50,075 bases of DNA, from IMG/VR virus record IMGVR_UViG_3300026881_000001, positions 1-50,075 of that record. The stretch is one strand, 5' to 3'. Below are positions 1 to 50,075 of this stretch, piece by piece. How positions within the stretch are numbered: the stretch's first letter is position 1; the number at the start of each line of letters is the position of its first letter. Source of the stretch: a virus. Taxonomy: Duplodnaviria; Caudoviricetes. The notes beneath the pieces are model-generated. The model was not told the origin of the DNA. It searched no databases and saw nothing but the letters and a program-made list of their open reading frames with translations. The position numbers and the translations under genes are program-made.

Positions 1-107
1 TTTGGGACAGGGATAAGCATTGCAGCGGGGCCTAAGAACTTGCCGCATTCAATGCCTGTATTTTTTATTGTATTGGCGACTTTACACGCCTTAGTAGCAG
101 CTCCCAT
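1..107 (-). CDS. 5' fragment of putative major tail tube gene (cut by window edge)
   Basis: Matches 47842-47948, the start of the 309-aa ORF (MGAATKACKV...). Confidence 0.85.
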   Translation of the reverse strand, partial: MGAATKACKVANTIKNTGIECGKFLGPAAMLIPVP

Positions 108-125
108 AATTAATTTTTGTGAGGG

Positions 126-671
126 TTAACAATTACTTTTAAAAGGCTTATAGCTTATATCCATCTCAAACCTGAAAACATGGTAAGGGTGCATATCAGC
201 GAACTGTAACCGGTGATCTCTGCGAGAGCCGGCATACTCAGCCAGTGACTTTTCTACTCCTGTTACTTGTTTGGTAGGAATAAAACCAAAAGGATATTGA
301 TTGAGGATCTGGTGAACATCAAGCCTTACTTGTTCATCAAGTCTACCTCCTTTTATTTTTTCGAGATTCACGAAAAAGACCAGGTGCACAGTGGTTGTGT
401 TCAGTAATCCGATTTTAACGTCGCCAACACCGAAGAAAGAATGAGCTATCAGGGTATCATCTAAAAAGAGTTCTTTGTATTCATCTACCCCGGTATATAT
501 CTCAGCTATAAACCCGTCTTTGATCTTGTTTCTATAACAACGTGAGTAACATTGATAATCAAGATCATTGTTGATATTCCAGGCTTTCTTTAAAGCGGGA
601 TACATTTTCTTTTGTAGCCCGTCAATAGGAATATCAATACCTGCTACTATATCCTGTCGGGTTACTAACAT
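126..671 (-). CDS. Putative tail completion/terminator protein
   Basis: 181 aa between neck gene and tail tube gene; synonymous-biased divergence from its second copy supports coding; function from synteny only. Confidence 0.5.
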   Translation of the reverse strand: MLVTRQDIVAGIDIPIDGLQKKMYPALKKAWNINNDLDYQCYSRCYRNKIKDGFIAEIYTGVDEYKELFLDDTLIAHSFFGVGDVKIGLLNTTTVHLVFFVNLEKIKGGRLDEQVRLDVHQILNQYPFGFIPTKQVTGVEKSLAEYAGSRRDHRLQFADMHPYHVFRFEMDISYKPFKSNC

Positions 672-1785
672 TGAATTGACTTACGGTTAAAGCTTTTGGC
701 TTGGGGTAAAGTGATTTTTTAACTCTTTCCAGTTCTCTTGTGATACGCTGTTTTAAACCTGTTGTTTGCGGAGTATCTGGCAATGCCATAACTCCGTTAA
801 GATCAAGCTGTGCAGCAAACTGCGCTGTATTATCAGATAGAATGCGTTGCTTATCATTGCTCCGGGTATTGTACAGGATTTGTTCGATGCACATATAAGC
901 CATCGTAAGGCCGACCAATTCATCGAACAGAAAGGCTTTCTTTACTACCTGTTGTGTATGATCTCTAAAAGCGCTTACTTCCAGGTTAAAACCAAAGGGC
1001 AGTAAAGATTCGTACCGTTGGTTACGATCAAAATCTGTTACTAATCCTCCGTTATCATCCTTCAATTGGGCTGCGCTTACGGGCATAGCTAAAAACATAC
1101 ACGTCTTATTCCAATCCCATGTTTGTTCCTGGATTGCTCTTGCCCCGCCGAGATCATTTTGAAAATACCCCAAGTAGTACCGGTTACCTTTCGTACCGGC
1201 AGTTATATAGCTCAGAATACAATTAGATAAATCGACAACAGTGTTTTCATTCGCTTGCAGATCAATATCACCAGTCCATACAGGCGTTTTAACGCCATCT
1301 TTAAACAGGTAAAGCGTAAATGCACAATCAGTATCAAAAAGAAAAGTTGCACTGTTTATTTGAACAGAAACATCAAATGTGTTTGCTATTTTGATCTCGT
1401 ACCCAACAAATAACCCTGTATTATTAACAGGTTGATCATTCCTTGTAGCACGATTATACAATAGCGATTGTTCCAGGTATTCCGGTTCGTTCAATACACC
1501 ATTCAAAGAGCGTAATATAGCAGCTTGTTGCATCCGTTGTAGCAATGCGTTGAAAGCATCATCTGATATTTGCGGATCTTCCTGTACTGCTTTTAGGTTA
1601 TTGATATTTACCAGCGCATGAAAACTTCCATCGTTGAAAAACCTTCCACTCAATGACTTTAAATTCGCAGCATTCATAACAGGCGCTCCGGTAATGGTAG
1701 ATTGTAACCAACCTACCCTACCGATAAGCGCTTTGTTAATCTTGTCCAGATCAAAGCCATTGCTATATTGAAGTGTATCTGGCAT
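634..1785 (-). CDS. Putative head-tail connector/neck structural protein
   Basis: 383 aa downstream of capsid gene; conserved in second copy; function from synteny only. Confidence 0.5.
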   Translation of the reverse strand: MPDTLQYSNGFDLDKINKALIGRVGWLQSTITGAPVMNAANLKSLSGRFFNDGSFHALVNINNLKAVQEDPQISDDAFNALLQRMQQAAILRSLNGVLNEPEYLEQSLLYNRATRNDQPVNNTGLFVGYEIKIANTFDVSVQINSATFLFDTDCAFTLYLFKDGVKTPVWTGDIDLQANENTVVDLSNCILSYITAGTKGNRYYLGYFQNDLGGARAIQEQTWDWNKTCMFLAMPVSAAQLKDDNGGLVTDFDRNQRYESLLPFGFNLEVSAFRDHTQQVVKKAFLFDELVGLTMAYMCIEQILYNTRSNDKQRILSDNTAQFAAQLDLNGVMALPDTPQTTGLKQRITRELERVKKSLYPKPKALTVSQFNVSNPTGYSSRY

Positions 1786-2198
1786 TAAGGAGTTTGGTAC
1801 TTTTTAGGCACGTAATAAACTGTCAACACCGCCGACATGGTACCCGATCCTGTAGCAACCACCCGATAATATGTATCCGATGGAGCAGGCTTTGAAAACC
1901 TTATGGTATTAACTGCTATATCCGTTACTGTAACAGAATCAGTAGTAGTAAAGTGGCTATTGTCCAGGCAACTTTGCAGATACACTTTACCGGCTACAGT
2001 TCCAGAGATCTTTACAAGATTCGCCTGCACACCAAGGGTGGAATAACCTGCTGTTACTGTAAAAGCTTTGGTAACACTACCGGTGTTAACTACTGTATCG
2101 CCTGCAACAAGAGGCATTTTTGTTGGCTGTTGAGCCGAAATAGCTGTGATGGTGCATAAGGCAATCATCAACAGCATAAAACCTTTTTTCATTTTCAA
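1785..2198 (-). CDS. Small beta-rich protein with Sec signal peptide in the head module
   Basis: MKMKKGFMLLMIALCTITAISA|QQ signal peptide, Thr/Val-rich body; conserved in second copy. Confidence 0.7.
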   Translation of the reverse strand: MKMKKGFMLLMIALCTITAISAQQPTKMPLVAGDTVVNTGSVTKAFTVTAGYSTLGVQANLVKISGTVAGKVYLQSCLDNSHFTTTDSVTVTDIAVNTIRFSKPAPSDTYYRVVATGSGTMSAVLTVYYVPKKYQTP

Positions 2199-2239
2199 TA
2201 ATTGAATAGTGATGAAATTGTTTTAACGCAGATGATTGC

Positions 2240-3262
2240 TTATGCTACCTGTGCCAATTCGTAAATAACGGATTCGCTGTTAGCACCACTCAGCGGAGCT
2301 TTGTTAAATGAAGTATCCAGGGAAACTTCAAATTCCATAGTAACGTCCTGAGTATTACCATTCGTTGCGGATGTATCGGATCTCTGTGCATAGCCATGTA
2401 ACGCGAACGTTAAACCCAAGCCCCATGGATCGCTGATAGTTCCAAAGCCACCATTATAAGAGTTGTAATCACCCCAACCATTACGGTTTTGTTTAGGAAT
2501 CCACGTTAACGCACATGTGGTTTGTGAAGGCATAGCCAGAACGATACCTGCGGGATAGTTAGCGTCTGCTAATTCAATGCTTTCAGCGATGTTTAAACCA
2601 TTGAACTGGAATGCAAGATTGCTTTGGTTACCGGCACCTTGTGCAGCCTGGTATTCAGCACTTACATACATCAAGCTATCAGCTATCACATCCAATTGGC
2701 CTTTGTACTTGTTCTGTTTCATAACAGATTTAACCAACTGGTAGAACTGATTTTTGCTATCTGCTGTAATCTCTGTAACATCAGTTGCAGCGTTGAACGT
2801 TGCGCCTTTCAATGCAGCGCTAAACTGGGTACGTTGTGCTAACAGGTAGTTGATAGTTGCGGTTTCCAAGTCCTCCACAATGTTCATCATACATTGTTCC
2901 AGCTTATTAGCAAGAACAGCGTTGAACTCAAACACGGAGTTATCCAGTAATTTTAAGGAAATAGTAGTTTTGTCCGCTTTTGTTCCCCACGTAAGGGTGA
3001 CTTTTTGTGAATCATCAATAGTACCTGTGTGATTGTAAGAACGGGCGTTTGTAGTAGCTCTTTTAGTACGTGTTAACAGGTGAGCTTCAATAGGACGATC
3101 TTCCCTTGTACGTAATACAGCGGCTGATTCCATCATAAAGTCAGTGTTACCGGTAAGGAGAGCGTAAGCCGGGCATGGCTTCATACGCATTTCGGGCTTG
3201 GAGTACTTATCGTTTAAGATTGTTTGTGCAGTAACCAAGTTTCCCGTAGAAAAATTTGCCAT
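2240..3262 (-). CDS. Major capsid protein
   Basis: 340 aa directly after scaffold-like gene; size, composition and position are typical of an HK97-fold MCP. Confidence 0.75.
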   Translation of the reverse strand: MANFSTGNLVTAQTILNDKYSKPEMRMKPCPAYALLTGNTDFMMESAAVLRTREDRPIEAHLLTRTKRATTNARSYNHTGTIDDSQKVTLTWGTKADKTTISLKLLDNSVFEFNAVLANKLEQCMMNIVEDLETATINYLLAQRTQFSAALKGATFNAATDVTEITADSKNQFYQLVKSVMKQNKYKGQLDVIADSLMYVSAEYQAAQGAGNQSNLAFQFNGLNIAESIELADANYPAGIVLAMPSQTTCALTWIPKQNRNGWGDYNSYNGGFGTISDPWGLGLTFALHGYAQRSDTSATNGNTQDVTMEFEVSLDTSFNKAPLSGANSESVIYELAQVA

Positions 3263-3284
3263 TGTTTTTGGGAGTTAACAATAG

Positions 3285-3331
3285 TTGCCCATCACCTTGG
3301 GCGAATACCCCGAGACCAGCACCTTGGTCTC
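3285..3331 (-). promoter_or_regulatory. Twin RNA hairpins in capsid 5' leader
   Basis: mRNA GAGACCA-AGGUGC-UGGUCUC followed by GCCCA-AGGUGA-UGGGC; same CCA/UGG closing pairs and near-identical loops, ending about 22 nt before the ATG. Confidence 0.6.
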
Positions 3332-3477
3332 AATTTTTATTTTTTCCTTGCCAACATATACCACCGGGACTTAACCCTTTACATTGACAGTGTAAAAGTG
3401 AAGAGAAAAAAAACAACTACCAAAACAAATTAGTAATTACTTTAATATTTAGTAAAATACGCCATTATTGGGGAATT

Positions 3478-3506
3478 AAAAAAGCCACTTGTTATGGTGG
3501 CTTTTT
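3478..3506. terminator. Intrinsic terminator after scaffold gene (potentially bidirectional)
   Basis: aaaaaagccac-ttgttatg-gtggcttttt. Confidence 0.75.
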
Positions 3507-3526
3507 ATCAGTATGCTTAATGTTTA

Positions 3527-4342
3527 TTATGCGTTTAAATCAAAGTCAGGATTCTCTTTTTTTATCTTCTGTGCTTCTGCCTGAAACTCTTGCCCGTTAG
3601 CACTTTTGCCCTGGCTTTCATAATGCTTTTGCAACTCACTAAGCTTCGTAAATACAACTTTATGTTTAGAATCGCCACCGCCTCTACCTCCTCCACCTGG
3701 TGCCTCAAACATCAGTTTATTTTCTTTGGCAAAATTTGTGATCACGTCTTTAACAGGAATAACTTTTGCTACATTATCTTTAATAACATCATCACCTTTC
3801 ACGGCAACTAATTGGCCATTTTCGATTTTAAAGTCAATACCTTTTGCACGCATGATAGAAACAACTGTATCTACGTCAGCAGCATTTTCACCTAGGGAAG
3901 GTAATGCTTTGAATATCTCACGATCAACCATTGCGGCGTTTGTTTCTTTGTCTTTCGTCTGCAACTGAGTTGTTAAAGTAGTATTCTGTGTGCGCAGGGT
4001 TTCAATATCCTTTTCTAACGCGATTACCTTCTTATCAGGTTCGATTTTAGCATCATCTAATGCCTTTTTTTGTGCTGCCGTAATCAGTCCTTCTATAGTC
4101 TTGCCCTGTGTGTCGAGGTTAAGTTTTTCTTTTACGTCTTTAACGGCCATTTCTACACCTTTTGTCTTCCCGTTGTCATATTCTGCATCTTTAACCCTTT
4201 TAAGCTCTGCTTCATCCAATACCGTTAAGTTTTGAGGTATTGTTAACGATACTTCCTTTTCGTCTTTTAACGCCGCCTCGAAATCATTTTCTGGAATTCT
4301 AAGCGTTTTGGCAATAAATTTTTTTTGCTCTACTGTAAGCAT
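3527..4342 (-). CDS. Capsid scaffolding protein
   Basis: 271 aa, charged coiled coil with GGGGRGGG linker near C-terminus, immediately upstream of MCP. Confidence 0.7.
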   Translation of the reverse strand: MLTVEQKKFIAKTLRIPENDFEAALKDEKEVSLTIPQNLTVLDEAELKRVKDAEYDNGKTKGVEMAVKDVKEKLNLDTQGKTIEGLITAAQKKALDDAKIEPDKKVIALEKDIETLRTQNTTLTTQLQTKDKETNAAMVDREIFKALPSLGENAADVDTVVSIMRAKGIDFKIENGQLVAVKGDDVIKDNVAKVIPVKDVITNFAKENKLMFEAPGGGGRGGGDSKHKVVFTKLSELQKHYESQGKSANGQEFQAEAQKIKKENPDFDLNA

Positions 4343-4390
4343 ATAGTCAGTTTTAATTCTTTGTGAGTAAATAAGATTAAAAGAAGCTGA

Positions 4391-4810
4391 TTACTCAGCT
4401 TCAAAATACATAATGTAATGGCCGCCCTGTTTAAGTTCTGCGGCTGTCTTACCGGCTTCGTTCAATTGTTCAACCGCATCAGCGTGTAGCTTTACGTTTG
4501 AACGAAGTTTTTTAAGCTTTTCAATCGTTTTGTTATCCTTGGGGCCGGTAGCTTCAACACGCCATTCCTCATAAACTTTATGCTTGTAATCACCTTCTAC
4601 TACTGTAGCTGTTTTCTTTGCCGGCTTTGGTGCTGGTTTATTTTCACCAGGAGGATTTGCATTATAGATCCTGATTTCTTCAAGCACTTCGGTAATTTCT
4701 TCTTCACTTAGACCTTTTTCATCGGTCTGTAATGCTGTTAATAGTTCTTCCCCTGCAAGAATATTGTATTTCTTCACAAGAGCTGCTTTGATTCTATGAT
4801 GTAAAGCCAT
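4391..4810 (-). CDS. Hypothetical phage protein
   Basis: 139 aa, co-oriented, A-rich start context. Confidence 0.65.
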   Translation of the reverse strand: MALHHRIKAALVKKYNILAGEELLTALQTDEKGLSEEEITEVLEEIRIYNANPPGENKPAPKPAKKTATVVEGDYKHKVYEEWRVEATGPKDNKTIEKLKKLRSNVKLHADAVEQLNEAGKTAAELKQGGHYIMYFEAE

Positions 4811-4846
4811 AATTGTAAATGTTTATATTGGTTAGTAAATAATTGA

Positions 4847-5116
4847 CTACTTAAACGGGTTCTCCACTTGTGGGTGAAAAGGTGGGTGAGTATCACCAAC
4901 AAATAAGATATAGATGCCACCGGTCTGTTGTATCTCTTCTAATTCCTCTTTGTTCAGTTTCCAAAAGGAACAAACTCCACGCATGCCATCAGGGTATTTA
5001 AACCTTGCTATCGGTAAATCACTACATTCCTCTTCGGTCATATCCGCAGGCTTTCTTAAAACATCATTGCTTTCAGGAAATTCAAATGGTAACATATTAG
5101 TTAGTTTGGTTTGCAT
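4847..5116 (-). CDS. Hypothetical phage protein
   Basis: 89 aa in a chain of overlapping ORFs. Confidence 0.6.
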   Translation of the reverse strand: MQTKLTNMLPFEFPESNDVLRKPADMTEEECSDLPIARFKYPDGMRGVCSFWKLNKEELEEIQQTGGIYILFVGDTHPPFHPQVENPFK

Positions 5117-5348
5117 ATTTGACAGCTTCTTCCTGCACTACAATAAGGCCACATACAAAATTGTTCATCAGGTATTTGCGCCTATCCTCATCCTGCACTT
5201 TCGTTAGGTCTATTGTAATAGTTTTGTCTTCAGGTAGGAAATCCTGCTTTACCTGGTCGATAAAGTCAGTACGGCCATGGATGAACTCAATGGCTTTATC
5301 TAAAGCTCCTTCGTGGTATTCTATCTCAATAGTTAATTTATTTTTCAT
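5097..5348 (-). CDS. Hypothetical phage protein
   Basis: 83 aa, ATGA overlap with upstream ORF. Confidence 0.6.
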   Translation of the reverse strand: MKNKLTIEIEYHEGALDKAIEFIHGRTDFIDQVKQDFLPEDKTITIDLTKVQDEDRRKYLMNNFVCGLIVVQEEAVKYANQTN

Positions 5349-5551
5349 GCTTTCATTTTGGTTTCAAAATCTATTTCTGTTGACAACTCGGCTTCGTAGT
5401 GATAAGATTGAAAAGTGCCGCATATCAATTCGTATAAAATGGACTTATCGACACAAACCTTTATACCGGTAATGAGCCTTTTTCGTTGTTCTGGATCTGT
5501 AACCAGATAAACTATTTCGCCAAGCTCATATCTGTTATCTATCACTACCAT
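5345..5551 (-). CDS. Hypothetical phage protein
   Basis: 68 aa, TAATG coupling to the portal stop codon. Confidence 0.6.
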   Translation of the reverse strand: MVVIDNRYELGEIVYLVTDPEQRKRLITGIKVCVDKSILYELICGTFQSYHYEAELSTEIDFETKMKA

Positions 5552-7311
5552 TAGTTCACTGTTTCCTCCACTGTATTGCCCTGCTTAATGGCAGCTATGG
5601 CAGCGGTCGCTTTTTGCTGCTCCAATTGAATAGCTGCCTGGTCTTGTCTGCCCTGTTGGATAGCTGCCAGTTTAGCAGTAGCATACTGAGTAAGAGAATC
5701 CGCAAGCATGGGCAGTGTATAAATCAATGGCTCGTTATTGATCAACGTATTTGCCCACTCCCAGAAATAAAGCTTTTTGATATAGTCAAGTTCCAGCTCT
5801 ACCAGCGGTTCGCATTGCGCTATTGTTAAATGCACAAACGGTTCTAATGCCATAAACTTTAGCATCTTGGTAAGCGTGATAGGATCGCCCTGGTATTTTG
5901 TTTCGAGGTAATCCCGTAACAAATCGTCCAGCGTAGCTTGCGGTGCTCCGTCTTTGCGTGCTCCTGAATATCTTAACCAGGCTTCATCTTCATTATAGAT
6001 AAGATACCTGCGGCCATAGTTAATTGAAGAACCGGTATAGGCTAACTGCTTTAAATTGATCATGATAGCCATATCAGCGATAAACTTGTGCCGCTTTTCC
6101 GCACTCTCTGATATACTCGTAAGACGGGCCACTAAAGGTTGGTTGTCGTCTTTTATCTCCGTTGCAGTTTTAGAAGGCTGGCTATTTGCATCCGGGCCGA
6201 TCGCCTGGTGCTTATCTGTTATGCCCCACAGGGTGAAGTTCATTAAATCTTCTAACAGCCCCAGTTCAGTAGTAGATATTTCGTAATAAGTTTTTGAAGG
6301 TTCGACATAACCTGCTACGTTAGGAGTAACAATAGGATCATCTTTTGATTGAGGGTATTGCATCAATTTAGAATCGCTCACCTTAGTCATTAACGATCGA
6401 CCTGTGCCTTTACATTTCGTGCATGGGTCTGCATCCTTATAGCCCGTTCCTTTACATTCCATGCAGTCGTCGGCATATTCCCAATACTTCGGAAACCCGT
6501 GTAAAAATTCGTGTGTTACTTTGATCGAACCTTTTAACAGGAAGTGGTCTGCCAGCTCCTTCAAATCATCGAACAGGCTTACCCGGATAGTTTCATCTTG
6601 CCCAGTTGTAAAATCACTGTTCATTATAGCCGGTACACTGCCAAAATAGTTAGGGAACGTTAAATCGTTTAAGACGATTACATCGCCATTATCCTTCTTA
6701 ACGATATAATCAAAAGCATCATCTACAATCCTGTACGCTTCATAGTCTACATCTACCCCATACGCCTGTTTATCGTTCTGTGATAATTTGAAGCATACGT
6801 AATCTAACGACGAGCCTTTCGGTGCCGGGTAATCATAAATATCACAAATGGCTTTGTAAGTAGGAAACGCAATGCCGAATGTTGAATCTGTACCATTACC
6901 AACCTCCATAAAGATTAATCCCATGGGATCGTCTTTTAAATGCGTTAGCCAAAAGTGCTGCACCCATTGTTTCGTTGAATAGCCATTGGTAATATTCAGG
7001 TTCATTGCTGCAGCTCTACCGGTAGTGGCGTTATCAAGGTTATAATAAACTGAACCACCACGCGCAGAAAATACTTTATCGCAGTTACGGCCTAACCTGG
7101 CAAATAAATCTTTATTACTCTTTGCGTATTTTACCCGCAAGGTTTGCAATGTGGCACTTTCCATACCGTCAATAGTCGTTAATGCCCCTGTCAGGTTTTC
7201 GCCGTACAAGTGCATACGCATTGCTTTGTTATAATCCACACCCTTTTGAATAAGCGCCTTGTTAGGGTTATCCAGTATGATGCTTTTGATTTGCGGGTAA
7301 GAAAGTACCAT
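5551..7311 (-). CDS. Portal protein with inserted DnaJ-type zinc finger
   Basis: 586 aa directly after terL; CMECKGTG...CTKCKGTG motif pair. Confidence 0.75.
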   Translation of the reverse strand: MVLSYPQIKSIILDNPNKALIQKGVDYNKAMRMHLYGENLTGALTTIDGMESATLQTLRVKYAKSNKDLFARLGRNCDKVFSARGGSVYYNLDNATTGRAAAMNLNITNGYSTKQWVQHFWLTHLKDDPMGLIFMEVGNGTDSTFGIAFPTYKAICDIYDYPAPKGSSLDYVCFKLSQNDKQAYGVDVDYEAYRIVDDAFDYIVKKDNGDVIVLNDLTFPNYFGSVPAIMNSDFTTGQDETIRVSLFDDLKELADHFLLKGSIKVTHEFLHGFPKYWEYADDCMECKGTGYKDADPCTKCKGTGRSLMTKVSDSKLMQYPQSKDDPIVTPNVAGYVEPSKTYYEISTTELGLLEDLMNFTLWGITDKHQAIGPDANSQPSKTATEIKDDNQPLVARLTSISESAEKRHKFIADMAIMINLKQLAYTGSSINYGRRYLIYNEDEAWLRYSGARKDGAPQATLDDLLRDYLETKYQGDPITLTKMLKFMALEPFVHLTIAQCEPLVELELDYIKKLYFWEWANTLINNEPLIYTLPMLADSLTQYATAKLAAIQQGRQDQAAIQLEQQKATAAIAAIKQGNTVEETVN

Positions 7312-7322
7312 AGTGTTATAGT

Positions 7323-8807
7323 TTAAGCGGCATAACTGCCAACTCGTTTTTTCCTGGCTCTGTATTGTGCGAATAATGCTGCCAATACTGTTGTTATGAA
7401 ATATCGTTTTGCATCAGAGAAGTGGCCGTAACGTTCATAGCTTATACCAAGTTCCTTGTCTGGCTTTCTCTCTTTCAACACTTTACCTGTCATGTCCTCC
7501 TTTGTCATACAGTAATCGTCTATACTGGTCCTACACGTTACGTTAATTTCAATCTTCCAACCATCGATTAGTCCATCGTATATATCGTTAATGAAATCAC
7601 CGGATAAAGAAACCTGCGGTGCCGATTTCTGTACACGGTTATGTATTCGCCATTTCTCTTTATTGCCAAGTGTATCAATGAACTTTTCAAAAAAACTTTT
7701 ACCGTTATCGTCTACTGTTGATTTTGCGTTAGCTGATGGATCACCATAGATAAAAACTGCATCTTTATAACCAATCGACGTTAACCATTTACTCAACTTC
7801 AATGCTGCTTTAGCGGCTGTATTGTCGGGTGCTCTGCATGGTATCTCATGTAACTGCCTGATAACCTTTTTCTTTTCATCTATCTGCCAAACGGACACTG
7901 TTACATAAGGCTGTACGTTATTGTCGAGTGATACGTGTATAGTTCCTTCACGATATGGTGCTAATACTTTGACATGCACACTCTCATCAAACGACTTCCA
8001 AAACTCACTGCCTGTTCTTACCAATCCCCATTCACCTAAACCGTATATCCGGTAATCATTGGGTTTATGCTTTTTATCCCATTCAAAATCAGCTACTACG
8101 TGTTCATCGTAAAATCCTACATCTGGTTTACCTGAAGGATGGCCTACTACCCAGAAATTATCTTTGTAGGTAACCCGGATCAACAGCATATTCCCGGTTT
8201 TGTTAATTCGCACAAATGACGTTTCCGCGTCCAGCTTACAATACTTCGTTGGTGCGTTTAAATCCGGTATTTCAAAGTCTTCCCACTCTTCTTTGTCCAG
8301 TATCTCGGTCTTGATCCAATGTGTTTGTATAATTGGGTTCCAGTCGGCAATAATCTTTTGCCCTCTCATACCTCTAAGCCTTTTCTTTCCCTGGTTAAAG
8401 TCTGCCTGGTCAAACAGGGAAAATTCATTGTAGTAGAGATATTTAAACCCTTTCAATCCTTTTAACTTCTCTGATTCATCCAATCCACGAAACCGGATAA
8501 TAGCCCCGTTAGCGTATCGTATCAGGCGTTTAATGAACTTCTGTATAAACCCCATTTTCATTATACCGCCAACCTCTTTAAAATCGGCATACACACTATC
8601 TTCAATGTCAACGCCAAACTTTCTGAGAACCATTGTTGAGGCTTTCCACTCTGCTGCTTCTATTGATAGCGCCTGGGTTATAGTGTACGTCTTTGATGCC
8701 GATGAACCGCCATAGATAAAGATGTAACGTATCTTATCCTGTTTAAGCGCCCACTGTAGTATCCAGAACAGCGGGTTAAATAGGTATCTATGAAATTTAA
8801 AGTGCAT
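7323..8807 (-). CDS. terL: Terminase large subunit (PBSX-like)
   Basis: Walker A IYGGSSASKT, FRGLDESEKLKG, Walker B-like YLYYNE, WNP, C-terminal nuclease motif HFSDAKRY. Confidence 0.93.
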   Translation of the reverse strand: MHFKFHRYLFNPLFWILQWALKQDKIRYIFIYGGSSASKTYTITQALSIEAAEWKASTMVLRKFGVDIEDSVYADFKEVGGIMKMGFIQKFIKRLIRYANGAIIRFRGLDESEKLKGLKGFKYLYYNEFSLFDQADFNQGKKRLRGMRGQKIIADWNPIIQTHWIKTEILDKEEWEDFEIPDLNAPTKYCKLDAETSFVRINKTGNMLLIRVTYKDNFWVVGHPSGKPDVGFYDEHVVADFEWDKKHKPNDYRIYGLGEWGLVRTGSEFWKSFDESVHVKVLAPYREGTIHVSLDNNVQPYVTVSVWQIDEKKKVIRQLHEIPCRAPDNTAAKAALKLSKWLTSIGYKDAVFIYGDPSANAKSTVDDNGKSFFEKFIDTLGNKEKWRIHNRVQKSAPQVSLSGDFINDIYDGLIDGWKIEINVTCRTSIDDYCMTKEDMTGKVLKERKPDKELGISYERYGHFSDAKRYFITTVLAALFAQYRARKKRVGSYAA

Positions 8808-9403
8808 TATTCGTCTTCAGGCTCATCCTCATCACCGTAATAACTTACTTTGATCTCGTCTTTCTTCTGTTTGTTATCAAGCTCAAAAATGCCCAAATGT
8901 TTACCTAAGCTTTCAAGCGCCTTCACTTTATCGTGCAGTTTTAATTCAATGCCATTACGGCCATGCTTGATAGACGCAATGGCAGGGATCTTCTCAGGAT
9001 CAACATCGTCAGTTTTGAATATATCAACGTGTTTAATTGATCGCGTTACCTGTTTACGTTCATCAAGTATGTCGTCTATATCATCAATATCGTCTATATC
9101 ATCTTCCTGTGCGGCTAACGGATCTTCGTAAGTAAGTTCTTCGACTTTCAGGAAGTCAGTAATACGAGAAAAGCCGATAGTAGCTAACTCGTAGATAACC
9201 ATATCGGCTGTTATTTCAACACGCTTTGATCTTTTCTTGATTAGTTCTTTTATCCGCTGCTGTACTTCAGGATCATCCATCAACCTGGAAGAAATTTCGT
9301 TAGCGCTTCTCTCGGAAAAGCCGGCACGTATAGCCGCCTTTCTTTGGGAAAGATCGACTATGTATTCTTCGCAGAAACGTGCTCGCTGATTAGAAAGGGG
9401 CAT
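8807..9403 (-). CDS. terS: Terminase small subunit
   Basis: RFCEEYIVDLSQRKAAIRAGFS HTH, and KLHDKVKALESLGKHLGIF. Confidence 0.93.
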   Translation of the reverse strand: MPLSNQRARFCEEYIVDLSQRKAAIRAGFSERSANEISSRLMDDPEVQQRIKELIKKRSKRVEITADMVIYELATIGFSRITDFLKVEELTYEDPLAAQEDDIDDIDDIDDILDERKQVTRSIKHVDIFKTDDVDPEKIPAIASIKHGRNGIELKLHDKVKALESLGKHLGIFELDNKQKKDEIKVSYYGDEDEPEDE

Positions 9404-9459
9404 TGACTGATTACTAATTTTTATAGTTATGTGGAATTACCTGAACTAACTTCATTAGC

Positions 9460-9467
9460 CAAAACTA
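9460..9467 (-). promoter_or_regulatory. Candidate Bacteroidota -7 promoter element upstream of terS
   Basis: Minus-strand TAGTTTTG matches TAnnTTTG, in the intergenic gap. Confidence 0.45.
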
Positions 9468-9504
9468 TCAAATAAAAAAGTCATAACAATGATTACTCTA
9501 ATAT

Positions 9505-9723
9505 TTAGCAGGATACTAAATTATGTCGTCTTCTAACTAAGTCGTCCAGCGTCTTTGAGTGATATTCAGCAAGCTTTATAAGCTCTGTAAATGCTGGTTC
9601 ACTTTTGCCCTCTTCCCACTTCGCATACCTTTTAATAGTTATCTCTAATTCTTGCGAAATCTGGTACTGTGTCTTATGCTTTACTTTACGTAATAGCTTC
9701 AAGTTGTCAGAAAAAATGCTCAT
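9505..9723 (-). CDS. XRE-family HTH regulator (possible late regulator)
   Basis: NLKLLRK..TQYQISQELEITIKRYAKWEEGKSEP. Confidence 0.88.
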   Translation of the reverse strand: MSIFSDNLKLLRKVKHKTQYQISQELEITIKRYAKWEEGKSEPAFTELIKLAEYHSKTLDDLVRRRHNLVSC

Positions 9724-9750
9724 AGCGCTTCGGGTTTATTGGTTAATTAA

Positions 9751-11133
9751 TCAAGCTGCATTAATCAGCTTCTTGTATTTTTTTATTCTCGCTTTTACTG
9801 CATCCATTAAAGCGTTTTGTCCTGTTGCTTTTCCTTCAATGGATTTTAAAACATCTTCATCCATGGTGCCACTAGCTACCAGATGATGAACGATAACAGG
9901 TTTAGTTTGCCCTTGCCTGTGTAAACGTGCGTTGGCCTGTTGATATAATTCAAGGCTCCACGTAAGCCCAAACCAAATGATAATATTACCGCCTGCTTGT
10001 AGATTCAACCCATGTCCTGCACTTGCTGGGTGTGCTAATAAAACAGGTATCTTTTGATCATTCCAATCTTTAATTTCTTTCGAAGATTTCAGCACTACAG
10101 GTTTATGCGCTTTCAGATATTGTTGCATTCTTTCAAGATCATGCTTGAAAGAATAGAATACGAGAATCGGTTGCCCGTTCGATACTTCGATTATCTCCTC
10201 CAATGCTTCAAGTTTTGCCTCATGAATGCTATGGTAAACTTTAGTATCATCGTAAATTGCGCCATTGGCAAATTGTAAAAGCTTATTGCTTAGAACCGCA
10301 GCATTAACAGCAGTTATGTCGTTGATCTCTTCCAAAGCCAAAACCTGTTTTCTCTCAAACTCATTATATTGGCTCATCACTTTAGCTGATAATTTGATCG
10401 GAACTATCCTATCGATACGTTGCGGCAAAGCCAGGTAATCTTCGCTTTTCATGCTGATACATATATCGCCGATCTTTTTATAAATGTTCTTTGCCCGTTC
10501 ATCTCTCAGCTTATAGCTGTGTACAAAAGCTCCTTGTCTTGCATCAGGCTTAAAATACCGCTCACGATAACCGCCTATTTTATCGCCTAATCTTTCTCCT
10601 TTATCTAAAAGATATATTTGCGCCCAAAGATCAAGTAAGCTGTTAGGTGCTGGTGTCCCGGTTAAACCCACAATACGTTTTATCAATGGCCTTATACTTC
10701 TTAAAGCTCTGAAACGAATTGCCTTTGATGATTTAAAACTTGATAGCTCATCAATTACCACCATATCGAACGGAAAGGCTAAACCGTAAAGACTTACAAG
10801 CCAAGCAACATTATCTCTACTTATGATGTATATATCAGCTTTAGCTTTTAATGCTCTTATCCTTTCAGATTCAGAACCTATTACCAGCGATAATTTCAAC
10901 CTTTTCAAATGTTCCCATTTATTCGCTTCTGTGCTCCAGGTATCTTCAGCTACTCTTTTAGGAGCTATTACCAAAGTTTTATTAACCTCTAATTCTTCAA
11001 ACATCAATCGTTGAATAGCAGATAACGTGATTGTAGTTTTACCCAAACCCATTTCTAAGAAAAGGCCGCAACTTGGATTATTCAAAATGTGTTCTTCTGC
11101 ATGCTGCTGGTATGGATAAGGCGTATAAATCAT
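9751..11133 (-). CDS. SNF2-like superfamily II helicase
   Basis: EMGLGKT, VVIDELS, LTGTP, GHGLNLQ, QANARLHRQGQ. Confidence 0.95.
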   Translation of the reverse strand: MIYTPYPYQQHAEEHILNNPSCGLFLEMGLGKTTITLSAIQRLMFEELEVNKTLVIAPKRVAEDTWSTEANKWEHLKRLKLSLVIGSESERIRALKAKADIYIISRDNVAWLVSLYGLAFPFDMVVIDELSSFKSSKAIRFRALRSIRPLIKRIVGLTGTPAPNSLLDLWAQIYLLDKGERLGDKIGGYRERYFKPDARQGAFVHSYKLRDERAKNIYKKIGDICISMKSEDYLALPQRIDRIVPIKLSAKVMSQYNEFERKQVLALEEINDITAVNAAVLSNKLLQFANGAIYDDTKVYHSIHEAKLEALEEIIEVSNGQPILVFYSFKHDLERMQQYLKAHKPVVLKSSKEIKDWNDQKIPVLLAHPASAGHGLNLQAGGNIIIWFGLTWSLELYQQANARLHRQGQTKPVIVHHLVASGTMDEDVLKSIEGKATGQNALMDAVKARIKKYKKLINAA

Positions 11134-11492
11134 TTCTGTATGGCGTTTAAAAATTCTCTCAATAATTCCTGTGTGTCGATCACGTAAACTGTAAATCCTA
11201 ATTTCCGTAGCTGCGCTATTACTATCTCTTGCCTGGGACTTGGTTTTTTACCGGTACTCTTCAACTCAACAAACCATATCTGGCCACCTGGCATTAAAAC
11301 AATCCGGTCCGGGAAACCGGTAAAGGACAAAACGAAAAACTTGATTGCAAGACCTCCAAGCTTTTTTACGGTTTCCCGTAATTTCTTTTCAAGTAGCTTC
11401 TCACTGGCTGGTTTTACCCCATCAATTTCAAACCTTCTACGGGTACCGGTAGGCTCAGTTAACGGGGTTGGTTGTGCTGTTGTAATTTTCAT
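11130..11492 (-). CDS. VRR-NUC domain nuclease
   Basis: GFPDRIVL...WFVELKS.GKKPSPRQ. Confidence 0.92.
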   Translation of the reverse strand: MKITTAQPTPLTEPTGTRRRFEIDGVKPASEKLLEKKLRETVKKLGGLAIKFFVLSFTGFPDRIVLMPGGQIWFVELKSTGKKPSPRQEIVIAQLRKLGFTVYVIDTQELLREFLNAIQK

Positions 11493-11515
11493 CTATTAAA
11501 CTTTTTCTTTTTATG

Positions 11516-11771
11516 TGTAACCACTGTGCCACAAAAACCTTATAAAGTATATTTACGCGTATTAGGCAGGTTTACGGGTTCAATTTTCTCTCTAATCATT
11601 CTTTTTATGCTATTAGGTCTATTTTGTGGCACAGTGGTAACAAATCCTTGTAACTAATTGATATTGTTATTTTTAGGTGTTACCACAAAGCCTATTTTTT
11701 GTGGAACATTGTGGCACAGTGGTAACACTTTTAACTTCCGTTTGTTCCACCAATTTTTTCTTTGTGGAACA
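11516..11771. repeat. Putative replication origin with iterons and a long inverted repeat
   Basis: TGTAACCACTGTGCCACAAAA (11516-11536) is inverted to TTTTGTGGCACAGTGGTAACA (11622-11642); direct copy at 11709-11727; further TGTGG(A/T)ACA half-sites; lies at the 3' end of the primase gene. Confidence 0.65.
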
Positions 11772-14214
11772 CTTTTTTGGTATTTATAAGTGTCGATTTA
11801 TGGTTACCAGAAAGACGCACATACGCCTTTTGTGGCCCATAAATTTTGAATCTTAGTTTACCCGTACTTCCTTCACTCCAATCCTCTAACGTCTGCATTA
11901 TGCTATGCAAATCCTTCGTATTATGCGTAGTCATATCCTTTTGCATGCCCCCGAACAATTCACACCATATTTCAGCAATACAAACGCGATCACGCACTAT
12001 CGTACCTTCCGGTTGCAGCTCATCACCCCGCAGGAATTCCCGGCGTTTAAATACATCATAATCATCCCAGTCAACAGGTAATTTGGTATCCAGGTACTTT
12101 TGAATAATACCTGCACGTTCATCAACTTCACTATGATCTCTTTGTACCTGCTTTGCTTCTTCTTCTACCTCAGCACTTAAAAACAATGGTTCTCCGGCCT
12201 TATATCGCACTATTGCTTCTGCCCATAGCTGGTTAATCACTTCATTGGTTAACTCCGTGAAAATGTTCTTTATGGGCTTTATTTCGTGTATATCTACCGG
12301 CCAAAAGCGGCGGTTACCAGAAGGATCACGTAAGAAATTGAGGTTATTGGATGTACCGAAGAATGCGCACTGCCGGGGGAAATTCTCTACCCTGCGACCA
12401 AAGGCTACGCGGTACCGGTCTTCACGCTTAGACATAAAGTGTTTGATGGTTTCAATATCAGCTTTCTTTAAACCGGCTAATTCCGCTACCTCTACCAACC
12501 ATACACCTTGTATTTGTTCAAAAGCTTCCTTGCCCTGTATGGTGCCAAGACTATCACTATACCACTCTTTGCCCATCTTATCAATGAGGTAACTTTTACC
12601 TTTTCCTTGCGGACCTACCGTAACAAGCACATGATCGAACTTAATACCCGGCTGAAAAATGCGAGCTACCGCAGCGGTAAAAGCTTTTCGCGTTACAGCA
12701 TGCGTGTACCGGCAATCTTTCGCGCCCAGGTAATCCACTAATAAACGGTCTAACCTATCGCGGCCATCCCATTTAAGTGATTGCAGGTAATCTTTCACCG
12801 GGTGAAAACTGTTATTGCTTACAGTAATATCCAGTGCATCTTTAACTTTTTGTATTCCGGTGATGTTATAGGTAGCTTCCAGGTAATGCCGTAAACTGGC
12901 ATCGTCAGTATCGACCAGGTATTTTGTTACCGGTGTTATCTTGCGCCATGGCAGGTTACGCAAAGCAACTTCACGTTTTTCAAAAGCATTAAGGGCAAAA
13001 CAGCCTTTTAGGTTTGGGTCATTAGCAAGGATAGTAACGATATTGTTAATGGTAGCATGATAATGTCCTTTGCGGTCAACATCCATTTCACCAAGCCAAT
13101 CGTCGTTTCCTTCTTCTGCTTCGTCAAAATCCACGTTATCGAAATCACCTTTTGCGTCCTGTAGACGCTCAGTGCCTAATTGCTTACGCACTTTCACATC
13201 CTTGGTTGCAAACTCTGTCATTGCCAGATACGACGGCAGTTTGTTACCTGGTGTACCTTCCTTAGTGTCTTCATCCTTCAATCCGTATTTGTGTAGGCGC
13301 ACCAGGTCGAAGGAGTTACATAGCTTTCCACTGATAGGATCTGTGCCATGGTGGCTAAAGGCGTATTTATCTTCGTACAGCACCAAGCCGCCCGAGGTGC
13401 TGCCTTCTTTATAAGTAAACCGGCCTTCAACGTCGCAGCTTTCATACACATCATCAAGGAATAATTCTATTACATCGGTAATACTGTACGTACGGCACCA
13501 TGCGCCGACAATACCCGGCTTTTCGGTTGGGTCTCCTTGCTTCTTGGCAGCTTGCCCAATTACATTTTGTTCACGGGAACTAACCGGCCATTCGCTGGTA
13601 TCCTTCCAGTCGTGGTAAGTTGCAAGTATCTCGTCTGCACTTAACCAGTCGCCATCCTGGTAGTCAAACATAAAAGCGCCATCTTTTGAAGTAGACGGCC
13701 AATACATTAACCTCGAAGGCTGGAAGGTCGTGTGATCGAAATAATCAATACCCAGTATGCCGGCAATGCGCCGGGAAATAGCCATGTACTCATCAGGGAA
13801 CACCTGGCGATCAAGGGGCAGGATGAGCCGCAAACGGGGTGATTCAGGGCTATGTTTATGTGTTGAGTAGATAGCAGCAGCGTTACCATATAACAGGGTG
13901 AAATCGTCCCAAATGTCCTGGGTAGCGAAATCAATGTCCAGTGTAACGAGCTGGCGGTGCATCACAGACCCCGATTTACGCCGGCCACCTGTCAGGTATC
14001 CACCTACAAAGCCGCCTATATCCTTTATTTCATCCTGCCGGGATTTTTTTGCCGCCATATACTCAGCGTGCGTTTCAGCGGTGTAATGTGTTACACTGAG
14101 CTTTTGTACCAGCGTGGACCAGAGCATTTCCCTGTTTTTCCAGTTCTTTGTTTGTCTATCCCGGCCAAGGGCTATATCGAATGTTCCGTCATTTATTATA
14201 TTGATCTCAGGCAT
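11731..14214 (-). CDS. Primase/helicase with VirE (virulence-associated E) domain
   Basis: N-terminal prim-pol motifs (LDID, YSTHKH..PRLRL); FHPVKDYL..LKWDG; Walker A GPQGKGKS; DPSGNRRFWP. Confidence 0.93.
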   Translation of the reverse strand: MPEINIINDGTFDIALGRDRQTKNWKNREMLWSTLVQKLSVTHYTAETHAEYMAAKKSRQDEIKDIGGFVGGYLTGGRRKSGSVMHRQLVTLDIDFATQDIWDDFTLLYGNAAAIYSTHKHSPESPRLRLILPLDRQVFPDEYMAISRRIAGILGIDYFDHTTFQPSRLMYWPSTSKDGAFMFDYQDGDWLSADEILATYHDWKDTSEWPVSSREQNVIGQAAKKQGDPTEKPGIVGAWCRTYSITDVIELFLDDVYESCDVEGRFTYKEGSTSGGLVLYEDKYAFSHHGTDPISGKLCNSFDLVRLHKYGLKDEDTKEGTPGNKLPSYLAMTEFATKDVKVRKQLGTERLQDAKGDFDNVDFDEAEEGNDDWLGEMDVDRKGHYHATINNIVTILANDPNLKGCFALNAFEKREVALRNLPWRKITPVTKYLVDTDDASLRHYLEATYNITGIQKVKDALDITVSNNSFHPVKDYLQSLKWDGRDRLDRLLVDYLGAKDCRYTHAVTRKAFTAAVARIFQPGIKFDHVLVTVGPQGKGKSYLIDKMGKEWYSDSLGTIQGKEAFEQIQGVWLVEVAELAGLKKADIETIKHFMSKREDRYRVAFGRRVENFPRQCAFFGTSNNLNFLRDPSGNRRFWPVDIHEIKPIKNIFTELTNEVINQLWAEAIVRYKAGEPLFLSAEVEEEAKQVQRDHSEVDERAGIIQKYLDTKLPVDWDDYDVFKRREFLRGDELQPEGTIVRDRVCIAEIWCELFGGMQKDMTTHNTKDLHSIMQTLEDWSEGSTGKLRFKIYGPQKAYVRLSGNHKSTLINTKKVFHKEKIGGTNGS

Positions 14215-14269
14215 TTTATTATCTACAGTTTACAAGTAGGGATAAGGTTTAAAACAGGAAGCGGATAAC

Positions 14270-14560
14270 TTAATTACCCGGCAATCCGCTACTTACAATA
14301 CGGTAGGGCGAGTGATTGCTATACACAGCTTTCGGCCTTTCAAAGCTCACAAGCGAGGGCGCTTCTTGCTTCTTAGGGGTTTTAGAAGGCCGTACGTTCT
14401 TAACCGCATATCGTTTGCGGGCGGCTTCGTAGATCCTGTTAACCACATCCGTAGTAGTATCAAGTTCTAAGGCGGTCTTTCTAAGTGTCCAGCCGTTATC
14501 ATTGATCTTTTCCCAAACTAAGCGTAGGGTAGCTTCATCATATATTGCGGGCATAATCAA
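14270..14560 (-). CDS. Small basic HTH-like protein coupled to the RT stop codon
   Basis: 96 aa (TTG start; ATG two codons later), GWTLRKTALELDTTTDVVNRIY resembles an HTH. Confidence 0.6.
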   Translation of the reverse strand: MIMPAIYDEATLRLVWEKINDNGWTLRKTALELDTTTDVVNRIYEAARKRYAVKNVRPSKTPKKQEAPSLVSFERPKAVYSNHSPYRIVSSGLPGN

Positions 14561-15522
14561 GCAGCTTTTTGGTGAATTAATTTCTTTACGAGGTGTTTAC
14601 TGTTACAGTGTTTCGCCCACCCCATATAAGCGGCAACTGTCAATTGATTAGCCCCTTGGGCTATCTTACGGGCAAAATTTTTCTTGATCGACTTACGTAG
14701 TAATATGTACCTATGGTAGAACTTATAACCGAGGAAGTCAATACCGCGGGCAGCTACAGGAAACACCTGATAATTGCCTTTAACAGTCAGGTTTAGCTCT
14801 TCGTGTAAATAGCGGGTGATCTCTGCTAAAAGGTTATGCAGGTATTCTTTATTATCGCTGAGGATAACAATATCGTCCGCATATCGGAAGTAGTATTTAA
14901 CTCCTTTCTGTTCTTTGATCCAGTGATCGAAGTAGGTGAGATAAAAATTTGCGAGGTATTGGCTTAGGTAACTACCTATCGGTAAACCAGGCGCACTATC
15001 AATTATGTTGTTCAGTAGAGAAAGTACACGCCAATCTTTGATTTTACGGCGCAACAGGGCTTTTAGGATATAATGATCTACGCTGGGGTAGAATTTCTTT
15101 ATATCCAGTTTCAGGCAATATTGCGTTTCCTGTTCATTACGCAATGCCTTTTTTACTGCATTAGCAGCAGGGTGTATGCCTTTGCCTTTAATACAACTGT
15201 ATGTGTCGGCTGTAAAGGTCTTTGCAATAACAGGCTCTAATACGTGAGTAGCAAGAAGATAATGTACTATGCGATCAGGGTAAAAAGGGAGTGAGTAAAT
15301 GTCTCTTTCCTTTGGGTCCTGTATTTGGAATACGAAATATTGAGAGGTTTTAAAGCGCCTCGTTATCAATAGTTGTTGAAGGATTTTAATATTTTCTTCT
15401 TTATTTGCGAGAAATCTTTGTACCCCTTTTTGATCATATTTTCCACGACAGGCTTTACCGGCAGCGATAGTTATATTTTCTATGCTGCACATTTCATTAT
15501 ACAAATTATCTTCTCTTCTCAT
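14557..15522 (-). CDS. DGR reverse transcriptase
   Basis: 321 aa; DPKER, PDRIVH, LKLDIKKFYPSV, GLPIGSYLSQ (DGR-type SQ motif), RYADD, GIDFLGY; no maturase or endonuclease domain; TR immediately upstream. Confidence 0.96.
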   Translation of the reverse strand: MRREDNLYNEMCSIENITIAAGKACRGKYDQKGVQRFLANKEENIKILQQLLITRRFKTSQYFVFQIQDPKERDIYSLPFYPDRIVHYLLATHVLEPVIAKTFTADTYSCIKGKGIHPAANAVKKALRNEQETQYCLKLDIKKFYPSVDHYILKALLRRKIKDWRVLSLLNNIIDSAPGLPIGSYLSQYLANFYLTYFDHWIKEQKGVKYYFRYADDIVILSDNKEYLHNLLAEITRYLHEELNLTVKGNYQVFPVAARGIDFLGYKFYHRYILLRKSIKKNFARKIAQGANQLTVAAYMGWAKHCNSKHLVKKLIHQKAA

Positions 15523-15740
15523 AGCCTTTGCTTTGTAAAACCCATCTTCGCCCTTAAAACAGGCTACCAGTGGGTTTCATTGTATCAGTGATTTTTTACC
15601 AAGAGGTAAGGTCTGTATCGTAGTATAATTGTTTTAGCCAGGTGGGAACTAACGTTGGCGTTCGTGTTCCAGTTGTTGACGTTGTTGAAGACAAGACGAG
15701 AGCCAGAAACGCAAACATTAGTCCGACGATACACAACCTG
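15523..15740 (-). ncRNA. Putative DGR template RNA (TR plus structured flanks)
   Basis: Non-coding gap between target 1 and RT; TR enclosed by an inverted repeat (TGTATCGT 15614-15621 / ACGATACA 15726-15733); further hairpins at 15596-15609 and 15538-15577. Confidence 0.75.
15640..15705 (-). repeat. DGR template repeat (TR)
   Basis: GGC TCT CGT CTT GTC TTC AAC AAC GTC AAC AAC TGG AAC ACG AAC GCC AAC GTT AGT TCC CAC CT; 7 AAC codons, 17 adenines. Confidence 0.96.
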
Positions 15741-15749
15741 TTAACTATT

Positions 15750-16208
15750 TTAATATGTAAAAAACTCGTTCATTAAGTCAATAAATTGTCTACCAAAGTA
15801 TTCCGCTGTTTTTGCATCCGGGAAGCAAAGGCGGGAACTAACGCTGGCGCGCGTGAGCCAGAGGTTGACGTGGCTGAAGACAAGACGAGAGCCATTGTGC
15901 GTGTAGTATGGAACCCACTTGTATTGGTTAGTGTTTGAGAAATCCGGTACCCAATTGCCGATTAAAGCTTTGTTGATCACCAGCATCTTTTCAAAAGCGT
16001 TTCCACTTATAGAGCCTTTTGTGAACCTGGCTGCATTGGGGTCTTCACCAAGTTCGGCACAGGCATCTTCAAAGCTTTTAATTCTGTCAATTGGGCTAGT
16101 AGAAAAGGCGTTTTCGCCGAAGGTGCTTTTAAAAATCACCTTTAGTTCATTTGGAGCAGTTGGGTATAATTTCCTTGCTTCTGCCTCAGTGAGTTGTAAT
16201 GTTTTCAT
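15750..16208 (-). CDS. DGR target protein 1
   Basis: 152 aa; VR encodes GSRLVFSHVNLWLTRASVSSRL; paralog of targets 2 and 3 with an extra N-terminal segment of about 40 aa. Confidence 0.93.
   Translation of the reverse strand: MKTLQLTEAEARKLYPTAPNELKVIFKSTFGENAFSTSPIDRIKSFEDACAELGEDPNAARFTKGSISGNAFEKMLVINKALIGNWVPDFSNTNQYKWVPYYTHNGSRLVFSHVNLWLTRASVSSRLCFPDAKTAEYFGRQFIDLMNEFFTY
15829..15894 (-). repeat. DGR variable repeat VR1
   Basis: 66 bp, ungapped against TR, 10 mismatches, all at TR adenines. Confidence 0.96.
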
Positions 16209-16238
16209 CGCTATGTTTTTTTATGTTTGAAATATGGT

Positions 16239-18131
16239 TTATGCAACCTGTTGGATTGATGCGTCGTTACCTTCGTAAGCTTTACCCAAGTGCATTATCA
16301 ATTCACTTGGTACAGCATTACCTATCATTTTCTTATTTGCAGTCGAAGACTTTGAGAGCCTTGTTTTTTCTGGTATGGTCATTATGCGTAACATCTCTAC
16401 TTCTTTTAACATGCGCATGTTTATAGAGATAATACCATTTTCAGCCATGTATTTTTTGAGCTTTCTGTAATGTGCTGGATCATGGTCGAAAACCTCAATA
16501 GCCAATTCCCCCGTTTCTAAGGTTACCAGGTAATCAGGTGATTTATCCTGCCGGGCAATCAGCGTATTAGATGGGTTTGTTACAGCGTTCAAACCTTCGC
16601 TGAACCATTGGAAGTTGACCAGGTAATAATATTTTCTATTAGCTGTAATTATTCCTATGGTCTCGTGCAGTTCGGTAGACCTTTCCGAGCCATTGTTATA
16701 TGCAGTATCCATTAAAAACTTAGTTGTTACTAATGGATGTTTATCTTTTGTCATTACGGCGGGCGCAGGTTGAGTTAAACCGCTCCCATCCCCGCGCGAA
16801 TGGTATGTACTTAAGTGCTGTATAGTATGTAAGGCAATACGGTCTTTTGTACCTGAAGTATTAGCAGGTTCATCTACGGACTTCATATAGCCATTTCCAA
16901 AATAATGATCGATTAAATGCGCTTTTGCTACATTGAGGCCACCGAAACACGTAAGAGTAGGTGAAGGATTTTCTACAGAAGCCCCACTGGAAACATCAGT
17001 ATTATTTTTAGCGCTATTCGTTTTAACTATCCAGGTATCAATATTGCCTTTTAATACATGCTTATTTGTACCATTGATTAAACGATCGATTGTTTTGGAA
17101 GAAGTGATACGAGGAACCAATTTACCTTTTTGCGTTTTAAAGGATAAAACACTTTCTCCTTCATCTTCTAAATCCAAGCAAGGTTTTACAGGCATCCATG
17201 GTAATAAACCATTGCGCCCTTTTTTATCGTGTGTTTGCATTGGCCAAGTAGCAGAATTACCTTTACGGTTAAATTGCATGATTAATCTTACCCGGTGTTG
17301 TGGTATTCCGTAATCTGCACAATTCATTAACCTTTCATCAGTATTATAGCCCAAAGAGCAAATAAGCTTTTTCCACCTCTTGAAATCTTCCCCTTTGCCT
17401 TCTTCCTCAGGTATCATCCAAGGCTCAATTGTTCCCTTCTTTTTATTGATGATAAGAGGACATTGAGGCGCAGAGCCATCAGCGATATAAGAAGCAAAAA
17501 ACAGATCTTCGTTATCTAAATCGGGATTAAATTGTAAGGTTTTCTTTTTCTTGCCGGCGTTGATAATAACCTTGGGTATCATTGGCCCCCATAACCTGAA
17601 CTCTTTCACATTTTCTATCCAGATCGTATCAGGGTTTAATTCAATCACATATCTGTCTGCATGATCGGCAAGAGTACGGCTATCAGCATCACGGGATTTA
17701 CCACCCTTAGCGTTACTGAAATTGGTACATTCTAAGCTTAACCACAAATGCACCTTTATATCAGCATTGCGTTTTTTGATCTCGGCAATCATGTACCTGA
17801 TAATAGTAAGATCCGCTGTTCTGAAATCTTCTAAAAGATGCAGGCAATTAGGATGATTAGTTTTGTGTGTTTTGATAGCTAATTGCCAATGATTAATACA
17901 AGCTATTACCTTCCAGTTCTTTAGCATGCTAAAACCGGCAGTTACACCCCCCATACCGCAGAAGCCATCAACTACAATATGTTTTATAGAAAAGTGAGAA
18001 GCTTCGCGGATAATAGTTTCTATAAAGCTTCTATTATATTCCTTTTCGCCGCAAAAAATACGGTCTTCAGTAAAATGTAAGTTTGATTGCATCGTATTTC
18101 TTTTAATCCTTTCTGTAGTAATAGGTTTCAT
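16239..18131 (-). CDS. DNA (cytosine-5) methyltransferase, phage type
   Basis: Motif I DGFCGMGG, motif IV SLECTNFS, motif VI IENV, motif VIII QHRVR, motif X IGNAVP; true start may be a downstream Met. Confidence 0.9.
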   Translation of the reverse strand: MKPITTERIKRNTMQSNLHFTEDRIFCGEKEYNRSFIETIIREASHFSIKHIVVDGFCGMGGVTAGFSMLKNWKVIACINHWQLAIKTHKTNHPNCLHLLEDFRTADLTIIRYMIAEIKKRNADIKVHLWLSLECTNFSNAKGGKSRDADSRTLADHADRYVIELNPDTIWIENVKEFRLWGPMIPKVIINAGKKKKTLQFNPDLDNEDLFFASYIADGSAPQCPLIINKKKGTIEPWMIPEEEGKGEDFKRWKKLICSLGYNTDERLMNCADYGIPQHRVRLIMQFNRKGNSATWPMQTHDKKGRNGLLPWMPVKPCLDLEDEGESVLSFKTQKGKLVPRITSSKTIDRLINGTNKHVLKGNIDTWIVKTNSAKNNTDVSSGASVENPSPTLTCFGGLNVAKAHLIDHYFGNGYMKSVDEPANTSGTKDRIALHTIQHLSTYHSRGDGSGLTQPAPAVMTKDKHPLVTTKFLMDTAYNNGSERSTELHETIGIITANRKYYYLVNFQWFSEGLNAVTNPSNTLIARQDKSPDYLVTLETGELAIEVFDHDPAHYRKLKKYMAENGIISINMRMLKEVEMLRIMTIPEKTRLSKSSTANKKMIGNAVPSELIMHLGKAYEGNDASIQQVA

Positions 18132-20052
18132 AGCTCTCAGCAGTCAGGGGTAATCCTCTCGCCCATGATATTTGTTGCCCCATGATGGCATTTACTTCTT
18201 GCACACTCCCTTTTCGTTCGGGCATTTCCAGAACAACTTCATCATGTACGTGCATCACAATTTCATAACCGGCATTATCCAGTCTCAGCATTACATCTGC
18301 CAGACAATCCCTTGCTACAGCCTGTACAATGTTCTCCACCAGTTTACCCCCGTAGGTATCCTGGCTGCCCCATTGTTTACTGGTCTGGTCCATTCCTTCA
18401 TAAGTCAGGGATTCACTGTTAAATCTGTTTGGTTTTAGCTTAGGCCGCAGGTAGGAAAGTTTTCTACCGCTTGGCAATTCGATAAATAGAATATCATTTG
18501 AGGTATAGAATTTTATCCCGTTGCCTACTGTCTCAACAGTGCCATTAGTAAAGGCTTCTATTGCCGCCTCTTCTACTTTTTTCCAGTAATTAACGATTGC
18601 CCGGTTAGCATTGCGCCACATCTTTACCAACCTTGGTAGTTCTTCTTCTAATAGCCCCATTTTTAATGCTCCCATTCTCACTAAGGCATCAGGACCGCCC
18701 TGGTAGCCCAAAGCCAATTCGGATACTTTACCTTTTTGGCGCAGGTCCGATCCTTTGGTTACTTTCTCAATTGGTATTTTGAACATCTGAGCTGCGGAGG
18801 CTTCATAGATTTTGCCATGCGTGTTAAACACATCAAGCCTCCATTTCTCACCAGCTAACCAGGCAATTACACGGGCTTCTATCGCTGAGAAATCCGCAAC
18901 GATGAAGCGATGCCCCGGAGATGCTACAAAAGCAGTTCTAATGAGTTGTGAGAGGGTATCAGGAACATTACTGAATAACATTTCCAGCAGCTCCAAATCG
19001 TTTTCTTTAACCAGTTGACGGGCTAAGTCTAAATCCTTTAACTGGTTCTTGGGTAGATTCTGAACCTGAACCAAACGCCCTGCCCATCTACCGGTACGGT
19101 TAGCGCCGTAATATTGTAATAAGCCCCTAACCCTTTTATCTCCACACAATACGTTCATCATTGCCTCATACTTCTTTACAGAAGTTTTAGACATTTCCTG
19201 TCTTATTTGAAGCATGCGCTTTACTTGCTGGCAATCTATTTCACTGAGAAGTACAGGTACTGATTCTTTAGTAAGGCTTTTAACGGCCTCTCCTGTTTGT
19301 TCTTCTATCCATTCCTTTAACTGCGCGGCGCTGTTTGGGTTAGTAATGCCTGTTAGGGCTATGGCTTCCGTGTAGAGCCTTTCCCGGTAGTTAATATCAA
19401 AATCAATGGCGTTCTGTACAAATACAGGATCGATTAAAACACCTTTATCGTTAATTCTTTGATCCAACCGCCAAAGCTTTTTTTCATTAGCCGGTATTTC
19501 AAAAAATGCTATTTTCTTATTAATTGCTTTCTCCACTGCAACGTCCTGCCGGCAGTATTCTTTAAACTGGTTCCACTTTTCAATATCGTGATGTGGTAAG
19601 TTGCGTGTTCTCTCGCCATTTGCCTTGGTTGGTTTGCAGGGGAGAGAAAAAAACTTTATCAACGCTTTACCGGCAGTATCCTTTTTTTGTTCAAGTCTTA
19701 GAGCTTTTGCCGCTGCATCAAGATTCAGAGGCAGACCAAGCATTGAGCCTTTTACCTGGGTGCATTCCCATTCGGTTGATGGTAGCTTACGCAATAAATA
19801 CTTTTGTAAACACGTCCTTTCAAAATTTGCGTTGTAAGCGGTTTTAAGAACGTTCATATTAAAAAGCGCATCCATTATCCTGTGGGGGATTTCTTCGCCT
19901 TGTGCCAGGTCTATAACTTCGATAGGCTCATTATTGAATTGATAGGCGAATAGTAATACATCAAAGTCTTTAGCTTCCACGTATTTGTATACCCCTGATT
20001 TTATAAGATCAGTCGAGCTGTATGTTTCAATATCTATCGCAAGGGTATTCAT
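18103..20052 (-). CDS. DNA polymerase family A with 3'-5' exonuclease
   Basis: AIDIETYS, AYNANFER, RTGRWAG..QVQNLP, DFSAIEAR, RQKGKVSELALGYQGG, HVHDE. Confidence 0.96.
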   Translation of the reverse strand: MNTLAIDIETYSSTDLIKSGVYKYVEAKDFDVLLFAYQFNNEPIEVIDLAQGEEIPHRIMDALFNMNVLKTAYNANFERTCLQKYLLRKLPSTEWECTQVKGSMLGLPLNLDAAAKALRLEQKKDTAGKALIKFFSLPCKPTKANGERTRNLPHHDIEKWNQFKEYCRQDVAVEKAINKKIAFFEIPANEKKLWRLDQRINDKGVLIDPVFVQNAIDFDINYRERLYTEAIALTGITNPNSAAQLKEWIEEQTGEAVKSLTKESVPVLLSEIDCQQVKRMLQIRQEMSKTSVKKYEAMMNVLCGDKRVRGLLQYYGANRTGRWAGRLVQVQNLPKNQLKDLDLARQLVKENDLELLEMLFSNVPDTLSQLIRTAFVASPGHRFIVADFSAIEARVIAWLAGEKWRLDVFNTHGKIYEASAAQMFKIPIEKVTKGSDLRQKGKVSELALGYQGGPDALVRMGALKMGLLEEELPRLVKMWRNANRAIVNYWKKVEEAAIEAFTNGTVETVGNGIKFYTSNDILFIELPSGRKLSYLRPKLKPNRFNSESLTYEGMDQTSKQWGSQDTYGGKLVENIVQAVARDCLADVMLRLDNAGYEIVMHVHDEVVLEMPERKGSVQEVNAIMGQQISWARGLPLTAESYETYYYRKD

Positions 20053-20240
20053 TAGCGTTTCTTGGTTTTAGCTTCTTCCTGCTGTAAAACATCAAGGTTA
20101 TCATTGATGTATTGTTTAACGCCCGGATGCGTTACACCTTCTTTGTATAAAAACATCAAGTAGGCTGCCGGAACATTTGCCATGGTTTTGCCTTTGTACT
20201 TACCAAAGGGCATAAGCGTGGTATCAGTATAAGTAACCAT
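20052..20240 (-). CDS. DUF3820-like small protein
   Basis: MPFGKYKGKTMANVPAAYL motif. Confidence 0.75.
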   Translation of the reverse strand: MVTYTDTTLMPFGKYKGKTMANVPAAYLMFLYKEGVTHPGVKQYINDNLDVLQQEEAKTKKR

Positions 20241-20266
20241 AAAAGAACATTTTTGAGGTTTAAAAG

Positions 20267-20292
20267 AAAGCGCCTTTGAACCAAGGCGCTTT
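20267..20292 (-). terminator. Hairpin/terminator after SSB gene
   Basis: aaagcgcctt-tgaacc-aaggcgcttt. Confidence 0.65.
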
Positions 20293-20316
20293 ACTGTTTA
20301 GCGGGGTATTGAGTGA

Positions 20317-20901
20317 TTAACCTAATAAATCGTCTTCGTCAGGACTGGCGAAATCCTCGTCTTCTACAACTATCTCTGCAAAATCAGATTCAGCAGTAGC
20401 ACGACCACCTAACGGCTCACCGTCTTTAACTTTCATAATGTGGTTAAGTCCACAGGCCACACCTTTACTACCATTGGTATTGAAAGGATAGAAAGTAACA
20501 CTGGCATATCCATAACAGCCGCTGTATACTTCGTCCTGGTCCATGATCTTATTAAGCTTTTTATCAACAACACCAGGTTGTGTTTTACAATTAGCGTTAA
20601 TAAAAAAACTGTCTGCATAGGCTTCGTCGTCGGGCCTGTCTGCGTCTCCATCACGTAATGGGTTTTTCCAGTTAGCGGGAATCTTACCGCCGAACTTGCT
20701 TGTTTTACCTGCTTCTTTTGCAGCTTCAATAGCGGCCTTAATTTTTTTAATCAAAGCCTTATCGCTCTTAGGGATAATTAAAGAAGCAGAATACTTTTTT
20801 TCCTGCCCTTCTTCTACGGCAGCCGGTTCCCATATATGTAGGTAGCTCAACCGAACAAGAGAGGTTACAACTTTCGTTGCTACGTTTGCTTCTGCGCTCA
20901 T
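20317..20901 (-). CDS. DUF2815 single-stranded DNA-binding protein
   Basis: VRLSYLHIWEP, KYSASLIIPK, PLRDGD, EVYSGCY, GEPLGG, acidic C-terminal tail. Confidence 0.92.
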   Translation of the reverse strand: MSAEANVATKVVTSLVRLSYLHIWEPAAVEEGQEKKYSASLIIPKSDKALIKKIKAAIEAAKEAGKTSKFGGKIPANWKNPLRDGDADRPDDEAYADSFFINANCKTQPGVVDKKLNKIMDQDEVYSGCYGYASVTFYPFNTNGSKGVACGLNHIMKVKDGEPLGGRATAESDFAEIVVEDEDFASPDEDDLLG

Positions 20902-20936
20902 TTGTTTTAGTGTTAAATAGTGAAAAAAGAGGTTAT

Positions 20937-22109
20937 TTATTCAGTCACGACAACGTCCTTAAAGTCCGCCTGTGCGGCTTCTTCTGTATTGAACTCAGGG
21001 CGTTTATCGCTATTAGGAACAAGGGTTGGTTTACCTGGTGGCTTGATAGTCAAATCAGCTAAAAGTTTGTTGAACTCTGCTTTGCCGATCTCTTTTTCCA
21101 TGGCAGTGATGTCAAGCAGCTTTTTAGAGTAAATCACTTCTTCATCAAAGCCGCTGGAAGTAAGCTTATTGGCAACAGAGGTTTCATCAAGATACTTTCT
21201 GTTGCTACGCCCTTCTACTAACTTGTAACCTGGCCATTTCTTATTATTGTCGATAGCCTCAGCTAAAGCGTAGTCGGTTACAGCGGTTAACCAGTTGGTG
21301 AAGTCTTTGGCACGATCAAGTATATCAGCTATTTCTTGGTCGTTTAATAAAACGGCTTGCTTGAAGTCAAACTGTGCAAGCACTAATTGATGATCTGCAT
21401 TAGCCTTACAAACAGCTTTTGCTTTACAGAACTGGCAGTGTTTGCCGGCTACAAATTCACCTTCACCTTTGAAAGCCATTTCAGCCCTTGGTTTCAGTTC
21501 GGTTTCTGCCCATTCTCTCAATTCGATCACGGGTATTTCCCACGTAGATATTGTATCCAAACGAGGTTGGTAAATGGTCATACGAACCGTATCAATATCA
21601 TACATGAAATCGTATTCCCGCAGAGCGCCAAGAGCGTAAAGCATCATTTGCTTATTGTTATCTGCAAACACCGGAACGCCTTTACCGTACTTCAAATCGA
21701 TAATATCAAGAACACTGTTTGCAATAATGATCACATCACCTGTACCAAATCCCTCCGGTACATAATCGGTTAGGTTCAGCTTTTGTTCCAGGAAGATGAT
21801 TGCATCACGTGTATGCGCTTGTGCTTCTGCAAGTCTCTCCATTACGAAGGTTGCATACTCTTCTGCATGGTCTAACATGGCGTTATCGTACAAATCATTC
21901 TTGGCGATTACATCAAACGCTCTTTTAAAAGCGACTTTAGCAACGTTGCCCAGTTTCTCTTTTATGATAAGTTCACTTAAAGCATGCGCCAATGTTCCTT
22001 CGGCAGCAGCTTGCCCGGACCTATCAGGAAATTGCTGTTCCAATCTCGCAGAAGGTGTACAGCTTAACCAACGCGAAGCCCCGGAGGGAGATAGTACGGC
22101 GTGCGGCAT
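20937..22109 (-). CDS. DUF2800 Cas4-like PD-(D/E)XK nuclease
   Basis: HAVLSPSGASRWLSC, EGTLAH, GFGTGD, IIDLKYGKG, QMMLYALGA, HCQFCKAKAVC. Confidence 0.92.
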   Translation of the reverse strand: MPHAVLSPSGASRWLSCTPSARLEQQFPDRSGQAAAEGTLAHALSELIIKEKLGNVAKVAFKRAFDVIAKNDLYDNAMLDHAEEYATFVMERLAEAQAHTRDAIIFLEQKLNLTDYVPEGFGTGDVIIIANSVLDIIDLKYGKGVPVFADNNKQMMLYALGALREYDFMYDIDTVRMTIYQPRLDTISTWEIPVIELREWAETELKPRAEMAFKGEGEFVAGKHCQFCKAKAVCKANADHQLVLAQFDFKQAVLLNDQEIADILDRAKDFTNWLTAVTDYALAEAIDNNKKWPGYKLVEGRSNRKYLDETSVANKLTSSGFDEEVIYSKKLLDITAMEKEIGKAEFNKLLADLTIKPPGKPTLVPNSDKRPEFNTEEAAQADFKDVVVTE

Positions 22110-22468
22110 TAGAGTTCGTTTATTTTTTCAACAAAAGCAGTGAAATTGACAGGATCTAATTCAGAGAGTTTGCCAGCGCCATACTCAGTTAATAACGCTT
22201 TTACTTCATCTCTTTTACCGGCATCTGTCTGCTTTTTAACAGCAGCTCTCACCTCTTCGATTGTGGTTTCTTCATCTTCTTCTTTTGGAGTATTTTGTGC
22301 ATGTGCGGCAATGGCTTTGTTACTAGCAGGTTTAGTTACCGGCTTGATTTCTTTAACAGGCGCTGCCTGTGTACCTGGTACAAGTGCCGAGCCACCAGCC
22401 AGACCGCGCAGAGTTTCAAAAAGTTCTTCCGCATTGGAAGCGACAATAGATAGATTGATGTTAGTCAT
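22109..22468 (-). CDS. Conserved hypothetical protein of the DUF2800-DUF2815-PolA module
   Basis: 119 aa; TIEEVRA...VKALLTEYGAGKLSELDP C-terminal domain; TAATG coupling to the next gene. Confidence 0.75.
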   Translation of the reverse strand: MTNINLSIVASNAEELFETLRGLAGGSALVPGTQAAPVKEIKPVTKPASNKAIAAHAQNTPKEEDEETTIEEVRAAVKKQTDAGKRDEVKALLTEYGAGKLSELDPVNFTAFVEKINEL

Positions 22469-22514
22469 GTGTTTTATTTAATAATTGAATAATGACAGTT
22501 TAAAAAAATGGGAG

Positions 22515-22670
22515 TTATTCACCACCTATAGCGTAGTGCTCTGGAAAGTTTACTTCGTTGGCATCTGATTCGTTAACCTCAAACTCTATACTCCCGTCGG
22601 TTGATTCTTCACTGGCTACCCCTTTTTCTTTTGGGCCACCACACCGTTTTAGTTCGTCTGGTTTTTGCAT
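22515..22670 (-). CDS. Small acidic ORF (51 aa) absent from the ORF track
   Basis: MQKPDELKRCGGPKEKGVASEESTDGSIEFEVNESDANEVNFPEHYAIGGE; A-rich leader AAACAAATAAAA-ATG. Confidence 0.45.
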   Translation of the reverse strand: MQKPDELKRCGGPKEKGVASEESTDGSIEFEVNESDANEVNFPEHYAIGGE

Positions 22671-22834
22671 TTTTATTTGTTTTAGGTGATGTTAATTTTA
22701 ATGGGTATTCAAGGGCATTTATAGAAAAGTATTTTAAAAGAACCCAGTTAAGAATAACCGGGTTCAACCCTTAAATTCTGAGAGAGTTATCCCAAAATCC
22801 CGTGTTAAGGCTAACCGGCTTCGCCGCGATAGCA

Positions 22835-23173
22835 TCAACTATTTAAAAAGTCGTTATGTAGGTCAATGAATTGAGTACCAAAGTATTTTGCGTCCTCTTC
22901 ATTATGGAAGCAAAGGCGGGAACTAACGCTGGCGAACGCGCACCAGAGGTTGACGTAGGAGAAGACAAGACGAGAGCCATTACTGTAGAATAAAGCAAAG
23001 TATTTTCGCTGCTTATTATTCCAATCAGCTTTCCAATTGCCATTAATTGCTGCAGCAATAACTTTTAGTTTACGGTGAGCGATTTCATCAACAGGACCAG
23101 TAGTAAATCTTTCATCGGTCGGATTATCGCCGGTGATGGCACAAGCCTGTTCAAAAGTTTCAGGACGATTCAT
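22835..23173 (-). CDS. DGR target protein 2 (remote)
   Basis: 112 aa; VR encodes GSRLVFSYVNLWCAFASVSSRL. Confidence 0.93.
   Translation of the reverse strand: MNRPETFEQACAITGDNPTDERFTTGPVDEIAHRKLKVIAAAINGNWKADWNNKQRKYFALFYSNGSRLVFSYVNLWCAFASVSSRLCFHNEEDAKYFGTQFIDLHNDFLNS
22914..22979 (-). repeat. DGR variable repeat VR2
   Basis: 66 bp, ungapped against TR, 12 mismatches, all at TR adenines. Confidence 0.96.
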
Positions 23174-23205
23174 TTTATATGTATTGAGATAGTGATGTAA
23201 AAAGG

Positions 23206-23553
23206 TTAGAAAAGAAAGTCGTGATAGAGCTTTTCAAAAGTTGTAGCTGCGTATTCAGCGCCTTCTTTAGTCTCGAAGCAAAGGCGGGAACTAACGAAGG
23301 CGTTCGCGTACCAGAAGAAGACGTAGTTGAAGACAAGACGCTTTTTAGTAGAGTTGTATTCTGTGTATACAATCCACTTGCGTTGATTACCATTACTCCA
23401 ATCAGCTTGCCAGGTGCCGTTAATAGCTTTGGTGATCACCTTTAGCTTTTCATAAGCAATAGTATCCTTTGCCCCTTTCGTGAATTTATCGGCTTTGAGG
23501 TCTTCGCCGGTGGCCTTACAAGCCTGTGCAAATGTTTTAGGACGATTGTTCAT
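23206..23553 (-). CDS. DGR target protein 3 (remote)
   Basis: 115 aa from ATG 23553 (MNNRPKTF aligns with MNRPETF of target 2); VR encodes RLVFNYVFFWYANAFVSSRL. Confidence 0.92.
   Translation of the reverse strand: MNNRPKTFAQACKATGEDLKADKFTKGAKDTIAYEKLKVITKAINGTWQADWSNGNQRKWIVYTEYNSTKKRLVFNYVFFWYANAFVSSRLCFETKEGAEYAATTFEKLYHDFLF
23282..23340 (-). repeat. DGR variable repeat VR3
   Basis: 59 bp, ungapped against TR, 10 mismatches, all at TR adenines. Confidence 0.95.
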
Positions 23554-23583
23554 TGTTATATGTGTTGTATGAATAAACAAGTG

Positions 23584-23688
23584 TTAGAGGTCCAGTGCTT
23601 CGTGATCATCTTTAAGCACTTTAATAGCTTTGGAGAAAGAACGTAGTACAAACACTATTAGCGCTGTTATTGCTAAGGTTGAGGTCAT
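23584..23688 (-). CDS. 34-aa hydrophobic micro-ORF
   Basis: MTSTLAITALIVFVLRSFSKAIKVLKDDHEALDL; ATGA overlap with upstream micro-ORF. Confidence 0.45.
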   Translation of the reverse strand: MTSTLAITALIVFVLRSFSKAIKVLKDDHEALDL

Positions 23689-23792
23689 GGCTTGAAGTTT
23701 TTATAATGGCAATAGAAATAGCCTAACCCAAAAGCCAGTATAGCAACAGCTATAAGCGAAAAGATCGTTGTAGAAACAAATGTTGTTGTCAT
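23685..23792 (-). CDS. 35-aa single-TM micro-ORF
   Basis: MTTTFVSTTIFSLIAVAILAFGLGYFYCHYKNFKP; re-called start inside the 87-aa track ORF. Confidence 0.5.
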   Translation of the reverse strand: MTTTFVSTTIFSLIAVAILAFGLGYFYCHYKNFKP

Positions 23793-23802
23793 ATCAGTTA
23801 GT

Positions 23803-23964
23803 TTATATTTTTTCCGTTTTAACCGCCAAGTATGTGCCGTTACCAATTTTAGGGCGATAGTAATCCGCAAATCGTGAGGCATCTGAATGATCATCTGTTG
23901 CGTAGACCATTGTTTTAATACACCTGTTTTCACCATAATATTCAACATGCACCCGGTATTTCAT
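23803..23964 (-). CDS. 53-aa early ORF absent from the ORF track
   Basis: MKYRVHVEYYGENRCIKTMVYATDD...TEKI; fills the gap exactly and has the same leader AAACTAACTGAT-ATG as the next ORF. Confidence 0.5.
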   Translation of the reverse strand: MKYRVHVEYYGENRCIKTMVYATDDHSDASRFADYYRPKIGNGTYLAVKTEKI

Positions 23965-23965
23965 A

Positions 23966-24151
23966 TCAGTTAGTTTGTTGTAACAGGTTTAGGTTCGGAT
24001 AGTCTTCTATCTTCTCACTGCTAATAAGGTTACATATTCTACTGTTCCACCATTTGCTATGCTTGCTTCGTTTTAAAAGCAGTGTGTTTACCGCCAACAC
24101 GCTTATCATCCAAACAGCGGAAACAGTATATATGCCTATGATTATTTGCAT
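23966..24151 (-). CDS. Small membrane protein
   Basis: 61 aa, N-terminal hydrophobic helix, TAATG coupling. Confidence 0.55.
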   Translation of the reverse strand: MQIIIGIYTVSAVWMISVLAVNTLLLKRSKHSKWWNSRICNLISSEKIEDYPNLNLLQQTN

Positions 24152-24405
24152 TACTTCTTTATTATGAATTGTTGCGGTAAGGATTCAAGTAAGTACACCC
24201 AGTTGCTTTCAGCATTACGTTTGTGCTTTATAAGATTCTGCCGGCGTACACGTCTCATGTCTTCTGCTTTCCAGCCTGTTAGATCCGTGATGTATGTAGC
24301 CGGTACCCAGTGCTCATCTGGATTTTGTTTCTCCACCAGATTGCGAAGTATTTTTACGTCACGTCTAAGTGCAGTAACTTCACGTTGTAATGCTTCGATA
24401 CTCAT
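24151..24405 (-). CDS. Putative DNA-binding (Xis/winged-HTH-like) protein
   Basis: 84 aa, coiled coil followed by WVPATYITDLTGW...RRVRRQ; early operon position. Confidence 0.55.
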   Translation of the reverse strand: MSIEALQREVTALRRDVKILRNLVEKQNPDEHWVPATYITDLTGWKAEDMRRVRRQNLIKHKRNAESNWVYLLESLPQQFIIKK

Positions 24406-24620
24406 TCCAGTCCTATTAACTTGTTCTTGTTAAAGAAGTAATTGCCTCTTAGTGATTTTGCTACTGCGCCGTCCGGGAAGTTGTTTTTGTAAACCCGGTT
24501 AAGCATTGATTTCTTTTGAATGCCCCGGCCATTTTTTAAAAGCTTTCTTGCTTCTTCTAATGGTATCCAGTCTTCCGAATTAGGTAGATGGATAAAACTT
24601 TTTAAGTTCGGTGTGCTCAT
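24402..24620 (-). CDS. Putative excisionase-like HTH protein
   Basis: 72 aa, WIPLEEARKLL...SMLNRVYK...GNYFFNK pattern. Confidence 0.55.
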   Translation of the reverse strand: MSTPNLKSFIHLPNSEDWIPLEEARKLLKNGRGIQKKSMLNRVYKNNFPDGAVAKSLRGNYFFNKNKLIGLE

Positions 24621-24691
24621 TTGTGTGGTTTTGTGTTGGATTATGTAAGGAATATTTCATAGGGATTGTTTAAAGCGTATAGGGGGTTATT

Positions 24692-24901
24692 TTAGCACTC
24701 GACAAGTAGTTCAGAAGGTTCTTTTTGCAAATAGGTAGAGACTGTGTTAAGCACATCGAACTCTATTAACCTGGTAGAATCCCTTTTGAACATCTGAGGT
24801 AGAGAGATCGGCCTTATTTTGAGTGAATTTGCTACTAAGCCAAAAAGCGTTGGGTTATTCATTATCGCTTCTTTTACCTCGTCTTTCAGTTTGCTTGCCA
24901 T
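24692..24901 (-). CDS. Cro-like repressor
   Basis: 69 aa helical protein, first gene divergent from cI. Confidence 0.65.
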   Translation of the reverse strand: MASKLKDEVKEAIMNNPTLFGLVANSLKIRPISLPQMFKRDSTRLIEFDVLNTVSTYLQKEPSELLVEC

Positions 24902-25025
24902 GAGTTTGTATATTTGATTACCTTAATTGACAAGTCAAAGATAAGGTAAGATTTCTCACATTTTAAAATAAAAGTGAGATTTATAACAAATTTAGAAATC
25001 TTACAATAAAACAAACTTTTATTAA
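24902..25025. promoter_or_regulatory. Lysis/lysogeny switch: two promoters and 14-bp operators
   Basis: TATATTTG (+, 24909-24916) and TATCTTTG (-, 24936-24943); operators GTAAGATTTCTCAC 24946, GTGAGATTTATAAC 24974, TTTAGAAATCTTAC 24991; fourth copy GTGAGATTTCTAAC at 25204. Confidence 0.75.
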
Positions 25026-25751
25026 ATGAATTCTAATAAAGACATATCAAACGTGCTTGAAAGAATAAAAAAAGAGTATGGATTGACGCAGATTGAGATT
25101 GCAGAAAGCATAAATTACAGTAGAGAATATCTTTCACAAGCCAAGAAAAACAATTCAGAAGCACTTTTAAACTTACTAATTGATAAATTTCCACCTAAAA
25201 AAAGTGAGATTTCTAACAATGACAACCCTGATTTGATTTATAAAATGGAAGAGCCACAGGAATCGTATACGGTTACTCGCAGAAATAAAAAGAATAAAGA
25301 TGATTTTTATAAAGCCCCTCTTGTATCAATTAAGGCCCAAGCCGGCTATGTAAGATCTTATGATCAAACTGATTATGTTGATACCTTAGAGAAATATGCT
25401 CTTCCACCAGGTATTACCTACCATGGCGCTGTTTGGCGATATTTTGAGATAGAAGGTAATAGCATGCACCCAACATTTGCTAACGGGGATATTGTGTTAG
25501 CAAGTCAAGTACCACAGGTAGATTGGGAAGATATTAGAAACTTTTATATTTACGTACTTGTGACCGATACTAGAATCCTTATAAAAAGGATTTTTGCGAA
25601 GTCTCATAATGAATGGGTATTGATCAGTGATAACGAAGAGGAATATGGACAAGTGCTTTTTGATATCAGTGAGTTAAAACAACTTTGGATATTTAGAAGG
25701 CATTTAAAAAGAAGTGCGCCACCACCAAAACAATTTAAAATTACTGTATGA
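25026..25751 (+). CDS. CI-like repressor (HTH plus S24 autopeptidase)
   Basis: LTQIEIAESINYSREYLS HTH; FEIEGNSMHP catalytic Ser; LIKR catalytic Lys; LISDN. Confidence 0.93.
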   Translation: MNSNKDISNVLERIKKEYGLTQIEIAESINYSREYLSQAKKNNSEALLNLLIDKFPPKKSEISNNDNPDLIYKMEEPQESYTVTRRNKKNKDDFYKAPLVSIKAQAGYVRSYDQTDYVDTLEKYALPPGITYHGAVWRYFEIEGNSMHPTFANGDIVLASQVPQVDWEDIRNFYIYVLVTDTRILIKRIFAKSHNEWVLISDNEEEYGQVLFDISELKQLWIFRRHLKRSAPPPKQFKITV

Positions 25752-26407
25752 GAAAAAGTGTACTAATCCCCCTTTGCATAATATTATTTTCTTTTCGGCT
25801 TTCTGCTCAGTCTTGCACAATAAAAGGAAATGCTTTTTATAAGTATAATGATTTTGTAGGCACTCGCCCTGATGCTGGCAGTACTGCTTATTTATTTTAT
25901 AAGCCCTCTTCCATAGTTAAACAAGCAAAATGTGATGTTATTGGCAATTTCTCATTTGATAATCTTCAACCAGGCAATTATCTATTATTGGTAGAATCAA
26001 AAAATACAACCTCTTCACCTGAAGAGATGTTTGCTATCTTAAAATATACTCCTACAAGCACCTTTTTTAATGCTGATGTGAAAGACATTTACAATACTTA
26101 TGCGGACAGCATTATTTTTTATCAAAAAAAGATTGATAGCCTTTCGACTGCTCCCTATCTTACTAACAACAAAAAAAAATTAGAACGAGATAATCTAATC
26201 AAGAAGTATAATGATGCCTACATACAATTATGCAAAAAACCATTGCAGGCTTTGAGTGAAAGAGGGAAAGATGTTTTTTTGCTATCTGATATTATTACTT
26301 CAATCCTTATAAGCTTCCCCAAAATAGAATTTAAAGAAATAACAGTAACTGATAAAACCCCTTCCTCTACAAGTAATGTTTTTGATTTTGGGATAACATA
26401 TAAGTAA
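25748..26407 (+). CDS. Exported protein with carboxypeptidase-regulatory/prealbumin-like beta domain
   Basis: Signal peptide ...LSA|Q; CDVIGNFSFDNLQPGNYLL; ATGA-coupled to cI. Confidence 0.65.
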   Translation: MRKSVLIPLCIILFSFRLSAQSCTIKGNAFYKYNDFVGTRPDAGSTAYLFYKPSSIVKQAKCDVIGNFSFDNLQPGNYLLLVESKNTTSSPEEMFAILKYTPTSTFFNADVKDIYNTYADSIIFYQKKIDSLSTAPYLTNNKKKLERDNLIKKYNDAYIQLCKKPLQALSERGKDVFLLSDIITSILISFPKIEFKEITVTDKTPSSTSNVFDFGITYK

Positions 26408-26430
26408 CCACAAGTAATTAATTTATATAA

Positions 26431-27132
26431 ATGCCTTTTGTTTTTCTAACTGGGATATTGATAGTTATTGCCTGTTACTTTCTTGCAATGGCTGGTGAGG
26501 ACCATAAAAGAAAGCAATTGCAAAAAGCTGCGTTTGAGCAGATAAAAAAACTTTATTATAAATCGTTACTTACAGAACCATCATTTGCAAAGGTTGCTAC
26601 TTATGGGCAGGAATATTACAAACTGGCTTATCCAAAGAAATCAGCAAAAGAGATATTTGCAATAATTCAAAACGATATGCTTAAAAATGTACGTTTTAAC
26701 GAGTTTACGGCTATCCTGACTGTTTTTTATACAGCGGCCTATAATCCGTACAAAGATGCTTTAAATGATAGCAGATCACTAAAAATGATTGAAATATTGA
26801 AATCATGGGGTATTCTTGTAGACAATACTAAACCAGATTTCAACGTTGCTAAAAGAACTGTGGCGATCCTTAAAGGGCAAATAGATATTTCTTATGTTTT
26901 TAGTAAAATAGAAGCAGGTAAGCATGATGCAATAGCTCTTCTCACTTCTGATATTATTTTTGCTTCAAATGATCTTGAAGATTACCAGTTTAATATTTTA
27001 AAAGGGCTTGCTGGTTTAAATGACAATATAAAAAAGACAATAGCACAATCAACTGAATACTACCAAAAAAGGTTATCTGCTATAAACATACCCTGGACTT
27101 ACACAAATGGCGAACACGTGGCCGTTTCTTAG
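26431..27132 (+). CDS. Membrane-anchored hypothetical protein in the cI operon
   Basis: 233 aa, N-terminal TM helix, AT-rich. Confidence 0.65.
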   Translation: MPFVFLTGILIVIACYFLAMAGEDHKRKQLQKAAFEQIKKLYYKSLLTEPSFAKVATYGQEYYKLAYPKKSAKEIFAIIQNDMLKNVRFNEFTAILTVFYTAAYNPYKDALNDSRSLKMIEILKSWGILVDNTKPDFNVAKRTVAILKGQIDISYVFSKIEAGKHDAIALLTSDIIFASNDLEDYQFNILKGLAGLNDNIKKTIAQSTEYYQKRLSAINIPWTYTNGEHVAVS

Positions 27133-28277
27133 GCCAATGCTTCCCAGGCTTCCTGCGTCTCCCTATCTATTTTTGCATCTGTTACCTGGCTATAATTATC
27201 TACGAAGGTTTGCAATGTAATACCCATCAGCTCGGCAGAGGTTTCACTACTTATTCGATTACCTAAACAAATTGTTACAGCAAACGTATGGCGCCCTGTA
27301 TGCGTTGTAATCTTCTTATTTATTCCCAACTTGGCTGCAATAGCTTTTAAGGCCCTATTTATAAGTATTTCAGAGATAGTAAGCGGCAAATCCTTCATTC
27401 GGCCCAAAACACGGCGCAATGGTGCTGATATTGGCATACTGACATATCCCCCATTCTTCTTAGCTCTTAATCTTATTCTATCCCCTACTATATTTTTATT
27501 GATATCGAATAAATACCAGTCACTCACCCGTAATCCTGAATATGCCCCTAGCAATAGGTAAAGAGATGCCTGTTGCTGCATCTTGCCAACAGCGTTTAAA
27601 GAATATTCTTCCCAATCGGCCAACTCTTCCATTGTTAGGTAGTCTTTATCCGGGGGCGTATATGTAGGGCTATCGTAAGATGTAAATGGATAGTTTGTTA
27701 TAATACCTCTTTTTTTGGCTGCATTAAAAAGCGCTTTTAATATTTTCCATACATCATATAGGTAATTGCTTTGTCCATGCCCTTCTTCTTCACGTAACCA
27801 TGATTCATATTTAACGAGGTAATCATGCGTTATCTCCTCAAAATTCAATTCCCTAGATCCATGATACTTTGCAAGCTTATTGAGATGCTTTCTGTAGTTT
27901 ACCAATGTGCCGGCTGCTCTCTTATGTTTCACCTCTTCCATATATTTTAGGGCAAACTCAAAAATATTGGTCATGTCTTTGCCTTGAAAAAGGGCTTTTA
28001 TGGCCGCTGCAGTAGTTTCTTTCCCTACTACCTGGTATTCAGCTATCTTTTGTATGATTTGTTGCTTTCTACTCTGTATGTCCGGGTTGAGTTGTTGGGC
28101 ATGAGGGTGCCCCGACTTAATTGTCTGGGTCTTATCATCCCAGTAGGTTTTATTGATATAATGACCTGTCGTGAGATATGAAACCTTGCCATTTACTGTG
28201 ATCTTGATATAAACAGGCATTGTATTATCTTCTCGTAGCCCTTCTTTCCAAAGCAATAGTTTGACGGCATATTTCAT
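27129..28277 (-). CDS. int: Tyrosine integrase
   Basis: N-terminal arm-binding domain; SGLRVSD, K, HTGRHTFA, late Tyr (DNYS). Confidence 0.95.
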   Translation of the reverse strand: MKYAVKLLLWKEGLREDNTMPVYIKITVNGKVSYLTTGHYINKTYWDDKTQTIKSGHPHAQQLNPDIQSRKQQIIQKIAEYQVVGKETTAAAIKALFQGKDMTNIFEFALKYMEEVKHKRAAGTLVNYRKHLNKLAKYHGSRELNFEEITHDYLVKYESWLREEEGHGQSNYLYDVWKILKALFNAAKKRGIITNYPFTSYDSPTYTPPDKDYLTMEELADWEEYSLNAVGKMQQQASLYLLLGAYSGLRVSDWYLFDINKNIVGDRIRLRAKKNGGYVSMPISAPLRRVLGRMKDLPLTISEILINRALKAIAAKLGINKKITTHTGRHTFAVTICLGNRISSETSAELMGITLQTFVDNYSQVTDAKIDRETQEAWEALA

Positions 28278-28510
28278 TAGCTAACAAATAGCTAACGAAT
28301 TTATAGCTTTTTAATCCATTAAATCACATCGAATACCATAAAATCACATTACAAGAATCAATACAGATAAGGGTTACATGAAAAAAGCCTGCAAATGCAG
28401 GCTTTTAAAGGAAGCTTTAGTGACCGCGTCAGGATTTCTATATATTGGTTAAGAAAATTGATTATCAACACAATACGATAAAAATTTAAAAAAGCTAATG
28501 CATAGCTAAT
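28278..28510. other. attP-like site with tRNA 3'-end core and arm-type repeats
   Basis: Minus-strand core AATCCTGACGCGGTCAC (28420-28436) looks like a tRNA T-arm/acceptor 3' half; (T/A)AGCTAA pairs 11 bp apart on both sides (28278/28289 and 28492/28503); AAATCACAT twice. Confidence 0.75.
28381..28406 (-). terminator. Intrinsic terminator downstream of the tRNA-like core
   Basis: aaaaaagcctgca-aa-tgcaggctttt. Confidence 0.8.
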
Positions 28511-28513
28511 AAA

Positions 28514-28774
28514 TTAGAAGGTTACCACTTTCAAAATTTCATCCTGTATCTTCTCCAAAATGCCCATATTATACCCCTGTCCTTCAATTAGCTTCCAGGT
28601 TGGCCGTTTATGCTTCAATCCTCTATTAAATAGCAATCGCCGGTTTGTCTCCAATACGATGCTTTTATTCTTGCCTTTTACCTGGTAGTGCTCAAAGGTA
28701 GAATCATACCATATCAACTTTACATTCAACTTGTACTCCTTCTGATCATTCACAATTACAATATTAAACTCCAT
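28514..28774 (-). CDS. Hypothetical protein
   Basis: 86 aa next to att site. Confidence 0.6.
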   Translation of the reverse strand: MEFNIVIVNDQKEYKLNVKLIWYDSTFEHYQVKGKNKSIVLETNRRLLFNRGLKHKRPTWKLIEGQGYNMGILEKIQDEILKVVTF

Positions 28775-28812
28775 ATTTAAAGGTAAAGAAGAAAAAAAAG
28801 AACATTAAAATG

Positions 28813-28851
28813 TTTGCTATTTGATAACTTTTATTATCTTTGAGTTATCAA
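28813..28851 (+). promoter_or_regulatory. Promoter with overlapping palindromic operator
   Basis: TTTG at 28813 and TATCTTTG at 28835-28842; perfect inverted repeat TTGATAACT (28821-28829) / AGTTATCAA (28843-28851). Confidence 0.7.
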
Positions 28852-28904
28852 AGTTCTTTGAAACACAAGCGGTAGGCTCCGCAATAGAAATGCCACTTTA
28901 TAAT

Positions 28905-29231
28905 ATGGGTTTAATTGACCAGTTGCAAGTAATTGCACAAGAAAATCCTTCAGGCTTTACAGTTAGCCTCCCAAATCTTCAATTTATAACAAGAGGTTGG
29001 GTGGTTGCTAAGAAAGAAACACAAAACAGCTTTGGGCTGGAAGGATTAAACAGAGCGTTGGAGGTCGCATTAAAAACCTCAAAAACAATAGGTGGTTGGC
29101 AAGATGAGGAACTGTTCTACTGGGATGCTGTTATGGTCTTCAACAATGAAGATGAAGCAACTCAGGCAGGTATTGAAAATGAACAGTTAGCAATCTACAA
29201 CATTGAAACCAACTATTTGAAATGGTTATAA
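28905..29231 (+). CDS. Hypothetical cargo protein (108 aa)
   Basis: ATG 28905 preferred because the track's TTG start lies inside the promoter; motifs GFT, IGGW.D, YWD, NEQLAIY. Confidence 0.65.
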   Translation: MGLIDQLQVIAQENPSGFTVSLPNLQFITRGWVVAKKETQNSFGLEGLNRALEVALKTSKTIGGWQDEELFYWDAVMVFNNEDEATQAGIENEQLAIYNIETNYLKWL

Positions 29232-29289
29232 TGTAACAATCAGGGGGAGTACTCCTCCCCCTTTTTCATCAATTTAAAAATTTTATGTC

Positions 29290-29805
29290 ATGCAAAACAA
29301 AATCGCTAACCTGGCCTTATTAGAAGCAATAGGTTTAAGCCAGGAAGAAATAAACAAGCTGGAATACGGCGCTGCTATGCATAGGCGTTATTCGAATATT
29401 TCCTTTAAAATAAAAGAGGTTACCGATAAGCAGATAATTATACAGGTAATTCAGGGCCGTACTCCGTCCAAAAACTATGCGGATAAACAACGGCTTATTG
29501 AGACAGTCCATGCACTATTTGACAAACATGCCGGTAATCGAAAAGTAATTGTACAGCCAAAGGTGTATGAAGAAACGCCAGTAAATGAAGTGGATGCTTC
29601 ATGGATAAATGACCACATGCTTACTCTTGGTACAAAATTGAAAGATATAGAGGCTGATACCGGCCTGAACAAAACGCAATTATCTGCGCTGATCAATGGC
29701 AATAAACCAATATCTCAGGTTACCAAGGCAATGTTCTTTTACTACTTTGCTTTTAAGAATAACAGCAACCTAACGCCGGGCATTACGGTTTCCCGTAAAC
29801 CATAA
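29290..29805 (+). CDS. Protein with C-terminal XRE-type HTH
   Basis: KLKDIEADTGLNKTQLSALINGNKPIS. Confidence 0.75.
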   Translation: MQNKIANLALLEAIGLSQEEINKLEYGAAMHRRYSNISFKIKEVTDKQIIIQVIQGRTPSKNYADKQRLIETVHALFDKHAGNRKVIVQPKVYEETPVNEVDASWINDHMLTLGTKLKDIEADTGLNKTQLSALINGNKPISQVTKAMFFYYFAFKNNSNLTPGITVSRKP

Positions 29806-29868
29806 TAAAAAGGCCCGGGTGGAAACCCAGGCCGTAAACCAAAACTAACTGCTTATGAAAAAAGGGGA

Positions 29869-30318
29869 TTAACCCCGAGGGAAATGAACAAATTTTATAA
29901 GTGCCGGATTTGTTGTAAGTGCATGTTCTGCAACTCTGTCGCCGTTAGAACTTGTGCCATCTTCAGAAGTGTTACCAGCAATACCTGGTGTACCCCCATC
30001 AGCGGTAACAATGCCAATGTGGTGGGCGTGATCATCTGCGTTTACGTATAAAAACAGATCATCCTTAACAGGAGTATCGGTAAGCCATCCATTCTTTTTT
30101 GCCAGATCGTAAACATCCTGGCAAGCCTGCAGGCGTGGAACCGGTGAGGCGCCCTGAAAACAAATATCCAAAACCAATGTGGCAAACTCGCAACACCAGC
30201 TATCGCCCTTGCTGCCTCCACTCCATTTTTGGATGGCTTCTACCCTTTGGCCGGTGTTCTGCCCGGCCTCTCTTATAAATAAAAATTGACGTGCAATGTC
30301 TGTTGGTGAGTACTTCAT
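29869..30318 (-). CDS. Endolysin, CHAP/NlpC-P60-type amidase
   Basis: SWCCEF catalytic Cys, HHIGIV catalytic His, GNTS; last gene of lysis cassette. Confidence 0.85.
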   Translation of the reverse strand: MKYSPTDIARQFLFIREAGQNTGQRVEAIQKWSGGSKGDSWCCEFATLVLDICFQGASPVPRLQACQDVYDLAKKNGWLTDTPVKDDLFLYVNADDHAHHIGIVTADGGTPGIAGNTSEDGTSSNGDRVAEHALTTNPALIKFVHFPRG

Positions 30319-30356
30319 AGTATTTTACTTTTTTATTTAGTGGTTATAAAATGCTT

Positions 30357-31019
30357 TTAAAATGGGATTTGTAACGCCGGGTAGTATCTCCTAATAATAA
30401 ACCGAAGATTTACCGGATCACATTTGTAACGCTCATAATCCGTATTATCAGTTATCTCATTATTGGCTAACCATGCTTCTGTAATCCCGTTGTATACAAT
30501 TACTTTCCAATAAGCGGTCGGAATTGGCACATTATTCATTTTGGATGAATCATACAAACAGCCTGTGTAAACAACAATGCTATCATGAATGGGTGCCAAT
30601 GTCTTTAATACATATTGTTCCAGCTTCTCCCAGGGGTGTTCGTTAAAAAAGCTATACTGAGGTGCGGTATTGGTATAGTACATGGATTCCCTCGCTGCGA
30701 TTGAATCAAAATAAAACGCAGAATACGGTGATAGATGCCCTTTATCAAAATGCCCATTATTCCTATACTGTTGATCATTCGCAACCTGGCACCTTGAATC
30801 TATTAACGGGTCCTGATGGAAGGCGGCAACGCTCTTACGATCAATCTTAGTAGCGGCTGTTGCGTGTGCCGTTGTTTGTACGTACCAACTAATCAGTGGC
30901 GATTTCAGGACTGTATCGAATTCAATAGTATAATAGGTATGTTTTACCTCAATGGTATGCTGGCAATTACCGGCAATAGTAAAGGCCATTAAGATGGCCA
31001 TAAACAATAAATGTTTCAT
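30357..31019 (-). CDS. Exported DNA/RNA non-specific endonuclease (NucA/EndoG-like)
   Basis: Signal peptide; DKGHLSP, SMYYTNTAPQ, FN..PW..LE, VPIPTAYWKV. Confidence 0.9.
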   Translation of the reverse strand: MKHLLFMAILMAFTIAGNCQHTIEVKHTYYTIEFDTVLKSPLISWYVQTTAHATAATKIDRKSVAAFHQDPLIDSRCQVANDQQYRNNGHFDKGHLSPYSAFYFDSIAARESMYYTNTAPQYSFFNEHPWEKLEQYVLKTLAPIHDSIVVYTGCLYDSSKMNNVPIPTAYWKVIVYNGITEAWLANNEITDNTDYERYKCDPVNLRFIIRRYYPALQIPF

Positions 31020-31021
31020 TG

Positions 31022-31648
31022 TTATGTATCGTTTTTAGGTGTTGAATATGGAAGGATTGTTTTTAATGCAGTGGCTTCCTTTTTCTTCCACCAAAAGAAT
31101 ATCCCCCCGGCCAATGCAGCTATTGCTATTACATAGAAGTACCAAGGCAACGCAATTCGATCTACCTTTTTGTTAGAAGCATCATCTTGCTTCTTCAGGG
31201 TAACTAATGTTGCCTTTTTTTTACTGGTTGTATCGGATTTCACTACATGTGTGCTATCGGCAGTCTTTACGGAACTTTTGCTTTTTGATTGTTGTTTACT
31301 GCTATCAATAGCTTTAAAGTCTTTCAACTTCCTGCCGCCGGCATCCAGAGTAAAGCCATTATCCGTTTTTGTGAATACAATGGGCTTTTCTATTGCTGTA
31401 TCTTCCCCCGCCGTATCCTGTGTGTCAAAGACAAACTCATAACCACTATACGTTGCTACTCGTTCACTTTTCTTGTTTGTACTATCAGTAGTCTTTATGC
31501 TTGTACTATCATTTTTTGCAGATGCAGTTTTTTGTAGCTTAGTCAAGCTGCTGCTATCTATACGGGAGCTTTGTGTTGAAATGTCCTTATGTACCACGCC
31601 ACAGCCGGACATAATACATAGGACAAGCAATGTGAATATTATTTTCAT
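31022..31648 (-). CDS. Putative unimolecular spanin-like lipoprotein
   Basis: N-terminal lipobox (MSGC), Ser/Thr/Lys-rich linker, C-terminal TM followed by KKK. Confidence 0.6.
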   Translation of the reverse strand: MKIIFTLLVLCIMSGCGVVHKDISTQSSRIDSSSLTKLQKTASAKNDSTSIKTTDSTNKKSERVATYSGYEFVFDTQDTAGEDTAIEKPIVFTKTDNGFTLDAGGRKLKDFKAIDSSKQQSKSKSSVKTADSTHVVKSDTTSKKKATLVTLKKQDDASNKKVDRIALPWYFYVIAIAALAGGIFFWWKKKEATALKTILPYSTPKNDT

Positions 31649-31650
31649 AA

Positions 31651-31899
31651 CTAAATATTTGGTAATGAAGGTGGATTAGGTCCAGCAGTCGGTTTTTGTT
31701 TGCTTGCTCCAAAATAGTAGCCAGCAACCCCCGCTACAAAAGAGCCTAAAACAAAGCCAATAGTAATATTGGTTATATCCTTATTCTCTTTGGGGATTTC
31801 ATGCAGGGAGATAAGAAACAGAAAGGCAAAAGAGCAAAGAGTAATAATCAATGCTAACAATTCTGTTATGTGTTCTTTTAAGGCATTTAGGAACTTCAT
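31651..31899 (-). CDS. Holin (2 TM)
   Basis: 82 aa, two TM helices, GYYFGAS motif. Confidence 0.75.
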   Translation of the reverse strand: MKFLNALKEHITELLALIITLCSFAFLFLISLHEIPKENKDITNITIGFVLGSFVAGVAGYYFGASKQKPTAGPNPPSLPNI

Positions 31900-31903
31900 A
31901 TAC

Positions 31904-32161
31904 TTAGTGTTTGGTTAAAAAATTTTGAATAAAATAGCCTATGATAATGCCAACAACAGTAAGCATAACCCATACGGCTTTATCTCTACCTTTCGTAATA
32001 TTCTTGCTAGCTTCCAGCCCTTTAACATCTCGTTGTAACTGTTCAAGCTGGCGATCATGAGTATTTACTCGGCCATTTGTTTTAGTCGTTTGCACAAGTA
32101 TTTCTTTTACGTTTTCATCAATGCTTTCTATCCTGCCAGCGAGTAGTTCCATTATATCCAT
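31904..32161 (-). CDS. Coiled-coil protein with C-terminal TM (XhlA/holin-like)
   Basis: 85 aa, QTTKTNGRV, C-terminal TM; first gene of lysis cassette. Confidence 0.6.
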   Translation of the reverse strand: MDIMELLAGRIESIDENVKEILVQTTKTNGRVNTHDRQLEQLQRDVKGLEASKNITKGRDKAVWVMLTVVGIIIGYFIQNFLTKH

Positions 32162-32195
32162 TATCAGTTATGTTAAAGGGTTGAAAAATATTTTA

Positions 32196-32555
32196 CTACC
32201 GTAGCTTATACCATTTATTACTAGCTACGCTATACATATATGCAGCACTCCCGCCGGAAGCCAAAGAAGTAATAAGATTTACTACTGTGCCTACAACTGC
32301 GGTAATGGTTACCGTTGTTACCCCACCACTTGAACAAAAGGTTACTATTTGCCCATCCAATGGGTTGGTAGGAAGTGCCAGAGTAAGAGATACCGTTAAT
32401 CCAGCATCATGGATCACCGCAACGTTTTGTTGTGTATTAATTACAGTTACGGTTCCAGAGGTGGCAGTAGTTATTTGAACGACTGGCGTTGTTTGCGCGA
32501 ACGATGTAGCACATAATGCAACTGCTGAGATTAAGAGGATAAAGCCCTTTTTCAT
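32196..32555 (-). CDS. Signal-peptide beta protein resembling a tail-fibre distal domain
   Basis: ...ATSFA|Q; SLTLALPTNPLDGQIV...NKWY parallels the C-terminus of the upstream fibre. Confidence 0.6.
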   Translation of the reverse strand: MKKGFILLISAVALCATSFAQTTPVVQITTATSGTVTVINTQQNVAVIHDAGLTVSLTLALPTNPLDGQIVTFCSSGGVTTVTITAVVGTVVNLITSLASGGSAAYMYSVASNKWYKLR

Positions 32556-32558
32556 ACT

Positions 32559-34916
32559 TTAAAAGTTTGCGATTATATCCCAGGTACTGCCATTAGACTG
32601 AACAGAAGTGCCTGAAAATTGTGTTGAATAAATTTTGCTTGAAACCCCGTCGATAGATCCGGACACAGTAACCGTATTTGCTGAAGCGTCTATTTTCTTA
32701 ATAACATATACTCTCCCCGGGCATGTACTGGCCGTTGGAAGTGTTGCAGTAATGCTACCACTACTTGCATCTATCCTCACTGTATGATCTGCTGCAGTAA
32801 GTGTATAATTGGCGGTTTTAGTAACGAAAGAAAATGCAACTGAGCCGCCTACTTCTAATGTTGATGTGGGAGATTTATACGAGGTATCTTTACCAATTAC
32901 TGTACTGCCGCTTTTGGTATTAAAATATACATGTCCATTTTCATTTGTATAATCCAGGCTCAGGCCACCTGTTACAATAGAACCCACTTTAATGGTTGCT
33001 CCGGTTCCTCCTCCAAAAGCCGCCAATGTTAGAGTATCCCCTACTTGATAACCATTATTTTTATTATTACCTGAAGGTCCGGCAGCAGTAACTACACCCG
33101 CTGCTGAAACCGTAACATTAACATTATCTACGAAAGTTCCATGCCCCCCTGAAAACCCAACCTGATACACCCCTTGAGTATATCCACTACCAGGGTTTAA
33201 TACTGTATAAGCAGTAGGTATACCAGACCTATAAGTGGTATTAACATGTAGGCCACCGTAAGAGATATTACTATTAGCTGTAGGATATGCAGTACCAGAT
33301 ATACGCATGGCTTCTAAAATCCCTGAAGCATTAGGCGTATAATTAGCTGCACTTCCTATGGTAAAAAGTATAGGAGTAGATGATGTTGTGGTTACACTTT
33401 GTCCAAAAGACGCAATGTTAAAAGAGTTGAACGCACGTCGTACGTACATTCCTGCAGATACAGATACGCCAAAAGCTTCAGCGCCAGCGCCACCACCATT
33501 ATTATCAAAGAAACCCAAGTTAGCTGTGTTTCCGAAATTAGTATATCCTACGCCCCCCGCGAACTGGCCGTTAACCATAAAAGATATGAAATTGCCGCCA
33601 CTTTGTTGGCCAGACATGCCACTATTATTAGGCTTAACCAGGCTTATAGATACAGCAGCAGAAGAGCTATTTTGTATACCTACAGTTGCGAATACACTTT
33701 GATATTGTGGGCCTGCCCACACAAAGCCGCTACCTGATCCACCTAAGAAAGAATTATTTGCCGTTAAATTACCGCCCCACCAAGTATACCCGCTACCTGA
33801 AGCTGTGACCTGTACAGATGAAACACGGCCACTTACTACTGTTATAGTGAATAAAGCACCTAAGCCGGTGTTACCTGTCATAACAACATTATTGTACACG
33901 CCATCTACATAACCTGTACCTGGTGTAATTGTAGAGTTGCCACTATTTAGATAAGTCAATAACGCTAAGCCATCTGTCACACGTACATCATGTACAATCT
34001 CTAACCCGCGTATAGTCTGATTAGTTGACCCTAAATTGAATATGTTGAAAAACTGATAGGCACTAGCCGTGTCATTAGCCGTAGCACGCATGTTAAGCGT
34101 ATGTAAAAACACGTTAGGCTTATACATGTTACTATTAGTAGTGCTTGTAACAGTCTGGTTAATATAGCCGTTAAACTGTGTATTACTGGACCATGTTTTA
34201 TTTCCAGCGGCAGTTTGGTTCGTGGTTAAGTCCACCCAATTTTGCGTACTACTTCCAGTTCCACCCCCGCCTATTGGAATAACTGCATCATAATTTTGCG
34301 ATGTGCCAGACATCCGCAAATAGCCTGTCCCGAACAATTGCGACTGATATGCCGGAACATTCAAAGCACCAGTTGTTGAGTTATAAGTAGCTAACCCACT
34401 TGTGCCGGTTGTGGTTAAGCTAATCGCCGATCTGGCGCGAGCATTGGTAAAGTATAAATTGATGCTACCTTCCGCAAGATTGTCCGTTGTTTTTGTTGCC
34501 AATCTTGTATCGAAGAGGGTTAGGAAACGTGTAGGCGTTACGTATGCTGTTAGGCTATCACGGAGCCTCAGCGTAGTCATAATACTATCCTTTACATCTC
34601 CAGAAGTGGCATACGTTACTATGAATGAACCTTTTTTATATGCAAACCAAGTTCTAACTCCACTTGTAGTATCCATTAATATATAACTACTATCACGTTG
34701 CCTTACGTAAACCTCCATACCAATGGTTAATTGCCAACTGGGAATGCTATCTCTTTCGGTAATTCTGGTGAGTGGCCAATATCCAGTTTGAGCTTTCCCA
34801 AACCTGGTAATAAAGTAATTCCCAGTTGGCCCCAAACTTCCATCAGGCTGAAATGCCCCCTGGCCAAAGGATGCTACCGAAAATAAAAGGGAAAATATAA
34901 GAAGAAGCTTTTTCAT
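32559..34916 (-). CDS. Tail fibre/receptor-binding-like protein with Sec signal peptide
   Basis: 785 aa, Gly/Ser/Thr-rich; TDNLAEGSINLYFTNARAR; GSGYT repeats; C-terminal ITATLPTA...GRVYVIKKID; N-terminal ...ASFG|Q. Confidence 0.7.
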   Translation of the reverse strand: MKKLLLIFSLLFSVASFGQGAFQPDGSLGPTGNYFITRFGKAQTGYWPLTRITERDSIPSWQLTIGMEVYVRQRDSSYILMDTTSGVRTWFAYKKGSFIVTYATSGDVKDSIMTTLRLRDSLTAYVTPTRFLTLFDTRLATKTTDNLAEGSINLYFTNARARSAISLTTTGTSGLATYNSTTGALNVPAYQSQLFGTGYLRMSGTSQNYDAVIPIGGGGTGSSTQNWVDLTTNQTAAGNKTWSSNTQFNGYINQTVTSTTNSNMYKPNVFLHTLNMRATANDTASAYQFFNIFNLGSTNQTIRGLEIVHDVRVTDGLALLTYLNSGNSTITPGTGYVDGVYNNVVMTGNTGLGALFTITVVSGRVSSVQVTASGSGYTWWGGNLTANNSFLGGSGSGFVWAGPQYQSVFATVGIQNSSSAAVSISLVKPNNSGMSGQQSGGNFISFMVNGQFAGGVGYTNFGNTANLGFFDNNGGGAGAEAFGVSVSAGMYVRRAFNSFNIASFGQSVTTTSSTPILFTIGSAANYTPNASGILEAMRISGTAYPTANSNISYGGLHVNTTYRSGIPTAYTVLNPGSGYTQGVYQVGFSGGHGTFVDNVNVTVSAAGVVTAAGPSGNNKNNGYQVGDTLTLAAFGGGTGATIKVGSIVTGGLSLDYTNENGHVYFNTKSGSTVIGKDTSYKSPTSTLEVGGSVAFSFVTKTANYTLTAADHTVRIDASSGSITATLPTASTCPGRVYVIKKIDASANTVTVSGSIDGVSSKIYSTQFSGTSVQSNGSTWDIIANF

Positions 34917-34917
34917 A

Positions 34918-35964
34918 CTAATTGAATTGTACGCTTGTTAATGTAGATGTTTGAGCATTATTGCTATATACATAAGTGTACGTCTGTGATACACCTTGCG
35001 CATTTGTCACAGTGTAAGTAGTGAACGTAAATGCAGCATCAGAAGGAATAGCATTTACAGTTACATGCGTTACTGTTCCTTTTGTGAAATATGCCAGAAA
35101 CTGCGACCCCGAAGGAGAAATATTTGATAATGACAATGTACCAGTACTACCATTGTTATCCTGCGTTAAGGCAAGTATCTGAGTATTGGTAGGTGTCTGG
35201 CTATTTAAAAAGCCATAATAACGTTTATCATAGATTGAATAGGTTATGGCAGAGCTTGTAACACTCCCGGTATTGATTCTGCCGGTACAGTCTTGGTTAC
35301 CACAATTATCGTTTATACAGGCTCCCTGGGCATACGTTTTAGTGACGGTATAGGTTGTATTCGCTGACAGAGTAATAGCATCTGTATTGCCAGATAAAGC
35401 CAACCCATTTTTATTGTATGTAGTAGTGCCTACAGTACCGGCATTATTTTGTGTAAACGTCGAAGAAAAGGTGAGACTTAAAGAAGTTCCGCGCTCATAG
35501 CTTCCAGCCGCCGGGCTTCCAGTAATACTTGCAGTAGGATTTGTATAGGTAGGGTGGTTACACTTTACGATCGCATCGCTGATTACCTGGTTAGCAGTTT
35601 TGCCCTTTGCCTGGATACTATCACCATCATTATACTTCCCGAAAGTTGTGCCTGTTACTTTAAGATTGGTAGCGAATGTATCAAGGTTATTCCCTCCTAT
35701 TTCTGCCCAGGAACTATCATGAGGGTTAAACCGGTACACTTTTCCGGTAGTGCTATCTGCACTCAAAGCGATTTTACCTAAGTTATACCTGGCAAGGTGA
35801 GGAATGCCATTGAATGTTGGTATCAATAAAGCACTATCAACGGATAGGCCGTTTTGTATAACACCATATCCATTGTTGGGTTTAGTCCAACCGCCCTGCC
35901 CGAAACTGGCATTAAATACTAAAATATTTAGCAGTATAGGCCATATTTTTAGCAAATTTTTCAT
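34918..35964 (-). CDS. Tail-associated beta protein with Sec signal peptide
   Basis: Likely start MKNLLKIWP...NASFG|Q (track start 35997); Thr-rich with Cys cluster. Confidence 0.6.
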   Translation of the reverse strand: MKNLLKIWPILLNILVFNASFGQGGWTKPNNGYGVIQNGLSVDSALLIPTFNGIPHLARYNLGKIALSADSTTGKVYRFNPHDSSWAEIGGNNLDTFATNLKVTGTTFGKYNDGDSIQAKGKTANQVISDAIVKCNHPTYTNPTASITGSPAAGSYERGTSLSLTFSSTFTQNNAGTVGTTTYNKNGLALSGNTDAITLSANTTYTVTKTYAQGACINDNCGNQDCTGRINTGSVTSSAITYSIYDKRYYGFLNSQTPTNTQILALTQDNNGSTGTLSLSNISPSGSQFLAYFTKGTVTHVTVNAIPSDAAFTFTTYTVTNAQGVSQTYTYVYSNNAQTSTLTSVQFN

Positions 35965-36000
35965 ATTTATAAATGTATGATTTTTAGTTAATGCCAATAC

Positions 36001-37431
36001 TTAAATGCGCTCATAGTTATTCACAGCTACGTTTACAGGTCTGGTTTCTGTTGTGCCTGTTTTTGCTGTCCATTGATCTGCTGTAAATTCTTGCATCGAG
36101 CCGTTATTTGTTGCTCCATATACTATTACCTTAGAAGCATTACTTACGGAATATCCTTGATCGCCCTTTATTGTTTTACCATTAAACAATCCTACTCCGT
36201 GATTATGCGGCTTAATATCGTCTAGCTGGTAATCTCCTGCGTTGCCAGTATTATTATTCCTTTCAAATAATCCTCTTGTATCAGGAATTCTATAATATCC
36301 AGCAAAAGCCGGATTACTACTGTTTGCTAAGGAATGCAGGTATCTGTTATTACCGGTTGCCCAATCATCATAATTAACTACCCGAGATGGTGGCAACTGT
36401 AAAACGAATTCATTGTAGTGTCTGGCAAACTGCGTTACATTTAACCCGTTTGCCCCGCCTCCATCTCTTAGCACTTTATTAAAAACCATATCAGAGGTTG
36501 AATACTCTTTAACGGTTTCGCCTACATTCTTGAAATTGCAACTGCCTTCATCTGCTATCCTATATTCATAAACAGAATTCAAAGGATCCCGCACAAACTT
36601 GTAAATAGAAAACGATTCATTGGGGCAACCAAATAATACTATCCTATCAGGCTGCAGGTAGTTTATTACCTGGCCGCCAATAGTTTGAAATTTGACACAT
36701 TTAAACCCAACACCGCCTATTTCAATGGTTAGTTTACGCCCTGCTACAATTGTGGCAAGATCCGGCAATGTTACTTCCATATAAACGCCAGCGGGTTCAA
36801 TGATCAGATGGGTGCCAAAGTCCGCGGGGGTAAGTACTATATTAGTAGTTATTAACTGTATAGGGAAATCATTATTTGTACTAACGCTCCCACCAGTAGT
36901 GTTTGCCTGGGCGTCAAATACTATGTTAAACCATTCATTAGGTTGAAAAGTATCTCCATTTACCAACAAAGCGAACGTACCTGTAGTAATATCATAGGAA
37001 TAATCAAGCCCCCTCTTCATGGTACCTATACCTATCCTTTCCGGGTTAATGTTCCAACCTCTCCAATCAGCTTTACCACCTGTACCATCAAATGTTACAG
37101 AATTGGCACCCGACAAAAACCCGGTTGTTACATCAGCTTCAATCTGCTCCTCAGCTCTTACCAATGTGCCGGCAATGGCATCCGGTACCACATCAAAATT
37201 TGCAAGTAGATCAACTACCTGGCCGAGGGCATTTAATTGCTGAAGCTGGAAATTATAGTTAGTCCTATCTAATCCCGGGAAAGTCCATATCCGGGCGGGG
37301 TGTCCTACATTGCTATCAATGATGCTGGCAACTTCAGCCAAAGGATCAGATCTTTTATACACAACCGCCTTTAACCGATCGGTTATTGTTGGGTATGCAA
37401 TTGTATATATGCTTAAATTAACTGTACTCAT
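36001..37431 (-). CDS. Tail protein with collar-like domain
   Basis: YRIPDTRGLFER, GDYQLDDIKPHNH, ETRPVNVAV tail-collar motifs. Confidence 0.8.
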   Translation of the reverse strand: MSTVNLSIYTIAYPTITDRLKAVVYKRSDPLAEVASIIDSNVGHPARIWTFPGLDRTNYNFQLQQLNALGQVVDLLANFDVVPDAIAGTLVRAEEQIEADVTTGFLSGANSVTFDGTGGKADWRGWNINPERIGIGTMKRGLDYSYDITTGTFALLVNGDTFQPNEWFNIVFDAQANTTGGSVSTNNDFPIQLITTNIVLTPADFGTHLIIEPAGVYMEVTLPDLATIVAGRKLTIEIGGVGFKCVKFQTIGGQVINYLQPDRIVLFGCPNESFSIYKFVRDPLNSVYEYRIADEGSCNFKNVGETVKEYSTSDMVFNKVLRDGGGANGLNVTQFARHYNEFVLQLPPSRVVNYDDWATGNNRYLHSLANSSNPAFAGYYRIPDTRGLFERNNNTGNAGDYQLDDIKPHNHGVGLFNGKTIKGDQGYSVSNASKVIVYGATNNGSMQEFTADQWTAKTGTTETRPVNVAVNNYERI

Positions 37432-37436
37432 ACATT

Positions 37437-40400
37437 TTAGTTATTATCAAGTTCAATATTTATTACGCCGGTAGATATACCAAAGGCAGAAGCATCTACT
37501 ACTAAGGTTACAGAGTTTCGATCTGTAGCGCTTGCGCCTGCGAACGTTGCCCCAAACTCGTTCGTAGCAGGGTTTATATCTAACTGGTAGTAATACATTG
37601 GGTAACCGTCCGTAATATTGGGTTCAAGCTTTGAATCATCAGGCAATACATAAGCAAGCCCTTCAATACTTACCTGGTCAAGCAAAAGCATGTCTTTGAT
37701 TTTCAGGTATAGCCAATCAGGCAGGCCCCTTGCATCGCCTATCAGCAATGTCCTTTTTTGAGAAGGTACGCTATGCAATAACTGGTTATCTCCCACCTCG
37801 TCGGTATTGGTAATGATACTCAGGGATGGTTGCCACTTCATCAGCAATCCTTCAACCCTAATTACACTTTGGAAGCCGGTAGAATAGAAGCATCCGGGAA
37901 GATTTTTAGAATTATATGCCTCTATTAATATTGTATTGGCCCATTTAACAGCCGTTTCAATACGTTCGCTAATTGCCACAGGTGTTGCACCGGTATATAG
38001 AACAAAAAAGTATTGATCTGGGTCATAAGGGCTAAAATCAATAGTTACCTCCTGTACGATATCAGGAACAGGTATAGGAGCATTGGCTACCGGGTTAAAT
38101 GTGAATGTGTCAACAAGTGAAGCATCCAGGCACCTGTACATCTTTAGCGTGATATCAGTTAAGCCATTGGTAACAATCTGCTGTTTGATTACATCACTCG
38201 TTTGCCATTTTTGCAGATAATCCGGGTTTTCTGTCCAACGATCATTGCGGTTATTAAACCAATCGTCAAAAATATCTACCGAATTGTATTTGGCAGGACC
38301 TGTATAATCATACTTTACTAAGTGTAAAGGATTTGTATTTGCGATGTATAAGGCGTTTTTCATGAGCGTTATGAATAAACCGGGGTTAGATAAATTCAAA
38401 AGAGTGGTTAAGCTTGTTCGAGGGCTTAATAGTAATTTCCAGCTTTGCGCCTCATCGGTTATGCTGTTCATGCTCATCGTACCGATAGGAAGGCAGTATA
38501 TATCACTACCCTGGTATCCTATTCTTATTACCCCTCCCCCGTTGAAGTTTTGAAATATTGAATTGAATGTGTCGGGCACCTTTGTTTTAAAAGCCACGTT
38601 AATTGGCAGGAAAAGAGGATTGCCCATATCACTTACATTAACATTGGCGTTTTCTGCTACGGTTACACCATTCAATGATGTTTTTAACTGCACGTTTTTA
38701 TCACCTGCCTGAAAAGCAATTTGGCCTGTAGGCTGTTGAAACAGTATGCTTTTAAAATAGCTATCCCAGGCCCGAAGCATACGCATTGGGCTTAACTTGG
38801 TGTTAAATACTGAGTTATCAGGGACCCCGGTAATCAAATCGTAATTTGGTCGGTCCAGTTTATACCCTACTACATTGATCGATACCACTTCATTTACTAA
38901 AGAGGTACTAATGATTTGGGCGCCATTGGGCAAAAAGAGAATCTGAGGATCTGCCGGGGGCCCAATCGGTACAACCTGGTAGGACCAGTTACCGTTCGGG
39001 TCTGCAGTAGCTGTACCTAAAATAGTGGTGGATATATAGTTTAAGTAAAGACTTACGACTGTACCCGGTATTGCAACGCCTTCAATTAACGGCAGATTAT
39101 TAATGATCGGAAACCCATCGATAAAGGATGTGATCAACGGGAATGCCACATTAGAATCAACAAAAAAGGAGATATTACTACTGGCAGCTCCTGCAGTTGC
39201 TTCTATTGTATGTGTTTGATTGGTAAGCACCGGGGCCTGTATTTGCCACTTGCAAGAACCATCTGCGGTAACATTACCCAAAAGGACGCCATCAATCATA
39301 ATGGCAACTACTGTTCCCTGTTGTGCTACTCCCTTGATAACGGGTTTATTATTATAGAGGCTGTCCCCATTTGTGGGAGATGTAATTAATATGGCAGTCG
39401 TTGAACGTGTATCGATAGTAACCGTAACACTATTAACCTGTGATCCATCGGCTACATGCCCGGCACCATCCGTAAAGGCTACACTGATAACATGTACCCC
39501 TGTATGAACCACTGTAACAGATCCATCAGGATTGACAATTTCAGAATATGGCTGTAACGCTGTCTGTACGTCATAGCTATAATTGCCTAAACTATCAGAA
39601 GTTGTGAAGCCATCAAATAAGTTATCTATCAATACGCCAACCTGGGTATTAGCTGGCGCAATTCCTTTTACAGTGGGCTTATTATATGTTATGTAGTCGC
39701 TTGCAAAAGGTGAGCGTATAAATGGTGCTAAAGGTGAATTATTAATCGTAACCGTAACAAATGTGGGTATCTCAGTAGCGGCACTTTCCGTTTCGTCCGT
39801 TATGTCTACCATGAATACATTGGTATCCCCCAAATTGTCGGTTGTTCCACTGCCTTGCAAATCCAGTCTTATGAATTCGATCCCGTAGCCATCTGTTCTA
39901 TACTTCGTTGTTAGATCGATAGTTTTCTGTACAGTCGTTACAGGTAAAGAAAAACTATTGATAGAATTGAATTCATACCTACCGTTCGGGTGTTGGTAAT
40001 CCTGCTTTGGAGAGCCGACGGTAATGGCATTCCCGATATACTCAGTTGCAGGCGTTAAAATAAAGTCAGAAACCTCCCCTGCGTCCATTATTACATTATC
40101 ACTATTGTATACATCTGTTGCAGGTTCTACCCAAAGCGTCCCGTCAATTATACGCAGCGCCAAAAAGTTTGTAGGATTGAAGCTTTTAAACCAGTCCTCA
40201 AAGCTGGTTTGAATGTAAGCTCCTGGAATATTACGCACGCTATCCCCACTTAGTAGTACTCGCTTATTGTTTATACTGAAATAATTACTTTGAATAGTGT
40301 ACTTACCTTCTGTGGCTTTACTAACAATTCCTTGCAGCAGATCCAAAGGGCGCAGGGCGTACGCTGTTGTTGGCTGCACCTTGGTAGTTGTGGAAACAAA

Positions 40401-41411
40401 AATGTTTGTCTGTACTGGTGTTATTTTGAAATGGTCAATCGTTGAGGCATTCATTTCGCCTATTAAAAATACACTCTCGTTTGCTCCAAGGTTAATGGTA
40501 ATGTCAATGGGTACCTGGTAAGTGTACCCTGGTATTAAACCTCCCTTGCTATTATTCACTATATACCTGCTGGTAGGTAAAGGCAATGTATCCAAGCTGG
40601 TTTGAAACCATATTAACAACCCTGGGTTGTGATTGTTTAGAATCTGCCAGGTAAAGGAAAAGCTACCTTGTATACGTATTGTAGTAGGGTATACAGAAGA
40701 AAACAAATAGTTTGAAGAAGTGGAAGCATACGCCGTAGTACTGCCAAACGATTGAAAGGTTTGACTGTTTGTAATAATACCCGAGCTATCCCCATCCGCA
40801 TTGATATAAACAACCGGAATAGTTATGTTATTGTTATTGGCATCCGTTACCTCCAATGGTGCAGAAACCGATTGAAAATTGTACTTGTTTGGCAATGTGA
40901 TGCCATCAAACAGCACCTTTATTGCCTTTGGATTTGTAGGTGAACAATCGATCTGGTAGGTGGTTGAATCATTGGCAGCAAGAATACTCCACGCACTATC
41001 ATCCAGGGTGGAAATTGTAAACCCAGTTTTAGGATCATCCTGCTTTTTACTAAAATCAATCTTCCCTTTATAAGCCAGTTTGTAACACCCGGCATCACTA
41101 TTCCACTGTACTATGATCAGGTAAACAACCGATTCGTACCCGGTACCTTTGTAATCGCAATACCTTAAAATATCGGCGCCATCTTTTACAAACTTTAAAG
41201 GATAGGTGATGGTCCTGTTAAGGGAAAAATACTTTTGATTTGTTGCAAGCTGCAACGGGCTATTATTGGCATTGGCCGGGTTATAGCGTAATGGCGTAGG
41301 GCTACTATTCTTTTTAACAGTAGGAAAACCTTTGCTATCATACACCACAGAGTATGTACGATTATTCGCATCAGCTAAAAAATAATATACTTGTTTGTTT
41401 GGCCGTCCCAT
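37437..41411 (-). CDS. Large tail tip/hub protein with about three internal Ig-like repeats
   Basis: 1324 aa after tape measure; repeats NKPTVKGIA / NKPVIKGVA / NLPLIEGVA each followed by a (T)ADxxGxW-like motif. Confidence 0.75.
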   Translation of the reverse strand: MGRPNKQVYYFLADANNRTYSVVYDSKGFPTVKKNSSPTPLRYNPANANNSPLQLATNQKYFSLNRTITYPLKFVKDGADILRYCDYKGTGYESVVYLIIVQWNSDAGCYKLAYKGKIDFSKKQDDPKTGFTISTLDDSAWSILAANDSTTYQIDCSPTNPKAIKVLFDGITLPNKYNFQSVSAPLEVTDANNNNITIPVVYINADGDSSGIITNSQTFQSFGSTTAYASTSSNYLFSSVYPTTIRIQGSFSFTWQILNNHNPGLLIWFQTSLDTLPLPTSRYIVNNSKGGLIPGYTYQVPIDITINLGANESVFLIGEMNASTIDHFKITPVQTNIFVSTTTKVQPTTAYALRPLDLLQGIVSKATEGKYTIQSNYFSINNKRVLLSGDSVRNIPGAYIQTSFEDWFKSFNPTNFLALRIIDGTLWVEPATDVYNSDNVIMDAGEVSDFILTPATEYIGNAITVGSPKQDYQHPNGRYEFNSINSFSLPVTTVQKTIDLTTKYRTDGYGIEFIRLDLQGSGTTDNLGDTNVFMVDITDETESAATEIPTFVTVTINNSPLAPFIRSPFASDYITYNKPTVKGIAPANTQVGVLIDNLFDGFTTSDSLGNYSYDVQTALQPYSEIVNPDGSVTVVHTGVHVISVAFTDGAGHVADGSQVNSVTVTIDTRSTTAILITSPTNGDSLYNNKPVIKGVAQQGTVVAIMIDGVLLGNVTADGSCKWQIQAPVLTNQTHTIEATAGAASSNISFFVDSNVAFPLITSFIDGFPIINNLPLIEGVAIPGTVVSLYLNYISTTILGTATADPNGNWSYQVVPIGPPADPQILFLPNGAQIISTSLVNEVVSINVVGYKLDRPNYDLITGVPDNSVFNTKLSPMRMLRAWDSYFKSILFQQPTGQIAFQAGDKNVQLKTSLNGVTVAENANVNVSDMGNPLFLPINVAFKTKVPDTFNSIFQNFNGGGVIRIGYQGSDIYCLPIGTMSMNSITDEAQSWKLLLSPRTSLTTLLNLSNPGLFITLMKNALYIANTNPLHLVKYDYTGPAKYNSVDIFDDWFNNRNDRWTENPDYLQKWQTSDVIKQQIVTNGLTDITLKMYRCLDASLVDTFTFNPVANAPIPVPDIVQEVTIDFSPYDPDQYFFVLYTGATPVAISERIETAVKWANTILIEAYNSKNLPGCFYSTGFQSVIRVEGLLMKWQPSLSIITNTDEVGDNQLLHSVPSQKRTLLIGDARGLPDWLYLKIKDMLLLDQVSIEGLAYVLPDDSKLEPNITDGYPMYYYQLDINPATNEFGATFAGASATDRNSVTLVVDASAFGISTGVINIELDNN

Positions 41412-44400
41412 TAGTTCTTAATCCCAAATATTTTTTCCATTTTATAGGCTTCAAATCCTAAATCGATGGATGTGTGTGTATGAACAATATTTTTTATTTG
41501 CTTGTTGTTGCGCTTCATAGCGGCAGATAATTCGCTTACCATATACCTTGTTTGTTGCCAGCCTTCATTTCGTTGCCTGTTCTCTATACCTTCGGTAACA
41601 GCCATCAGGCCGGAAACATCAGTCATAAGAGAATAACACATGTTTTGAAATGCTTGTTCTACAAGTGGAGTAACGGAAGTGCCTTTTGGTAAATCGAATA
41701 AGCCGGGCTGAGTAGCAATAAATGAGCTGCCGTCTGGCATTGTTACCAGTTCAGGTATTTTATCTTTTCTTTCGCCCACTATTGCCAAACCTCCTGGGTG
41801 ATTATCAGTACCCTGAGCATATGCGGGAATGGGTGTTGCAAATAATGTTGCCAATTCAATGGCCCCCAGAGCCCCTACAGTGGCCGCTAAGGCAAATCCA
41901 ACAGGTCCTGGGAATTCCTTTAGGGTTGCAACTATTGCAGAAGCTGTATCCCAAACAATTTTAGCTGCCGCAAAATCTCTATCTGCCTTTGCTTCATCTG
42001 CTTTTAATTTTTTTTGCTCTTTTGCAGCCGCTTTATCAGCCTCATTCTGTTGTGCCTGTAATTGTATAGTTAAAGCAGCTTTATCTTGAGCGGCTAAAGA
42101 GGAAGCACCAACTGCTGATATTTCTTTACTATATTGTTCATCGGTAGCCTCAATTTGCTTTTGAATCGAATTAATTTTTGCCTCGTATTGACCGTCAATA
42201 AGCTTTTTTGCAAAATCAAACGCTTTTTGTTCTATCTCCTTAACATTCGCTTGTAAAAGCTTTTCGGCTTCTAACCGTTTCTTTAATTGAGCATCCGTTA
42301 ACTGTGAACTATCCTTTCCTAACTTCGATCTAGTTTCAAGAATTTTAGCAGCATTATCTTTTTCAATATCCTGTATAGCCTTTAATTTGGCGGCTGCATT
42401 ATTTATATCATTTTGATCCCCACTAGATTCTGCTGCATATAATTCTGCATCTGCTTCGGCTTTAACCTTTAATAAATCTTGTTCGTGTTGTTGCAATTCA
42501 GATAATTCTTTTTGATCTGCTTCAACTTGTTTACTAAGAACATTTATTGAATAAGCATCATCTAATTTGCTTCTTTCCTGTTGATATCTGGTATAACTGA
42601 TTAGACGTGACGCTAGAGATATATTAAGAGCAGTTACTTGCTTATTATACGTTTCAGTGATTGCAGCGCTATTATTTAATTTGGCATTGGCTTCAATTTC
42701 TTTTGCCGTACGATCACCATAGCTCTTAATAATGTCATAGATTTCTTTCTGTGTGGCATCTGTCAACTGAAGCAATTTCTTGTCTCGTTCCGAAGTAATA
42801 GCTATTATTTCATCCTGAGTTTTACCAGTTTGCTGTGCGATTTGCAACTGATAATTGTAATCATCTTCAATAAGCTTCTTCTGATCGACAATACTTTGTT
42901 GTAGAGCTGCAAACCTTGTCTCTAATTGCTGTTGATCGTCTTTAGAGATAGCTTCATTTTTTGTCTGGTCAGCTTCAATCTCGTTCTTATTAGCGGCAAG
43001 TTGTGCGGTAAGGTTTCTATCATTGTAATCCTGGTTTAATTTATCGATATCATCCAGGAACTTCTTTTTCTTCAGGGTAAGATCATGCTGAACAGCTTCT
43101 AACTGGTCAGCTTCTTCACTATTCTTACCATTATCTTTAATGCTGGTTATTGTGCCCCTCTTAGCTAATTCCTGTATAGCTTCTACATTTTCAGCGGCCA
43201 GTTTTTTTTCTGCATCATAATTTCCCTTCAAAGCCTTTAACCTATCGCTGTATGAGCTATCCTCGGCAGTCAAAATCTGTTCATTAGCAGCTATGGTATT
43301 TTCATACCGGCGCTGGTTCCTATCTGATACAATTTTTGCCAATTGATCAGCAGTATATTTTTCCCTTTCCACCTGTAACTGTGCCAGGTCTTCGTTTGCT
43401 TTAAAACTCTCATCTCTTATTTTCGCGATATCATCAGCGTTCTTTTTGGCACCTTCTGCATCTTTCGATAAGTTTTCAATCCTGGTGGCAATAGCCTTTT
43501 TGGCACTATCATCTTTGTTTTTCGTAGCATCTACCAAAGCGTTTTGCAATCCTATGATCTGAGCGTTATAATTACGATATTTGGCCAGGTAACCGGATTC
43601 TGCCAGATCTAAGGCCTCATATCCTTTCACCCCGGCTTCTGCATATTCTTTTTCTGCCTGAGCTATCTTCTCAGATAATTTAGCGTCTGCCTGTTGCTTC
43701 TGTAAATCGAATATTTTCTTTTGGGCAACAAAAAGCCTTTCCTGGTTTTGTCCTGAAGCTTGTTCAAGGTCCAATTGCTTTTGAGCTTGTTGAAGGCTGT
43801 TTTTATAACGTTCATCAATAAGCTCAATATTCTTCTGAATGATTGCGTTTTGCTCATTAATGATCTTGTTAAGGGCTTCCTGCATTTTAATTGCCTGGGC
43901 ATCAGCAGTAACCCAGTTATAAATTGCCTTGCTTATTGCTACAACGGCAACACCAATGGCAACTATTATTGCACCTATACCGCTTGCTATTAAAGCTTCT
44001 TGCCAGGTAACTGTTGCCACAGTTGCAGCTTCGGCGGCAACGGCGGCTGATCCTTCCGCTACAGCTAATGCTTCGGCAGCTACTGCCGCTTCTTCAGAAG
44101 CTACACTGGCAATCTCATTGGCTTCTGCGTTCTCAATTATAGCTACTGTTTCGGCCTCTGTCGCTACTATAGCAGACGCAGTTAATGCGTTGTAAACGAT
44201 TTTGGCGGCATTTAAAAGCTGTGTCTTTGCAGCTAATGCTAATTGTACAGCACCGCTTTCTGTTTGCAGGGCATTTGCTACCTGCTGTAATCCGGTAGTA
44301 ATGGCAAGCAGGGCCTGCAACTTCTTCATTGATTCCTGCAGGTGTTCATCTTCATCTCCAAATAATTCGATCACACCAGTAGCAGCACTATATGCCCCCG

Positions 44401-45439
44401 CCAATCCGTTAACCGCTTCAATGGCGCCTACCAGAAATTTGTTATCCTTTGATTGAAACTGTGTAGCTGCTTTAATATCCTCTATCTCATTCCGAGCCTC
44501 GCCGACAGCGGTGTTAAAAGCCAAAAACTGTTCGCTTTGTTGCCCTATGGCTAGTCCTAACTGTATGGCTGCTTCCTGGAACGCGCGTGATTCCTGCCGG
44601 GTAGATGAAAATGCCTGTGAGAGATTTTCTAAGAGCTGTACTAACAACTGTTCTTTTCTTATAGCATCATCCCCACCTATTCCATTTGCAAGCTGTTCAC
44701 GCAACTTTGACAATTCTGTTTCTAATACAGAGAATGCTTCTTTGAATGATCCGGCGTAATTACCGATGTTTATTTTCTGTTGGCTTAATGCGTCAGAATT
44801 CGTTTTTATAAATTCATTATTCTGATCTATAGCGGCATTTAATTCTATAAGCCTGTTGCGGCCTTCTTCTGTAGATAGGTTTAAATTATTCCTTTCCGCA
44901 GATAATAATCTTACCTGAGCGCGTGCCTGTGCTATACTATTGCTTTCAGCAGTAAGTAATTGCGCCGTATTCTTTAAATCCTGGTTACGCTGTTGTAATT
45001 GTGCCCTTTCGTTGGCCAATGTTTGTGCCGCTTCTGTAGATGCCGCGTTTACTCTTGCCTGGGTAGTAATTGTTGCTTCCAGAATTCTTGCATGTTCTCT
45101 TTCGGCAGCCGTGGCCTCGTCAACTGTCTTTTTCTTATTTGCATTAGCTGTTGATGAAGCGGCAGCAGCTCTGGCAGCATTTTGTTCTGCGTTAAAGTTT
45201 TCTAATAAGGCTTTGTTAAGGTTTTGAACGGTGGCATTTAATTCATTCATTGCAGCAGTACTCTGCTGTACGTAATTCTTTAGCTCTGTAATCCCGGAAA
45301 TATTAATAGGGCTTACTTTTAACCCATCATAGGCGCGTAATTGATCAAACATATCCTTGTATATGTCAAGGACCTGTTTCTTTTCTGCAGAAAGCTCTTC
45401 TACATTAAAGCCTAATGATATGATGTTTTGTGCAGCCAT
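41411..45439 (-). CDS. Tape measure protein
   Basis: 1342 aa Ala/Gln/Lys-rich helical; QKINIGNY; C-terminal AYAQGT..HPGGLAIVGE. Confidence 0.9.
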   Translation of the reverse strand: MAAQNIISLGFNVEELSAEKKQVLDIYKDMFDQLRAYDGLKVSPINISGITELKNYVQQSTAAMNELNATVQNLNKALLENFNAEQNAARAAAASSTANANKKKTVDEATAAEREHARILEATITTQARVNAASTEAAQTLANERAQLQQRNQDLKNTAQLLTAESNSIAQARAQVRLLSAERNNLNLSTEEGRNRLIELNAAIDQNNEFIKTNSDALSQQKINIGNYAGSFKEAFSVLETELSKLREQLANGIGGDDAIRKEQLLVQLLENLSQAFSSTRQESRAFQEAAIQLGLAIGQQSEQFLAFNTAVGEARNEIEDIKAATQFQSKDNKFLVGAIEAVNGLAGAYSAATGVIELFGDEDEHLQESMKKLQALLAITTGLQQVANALQTESGAVQLALAAKTQLLNAAKIVYNALTASAIVATEAETVAIIENAEANEIASVASEEAAVAAEALAVAEGSAAVAAEAATVATVTWQEALIASGIGAIIVAIGVAVVAISKAIYNWVTADAQAIKMQEALNKIINEQNAIIQKNIELIDERYKNSLQQAQKQLDLEQASGQNQERLFVAQKKIFDLQKQQADAKLSEKIAQAEKEYAEAGVKGYEALDLAESGYLAKYRNYNAQIIGLQNALVDATKNKDDSAKKAIATRIENLSKDAEGAKKNADDIAKIRDESFKANEDLAQLQVEREKYTADQLAKIVSDRNQRRYENTIAANEQILTAEDSSYSDRLKALKGNYDAEKKLAAENVEAIQELAKRGTITSIKDNGKNSEEADQLEAVQHDLTLKKKKFLDDIDKLNQDYNDRNLTAQLAANKNEIEADQTKNEAISKDDQQQLETRFAALQQSIVDQKKLIEDDYNYQLQIAQQTGKTQDEIIAITSERDKKLLQLTDATQKEIYDIIKSYGDRTAKEIEANAKLNNSAAITETYNKQVTALNISLASRLISYTRYQQERSKLDDAYSINVLSKQVEADQKELSELQQHEQDLLKVKAEADAELYAAESSGDQNDINNAAAKLKAIQDIEKDNAAKILETRSKLGKDSSQLTDAQLKKRLEAEKLLQANVKEIEQKAFDFAKKLIDGQYEAKINSIQKQIEATDEQYSKEISAVGASSLAAQDKAALTIQLQAQQNEADKAAAKEQKKLKADEAKADRDFAAAKIVWDTASAIVATLKEFPGPVGFALAATVGALGAIELATLFATPIPAYAQGTDNHPGGLAIVGERKDKIPELVTMPDGSSFIATQPGLFDLPKGTSVTPLVEQAFQNMCYSLMTDVSGLMAVTEGIENRQRNEGWQQTRYMVSELSAAMKRNNKQIKNIVHTHTSIDLGFEAYKMEKIFGIKN

Positions 45440-46143
45440 TATTTCCTGTTTTTTGCCTCAGCGGCTATGCGTTCATTTTCCTTTTTTTGCTCTTTTATCA
45501 TTAGCCCGAATTCTTCTACCGTTGTACTTTCTTTATCAATCCTGTACCCGGCTTTTTGAAGGCCGTTGAGAGTTTTAATAAAAGCATGTCTGGTTTGAAG
45601 CGGGGTGAATTCTTTGCTTGTTTTCCTTGCTTGTAAGTCCCCTAATTCTTTCTCTTTGGCCTTCAACTGTGCCTCATACTTCTTTTCCTTTACCTCTATC
45701 TGGTCCAGTATTTTCAAGAAGGCAGGTACATTACTGGTTGTAGTATCCCAATAAATGGAGTGACCGAATTTTTTAAAGAAAGGGAGGGCTGGTATATATG
45801 GCAATCCGAAATCCCGGATAAAATCCTTTTGTAAGCCAATCGTATATTTGATTGTGCTGATACGGTTATTCAAGTAATATATGTAGGTCATTTTCTCAAA
45901 CTCGGCAGACAGAAATAATTCTGCCAGGTCTGTATACTCTGCGTGGATCAGCTCAAATGCCTGCTTTAGTAATGCTTCATCGTGTTCACCTTCTATAATC
46001 AGTACTTTGTACTTTTCATCAAACCAGGCAGACATAAATTTCCTGATACTACAATCACCGGCTTTGCTGATTATAGTATCAGGAAACAATATTTTATTTT
46101 GAGGTGTACTAAGCATTTTATTTGGGTCATTGATTGATAACAA
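45439..46143 (-). CDS. Putative tail assembly chaperone
   Basis: 234 aa immediately upstream of and coupled to TMP; synteny only. Confidence 0.45.
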   Translation of the reverse strand: MLSINDPNKMLSTPQNKILFPDTIISKAGDCSIRKFMSAWFDEKYKVLIIEGEHDEALLKQAFELIHAEYTDLAELFLSAEFEKMTYIYYLNNRISTIKYTIGLQKDFIRDFGLPYIPALPFFKKFGHSIYWDTTTSNVPAFLKILDQIEVKEKKYEAQLKAKEKELGDLQARKTSKEFTPLQTRHAFIKTLNGLQKAGYRIDKESTTVEEFGLMIKEQKKENERIAAEAKNRK

Positions 46144-46600
46144 GCCCGGTTTTGGCTTTCAGTGCTTCGCTTATTTCAGGTAGCACTATTTCTTCAGCAA
46201 ACTCTTTTCTTACTGGCTCTCCCAGTTCCATGATTTGTTCACCACTTCTTTCAATGATGTATTTGTAATAGGCCACATCACTATCTATCTGGTAAGCATC
46301 CCCGTCTATTTTGGTCTCTAATGACTTGTAGAAATCACCGGACATATAATTCGTGATACGATCTGTAATAGCTCCTAACCCCTTACCGTATTTCTTTTTG
46401 TGTTCTATAGTAGATGGCTGGTAAACTTCCTTATCGTATAGCTTTACCGGATCTCCATTACCGTCCCGGCCAGTAGATAATTGTTGTGCAAGCAGGTCGT
46501 CCAGTTTGTCGGTGTTATTTCCAACGATAGATGTAAACTCCTCGCCGAAATCAAACGCCTCTAATTGGGCAATCTTATTTGCAAAATCATCTAAGGGCAT
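46127..46600 (-). CDS. Putative neck/virion morphogenesis protein
   Basis: 157 aa; QLSTGRDGNG, Y..STI..KK, SGDFYKS motifs; tail-module position. Confidence 0.55.
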   Translation of the reverse strand: MPLDDFANKIAQLEAFDFGEEFTSIVGNNTDKLDDLLAQQLSTGRDGNGDPVKLYDKEVYQPSTIEHKKKYGKGLGAITDRITNYMSGDFYKSLETKIDGDAYQIDSDVAYYKYIIERSGEQIMELGEPVRKEFAEEIVLPEISEALKAKTGLVINQ

Positions 46601-46613
46601 TTGCGAGAATTTA

Positions 46614-46644
46614 AAAAAGGCGGCAGTTGCCCACCGCCTTTTTT
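46614..46644. terminator. Intrinsic terminator
   Basis: aaaaaggcgg-cagttgccca-ccgcctttttt. Confidence 0.75.
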
Positions 46645-46649
46645 GTTTA

Positions 46650-46958
46650 CTACTCTTTATTTACAGCGGCGCCAGCTCCGGCGGTATTCGCGGGATTTAC
46701 AGGTGGAGTATCAGTATTACCAGTTGCAGAAGCTACATTTGCTGCAGTAGCAGGGATGGTTGTGGCCTTAGTCTTTTTAGGCTTCTCCACTATCTCCACA
46801 TCTGCGGGCTTAATTGCTTCCCACAACTCTTTGTAGGCAGCTTCTGCATCATCTTCCAGGTGGGCGAATATTTGCCCGGCTTCCTGCTTTAAAGATTCGA
46901 GGCTATCATGCGCCTCTTTAAAGAATTTTACGTTTACATCTACGCCAAATATTTTCAT
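46650..46958 (-). CDS. Hypothetical protein after tail tube gene
   Basis: 102 aa with low-complexity Ala/Thr tail, followed by terminator. Confidence 0.6.
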   Translation of the reverse strand: MKIFGVDVNVKFFKEAHDSLESLKQEAGQIFAHLEDDAEAAYKELWEAIKPADVEIVEKPKKTKATTIPATAANVASATGNTDTPPVNPANTAGAGAAVNKE

Positions 46959-47018
46959 GGTCTTTATTTTTAAAGACGGTGGTTGCCCACCCCCTGTTAG
47001 GTTATTTAATCGCTTGGA

Positions 47019-47948
47019 TTACGGAATAAGGATATCAACGCTTTGTACACCTTCATATCCTTCGATGTTGTTTGTAAACAATACAGAAGGGGCAGCTAAT
47101 GCTACAGTGTATGTAGCTGCTGAAGTGAATGTGCCGGTTAACTCAATGTGACCACCAACAATCGCAACGGCTGAGGCTGTAACAGTTGCTCCGGTTGCTT
47201 TATTGGTGATAACGAAATTGCCAAGGGTGGCAAGTGGTGAACCTAATAATGCTACCAAGTCAGTATCGGCGCATTCGGTTTGTACACCTATTTTTAATTT
47301 GGTAGTACTGGACCCGGTTGCATCAGTAACAATACAATCTATCAGCCCCATTAAGTCCAACACATCGAAATCCAATTGGTAGATTTCACCTTTCTGTACC
47401 AATTCAATTGGAGACAATGACGTTTGGAAATTGTTTTTTGCAGGGTTTTTGAAGTCTGCCTCATCAGGAGAAGGTGCAAACATGAAACTGTAACGAAGGC
47501 CACTGTATGTACCATCGCCGTTGTTTCTGAACATTGCCTGGGCCAGTTGATCAATTTTGATAATGTTGTATCCTGCCTGGTTTAAGGATTGAAGTACCTG
47601 TGCCAAACATAGGCCGCCATCCGTAGTGCTGTACACTGTATTGATAAAACCATATAACAAGAAAACCTTTGATCCATCACCTAAAGTCACGATTACATCA
47701 CTATCTTTTGATGGTGTGATATCACGAATAGGTGCAGCATTACCGAACAAAGGGAAAATACGTGATTCCCTGGCAGCATGTATCTGCGTTTTTAAATACG
47801 CTGTGAAATCCTCCATATCCTGATCTGTCCACTTCAGTGTTTTTGGGACAGGGATAAGCATTGCAGCGGGGCCTAAGAACTTGCCGCATTCAATGCCTGT
47901 ATTTTTTATTGTATTGGCGACTTTACACGCCTTAGTAGCAGCTCCCAT
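47019..47948 (-). CDS. Putative major tail tube protein with C-terminal Ig-like extension
   Basis: 309 aa; N-terminal C...NTG..C motif; position between neck genes and TMP. Confidence 0.65.
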   Translation of the reverse strand: MGAATKACKVANTIKNTGIECGKFLGPAAMLIPVPKTLKWTDQDMEDFTAYLKTQIHAARESRIFPLFGNAAPIRDITPSKDSDVIVTLGDGSKVFLLYGFINTVYSTTDGGLCLAQVLQSLNQAGYNIIKIDQLAQAMFRNNGDGTYSGLRYSFMFAPSPDEADFKNPAKNNFQTSLSPIELVQKGEIYQLDFDVLDLMGLIDCIVTDATGSSTTKLKIGVQTECADTDLVALLGSPLATLGNFVITNKATGATVTASAVAIVGGHIELTGTFTSAATYTVALAAPSVLFTNNIEGYEGVQSVDILIP

Positions 47949-47966
47949 AGTTAATATTTTTGTTGT

Positions 47967-48512
47967 TTAACAATTACTTTTAAAAGGCTTATAGCTTATA
48001 TCCATCTCAAACCTGAAAACATGGTAAGGGTGCATATCAGCAAACTGTAACCGGTTATCTCTGCGAGAACCAGCATACTCAGCCAGTGACTTTTCTACTC
48101 CTGTTACTTGCTTGGTAGGAATAAAACCAAAAGGATATTGATTGAGGATTTGGTGAACATCAAGCCTTACTTGCTCATCAAGTCTGCCACCTTTAATTTT
48201 TTGCAGGTTCACGAAAAACACCAGGTGTACAGTGGTTGTGTTCAGTAATCCGATCTTAACATCGCCAACACCGAAGAAAGAGTGCGCTATTAGGGTATCA
48301 TCTAAAAAGAGTTCTTTGTATTCATCTACCCCAGTGTATATCTCAGCTATAAACCCGTCTTTGATTTTGTTTCTATAGCAACGTGAGTAACATTGATAGT
48401 CAAGATCGTTGTTGATGTTCCAGGCTTTCTTTAAAATGGGGTACATTTTCCTTTGTAGCCCATCAATAGGAACATCAATTCCTGCTACTATATCCTGTCG
48501 GGTTACTAACAT
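47967..48512 (-). CDS. Putative tail completion/terminator protein (second allele)
   Basis: 181 aa, 5 aa differences from 126..671. Confidence 0.5.
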   Translation of the reverse strand: MLVTRQDIVAGIDVPIDGLQRKMYPILKKAWNINNDLDYQCYSRCYRNKIKDGFIAEIYTGVDEYKELFLDDTLIAHSFFGVGDVKIGLLNTTTVHLVFFVNLQKIKGGRLDEQVRLDVHQILNQYPFGFIPTKQVTGVEKSLAEYAGSRRDNRLQFADMHPYHVFRFEMDISYKPFKSNC

Positions 48513-49626
48513 TGAATTGACTTACGGTTAAAGCTTTTGGCTTGGGGTAAAATGATTTTTTAACTCTTTCCAGTTCTCTTGTGATCCGCTGTTTCAAACC
48601 TGTCGTTTGCGGAGTATCTGGCAATGCCATAACCCCGTTAAGATCAAGTTGTGCAGCAAATTGCGCGGCATTATCAGAGAGAATTCGTTGCTTATCATTG
48701 CTTCGTGTATTGTATAAGATTTGTTCGATACACATATAGGCCATTGTAAGGCCCACCAGTTCATCAAACAGAAAGGCTTTTTTTACTACCTGCTGGGTAT
48801 GATCACGAAAGGCACTTACTTCCAGGTTAAAGCCAAAGGGCAACAAAGATTCATACCGCTGGTTACGATCGAAATCTGTTACAAGCCCTCCGTTATCATC
48901 TTTCAATTGTGCCGCACTTACGGGCATAGCTGAAAACGTACACGTCTTGTTCCAATCCCATGTTTGTTCTTGGATCGCTCTTGCGTCGCCGAGATCATTT
49001 TGAAAATACCCCAGGTAATACCGGTTGCCTTTCGTACCGGCAGTTATATAGCTTAGAACACAATTAGATAAATCAACTACAGTGTTTTCATTCGCTTGCA
49101 GGTTAATATCACCAGTCCATACAGGCGTTTTAACGCCATCTTTAAACAGGTAAAGCGTAAATAAACAGTCAGTATCAAAAAGAAAAGTTGCACTATTGAT
49201 CTGTACGGAAACATCAAACGTATTCGCTACTTTGATCTCATACCCAACGAACATCCCTGTATTGTTAACAGGTTGATCATTTCTTGTAGCACGATTGTAC
49301 AATAGCGATTGTTCCAGGTACTCCGGTTCATTTAACACTCCGTTCAGCGAACGAAGGATAGCTGCTTGTTGCATACGCTGTAAAAGCGCATTAAAATCGC
49401 TATCTGATATTTGCGGATTTTCCTGTACCGCTTTCAGGTTATTGATATTAACCAGTGCATGAAAACTCCCATCATTAAAAAACCTTCCACTCAACGACTT
49501 TAAATTCATGGCATTCATAACAGGCGCTCCGGTAATGGTAGATTGTAACCAACCTACCCTACCGATGAGCGCTTTGTTAATCTTGTCCAGATCAAAGCCA
49601 TTGCTGTATTGAAGTGTATCTGGCAT
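48475..49626 (-). CDS. Putative head-tail connector/neck protein (second allele)
   Basis: 383 aa, about 15 aa differences from 634..1785. Confidence 0.5.
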   Translation of the reverse strand: MPDTLQYSNGFDLDKINKALIGRVGWLQSTITGAPVMNAMNLKSLSGRFFNDGSFHALVNINNLKAVQENPQISDSDFNALLQRMQQAAILRSLNGVLNEPEYLEQSLLYNRATRNDQPVNNTGMFVGYEIKVANTFDVSVQINSATFLFDTDCLFTLYLFKDGVKTPVWTGDINLQANENTVVDLSNCVLSYITAGTKGNRYYLGYFQNDLGDARAIQEQTWDWNKTCTFSAMPVSAAQLKDDNGGLVTDFDRNQRYESLLPFGFNLEVSAFRDHTQQVVKKAFLFDELVGLTMAYMCIEQILYNTRSNDKQRILSDNAAQFAAQLDLNGVMALPDTPQTTGLKQRITRELERVKKSFYPKPKALTVSQFNVSNPTGYSSRN

Positions 49627-50039
49627 TAAGGAGTTTGATACTTTTTAGGCACGTAATAAACTGTTAACACTGCCGACATGGTACCCGATCCTGTAGCTAC
49701 TACCCGGTAATAGGTATCTGATGGCGCGGGTTTTGAAAACCTAACCACATTAGTTGCTATATCCGTTACTGTAACAGAATCAGTATTAGTAAAGTGGCTA
49801 TTGTCCAGGCAGCTTTGCAAATACACTTTACCGGCAACAGTTCCGGAAATTTTTACAAGATTGGCCTGTACTCCAAGGGTGGAATAACCTGCTGTTACTG
49901 TAAAAGCTTTCGTAACACTGCCTGTATTAACTACTGTATCGCCCGCTACAAGAGGCATTTTTGTTGGCTGTTGAGCCGAAATAGCTGTGATGGTGCATAA
50001 TGCTATCATCAACAGCATAAAAACCTTTTTCATTTTCAA
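49626..50039 (-). CDS. Signal-peptide beta protein (second allele)
   Basis: 137 aa, 5 aa differences from 1785..2198. Confidence 0.7.
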   Translation of the reverse strand: MKMKKVFMLLMIALCTITAISAQQPTKMPLVAGDTVVNTGSVTKAFTVTAGYSTLGVQANLVKISGTVAGKVYLQSCLDNSHFTNTDSVTVTDIATNVVRFSKPAPSDTYYRVVATGSGTMSAVLTVYYVPKKYQTP

Positions 50040-50075
50040 TAATTGAATAGTGATGAAATTGTTTTAACGCAGATG

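Follow-up and report, generated by a model that had tools for sequence, protein, structure and literature searches.

The diversity-generating retroelements (DGRs) of bacteriophages are still explained almost wholly as tail-fibre diversifiers acting on host range, also in the available text of the 2025 gut virome atlas. The locus analysed here belongs to a large and active class of DGR cassettes for which no tail target was detected; what these cassettes rewrite instead are small proteins whose genes lie among those for early functions and replication. It lies in a 50,075-nucleotide stretch of viral DNA (IMG/VR record IMGVR_UViG_3300026881_000001), referred to below as the window, which is 100% complete according to CheckV. 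The phage is temperate, with a genome of about 48 kb that encodes an integrase (27129-28277) and a CI-like repressor, and it probably infects a soil-dwelling bacterium of the Bacteroidota.

DGR-type reverse transcriptases are defined by an RVT_1 domain, an [I/L]GxxxSQ motif and YxDD. The reverse transcriptase (RT) gene of the window (14557..15522, minus strand, 321 aa) adjoins the template repeat (TR); its product matches Pfam RVT_1 (6.9e-21) and phrog_1423 'Reverse transcriptase' (1.7e-115), the open reading frame (ORF) is intact and its translation contains IGSYLSQ and YADD, and it falls short of the curated thresholds set for the group II intron, retron and Drt models. A basic ORF of 96 aa (14270..14560, minus strand, pI 9.8) abuts the RT stop, and its membership of the element is uncertain: it has no match in Pfam, PHROGs, PADLOC or NCBIfam, and tblastn did not detect it in the related loci. 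In relatives the RT is followed by a 105-aa gene (phrog_19665); the ORF was considered as its counterpart, and the two proved unrelated. A search of the entire record for the accessory protein Avd (PF05635) returned nothing at E<=1, which is compatible with DGR membership because DGRs lacking Avd are a recognised class, 75 of the 372 DGRs in the available text of Wu 2017 (PMC5758913) being without accessory genes.

The TR (15640..15705, minus strand) is 66 nt long and contains 17 adenines, with seven AAC codons besides ACG, AGT and CAC. In an ungapped scan of both strands of the 50-kb record the only further copies were three variable repeats (VRs), all on the minus strand: VR1 (15829..15894; residues 105-127 of the target protein T1), VR2 (22914..22979; residues 65-87 of T2) and VR3 (23282..23340), which comprises 59 nt, the 7 nt upstream of it diverging from the TR. 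They differ from the TR at 10, 12 and 10 positions, respectively, and in the ungapped comparison all these mismatches (32/32) fall on TR adenines, with 0 indels. After masking of the adenines (A->N) the 3' half of the TR matches four sites only, the TR itself and each of the three VRs, all without a mismatch; the same pattern matched in 0 of 100 shuffles, and 0 matches are expected by chance. DGRs of the BPP-1 type have an IMH-like 3' boundary and a hairpin or cruciform after the VR; here all three VRs share CCCGCCT at the 3' end where the TR reads CCCACCT. The VRs are internal to their genes, 24-25 residues of the target following each VR. No hairpin common to the 3' ends of the VRs and of the TR was seen in DNA folds, the z-scores of the 81-nt segments surrounding the VR 3' ends being -0.9, -1.95 and -0.2. 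Neither the TR nor the masked pattern matched any tail gene of the record. A sequence-only reading of this DNA had described a DGR with one TR, three targets and none among the tail genes; the re-scan returned the same coordinates and counts for the RT, TR, VRs and targets, and the genome-wide search for additional VRs that had been suggested yielded none beyond the three already noted.

Variation confined to TR adenines, which the same reading had proposed as a test of the element, is indeed observed in nature. A contig from an independent soil run (X3), which comes from another sample and another study, agrees with the window base for base across 14557-15843, with no difference in the RT or TR, and its VR1 allele shows 12 differences, 12/12 of them at the 17 TR-adenine positions among the 66, in a comparison of assembled contigs and not of reads. 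The remaining 27 differences sit upstream in T1, 22 of them at third codon positions. In VR3 of X3, position 23297, a TR-adenine position, differs, and one base is inserted behind position 23303, which may reflect a dispensable copy or else an assembly error. In three pairs of near-identical related cassettes the differences are likewise concentrated at TR-adenine positions of the VRs (9/9 in L040/L054, 13/14 in L056/L064 and 19/20 in L008/L010). Megablast of positions 14200-24000 against the phage collection gave no match, and the exact TR had 0 matches in the viral and metagenome contigs scanned, among which the window's own record was possibly not included. The missing Avd homologue, the lack of a clear hairpin after the VRs and the shorter VR3 with its insertion in X3 might suggest a decayed relic, in which the VR differences would be old, fixed substitutions. 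The intact RT ORF with its catalytic motifs and the existence of the recognised Avd-less class (Wu 2017) speak against such decay, as does the identity of the TR and RT between samples whose VR1 differs at 12 TR-adenine positions, and we find it very improbable. That the element is a DGR, and an active one, is in our view nearly certain.

The three targets are all encoded on the minus strand. T1 (15750..16208, 152 aa) is of the long form, its N-terminus being extended by about 40 aa, T2 (22835..23173) is a short form of 112 aa, and T3 (23206..23553) has 115 aa with the ATG at 23553 as its start, or 124 aa with the TTG at 23580, and aligns across the whole family core. All three match phrog_11581 (7.9e-20, 2.7e-17 and 1.4e-14 for T1, T2 and T3), a large unnamed family of phage proteins with 5299 clusters at 50% identity. 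They have no hydrophobic segment at the level of a transmembrane helix (maximum KD19 0.68-1.17) and no signal-peptide-like N-terminus, in agreement with their earlier description as small soluble paralogs. Searches of T1-T3 against Pfam, PADLOC and NCBIfam gave no match, and no anchoring domain was recognisable. The homologue search with T1 found 66 proteins; in the family alignment A1 all members (37/37) match phrog_11581, and 4/37 also match the tail-protein family phrog_5302. A complex prediction for T1 together with T2 gave a median score of 0.29 relative to a mark of 0.32, which is evidence neither way.

T1, TR and RT are contiguous, T1 being placed between the C5 DNA methyltransferase gene and the TR-RT pair, and T2 and T3 are remote. 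The block between the targets (16239..22109, minus strand) encodes the C5 DNA methyltransferase (16239-18131), a family A DNA polymerase (18103-20052), a gp2.5-like single-strand binding protein (SSB; 20317-20901) and a DUF2800/PD-(D/E)XK exonuclease (20937-22109), all on the minus strand. T3 and T2 belong to an early operon that diverges from the gene of the CI-like/S24 repressor (25026..25751, plus strand; phrog_4 1.3e-14, phrog_6201 2.6e-11), and they lie 1.3-2.1 kb downstream of the divergent region. The earlier assignment of the targets to an early/replication transcription unit is thus borne out by this arrangement. A sigma-70 promoter scan of 14000-25100 found 25 sites versus 26.0 in shuffles, promoters of the Bacteroidota type being outside its scope, and a terminator scan of the same region gave 7 terminator-like sites versus 10.2 in shuffles. 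A search for RNA runs containing this DNA returned none.

A role of T1-T3 as cytoplasmic binders, possibly directed against host defences, is inferred from this early-gene context and the absence of export signals. As judged from sequence, a function of these proteins in intracellular conflict is a serious candidate, to which we give slightly less than even odds. By analogy with antigen sensors that DGRs diversify in cellular conflict systems, T1-T3 might alternatively serve the prophage as sensors or exclusion factors, being expressed in the lysogen and recognising components of superinfecting phages. The integrase and the CI-like repressor of a temperate phage fit this proposal, and bacterial conflict systems are described as having putative sensors that DGRs diversify (PMC10907252, available text). 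However, the genes belong to the early lytic operon that diverges from the repressor gene, they neither carry a fused effector domain nor have one conserved alongside, and there is no PADLOC match, which makes this function quite unlikely in our opinion.

Cassettes of the order target, target, TR, RT form a widespread clade to which the window belongs, and they reside in early, recombination or replication modules. Of the sampled related loci, 114/160 contain TR-VR pairs, with family members beside a homologous TR-RT, so the linkage between RT and targets, for which the sequence-only reading had called for a survey, recurs. RT homologues with 52-65% identity are found directly downstream of target genes in 58/80 viral loci, and RT homologues were found in 53/80 genome loci. 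Each locus has 1 to 4 VRs, and all the VRs detected (230/230) are in ORFs of the family, which is the only target found in the cassette clade within the flanks examined; these flanks cover 8-10 kb, and remote tail targets may therefore have been missed in the relatives. Four genome loci (L103, L120, L124 and L139) and one viral locus (L024) have parts of the window's exonuclease-SSB-polymerase-primase module in common, and in the first three of them the targets are scattered among the genes of this module. In the related loci generally, the family is flanked by genes of recombination, of replication or of Mu-like early type; in loci other than these five the neighbours include a MuB-like ATPase, GemA, DUF3164 and DUF4494, or RecT, YqaJ, VRR-NUC, Ant and HNH proteins. 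Some related phages (for example, L031, L032, L049, L050 and L052) possess tandem family genes and no RT nearby, so the family can perform its basic function undiversified. Members are also present in the cultured Bacteroides phages Versailles, LoVEphage, BI-TP1 and PV4-TP1, the Versailles homologue being encoded between NinB and the replisome organiser.

The AF2 model of T2 (pLDDT 90.5, pTM 0.84) consists of two helices, a beta-hairpin, a loop and then C-terminal helices; the model of T1 has a pLDDT of 82.9. The T2 codons containing TR adenines specify residues 72, 73, 75, 76, 78, 79, 80, 82, 84 and 86, which in the model are mostly at the end of the strand 69-77 or in the loop that follows. 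Structure prediction followed by Foldseek had been proposed earlier as a way to see whether the variable residues share one surface; Foldseek against the PDB returned no match at E<=0.001 for either the T1 or the T2 model. The family profile found nothing below E 0.1 among PDB sequences, Foldseek of the T1 model against BFVD retrieved uncharacterised phage proteins only, ESM Atlas gave unnamed viral clusters only, and the best Z values in the wide VIA-align search were 5.0 (T1) and 3.4 (T2). No C-type lectin title occurs among the best 50 VIA-align rows, and no Pfam, PDB-sequence or Foldseek match to this domain was obtained. The confident T2 model matches no solved fold in these searches, and this absence of matches does not make the fold new.

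Taken together, the data lead us to propose, with a probability of about 0.6, that the locus is an active Avd-less DGR of a temperate phage that generates variable intracellular binders. In this scheme the RT would copy the transcript of the 66-nt TR with misincorporation at adenines, and the cDNA would replace the homologous stretch in the three paralogous genes, recoding seven AAC codons and one ACG codon that correspond to the second strand of the beta-hairpin and the following loop. The variable residues would then be carried on a small helix-plus-hairpin scaffold, that of phrog_11581, the variable module of which is related to the variable end of DGR-targeted tail-collar fibres and the remainder of which has no known relative. 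The proteins would stay in the infected cell as binders of variable specificity in phage-host or phage-phage conflict, diversifying host defence proteins being one example of their putative targets. Extended to the whole clade, this would mean that its DGRs, in phages of Bacteroidota, maintain a repertoire of small hypervariable intracellular binders on a miniature scaffold without a solved relative as an adaptive arm of counter-defence or host takeover, re-targeted to diversifying proteins of the host or of rival phages and not used for receptor switching; we offer this generalisation tentatively and consider it rather doubtful. If the binders are intracellular, targeted hypermutation would form part of the phage side of the arms race between defence and counter-defence, and with its 112 aa the scaffold would offer variable binders a compact platform of natural origin. 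Since cultured Bacteroides phages contain members of the family, the question lends itself to direct testing.

An indication of another site of action comes from LoVEphage, where one TR matches both the VR of a tail-collar fibre (13/14 mismatches at A) and a family member (19/19 at A). The latter, QVQ57199, is a tblastn match of the Versailles phrog_11581 member, and its gene has C5 and Dam methyltransferases, RtcB and nucleases as neighbours. The variable modules of the fibre and of the family member are 62% identical over 50 aligned columns, and in long-form family members in general the VR module is homologous to that of the tail-collar fibre. This common module and the 4/37 matches to phrog_5302 make a virion or adsorption role conceivable, in which T1-T3, although encoded outside the structural module, might act as a detachable adhesin, for example, or as an adaptor docking on the tail or capsid, and the DGR would switch the host range as in BPP-1. 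The Versailles homologue has, moreover, been deposited as a 'tail protein', and surveys give tail proteins as the typical targets of phage DGRs (Roux 2021; PMC12636319; available text). The likeness to the tail fibre ends, however, at the variable module, and the proteins, 112-152 aa in length, have no recognisable domain for anchoring. The window, the annotated viral neighbour families and the cultured phages examined all have these genes in modules for early functions, recombination or replication, and the window's tail block (32559-45439) contains none of them. On this balance we judge a virion role to be unlikely and favour the intracellular one.

Comparison with known systems places the locus between several precedents. 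Like the BPP-1 DGR (Mtd, Avd, TR, Brt), it has an adenine-specific TR/VR pair, AAC-rich template codons and the order target, TR, RT on one strand; unlike BPP-1, it has no Avd, its target is not a tail fibre and has no C-type lectin match in sequence or fold searches, the VR is internal with no evident hairpin after it, and of its three targets two lie at a distance of 7 kb. The Hankyphage DGR (Benler 2018, PMC6199706) also belongs to a temperate Bacteroidota phage and has a target of no known function, but this target is about 2225 aa long and ends in a C-type lectin, and an Avd-like ORF forms part of the cassette; because of the target size, Hankyphage was rejected as a relative. The TR-RT core devoid of an accessory gene resembles the Avd-less 'Architecture A' DGRs and Lineage 3/3A of Wu 2017 (PMC5758913). 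Lineage 3A occurs only in Bacteroides and its relatives, and targets there may be several and remote. The present clade might be Lineage 3, and the target classes 'CH1' (160-169 aa, acidic) or 'Ig1' might correspond to this family.

Second, non-structural DGR targets have been described in Quimbyviridae (Benler 2021, PMC8008677) and noted again near counter-defence genes (Dahlman 2025, PMC12629997), both studies reading them as linked to counter-defence. The connection to Benler's Quimbyvirus ORF rests on LoVEphage and on the citation of Benler 2021 for LoVEphage by Dahlman 2025; both Quimbyvirus DGR targets are described as containing C-type lectin domains (Benler 2021). In the available text of the DGR literature consulted (PMC8144416, PMC8008677, PMC5758913, PMC6199706, PMC8525569, PMC12629997, PMC12636319 and bioRxiv 10.1101/2024.11.15.621889) the family and its dedicated DGRs are not described; such cassettes may already be included among the Roux 2021 target clusters and in Table S1 of Wu 2017.

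The novelty that the sequence-only reading attached to the locus was overstated, since the family already occurs in cultured Bacteroides phages, including as the remote second target of the LoVEphage tail-fibre DGR, since Benler 2021 and Dahlman 2025 provide precedent, and since the cassette type is common (114/160 loci). In LoVEphage, as in the window, a phrog_11581 member is diversified by a DGR away from the structural genes and beside DNA methyltransferases. There, however, it is the secondary target, the adjacent one being the tail-collar fibre, the repeat measures about 113-118 nt and the family member is of the long form (194 aa), whereas the window has a repeat shortened to 66 nt, three family targets and no tail target. 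The window thus contains a real, active DGR whose small non-tail target is already precedented and whose dedicated three-target cassette represents a little-studied arrangement.

The diversity-generating retroelement (DGR) that the sequence-only reading had proposed, with one template repeat (TR) serving three target genes, was confirmed in full. The reverse transcriptase (RT; 321 aa, 14557-15522, minus strand) contains the IGSYLSQ and YADD motifs and matches Pfam RVT_1 (6.9e-21) and phrog_1423 (1.7e-115). It is preceded by the 66-nt TR (15640-15705, minus strand). Scanned without gaps on both strands, the entire 50,075-base record contains three variable repeats (VRs), at 15829-15894 (VR1, 10 mismatches to the TR), 22914-22979 (VR2, 12 mismatches) and 23282-23340 (VR3, 59 nt, 10 mismatches), with 32 of 32 mismatches at template adenines and no indels. 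With every A in the 3' half of the TR masked, matches were confined to the TR and the three VRs, and 0 of 100 shuffles matched. The TR, with the sequence GGC TCT CGT CTT GTC TTC AAC AAC GTC AAC AAC TGG AAC ACG AAC GCC AAC GTT AGT TCC CAC CTG, contains seven AAC codons and three single adenines, so that the earlier figure of 15^7 variants per target is a fair lower bound. The VRs are internal and in frame, with 24-25 constant residues trailing each of them, and the sequence at the VR 3' boundary thus doubles as coding sequence for SSRLCF. At the 3' end all three VRs have a fixed G where the TR has A (CCCGCCT versus CCCACCT), which could mark the distinction between recipient and donor. No homologue of the accessory variability determinant (Avd) was found in the window, and no hairpin common to the regions downstream of the VRs was found.

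The structural, replication and early genes of the phage are all on the minus strand. The small and large terminase, portal and capsid protein genes occupy 2240-9403 (minus) and those of the large tail proteins 32559-45439 (minus), the integrase lies at 27129-28277, and a CI-like/S24 repressor (25026-25751, plus) diverges from the early operon. Reading down the minus strand from about 24900, small unannotated ORFs come first, followed by the targets T3 (23553-23206) and T2 (23173-22835), a phrog_408 protein, a DUF2800/PD-(D/E)XK exonuclease, a gp2.5-like SSB, a family A DNA polymerase, a C5 methyltransferase, the third target T1 (16208-15750), the TR, the RT, a 96-aa basic ORF and a primase/VapE helicase. 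On this gene order, the earlier reading was right to assign the targets to the early/replication transcription unit. The claim that no tail gene matches the TR was also upheld, and since the IMG/VR record is rated 100% complete by CheckV, the lack of a tail-gene VR holds for the window genome. The record ends (1-2234 and 47842-50075) share 91.4% identity over about 2.2 kb, and three ORFs (181, 383 and 137 aa) are present at both. The record, classed as linear in IMG/VR, appears to wrap around a circular or permuted genome, about 47.8 kb long, in an assembly that spans two strain variants.

The stretch is present in three soil-metagenome runs. Two of these match the record without any difference and may be its source. 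The third run, X3, comes from another sample and study, and was compared as assembled contigs, in which within-sample heterogeneity is invisible. Over 14557-15843 of the X3 contig covering 14557-16196, i.e., the RT and the TR, there were zero differences from the window, while in VR1 (15844-15875) there were 12, all 12 of them at TR-adenine positions, which make up 17 of the 66 in the repeat. Such adenine-confined variation is what the proposed check was to look for. Further upstream, in the N-terminal half of T1 (15966-16155), 27 differences were found, and 22 of these affect third codon positions; the pattern looks like ordinary divergence under purifying selection. The presence of an identical RT and TR beside a diverged N-terminal half suggests a recombination boundary inside T1, and the divergence was probably acquired by recombination with a related strain. 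Diverged co-occurring variant contigs in X3 and in X2, another of the three runs, join 16208 to 16239, omitting the 30-nt spacer between the methyltransferase gene and T1, and several low-identity contigs over 16239-18131 represent another strain's version of the methyltransferase gene. In VR3 of X3 one difference, at 23297, falls on a TR-adenine position, and one base is inserted behind 23303, no deletion that would make up for it being listed; the insertion would shift the frame of the T3 C-terminus in the X3 population or may be an assembly error. Between near-identical related cassettes (98.6-99.6%), too, the differences are concentrated at VR positions that correspond to TR adenines (9 of 9 differences in L040/L054, 13 of 14 in L056/L064 and 19 of 20 in L008/L010). 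Together with VR1 of X3, these comparisons show that the element and its clade are active in nature, and hence that the window holds a real, active DGR.

The same arrangement was found repeatedly among relatives. In IMG/VR, 457 of 570 pattern matches among those listed encode a relative, and the best 80 loci were kept. In 58 of these 80 a gene of the target family is followed, at a distance of a few hundred bases, by an RT 52-65% identical to that of the window, the linkage of RT and target that the proposed homologue survey was to look for, and 56 of the 80 contain TR-VR pairs with adenine-biased mismatches. Of 162 matches in one-genome-per-species contigs, 145 were confirmed; the 80 kept include 53 with an RT and 58 with TR-VR pairs. 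These genome loci are almost all from Bacteroidota (Chitinophagaceae, Sphingobacteriales, Bacteroidales, Flavobacteriales), with a few Ignavibacteria, Chlorobi and Clostridia MAGs; the best match is an Agriterribacter MAG. Both sets combined, TR-VR pairs occur in 114 of 160 loci, with two VRs in 85 of them, one in 14, three in 14 and four in 1. All 230 of the 230 VRs lie inside ORFs of the family, within flanks of 8-10 kb that could have missed remote tail targets. The usual cassette consists of a long-form target, a short-form target, the TR and the RT, without an intervening ORF upstream of the RT once the last target has ended. Repeat lengths run from 46 to 93 nt (median 79), and that of the window, at 66 nt, is among the shorter ones. 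Directly after the RT, 52 of the 80 viral loci encode a 105-aa phrog_19665 protein of unknown function and without a Pfam match (e.g., L014:5122-5439, plus), which is a candidate accessory factor for this Avd-less clade; the 96-aa basic ORF at that position in the window is unrelated to it. Several related phages (e.g., L031, L032, L049, L050 and L052) have tandem family genes without a nearby RT. The family thus serves some function for which diversification is not required, and the TR-RT block, absent from close relatives that keep the targets, behaves as a presence/absence polymorphism.

T1, T2 and T3 (152, 112 and 115 aa) had no match in Pfam, NCBIfam or PADLOC, and each of them matches phrog_11581, a family with no assigned function. 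A word-indexed search returned 66 homologues of 112-204 aa, all unnamed, and when 1.84 billion representatives were searched with a profile, 5299 clusters matched at E<=0.001, of which 3879 remained at E<=1e-10; some of the matches are two-domain proteins of about 300 aa. The conserved blocks KTFEDAC, LK(I/V)IxxALNEGWxPDW and GSRLCFxxxELAxYAGKQFIDL bracket a family-variable stretch of about 20 residues, which is the position of the VR. T1 represents the long form, extended at the N-terminus by a helical stretch of about 40 residues, and T2 and T3 represent the bare core. No segment of T1-T3 comes near transmembrane hydrophobicity and none has a signal-peptide-like N-terminus; their pI values are 7.7, 6.3 and 9.3, respectively (family median 5.7).

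The T1 model (37 sequences) reached a pLDDT of 82.9, with the VR below 50, and the T2 model (140 sequences) a pLDDT of 90.5 and a pTM of 0.84. T2 is predicted to contain helices at 7-14 and 28-44, a beta-hairpin (57-64/69-77), a loop (78-84) and C-terminal helices (92-111). The TR-adenine codons correspond to residues 72, 73, 75, 76, 78, 79, 80, 82, 84 and 86, most of which, in the predicted model, are located where the second hairpin strand ends or in the loop that follows. The structural check that had been suggested yielded no solved counterpart: Foldseek against the PDB gave none at E<=0.001 for either model, and the best Z values of VIA-align against 48,161 representative chains (5.0 and 3.4) were under the level typical of unrelated models. 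As neither model matches a solved structure, the short form is not assignable to the C-type lectin fold; in view of LoVEphage (below), it may be a strongly reduced derivative of it.

The annotated neighbours of the relatives fall into two groups, a Mu-like early region (MuB-like ATPase, a second ATPase, GemA-like, DUF3164 and DUF4494 proteins) and a recombination module (RecT or Sak4 annealing proteins, YqaJ exonuclease, VRR-NUC, HNH, Ant). A DUF4494 protein (PF14902, 1.8e-57; phrog_19572) lies a few genes from the cassette on either side in 47 of the 80 viral loci (e.g., L007:2308-2751, plus); the Pfam scan of the window ORFs gave no DUF4494 match. Parts of the exonuclease-SSB-polymerase-primase module of the window are shared with the viral locus L024 and the genome loci L103, L120, L124 and L139, and L103, L120 and L124 have targets interspersed with the module genes, their remote VRs being 3-4 kb away from the TR. 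The homologue in Versailles, a cultured Bacteroides phage, has NinB on one side and the replisome organiser on the other. In lambdoid phages the stretch from the early promoter to the recombination genes is the usual site of host-takeover and anti-restriction genes. It is plausible, as the sequence-only reading had suggested, that the DGR products are soluble, cell-resident, early-acting binders of variable specificity. Their arena would most likely be phage-host or phage-phage conflict, in view of the early-operon position, the recurrent methyltransferase/nuclease neighbourhood and the lack of linkage to structural modules.

The main rival explanation, an accessory role of the targets in the virion or in adsorption, is kept alive by a variable module that the family has in common with a tail fibre. 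Family members were found in LoVEphage, BI-TP1, PV4-TP1 and BT-TP2. The LoVEphage (MW660583) RT, its region annotated as several short ORFs, adjoins a tail-collar fibre gene, and a single TR has one VR in the C-terminus of this fibre (14 mismatches, 13 at TR adenines) and a second, about 15 kb off, in the phrog_11581 protein QVQ57199 (19 of 19 mismatches at TR adenines); the repeats are L168:8384-8501, L168:8671-8788 and L166:7392-7504. QVQ57199 (194 aa, deposited as 'hypothetical, No HHsearch hits') is encoded amid C5 and Dam methyltransferases, an RtcB ligase and nucleases. It resembles the fibre in the variable module alone, where 50 aligned columns show 62% identity, and hhalign of the family alignment against the fibre gave a probability of 13% over 27 columns. 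The variable region of the Versailles homologue matches phrog_5302 ('tail protein') at the 43 C-terminal positions of that phrog (E 1.2e-7), and 4 of the 37 members of the family alignment give this match as well. Phage-host or phage-phage conflict is the reading that we tentatively prefer. Cultured phages that carry the family make the function of non-tail DGR targets amenable to experiment.

The novelty of the system is partial. The window and LoVEphage share one protein family, and the idea of a second, non-structural and conflict-related phage DGR target is already in print in Benler et al. 2021 and Dahlman et al. 2025. On the other hand, our literature search found no description of the family, of a large DGR clade with this family as the sole target found, or of the shortened variable module. 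The window is a single example of a common kind of cassette that has been overlooked, and its target family had been glimpsed before as a 'second target'. According to Wu et al. 2017, Avd-less 'Architecture A' accounts for 75 of 372 DGRs, and the Avd-less Lineage 3 includes a sub-lineage 3A confined to Bacteroides and relatives; the clade of the window may be among these Avd-less DGRs. The two-target arrangement of LoVEphage is that described for Quimbyvirus in Benler et al. 2021 (PMC8008677), where both DGR targets are reported to contain C-type lectin domains.
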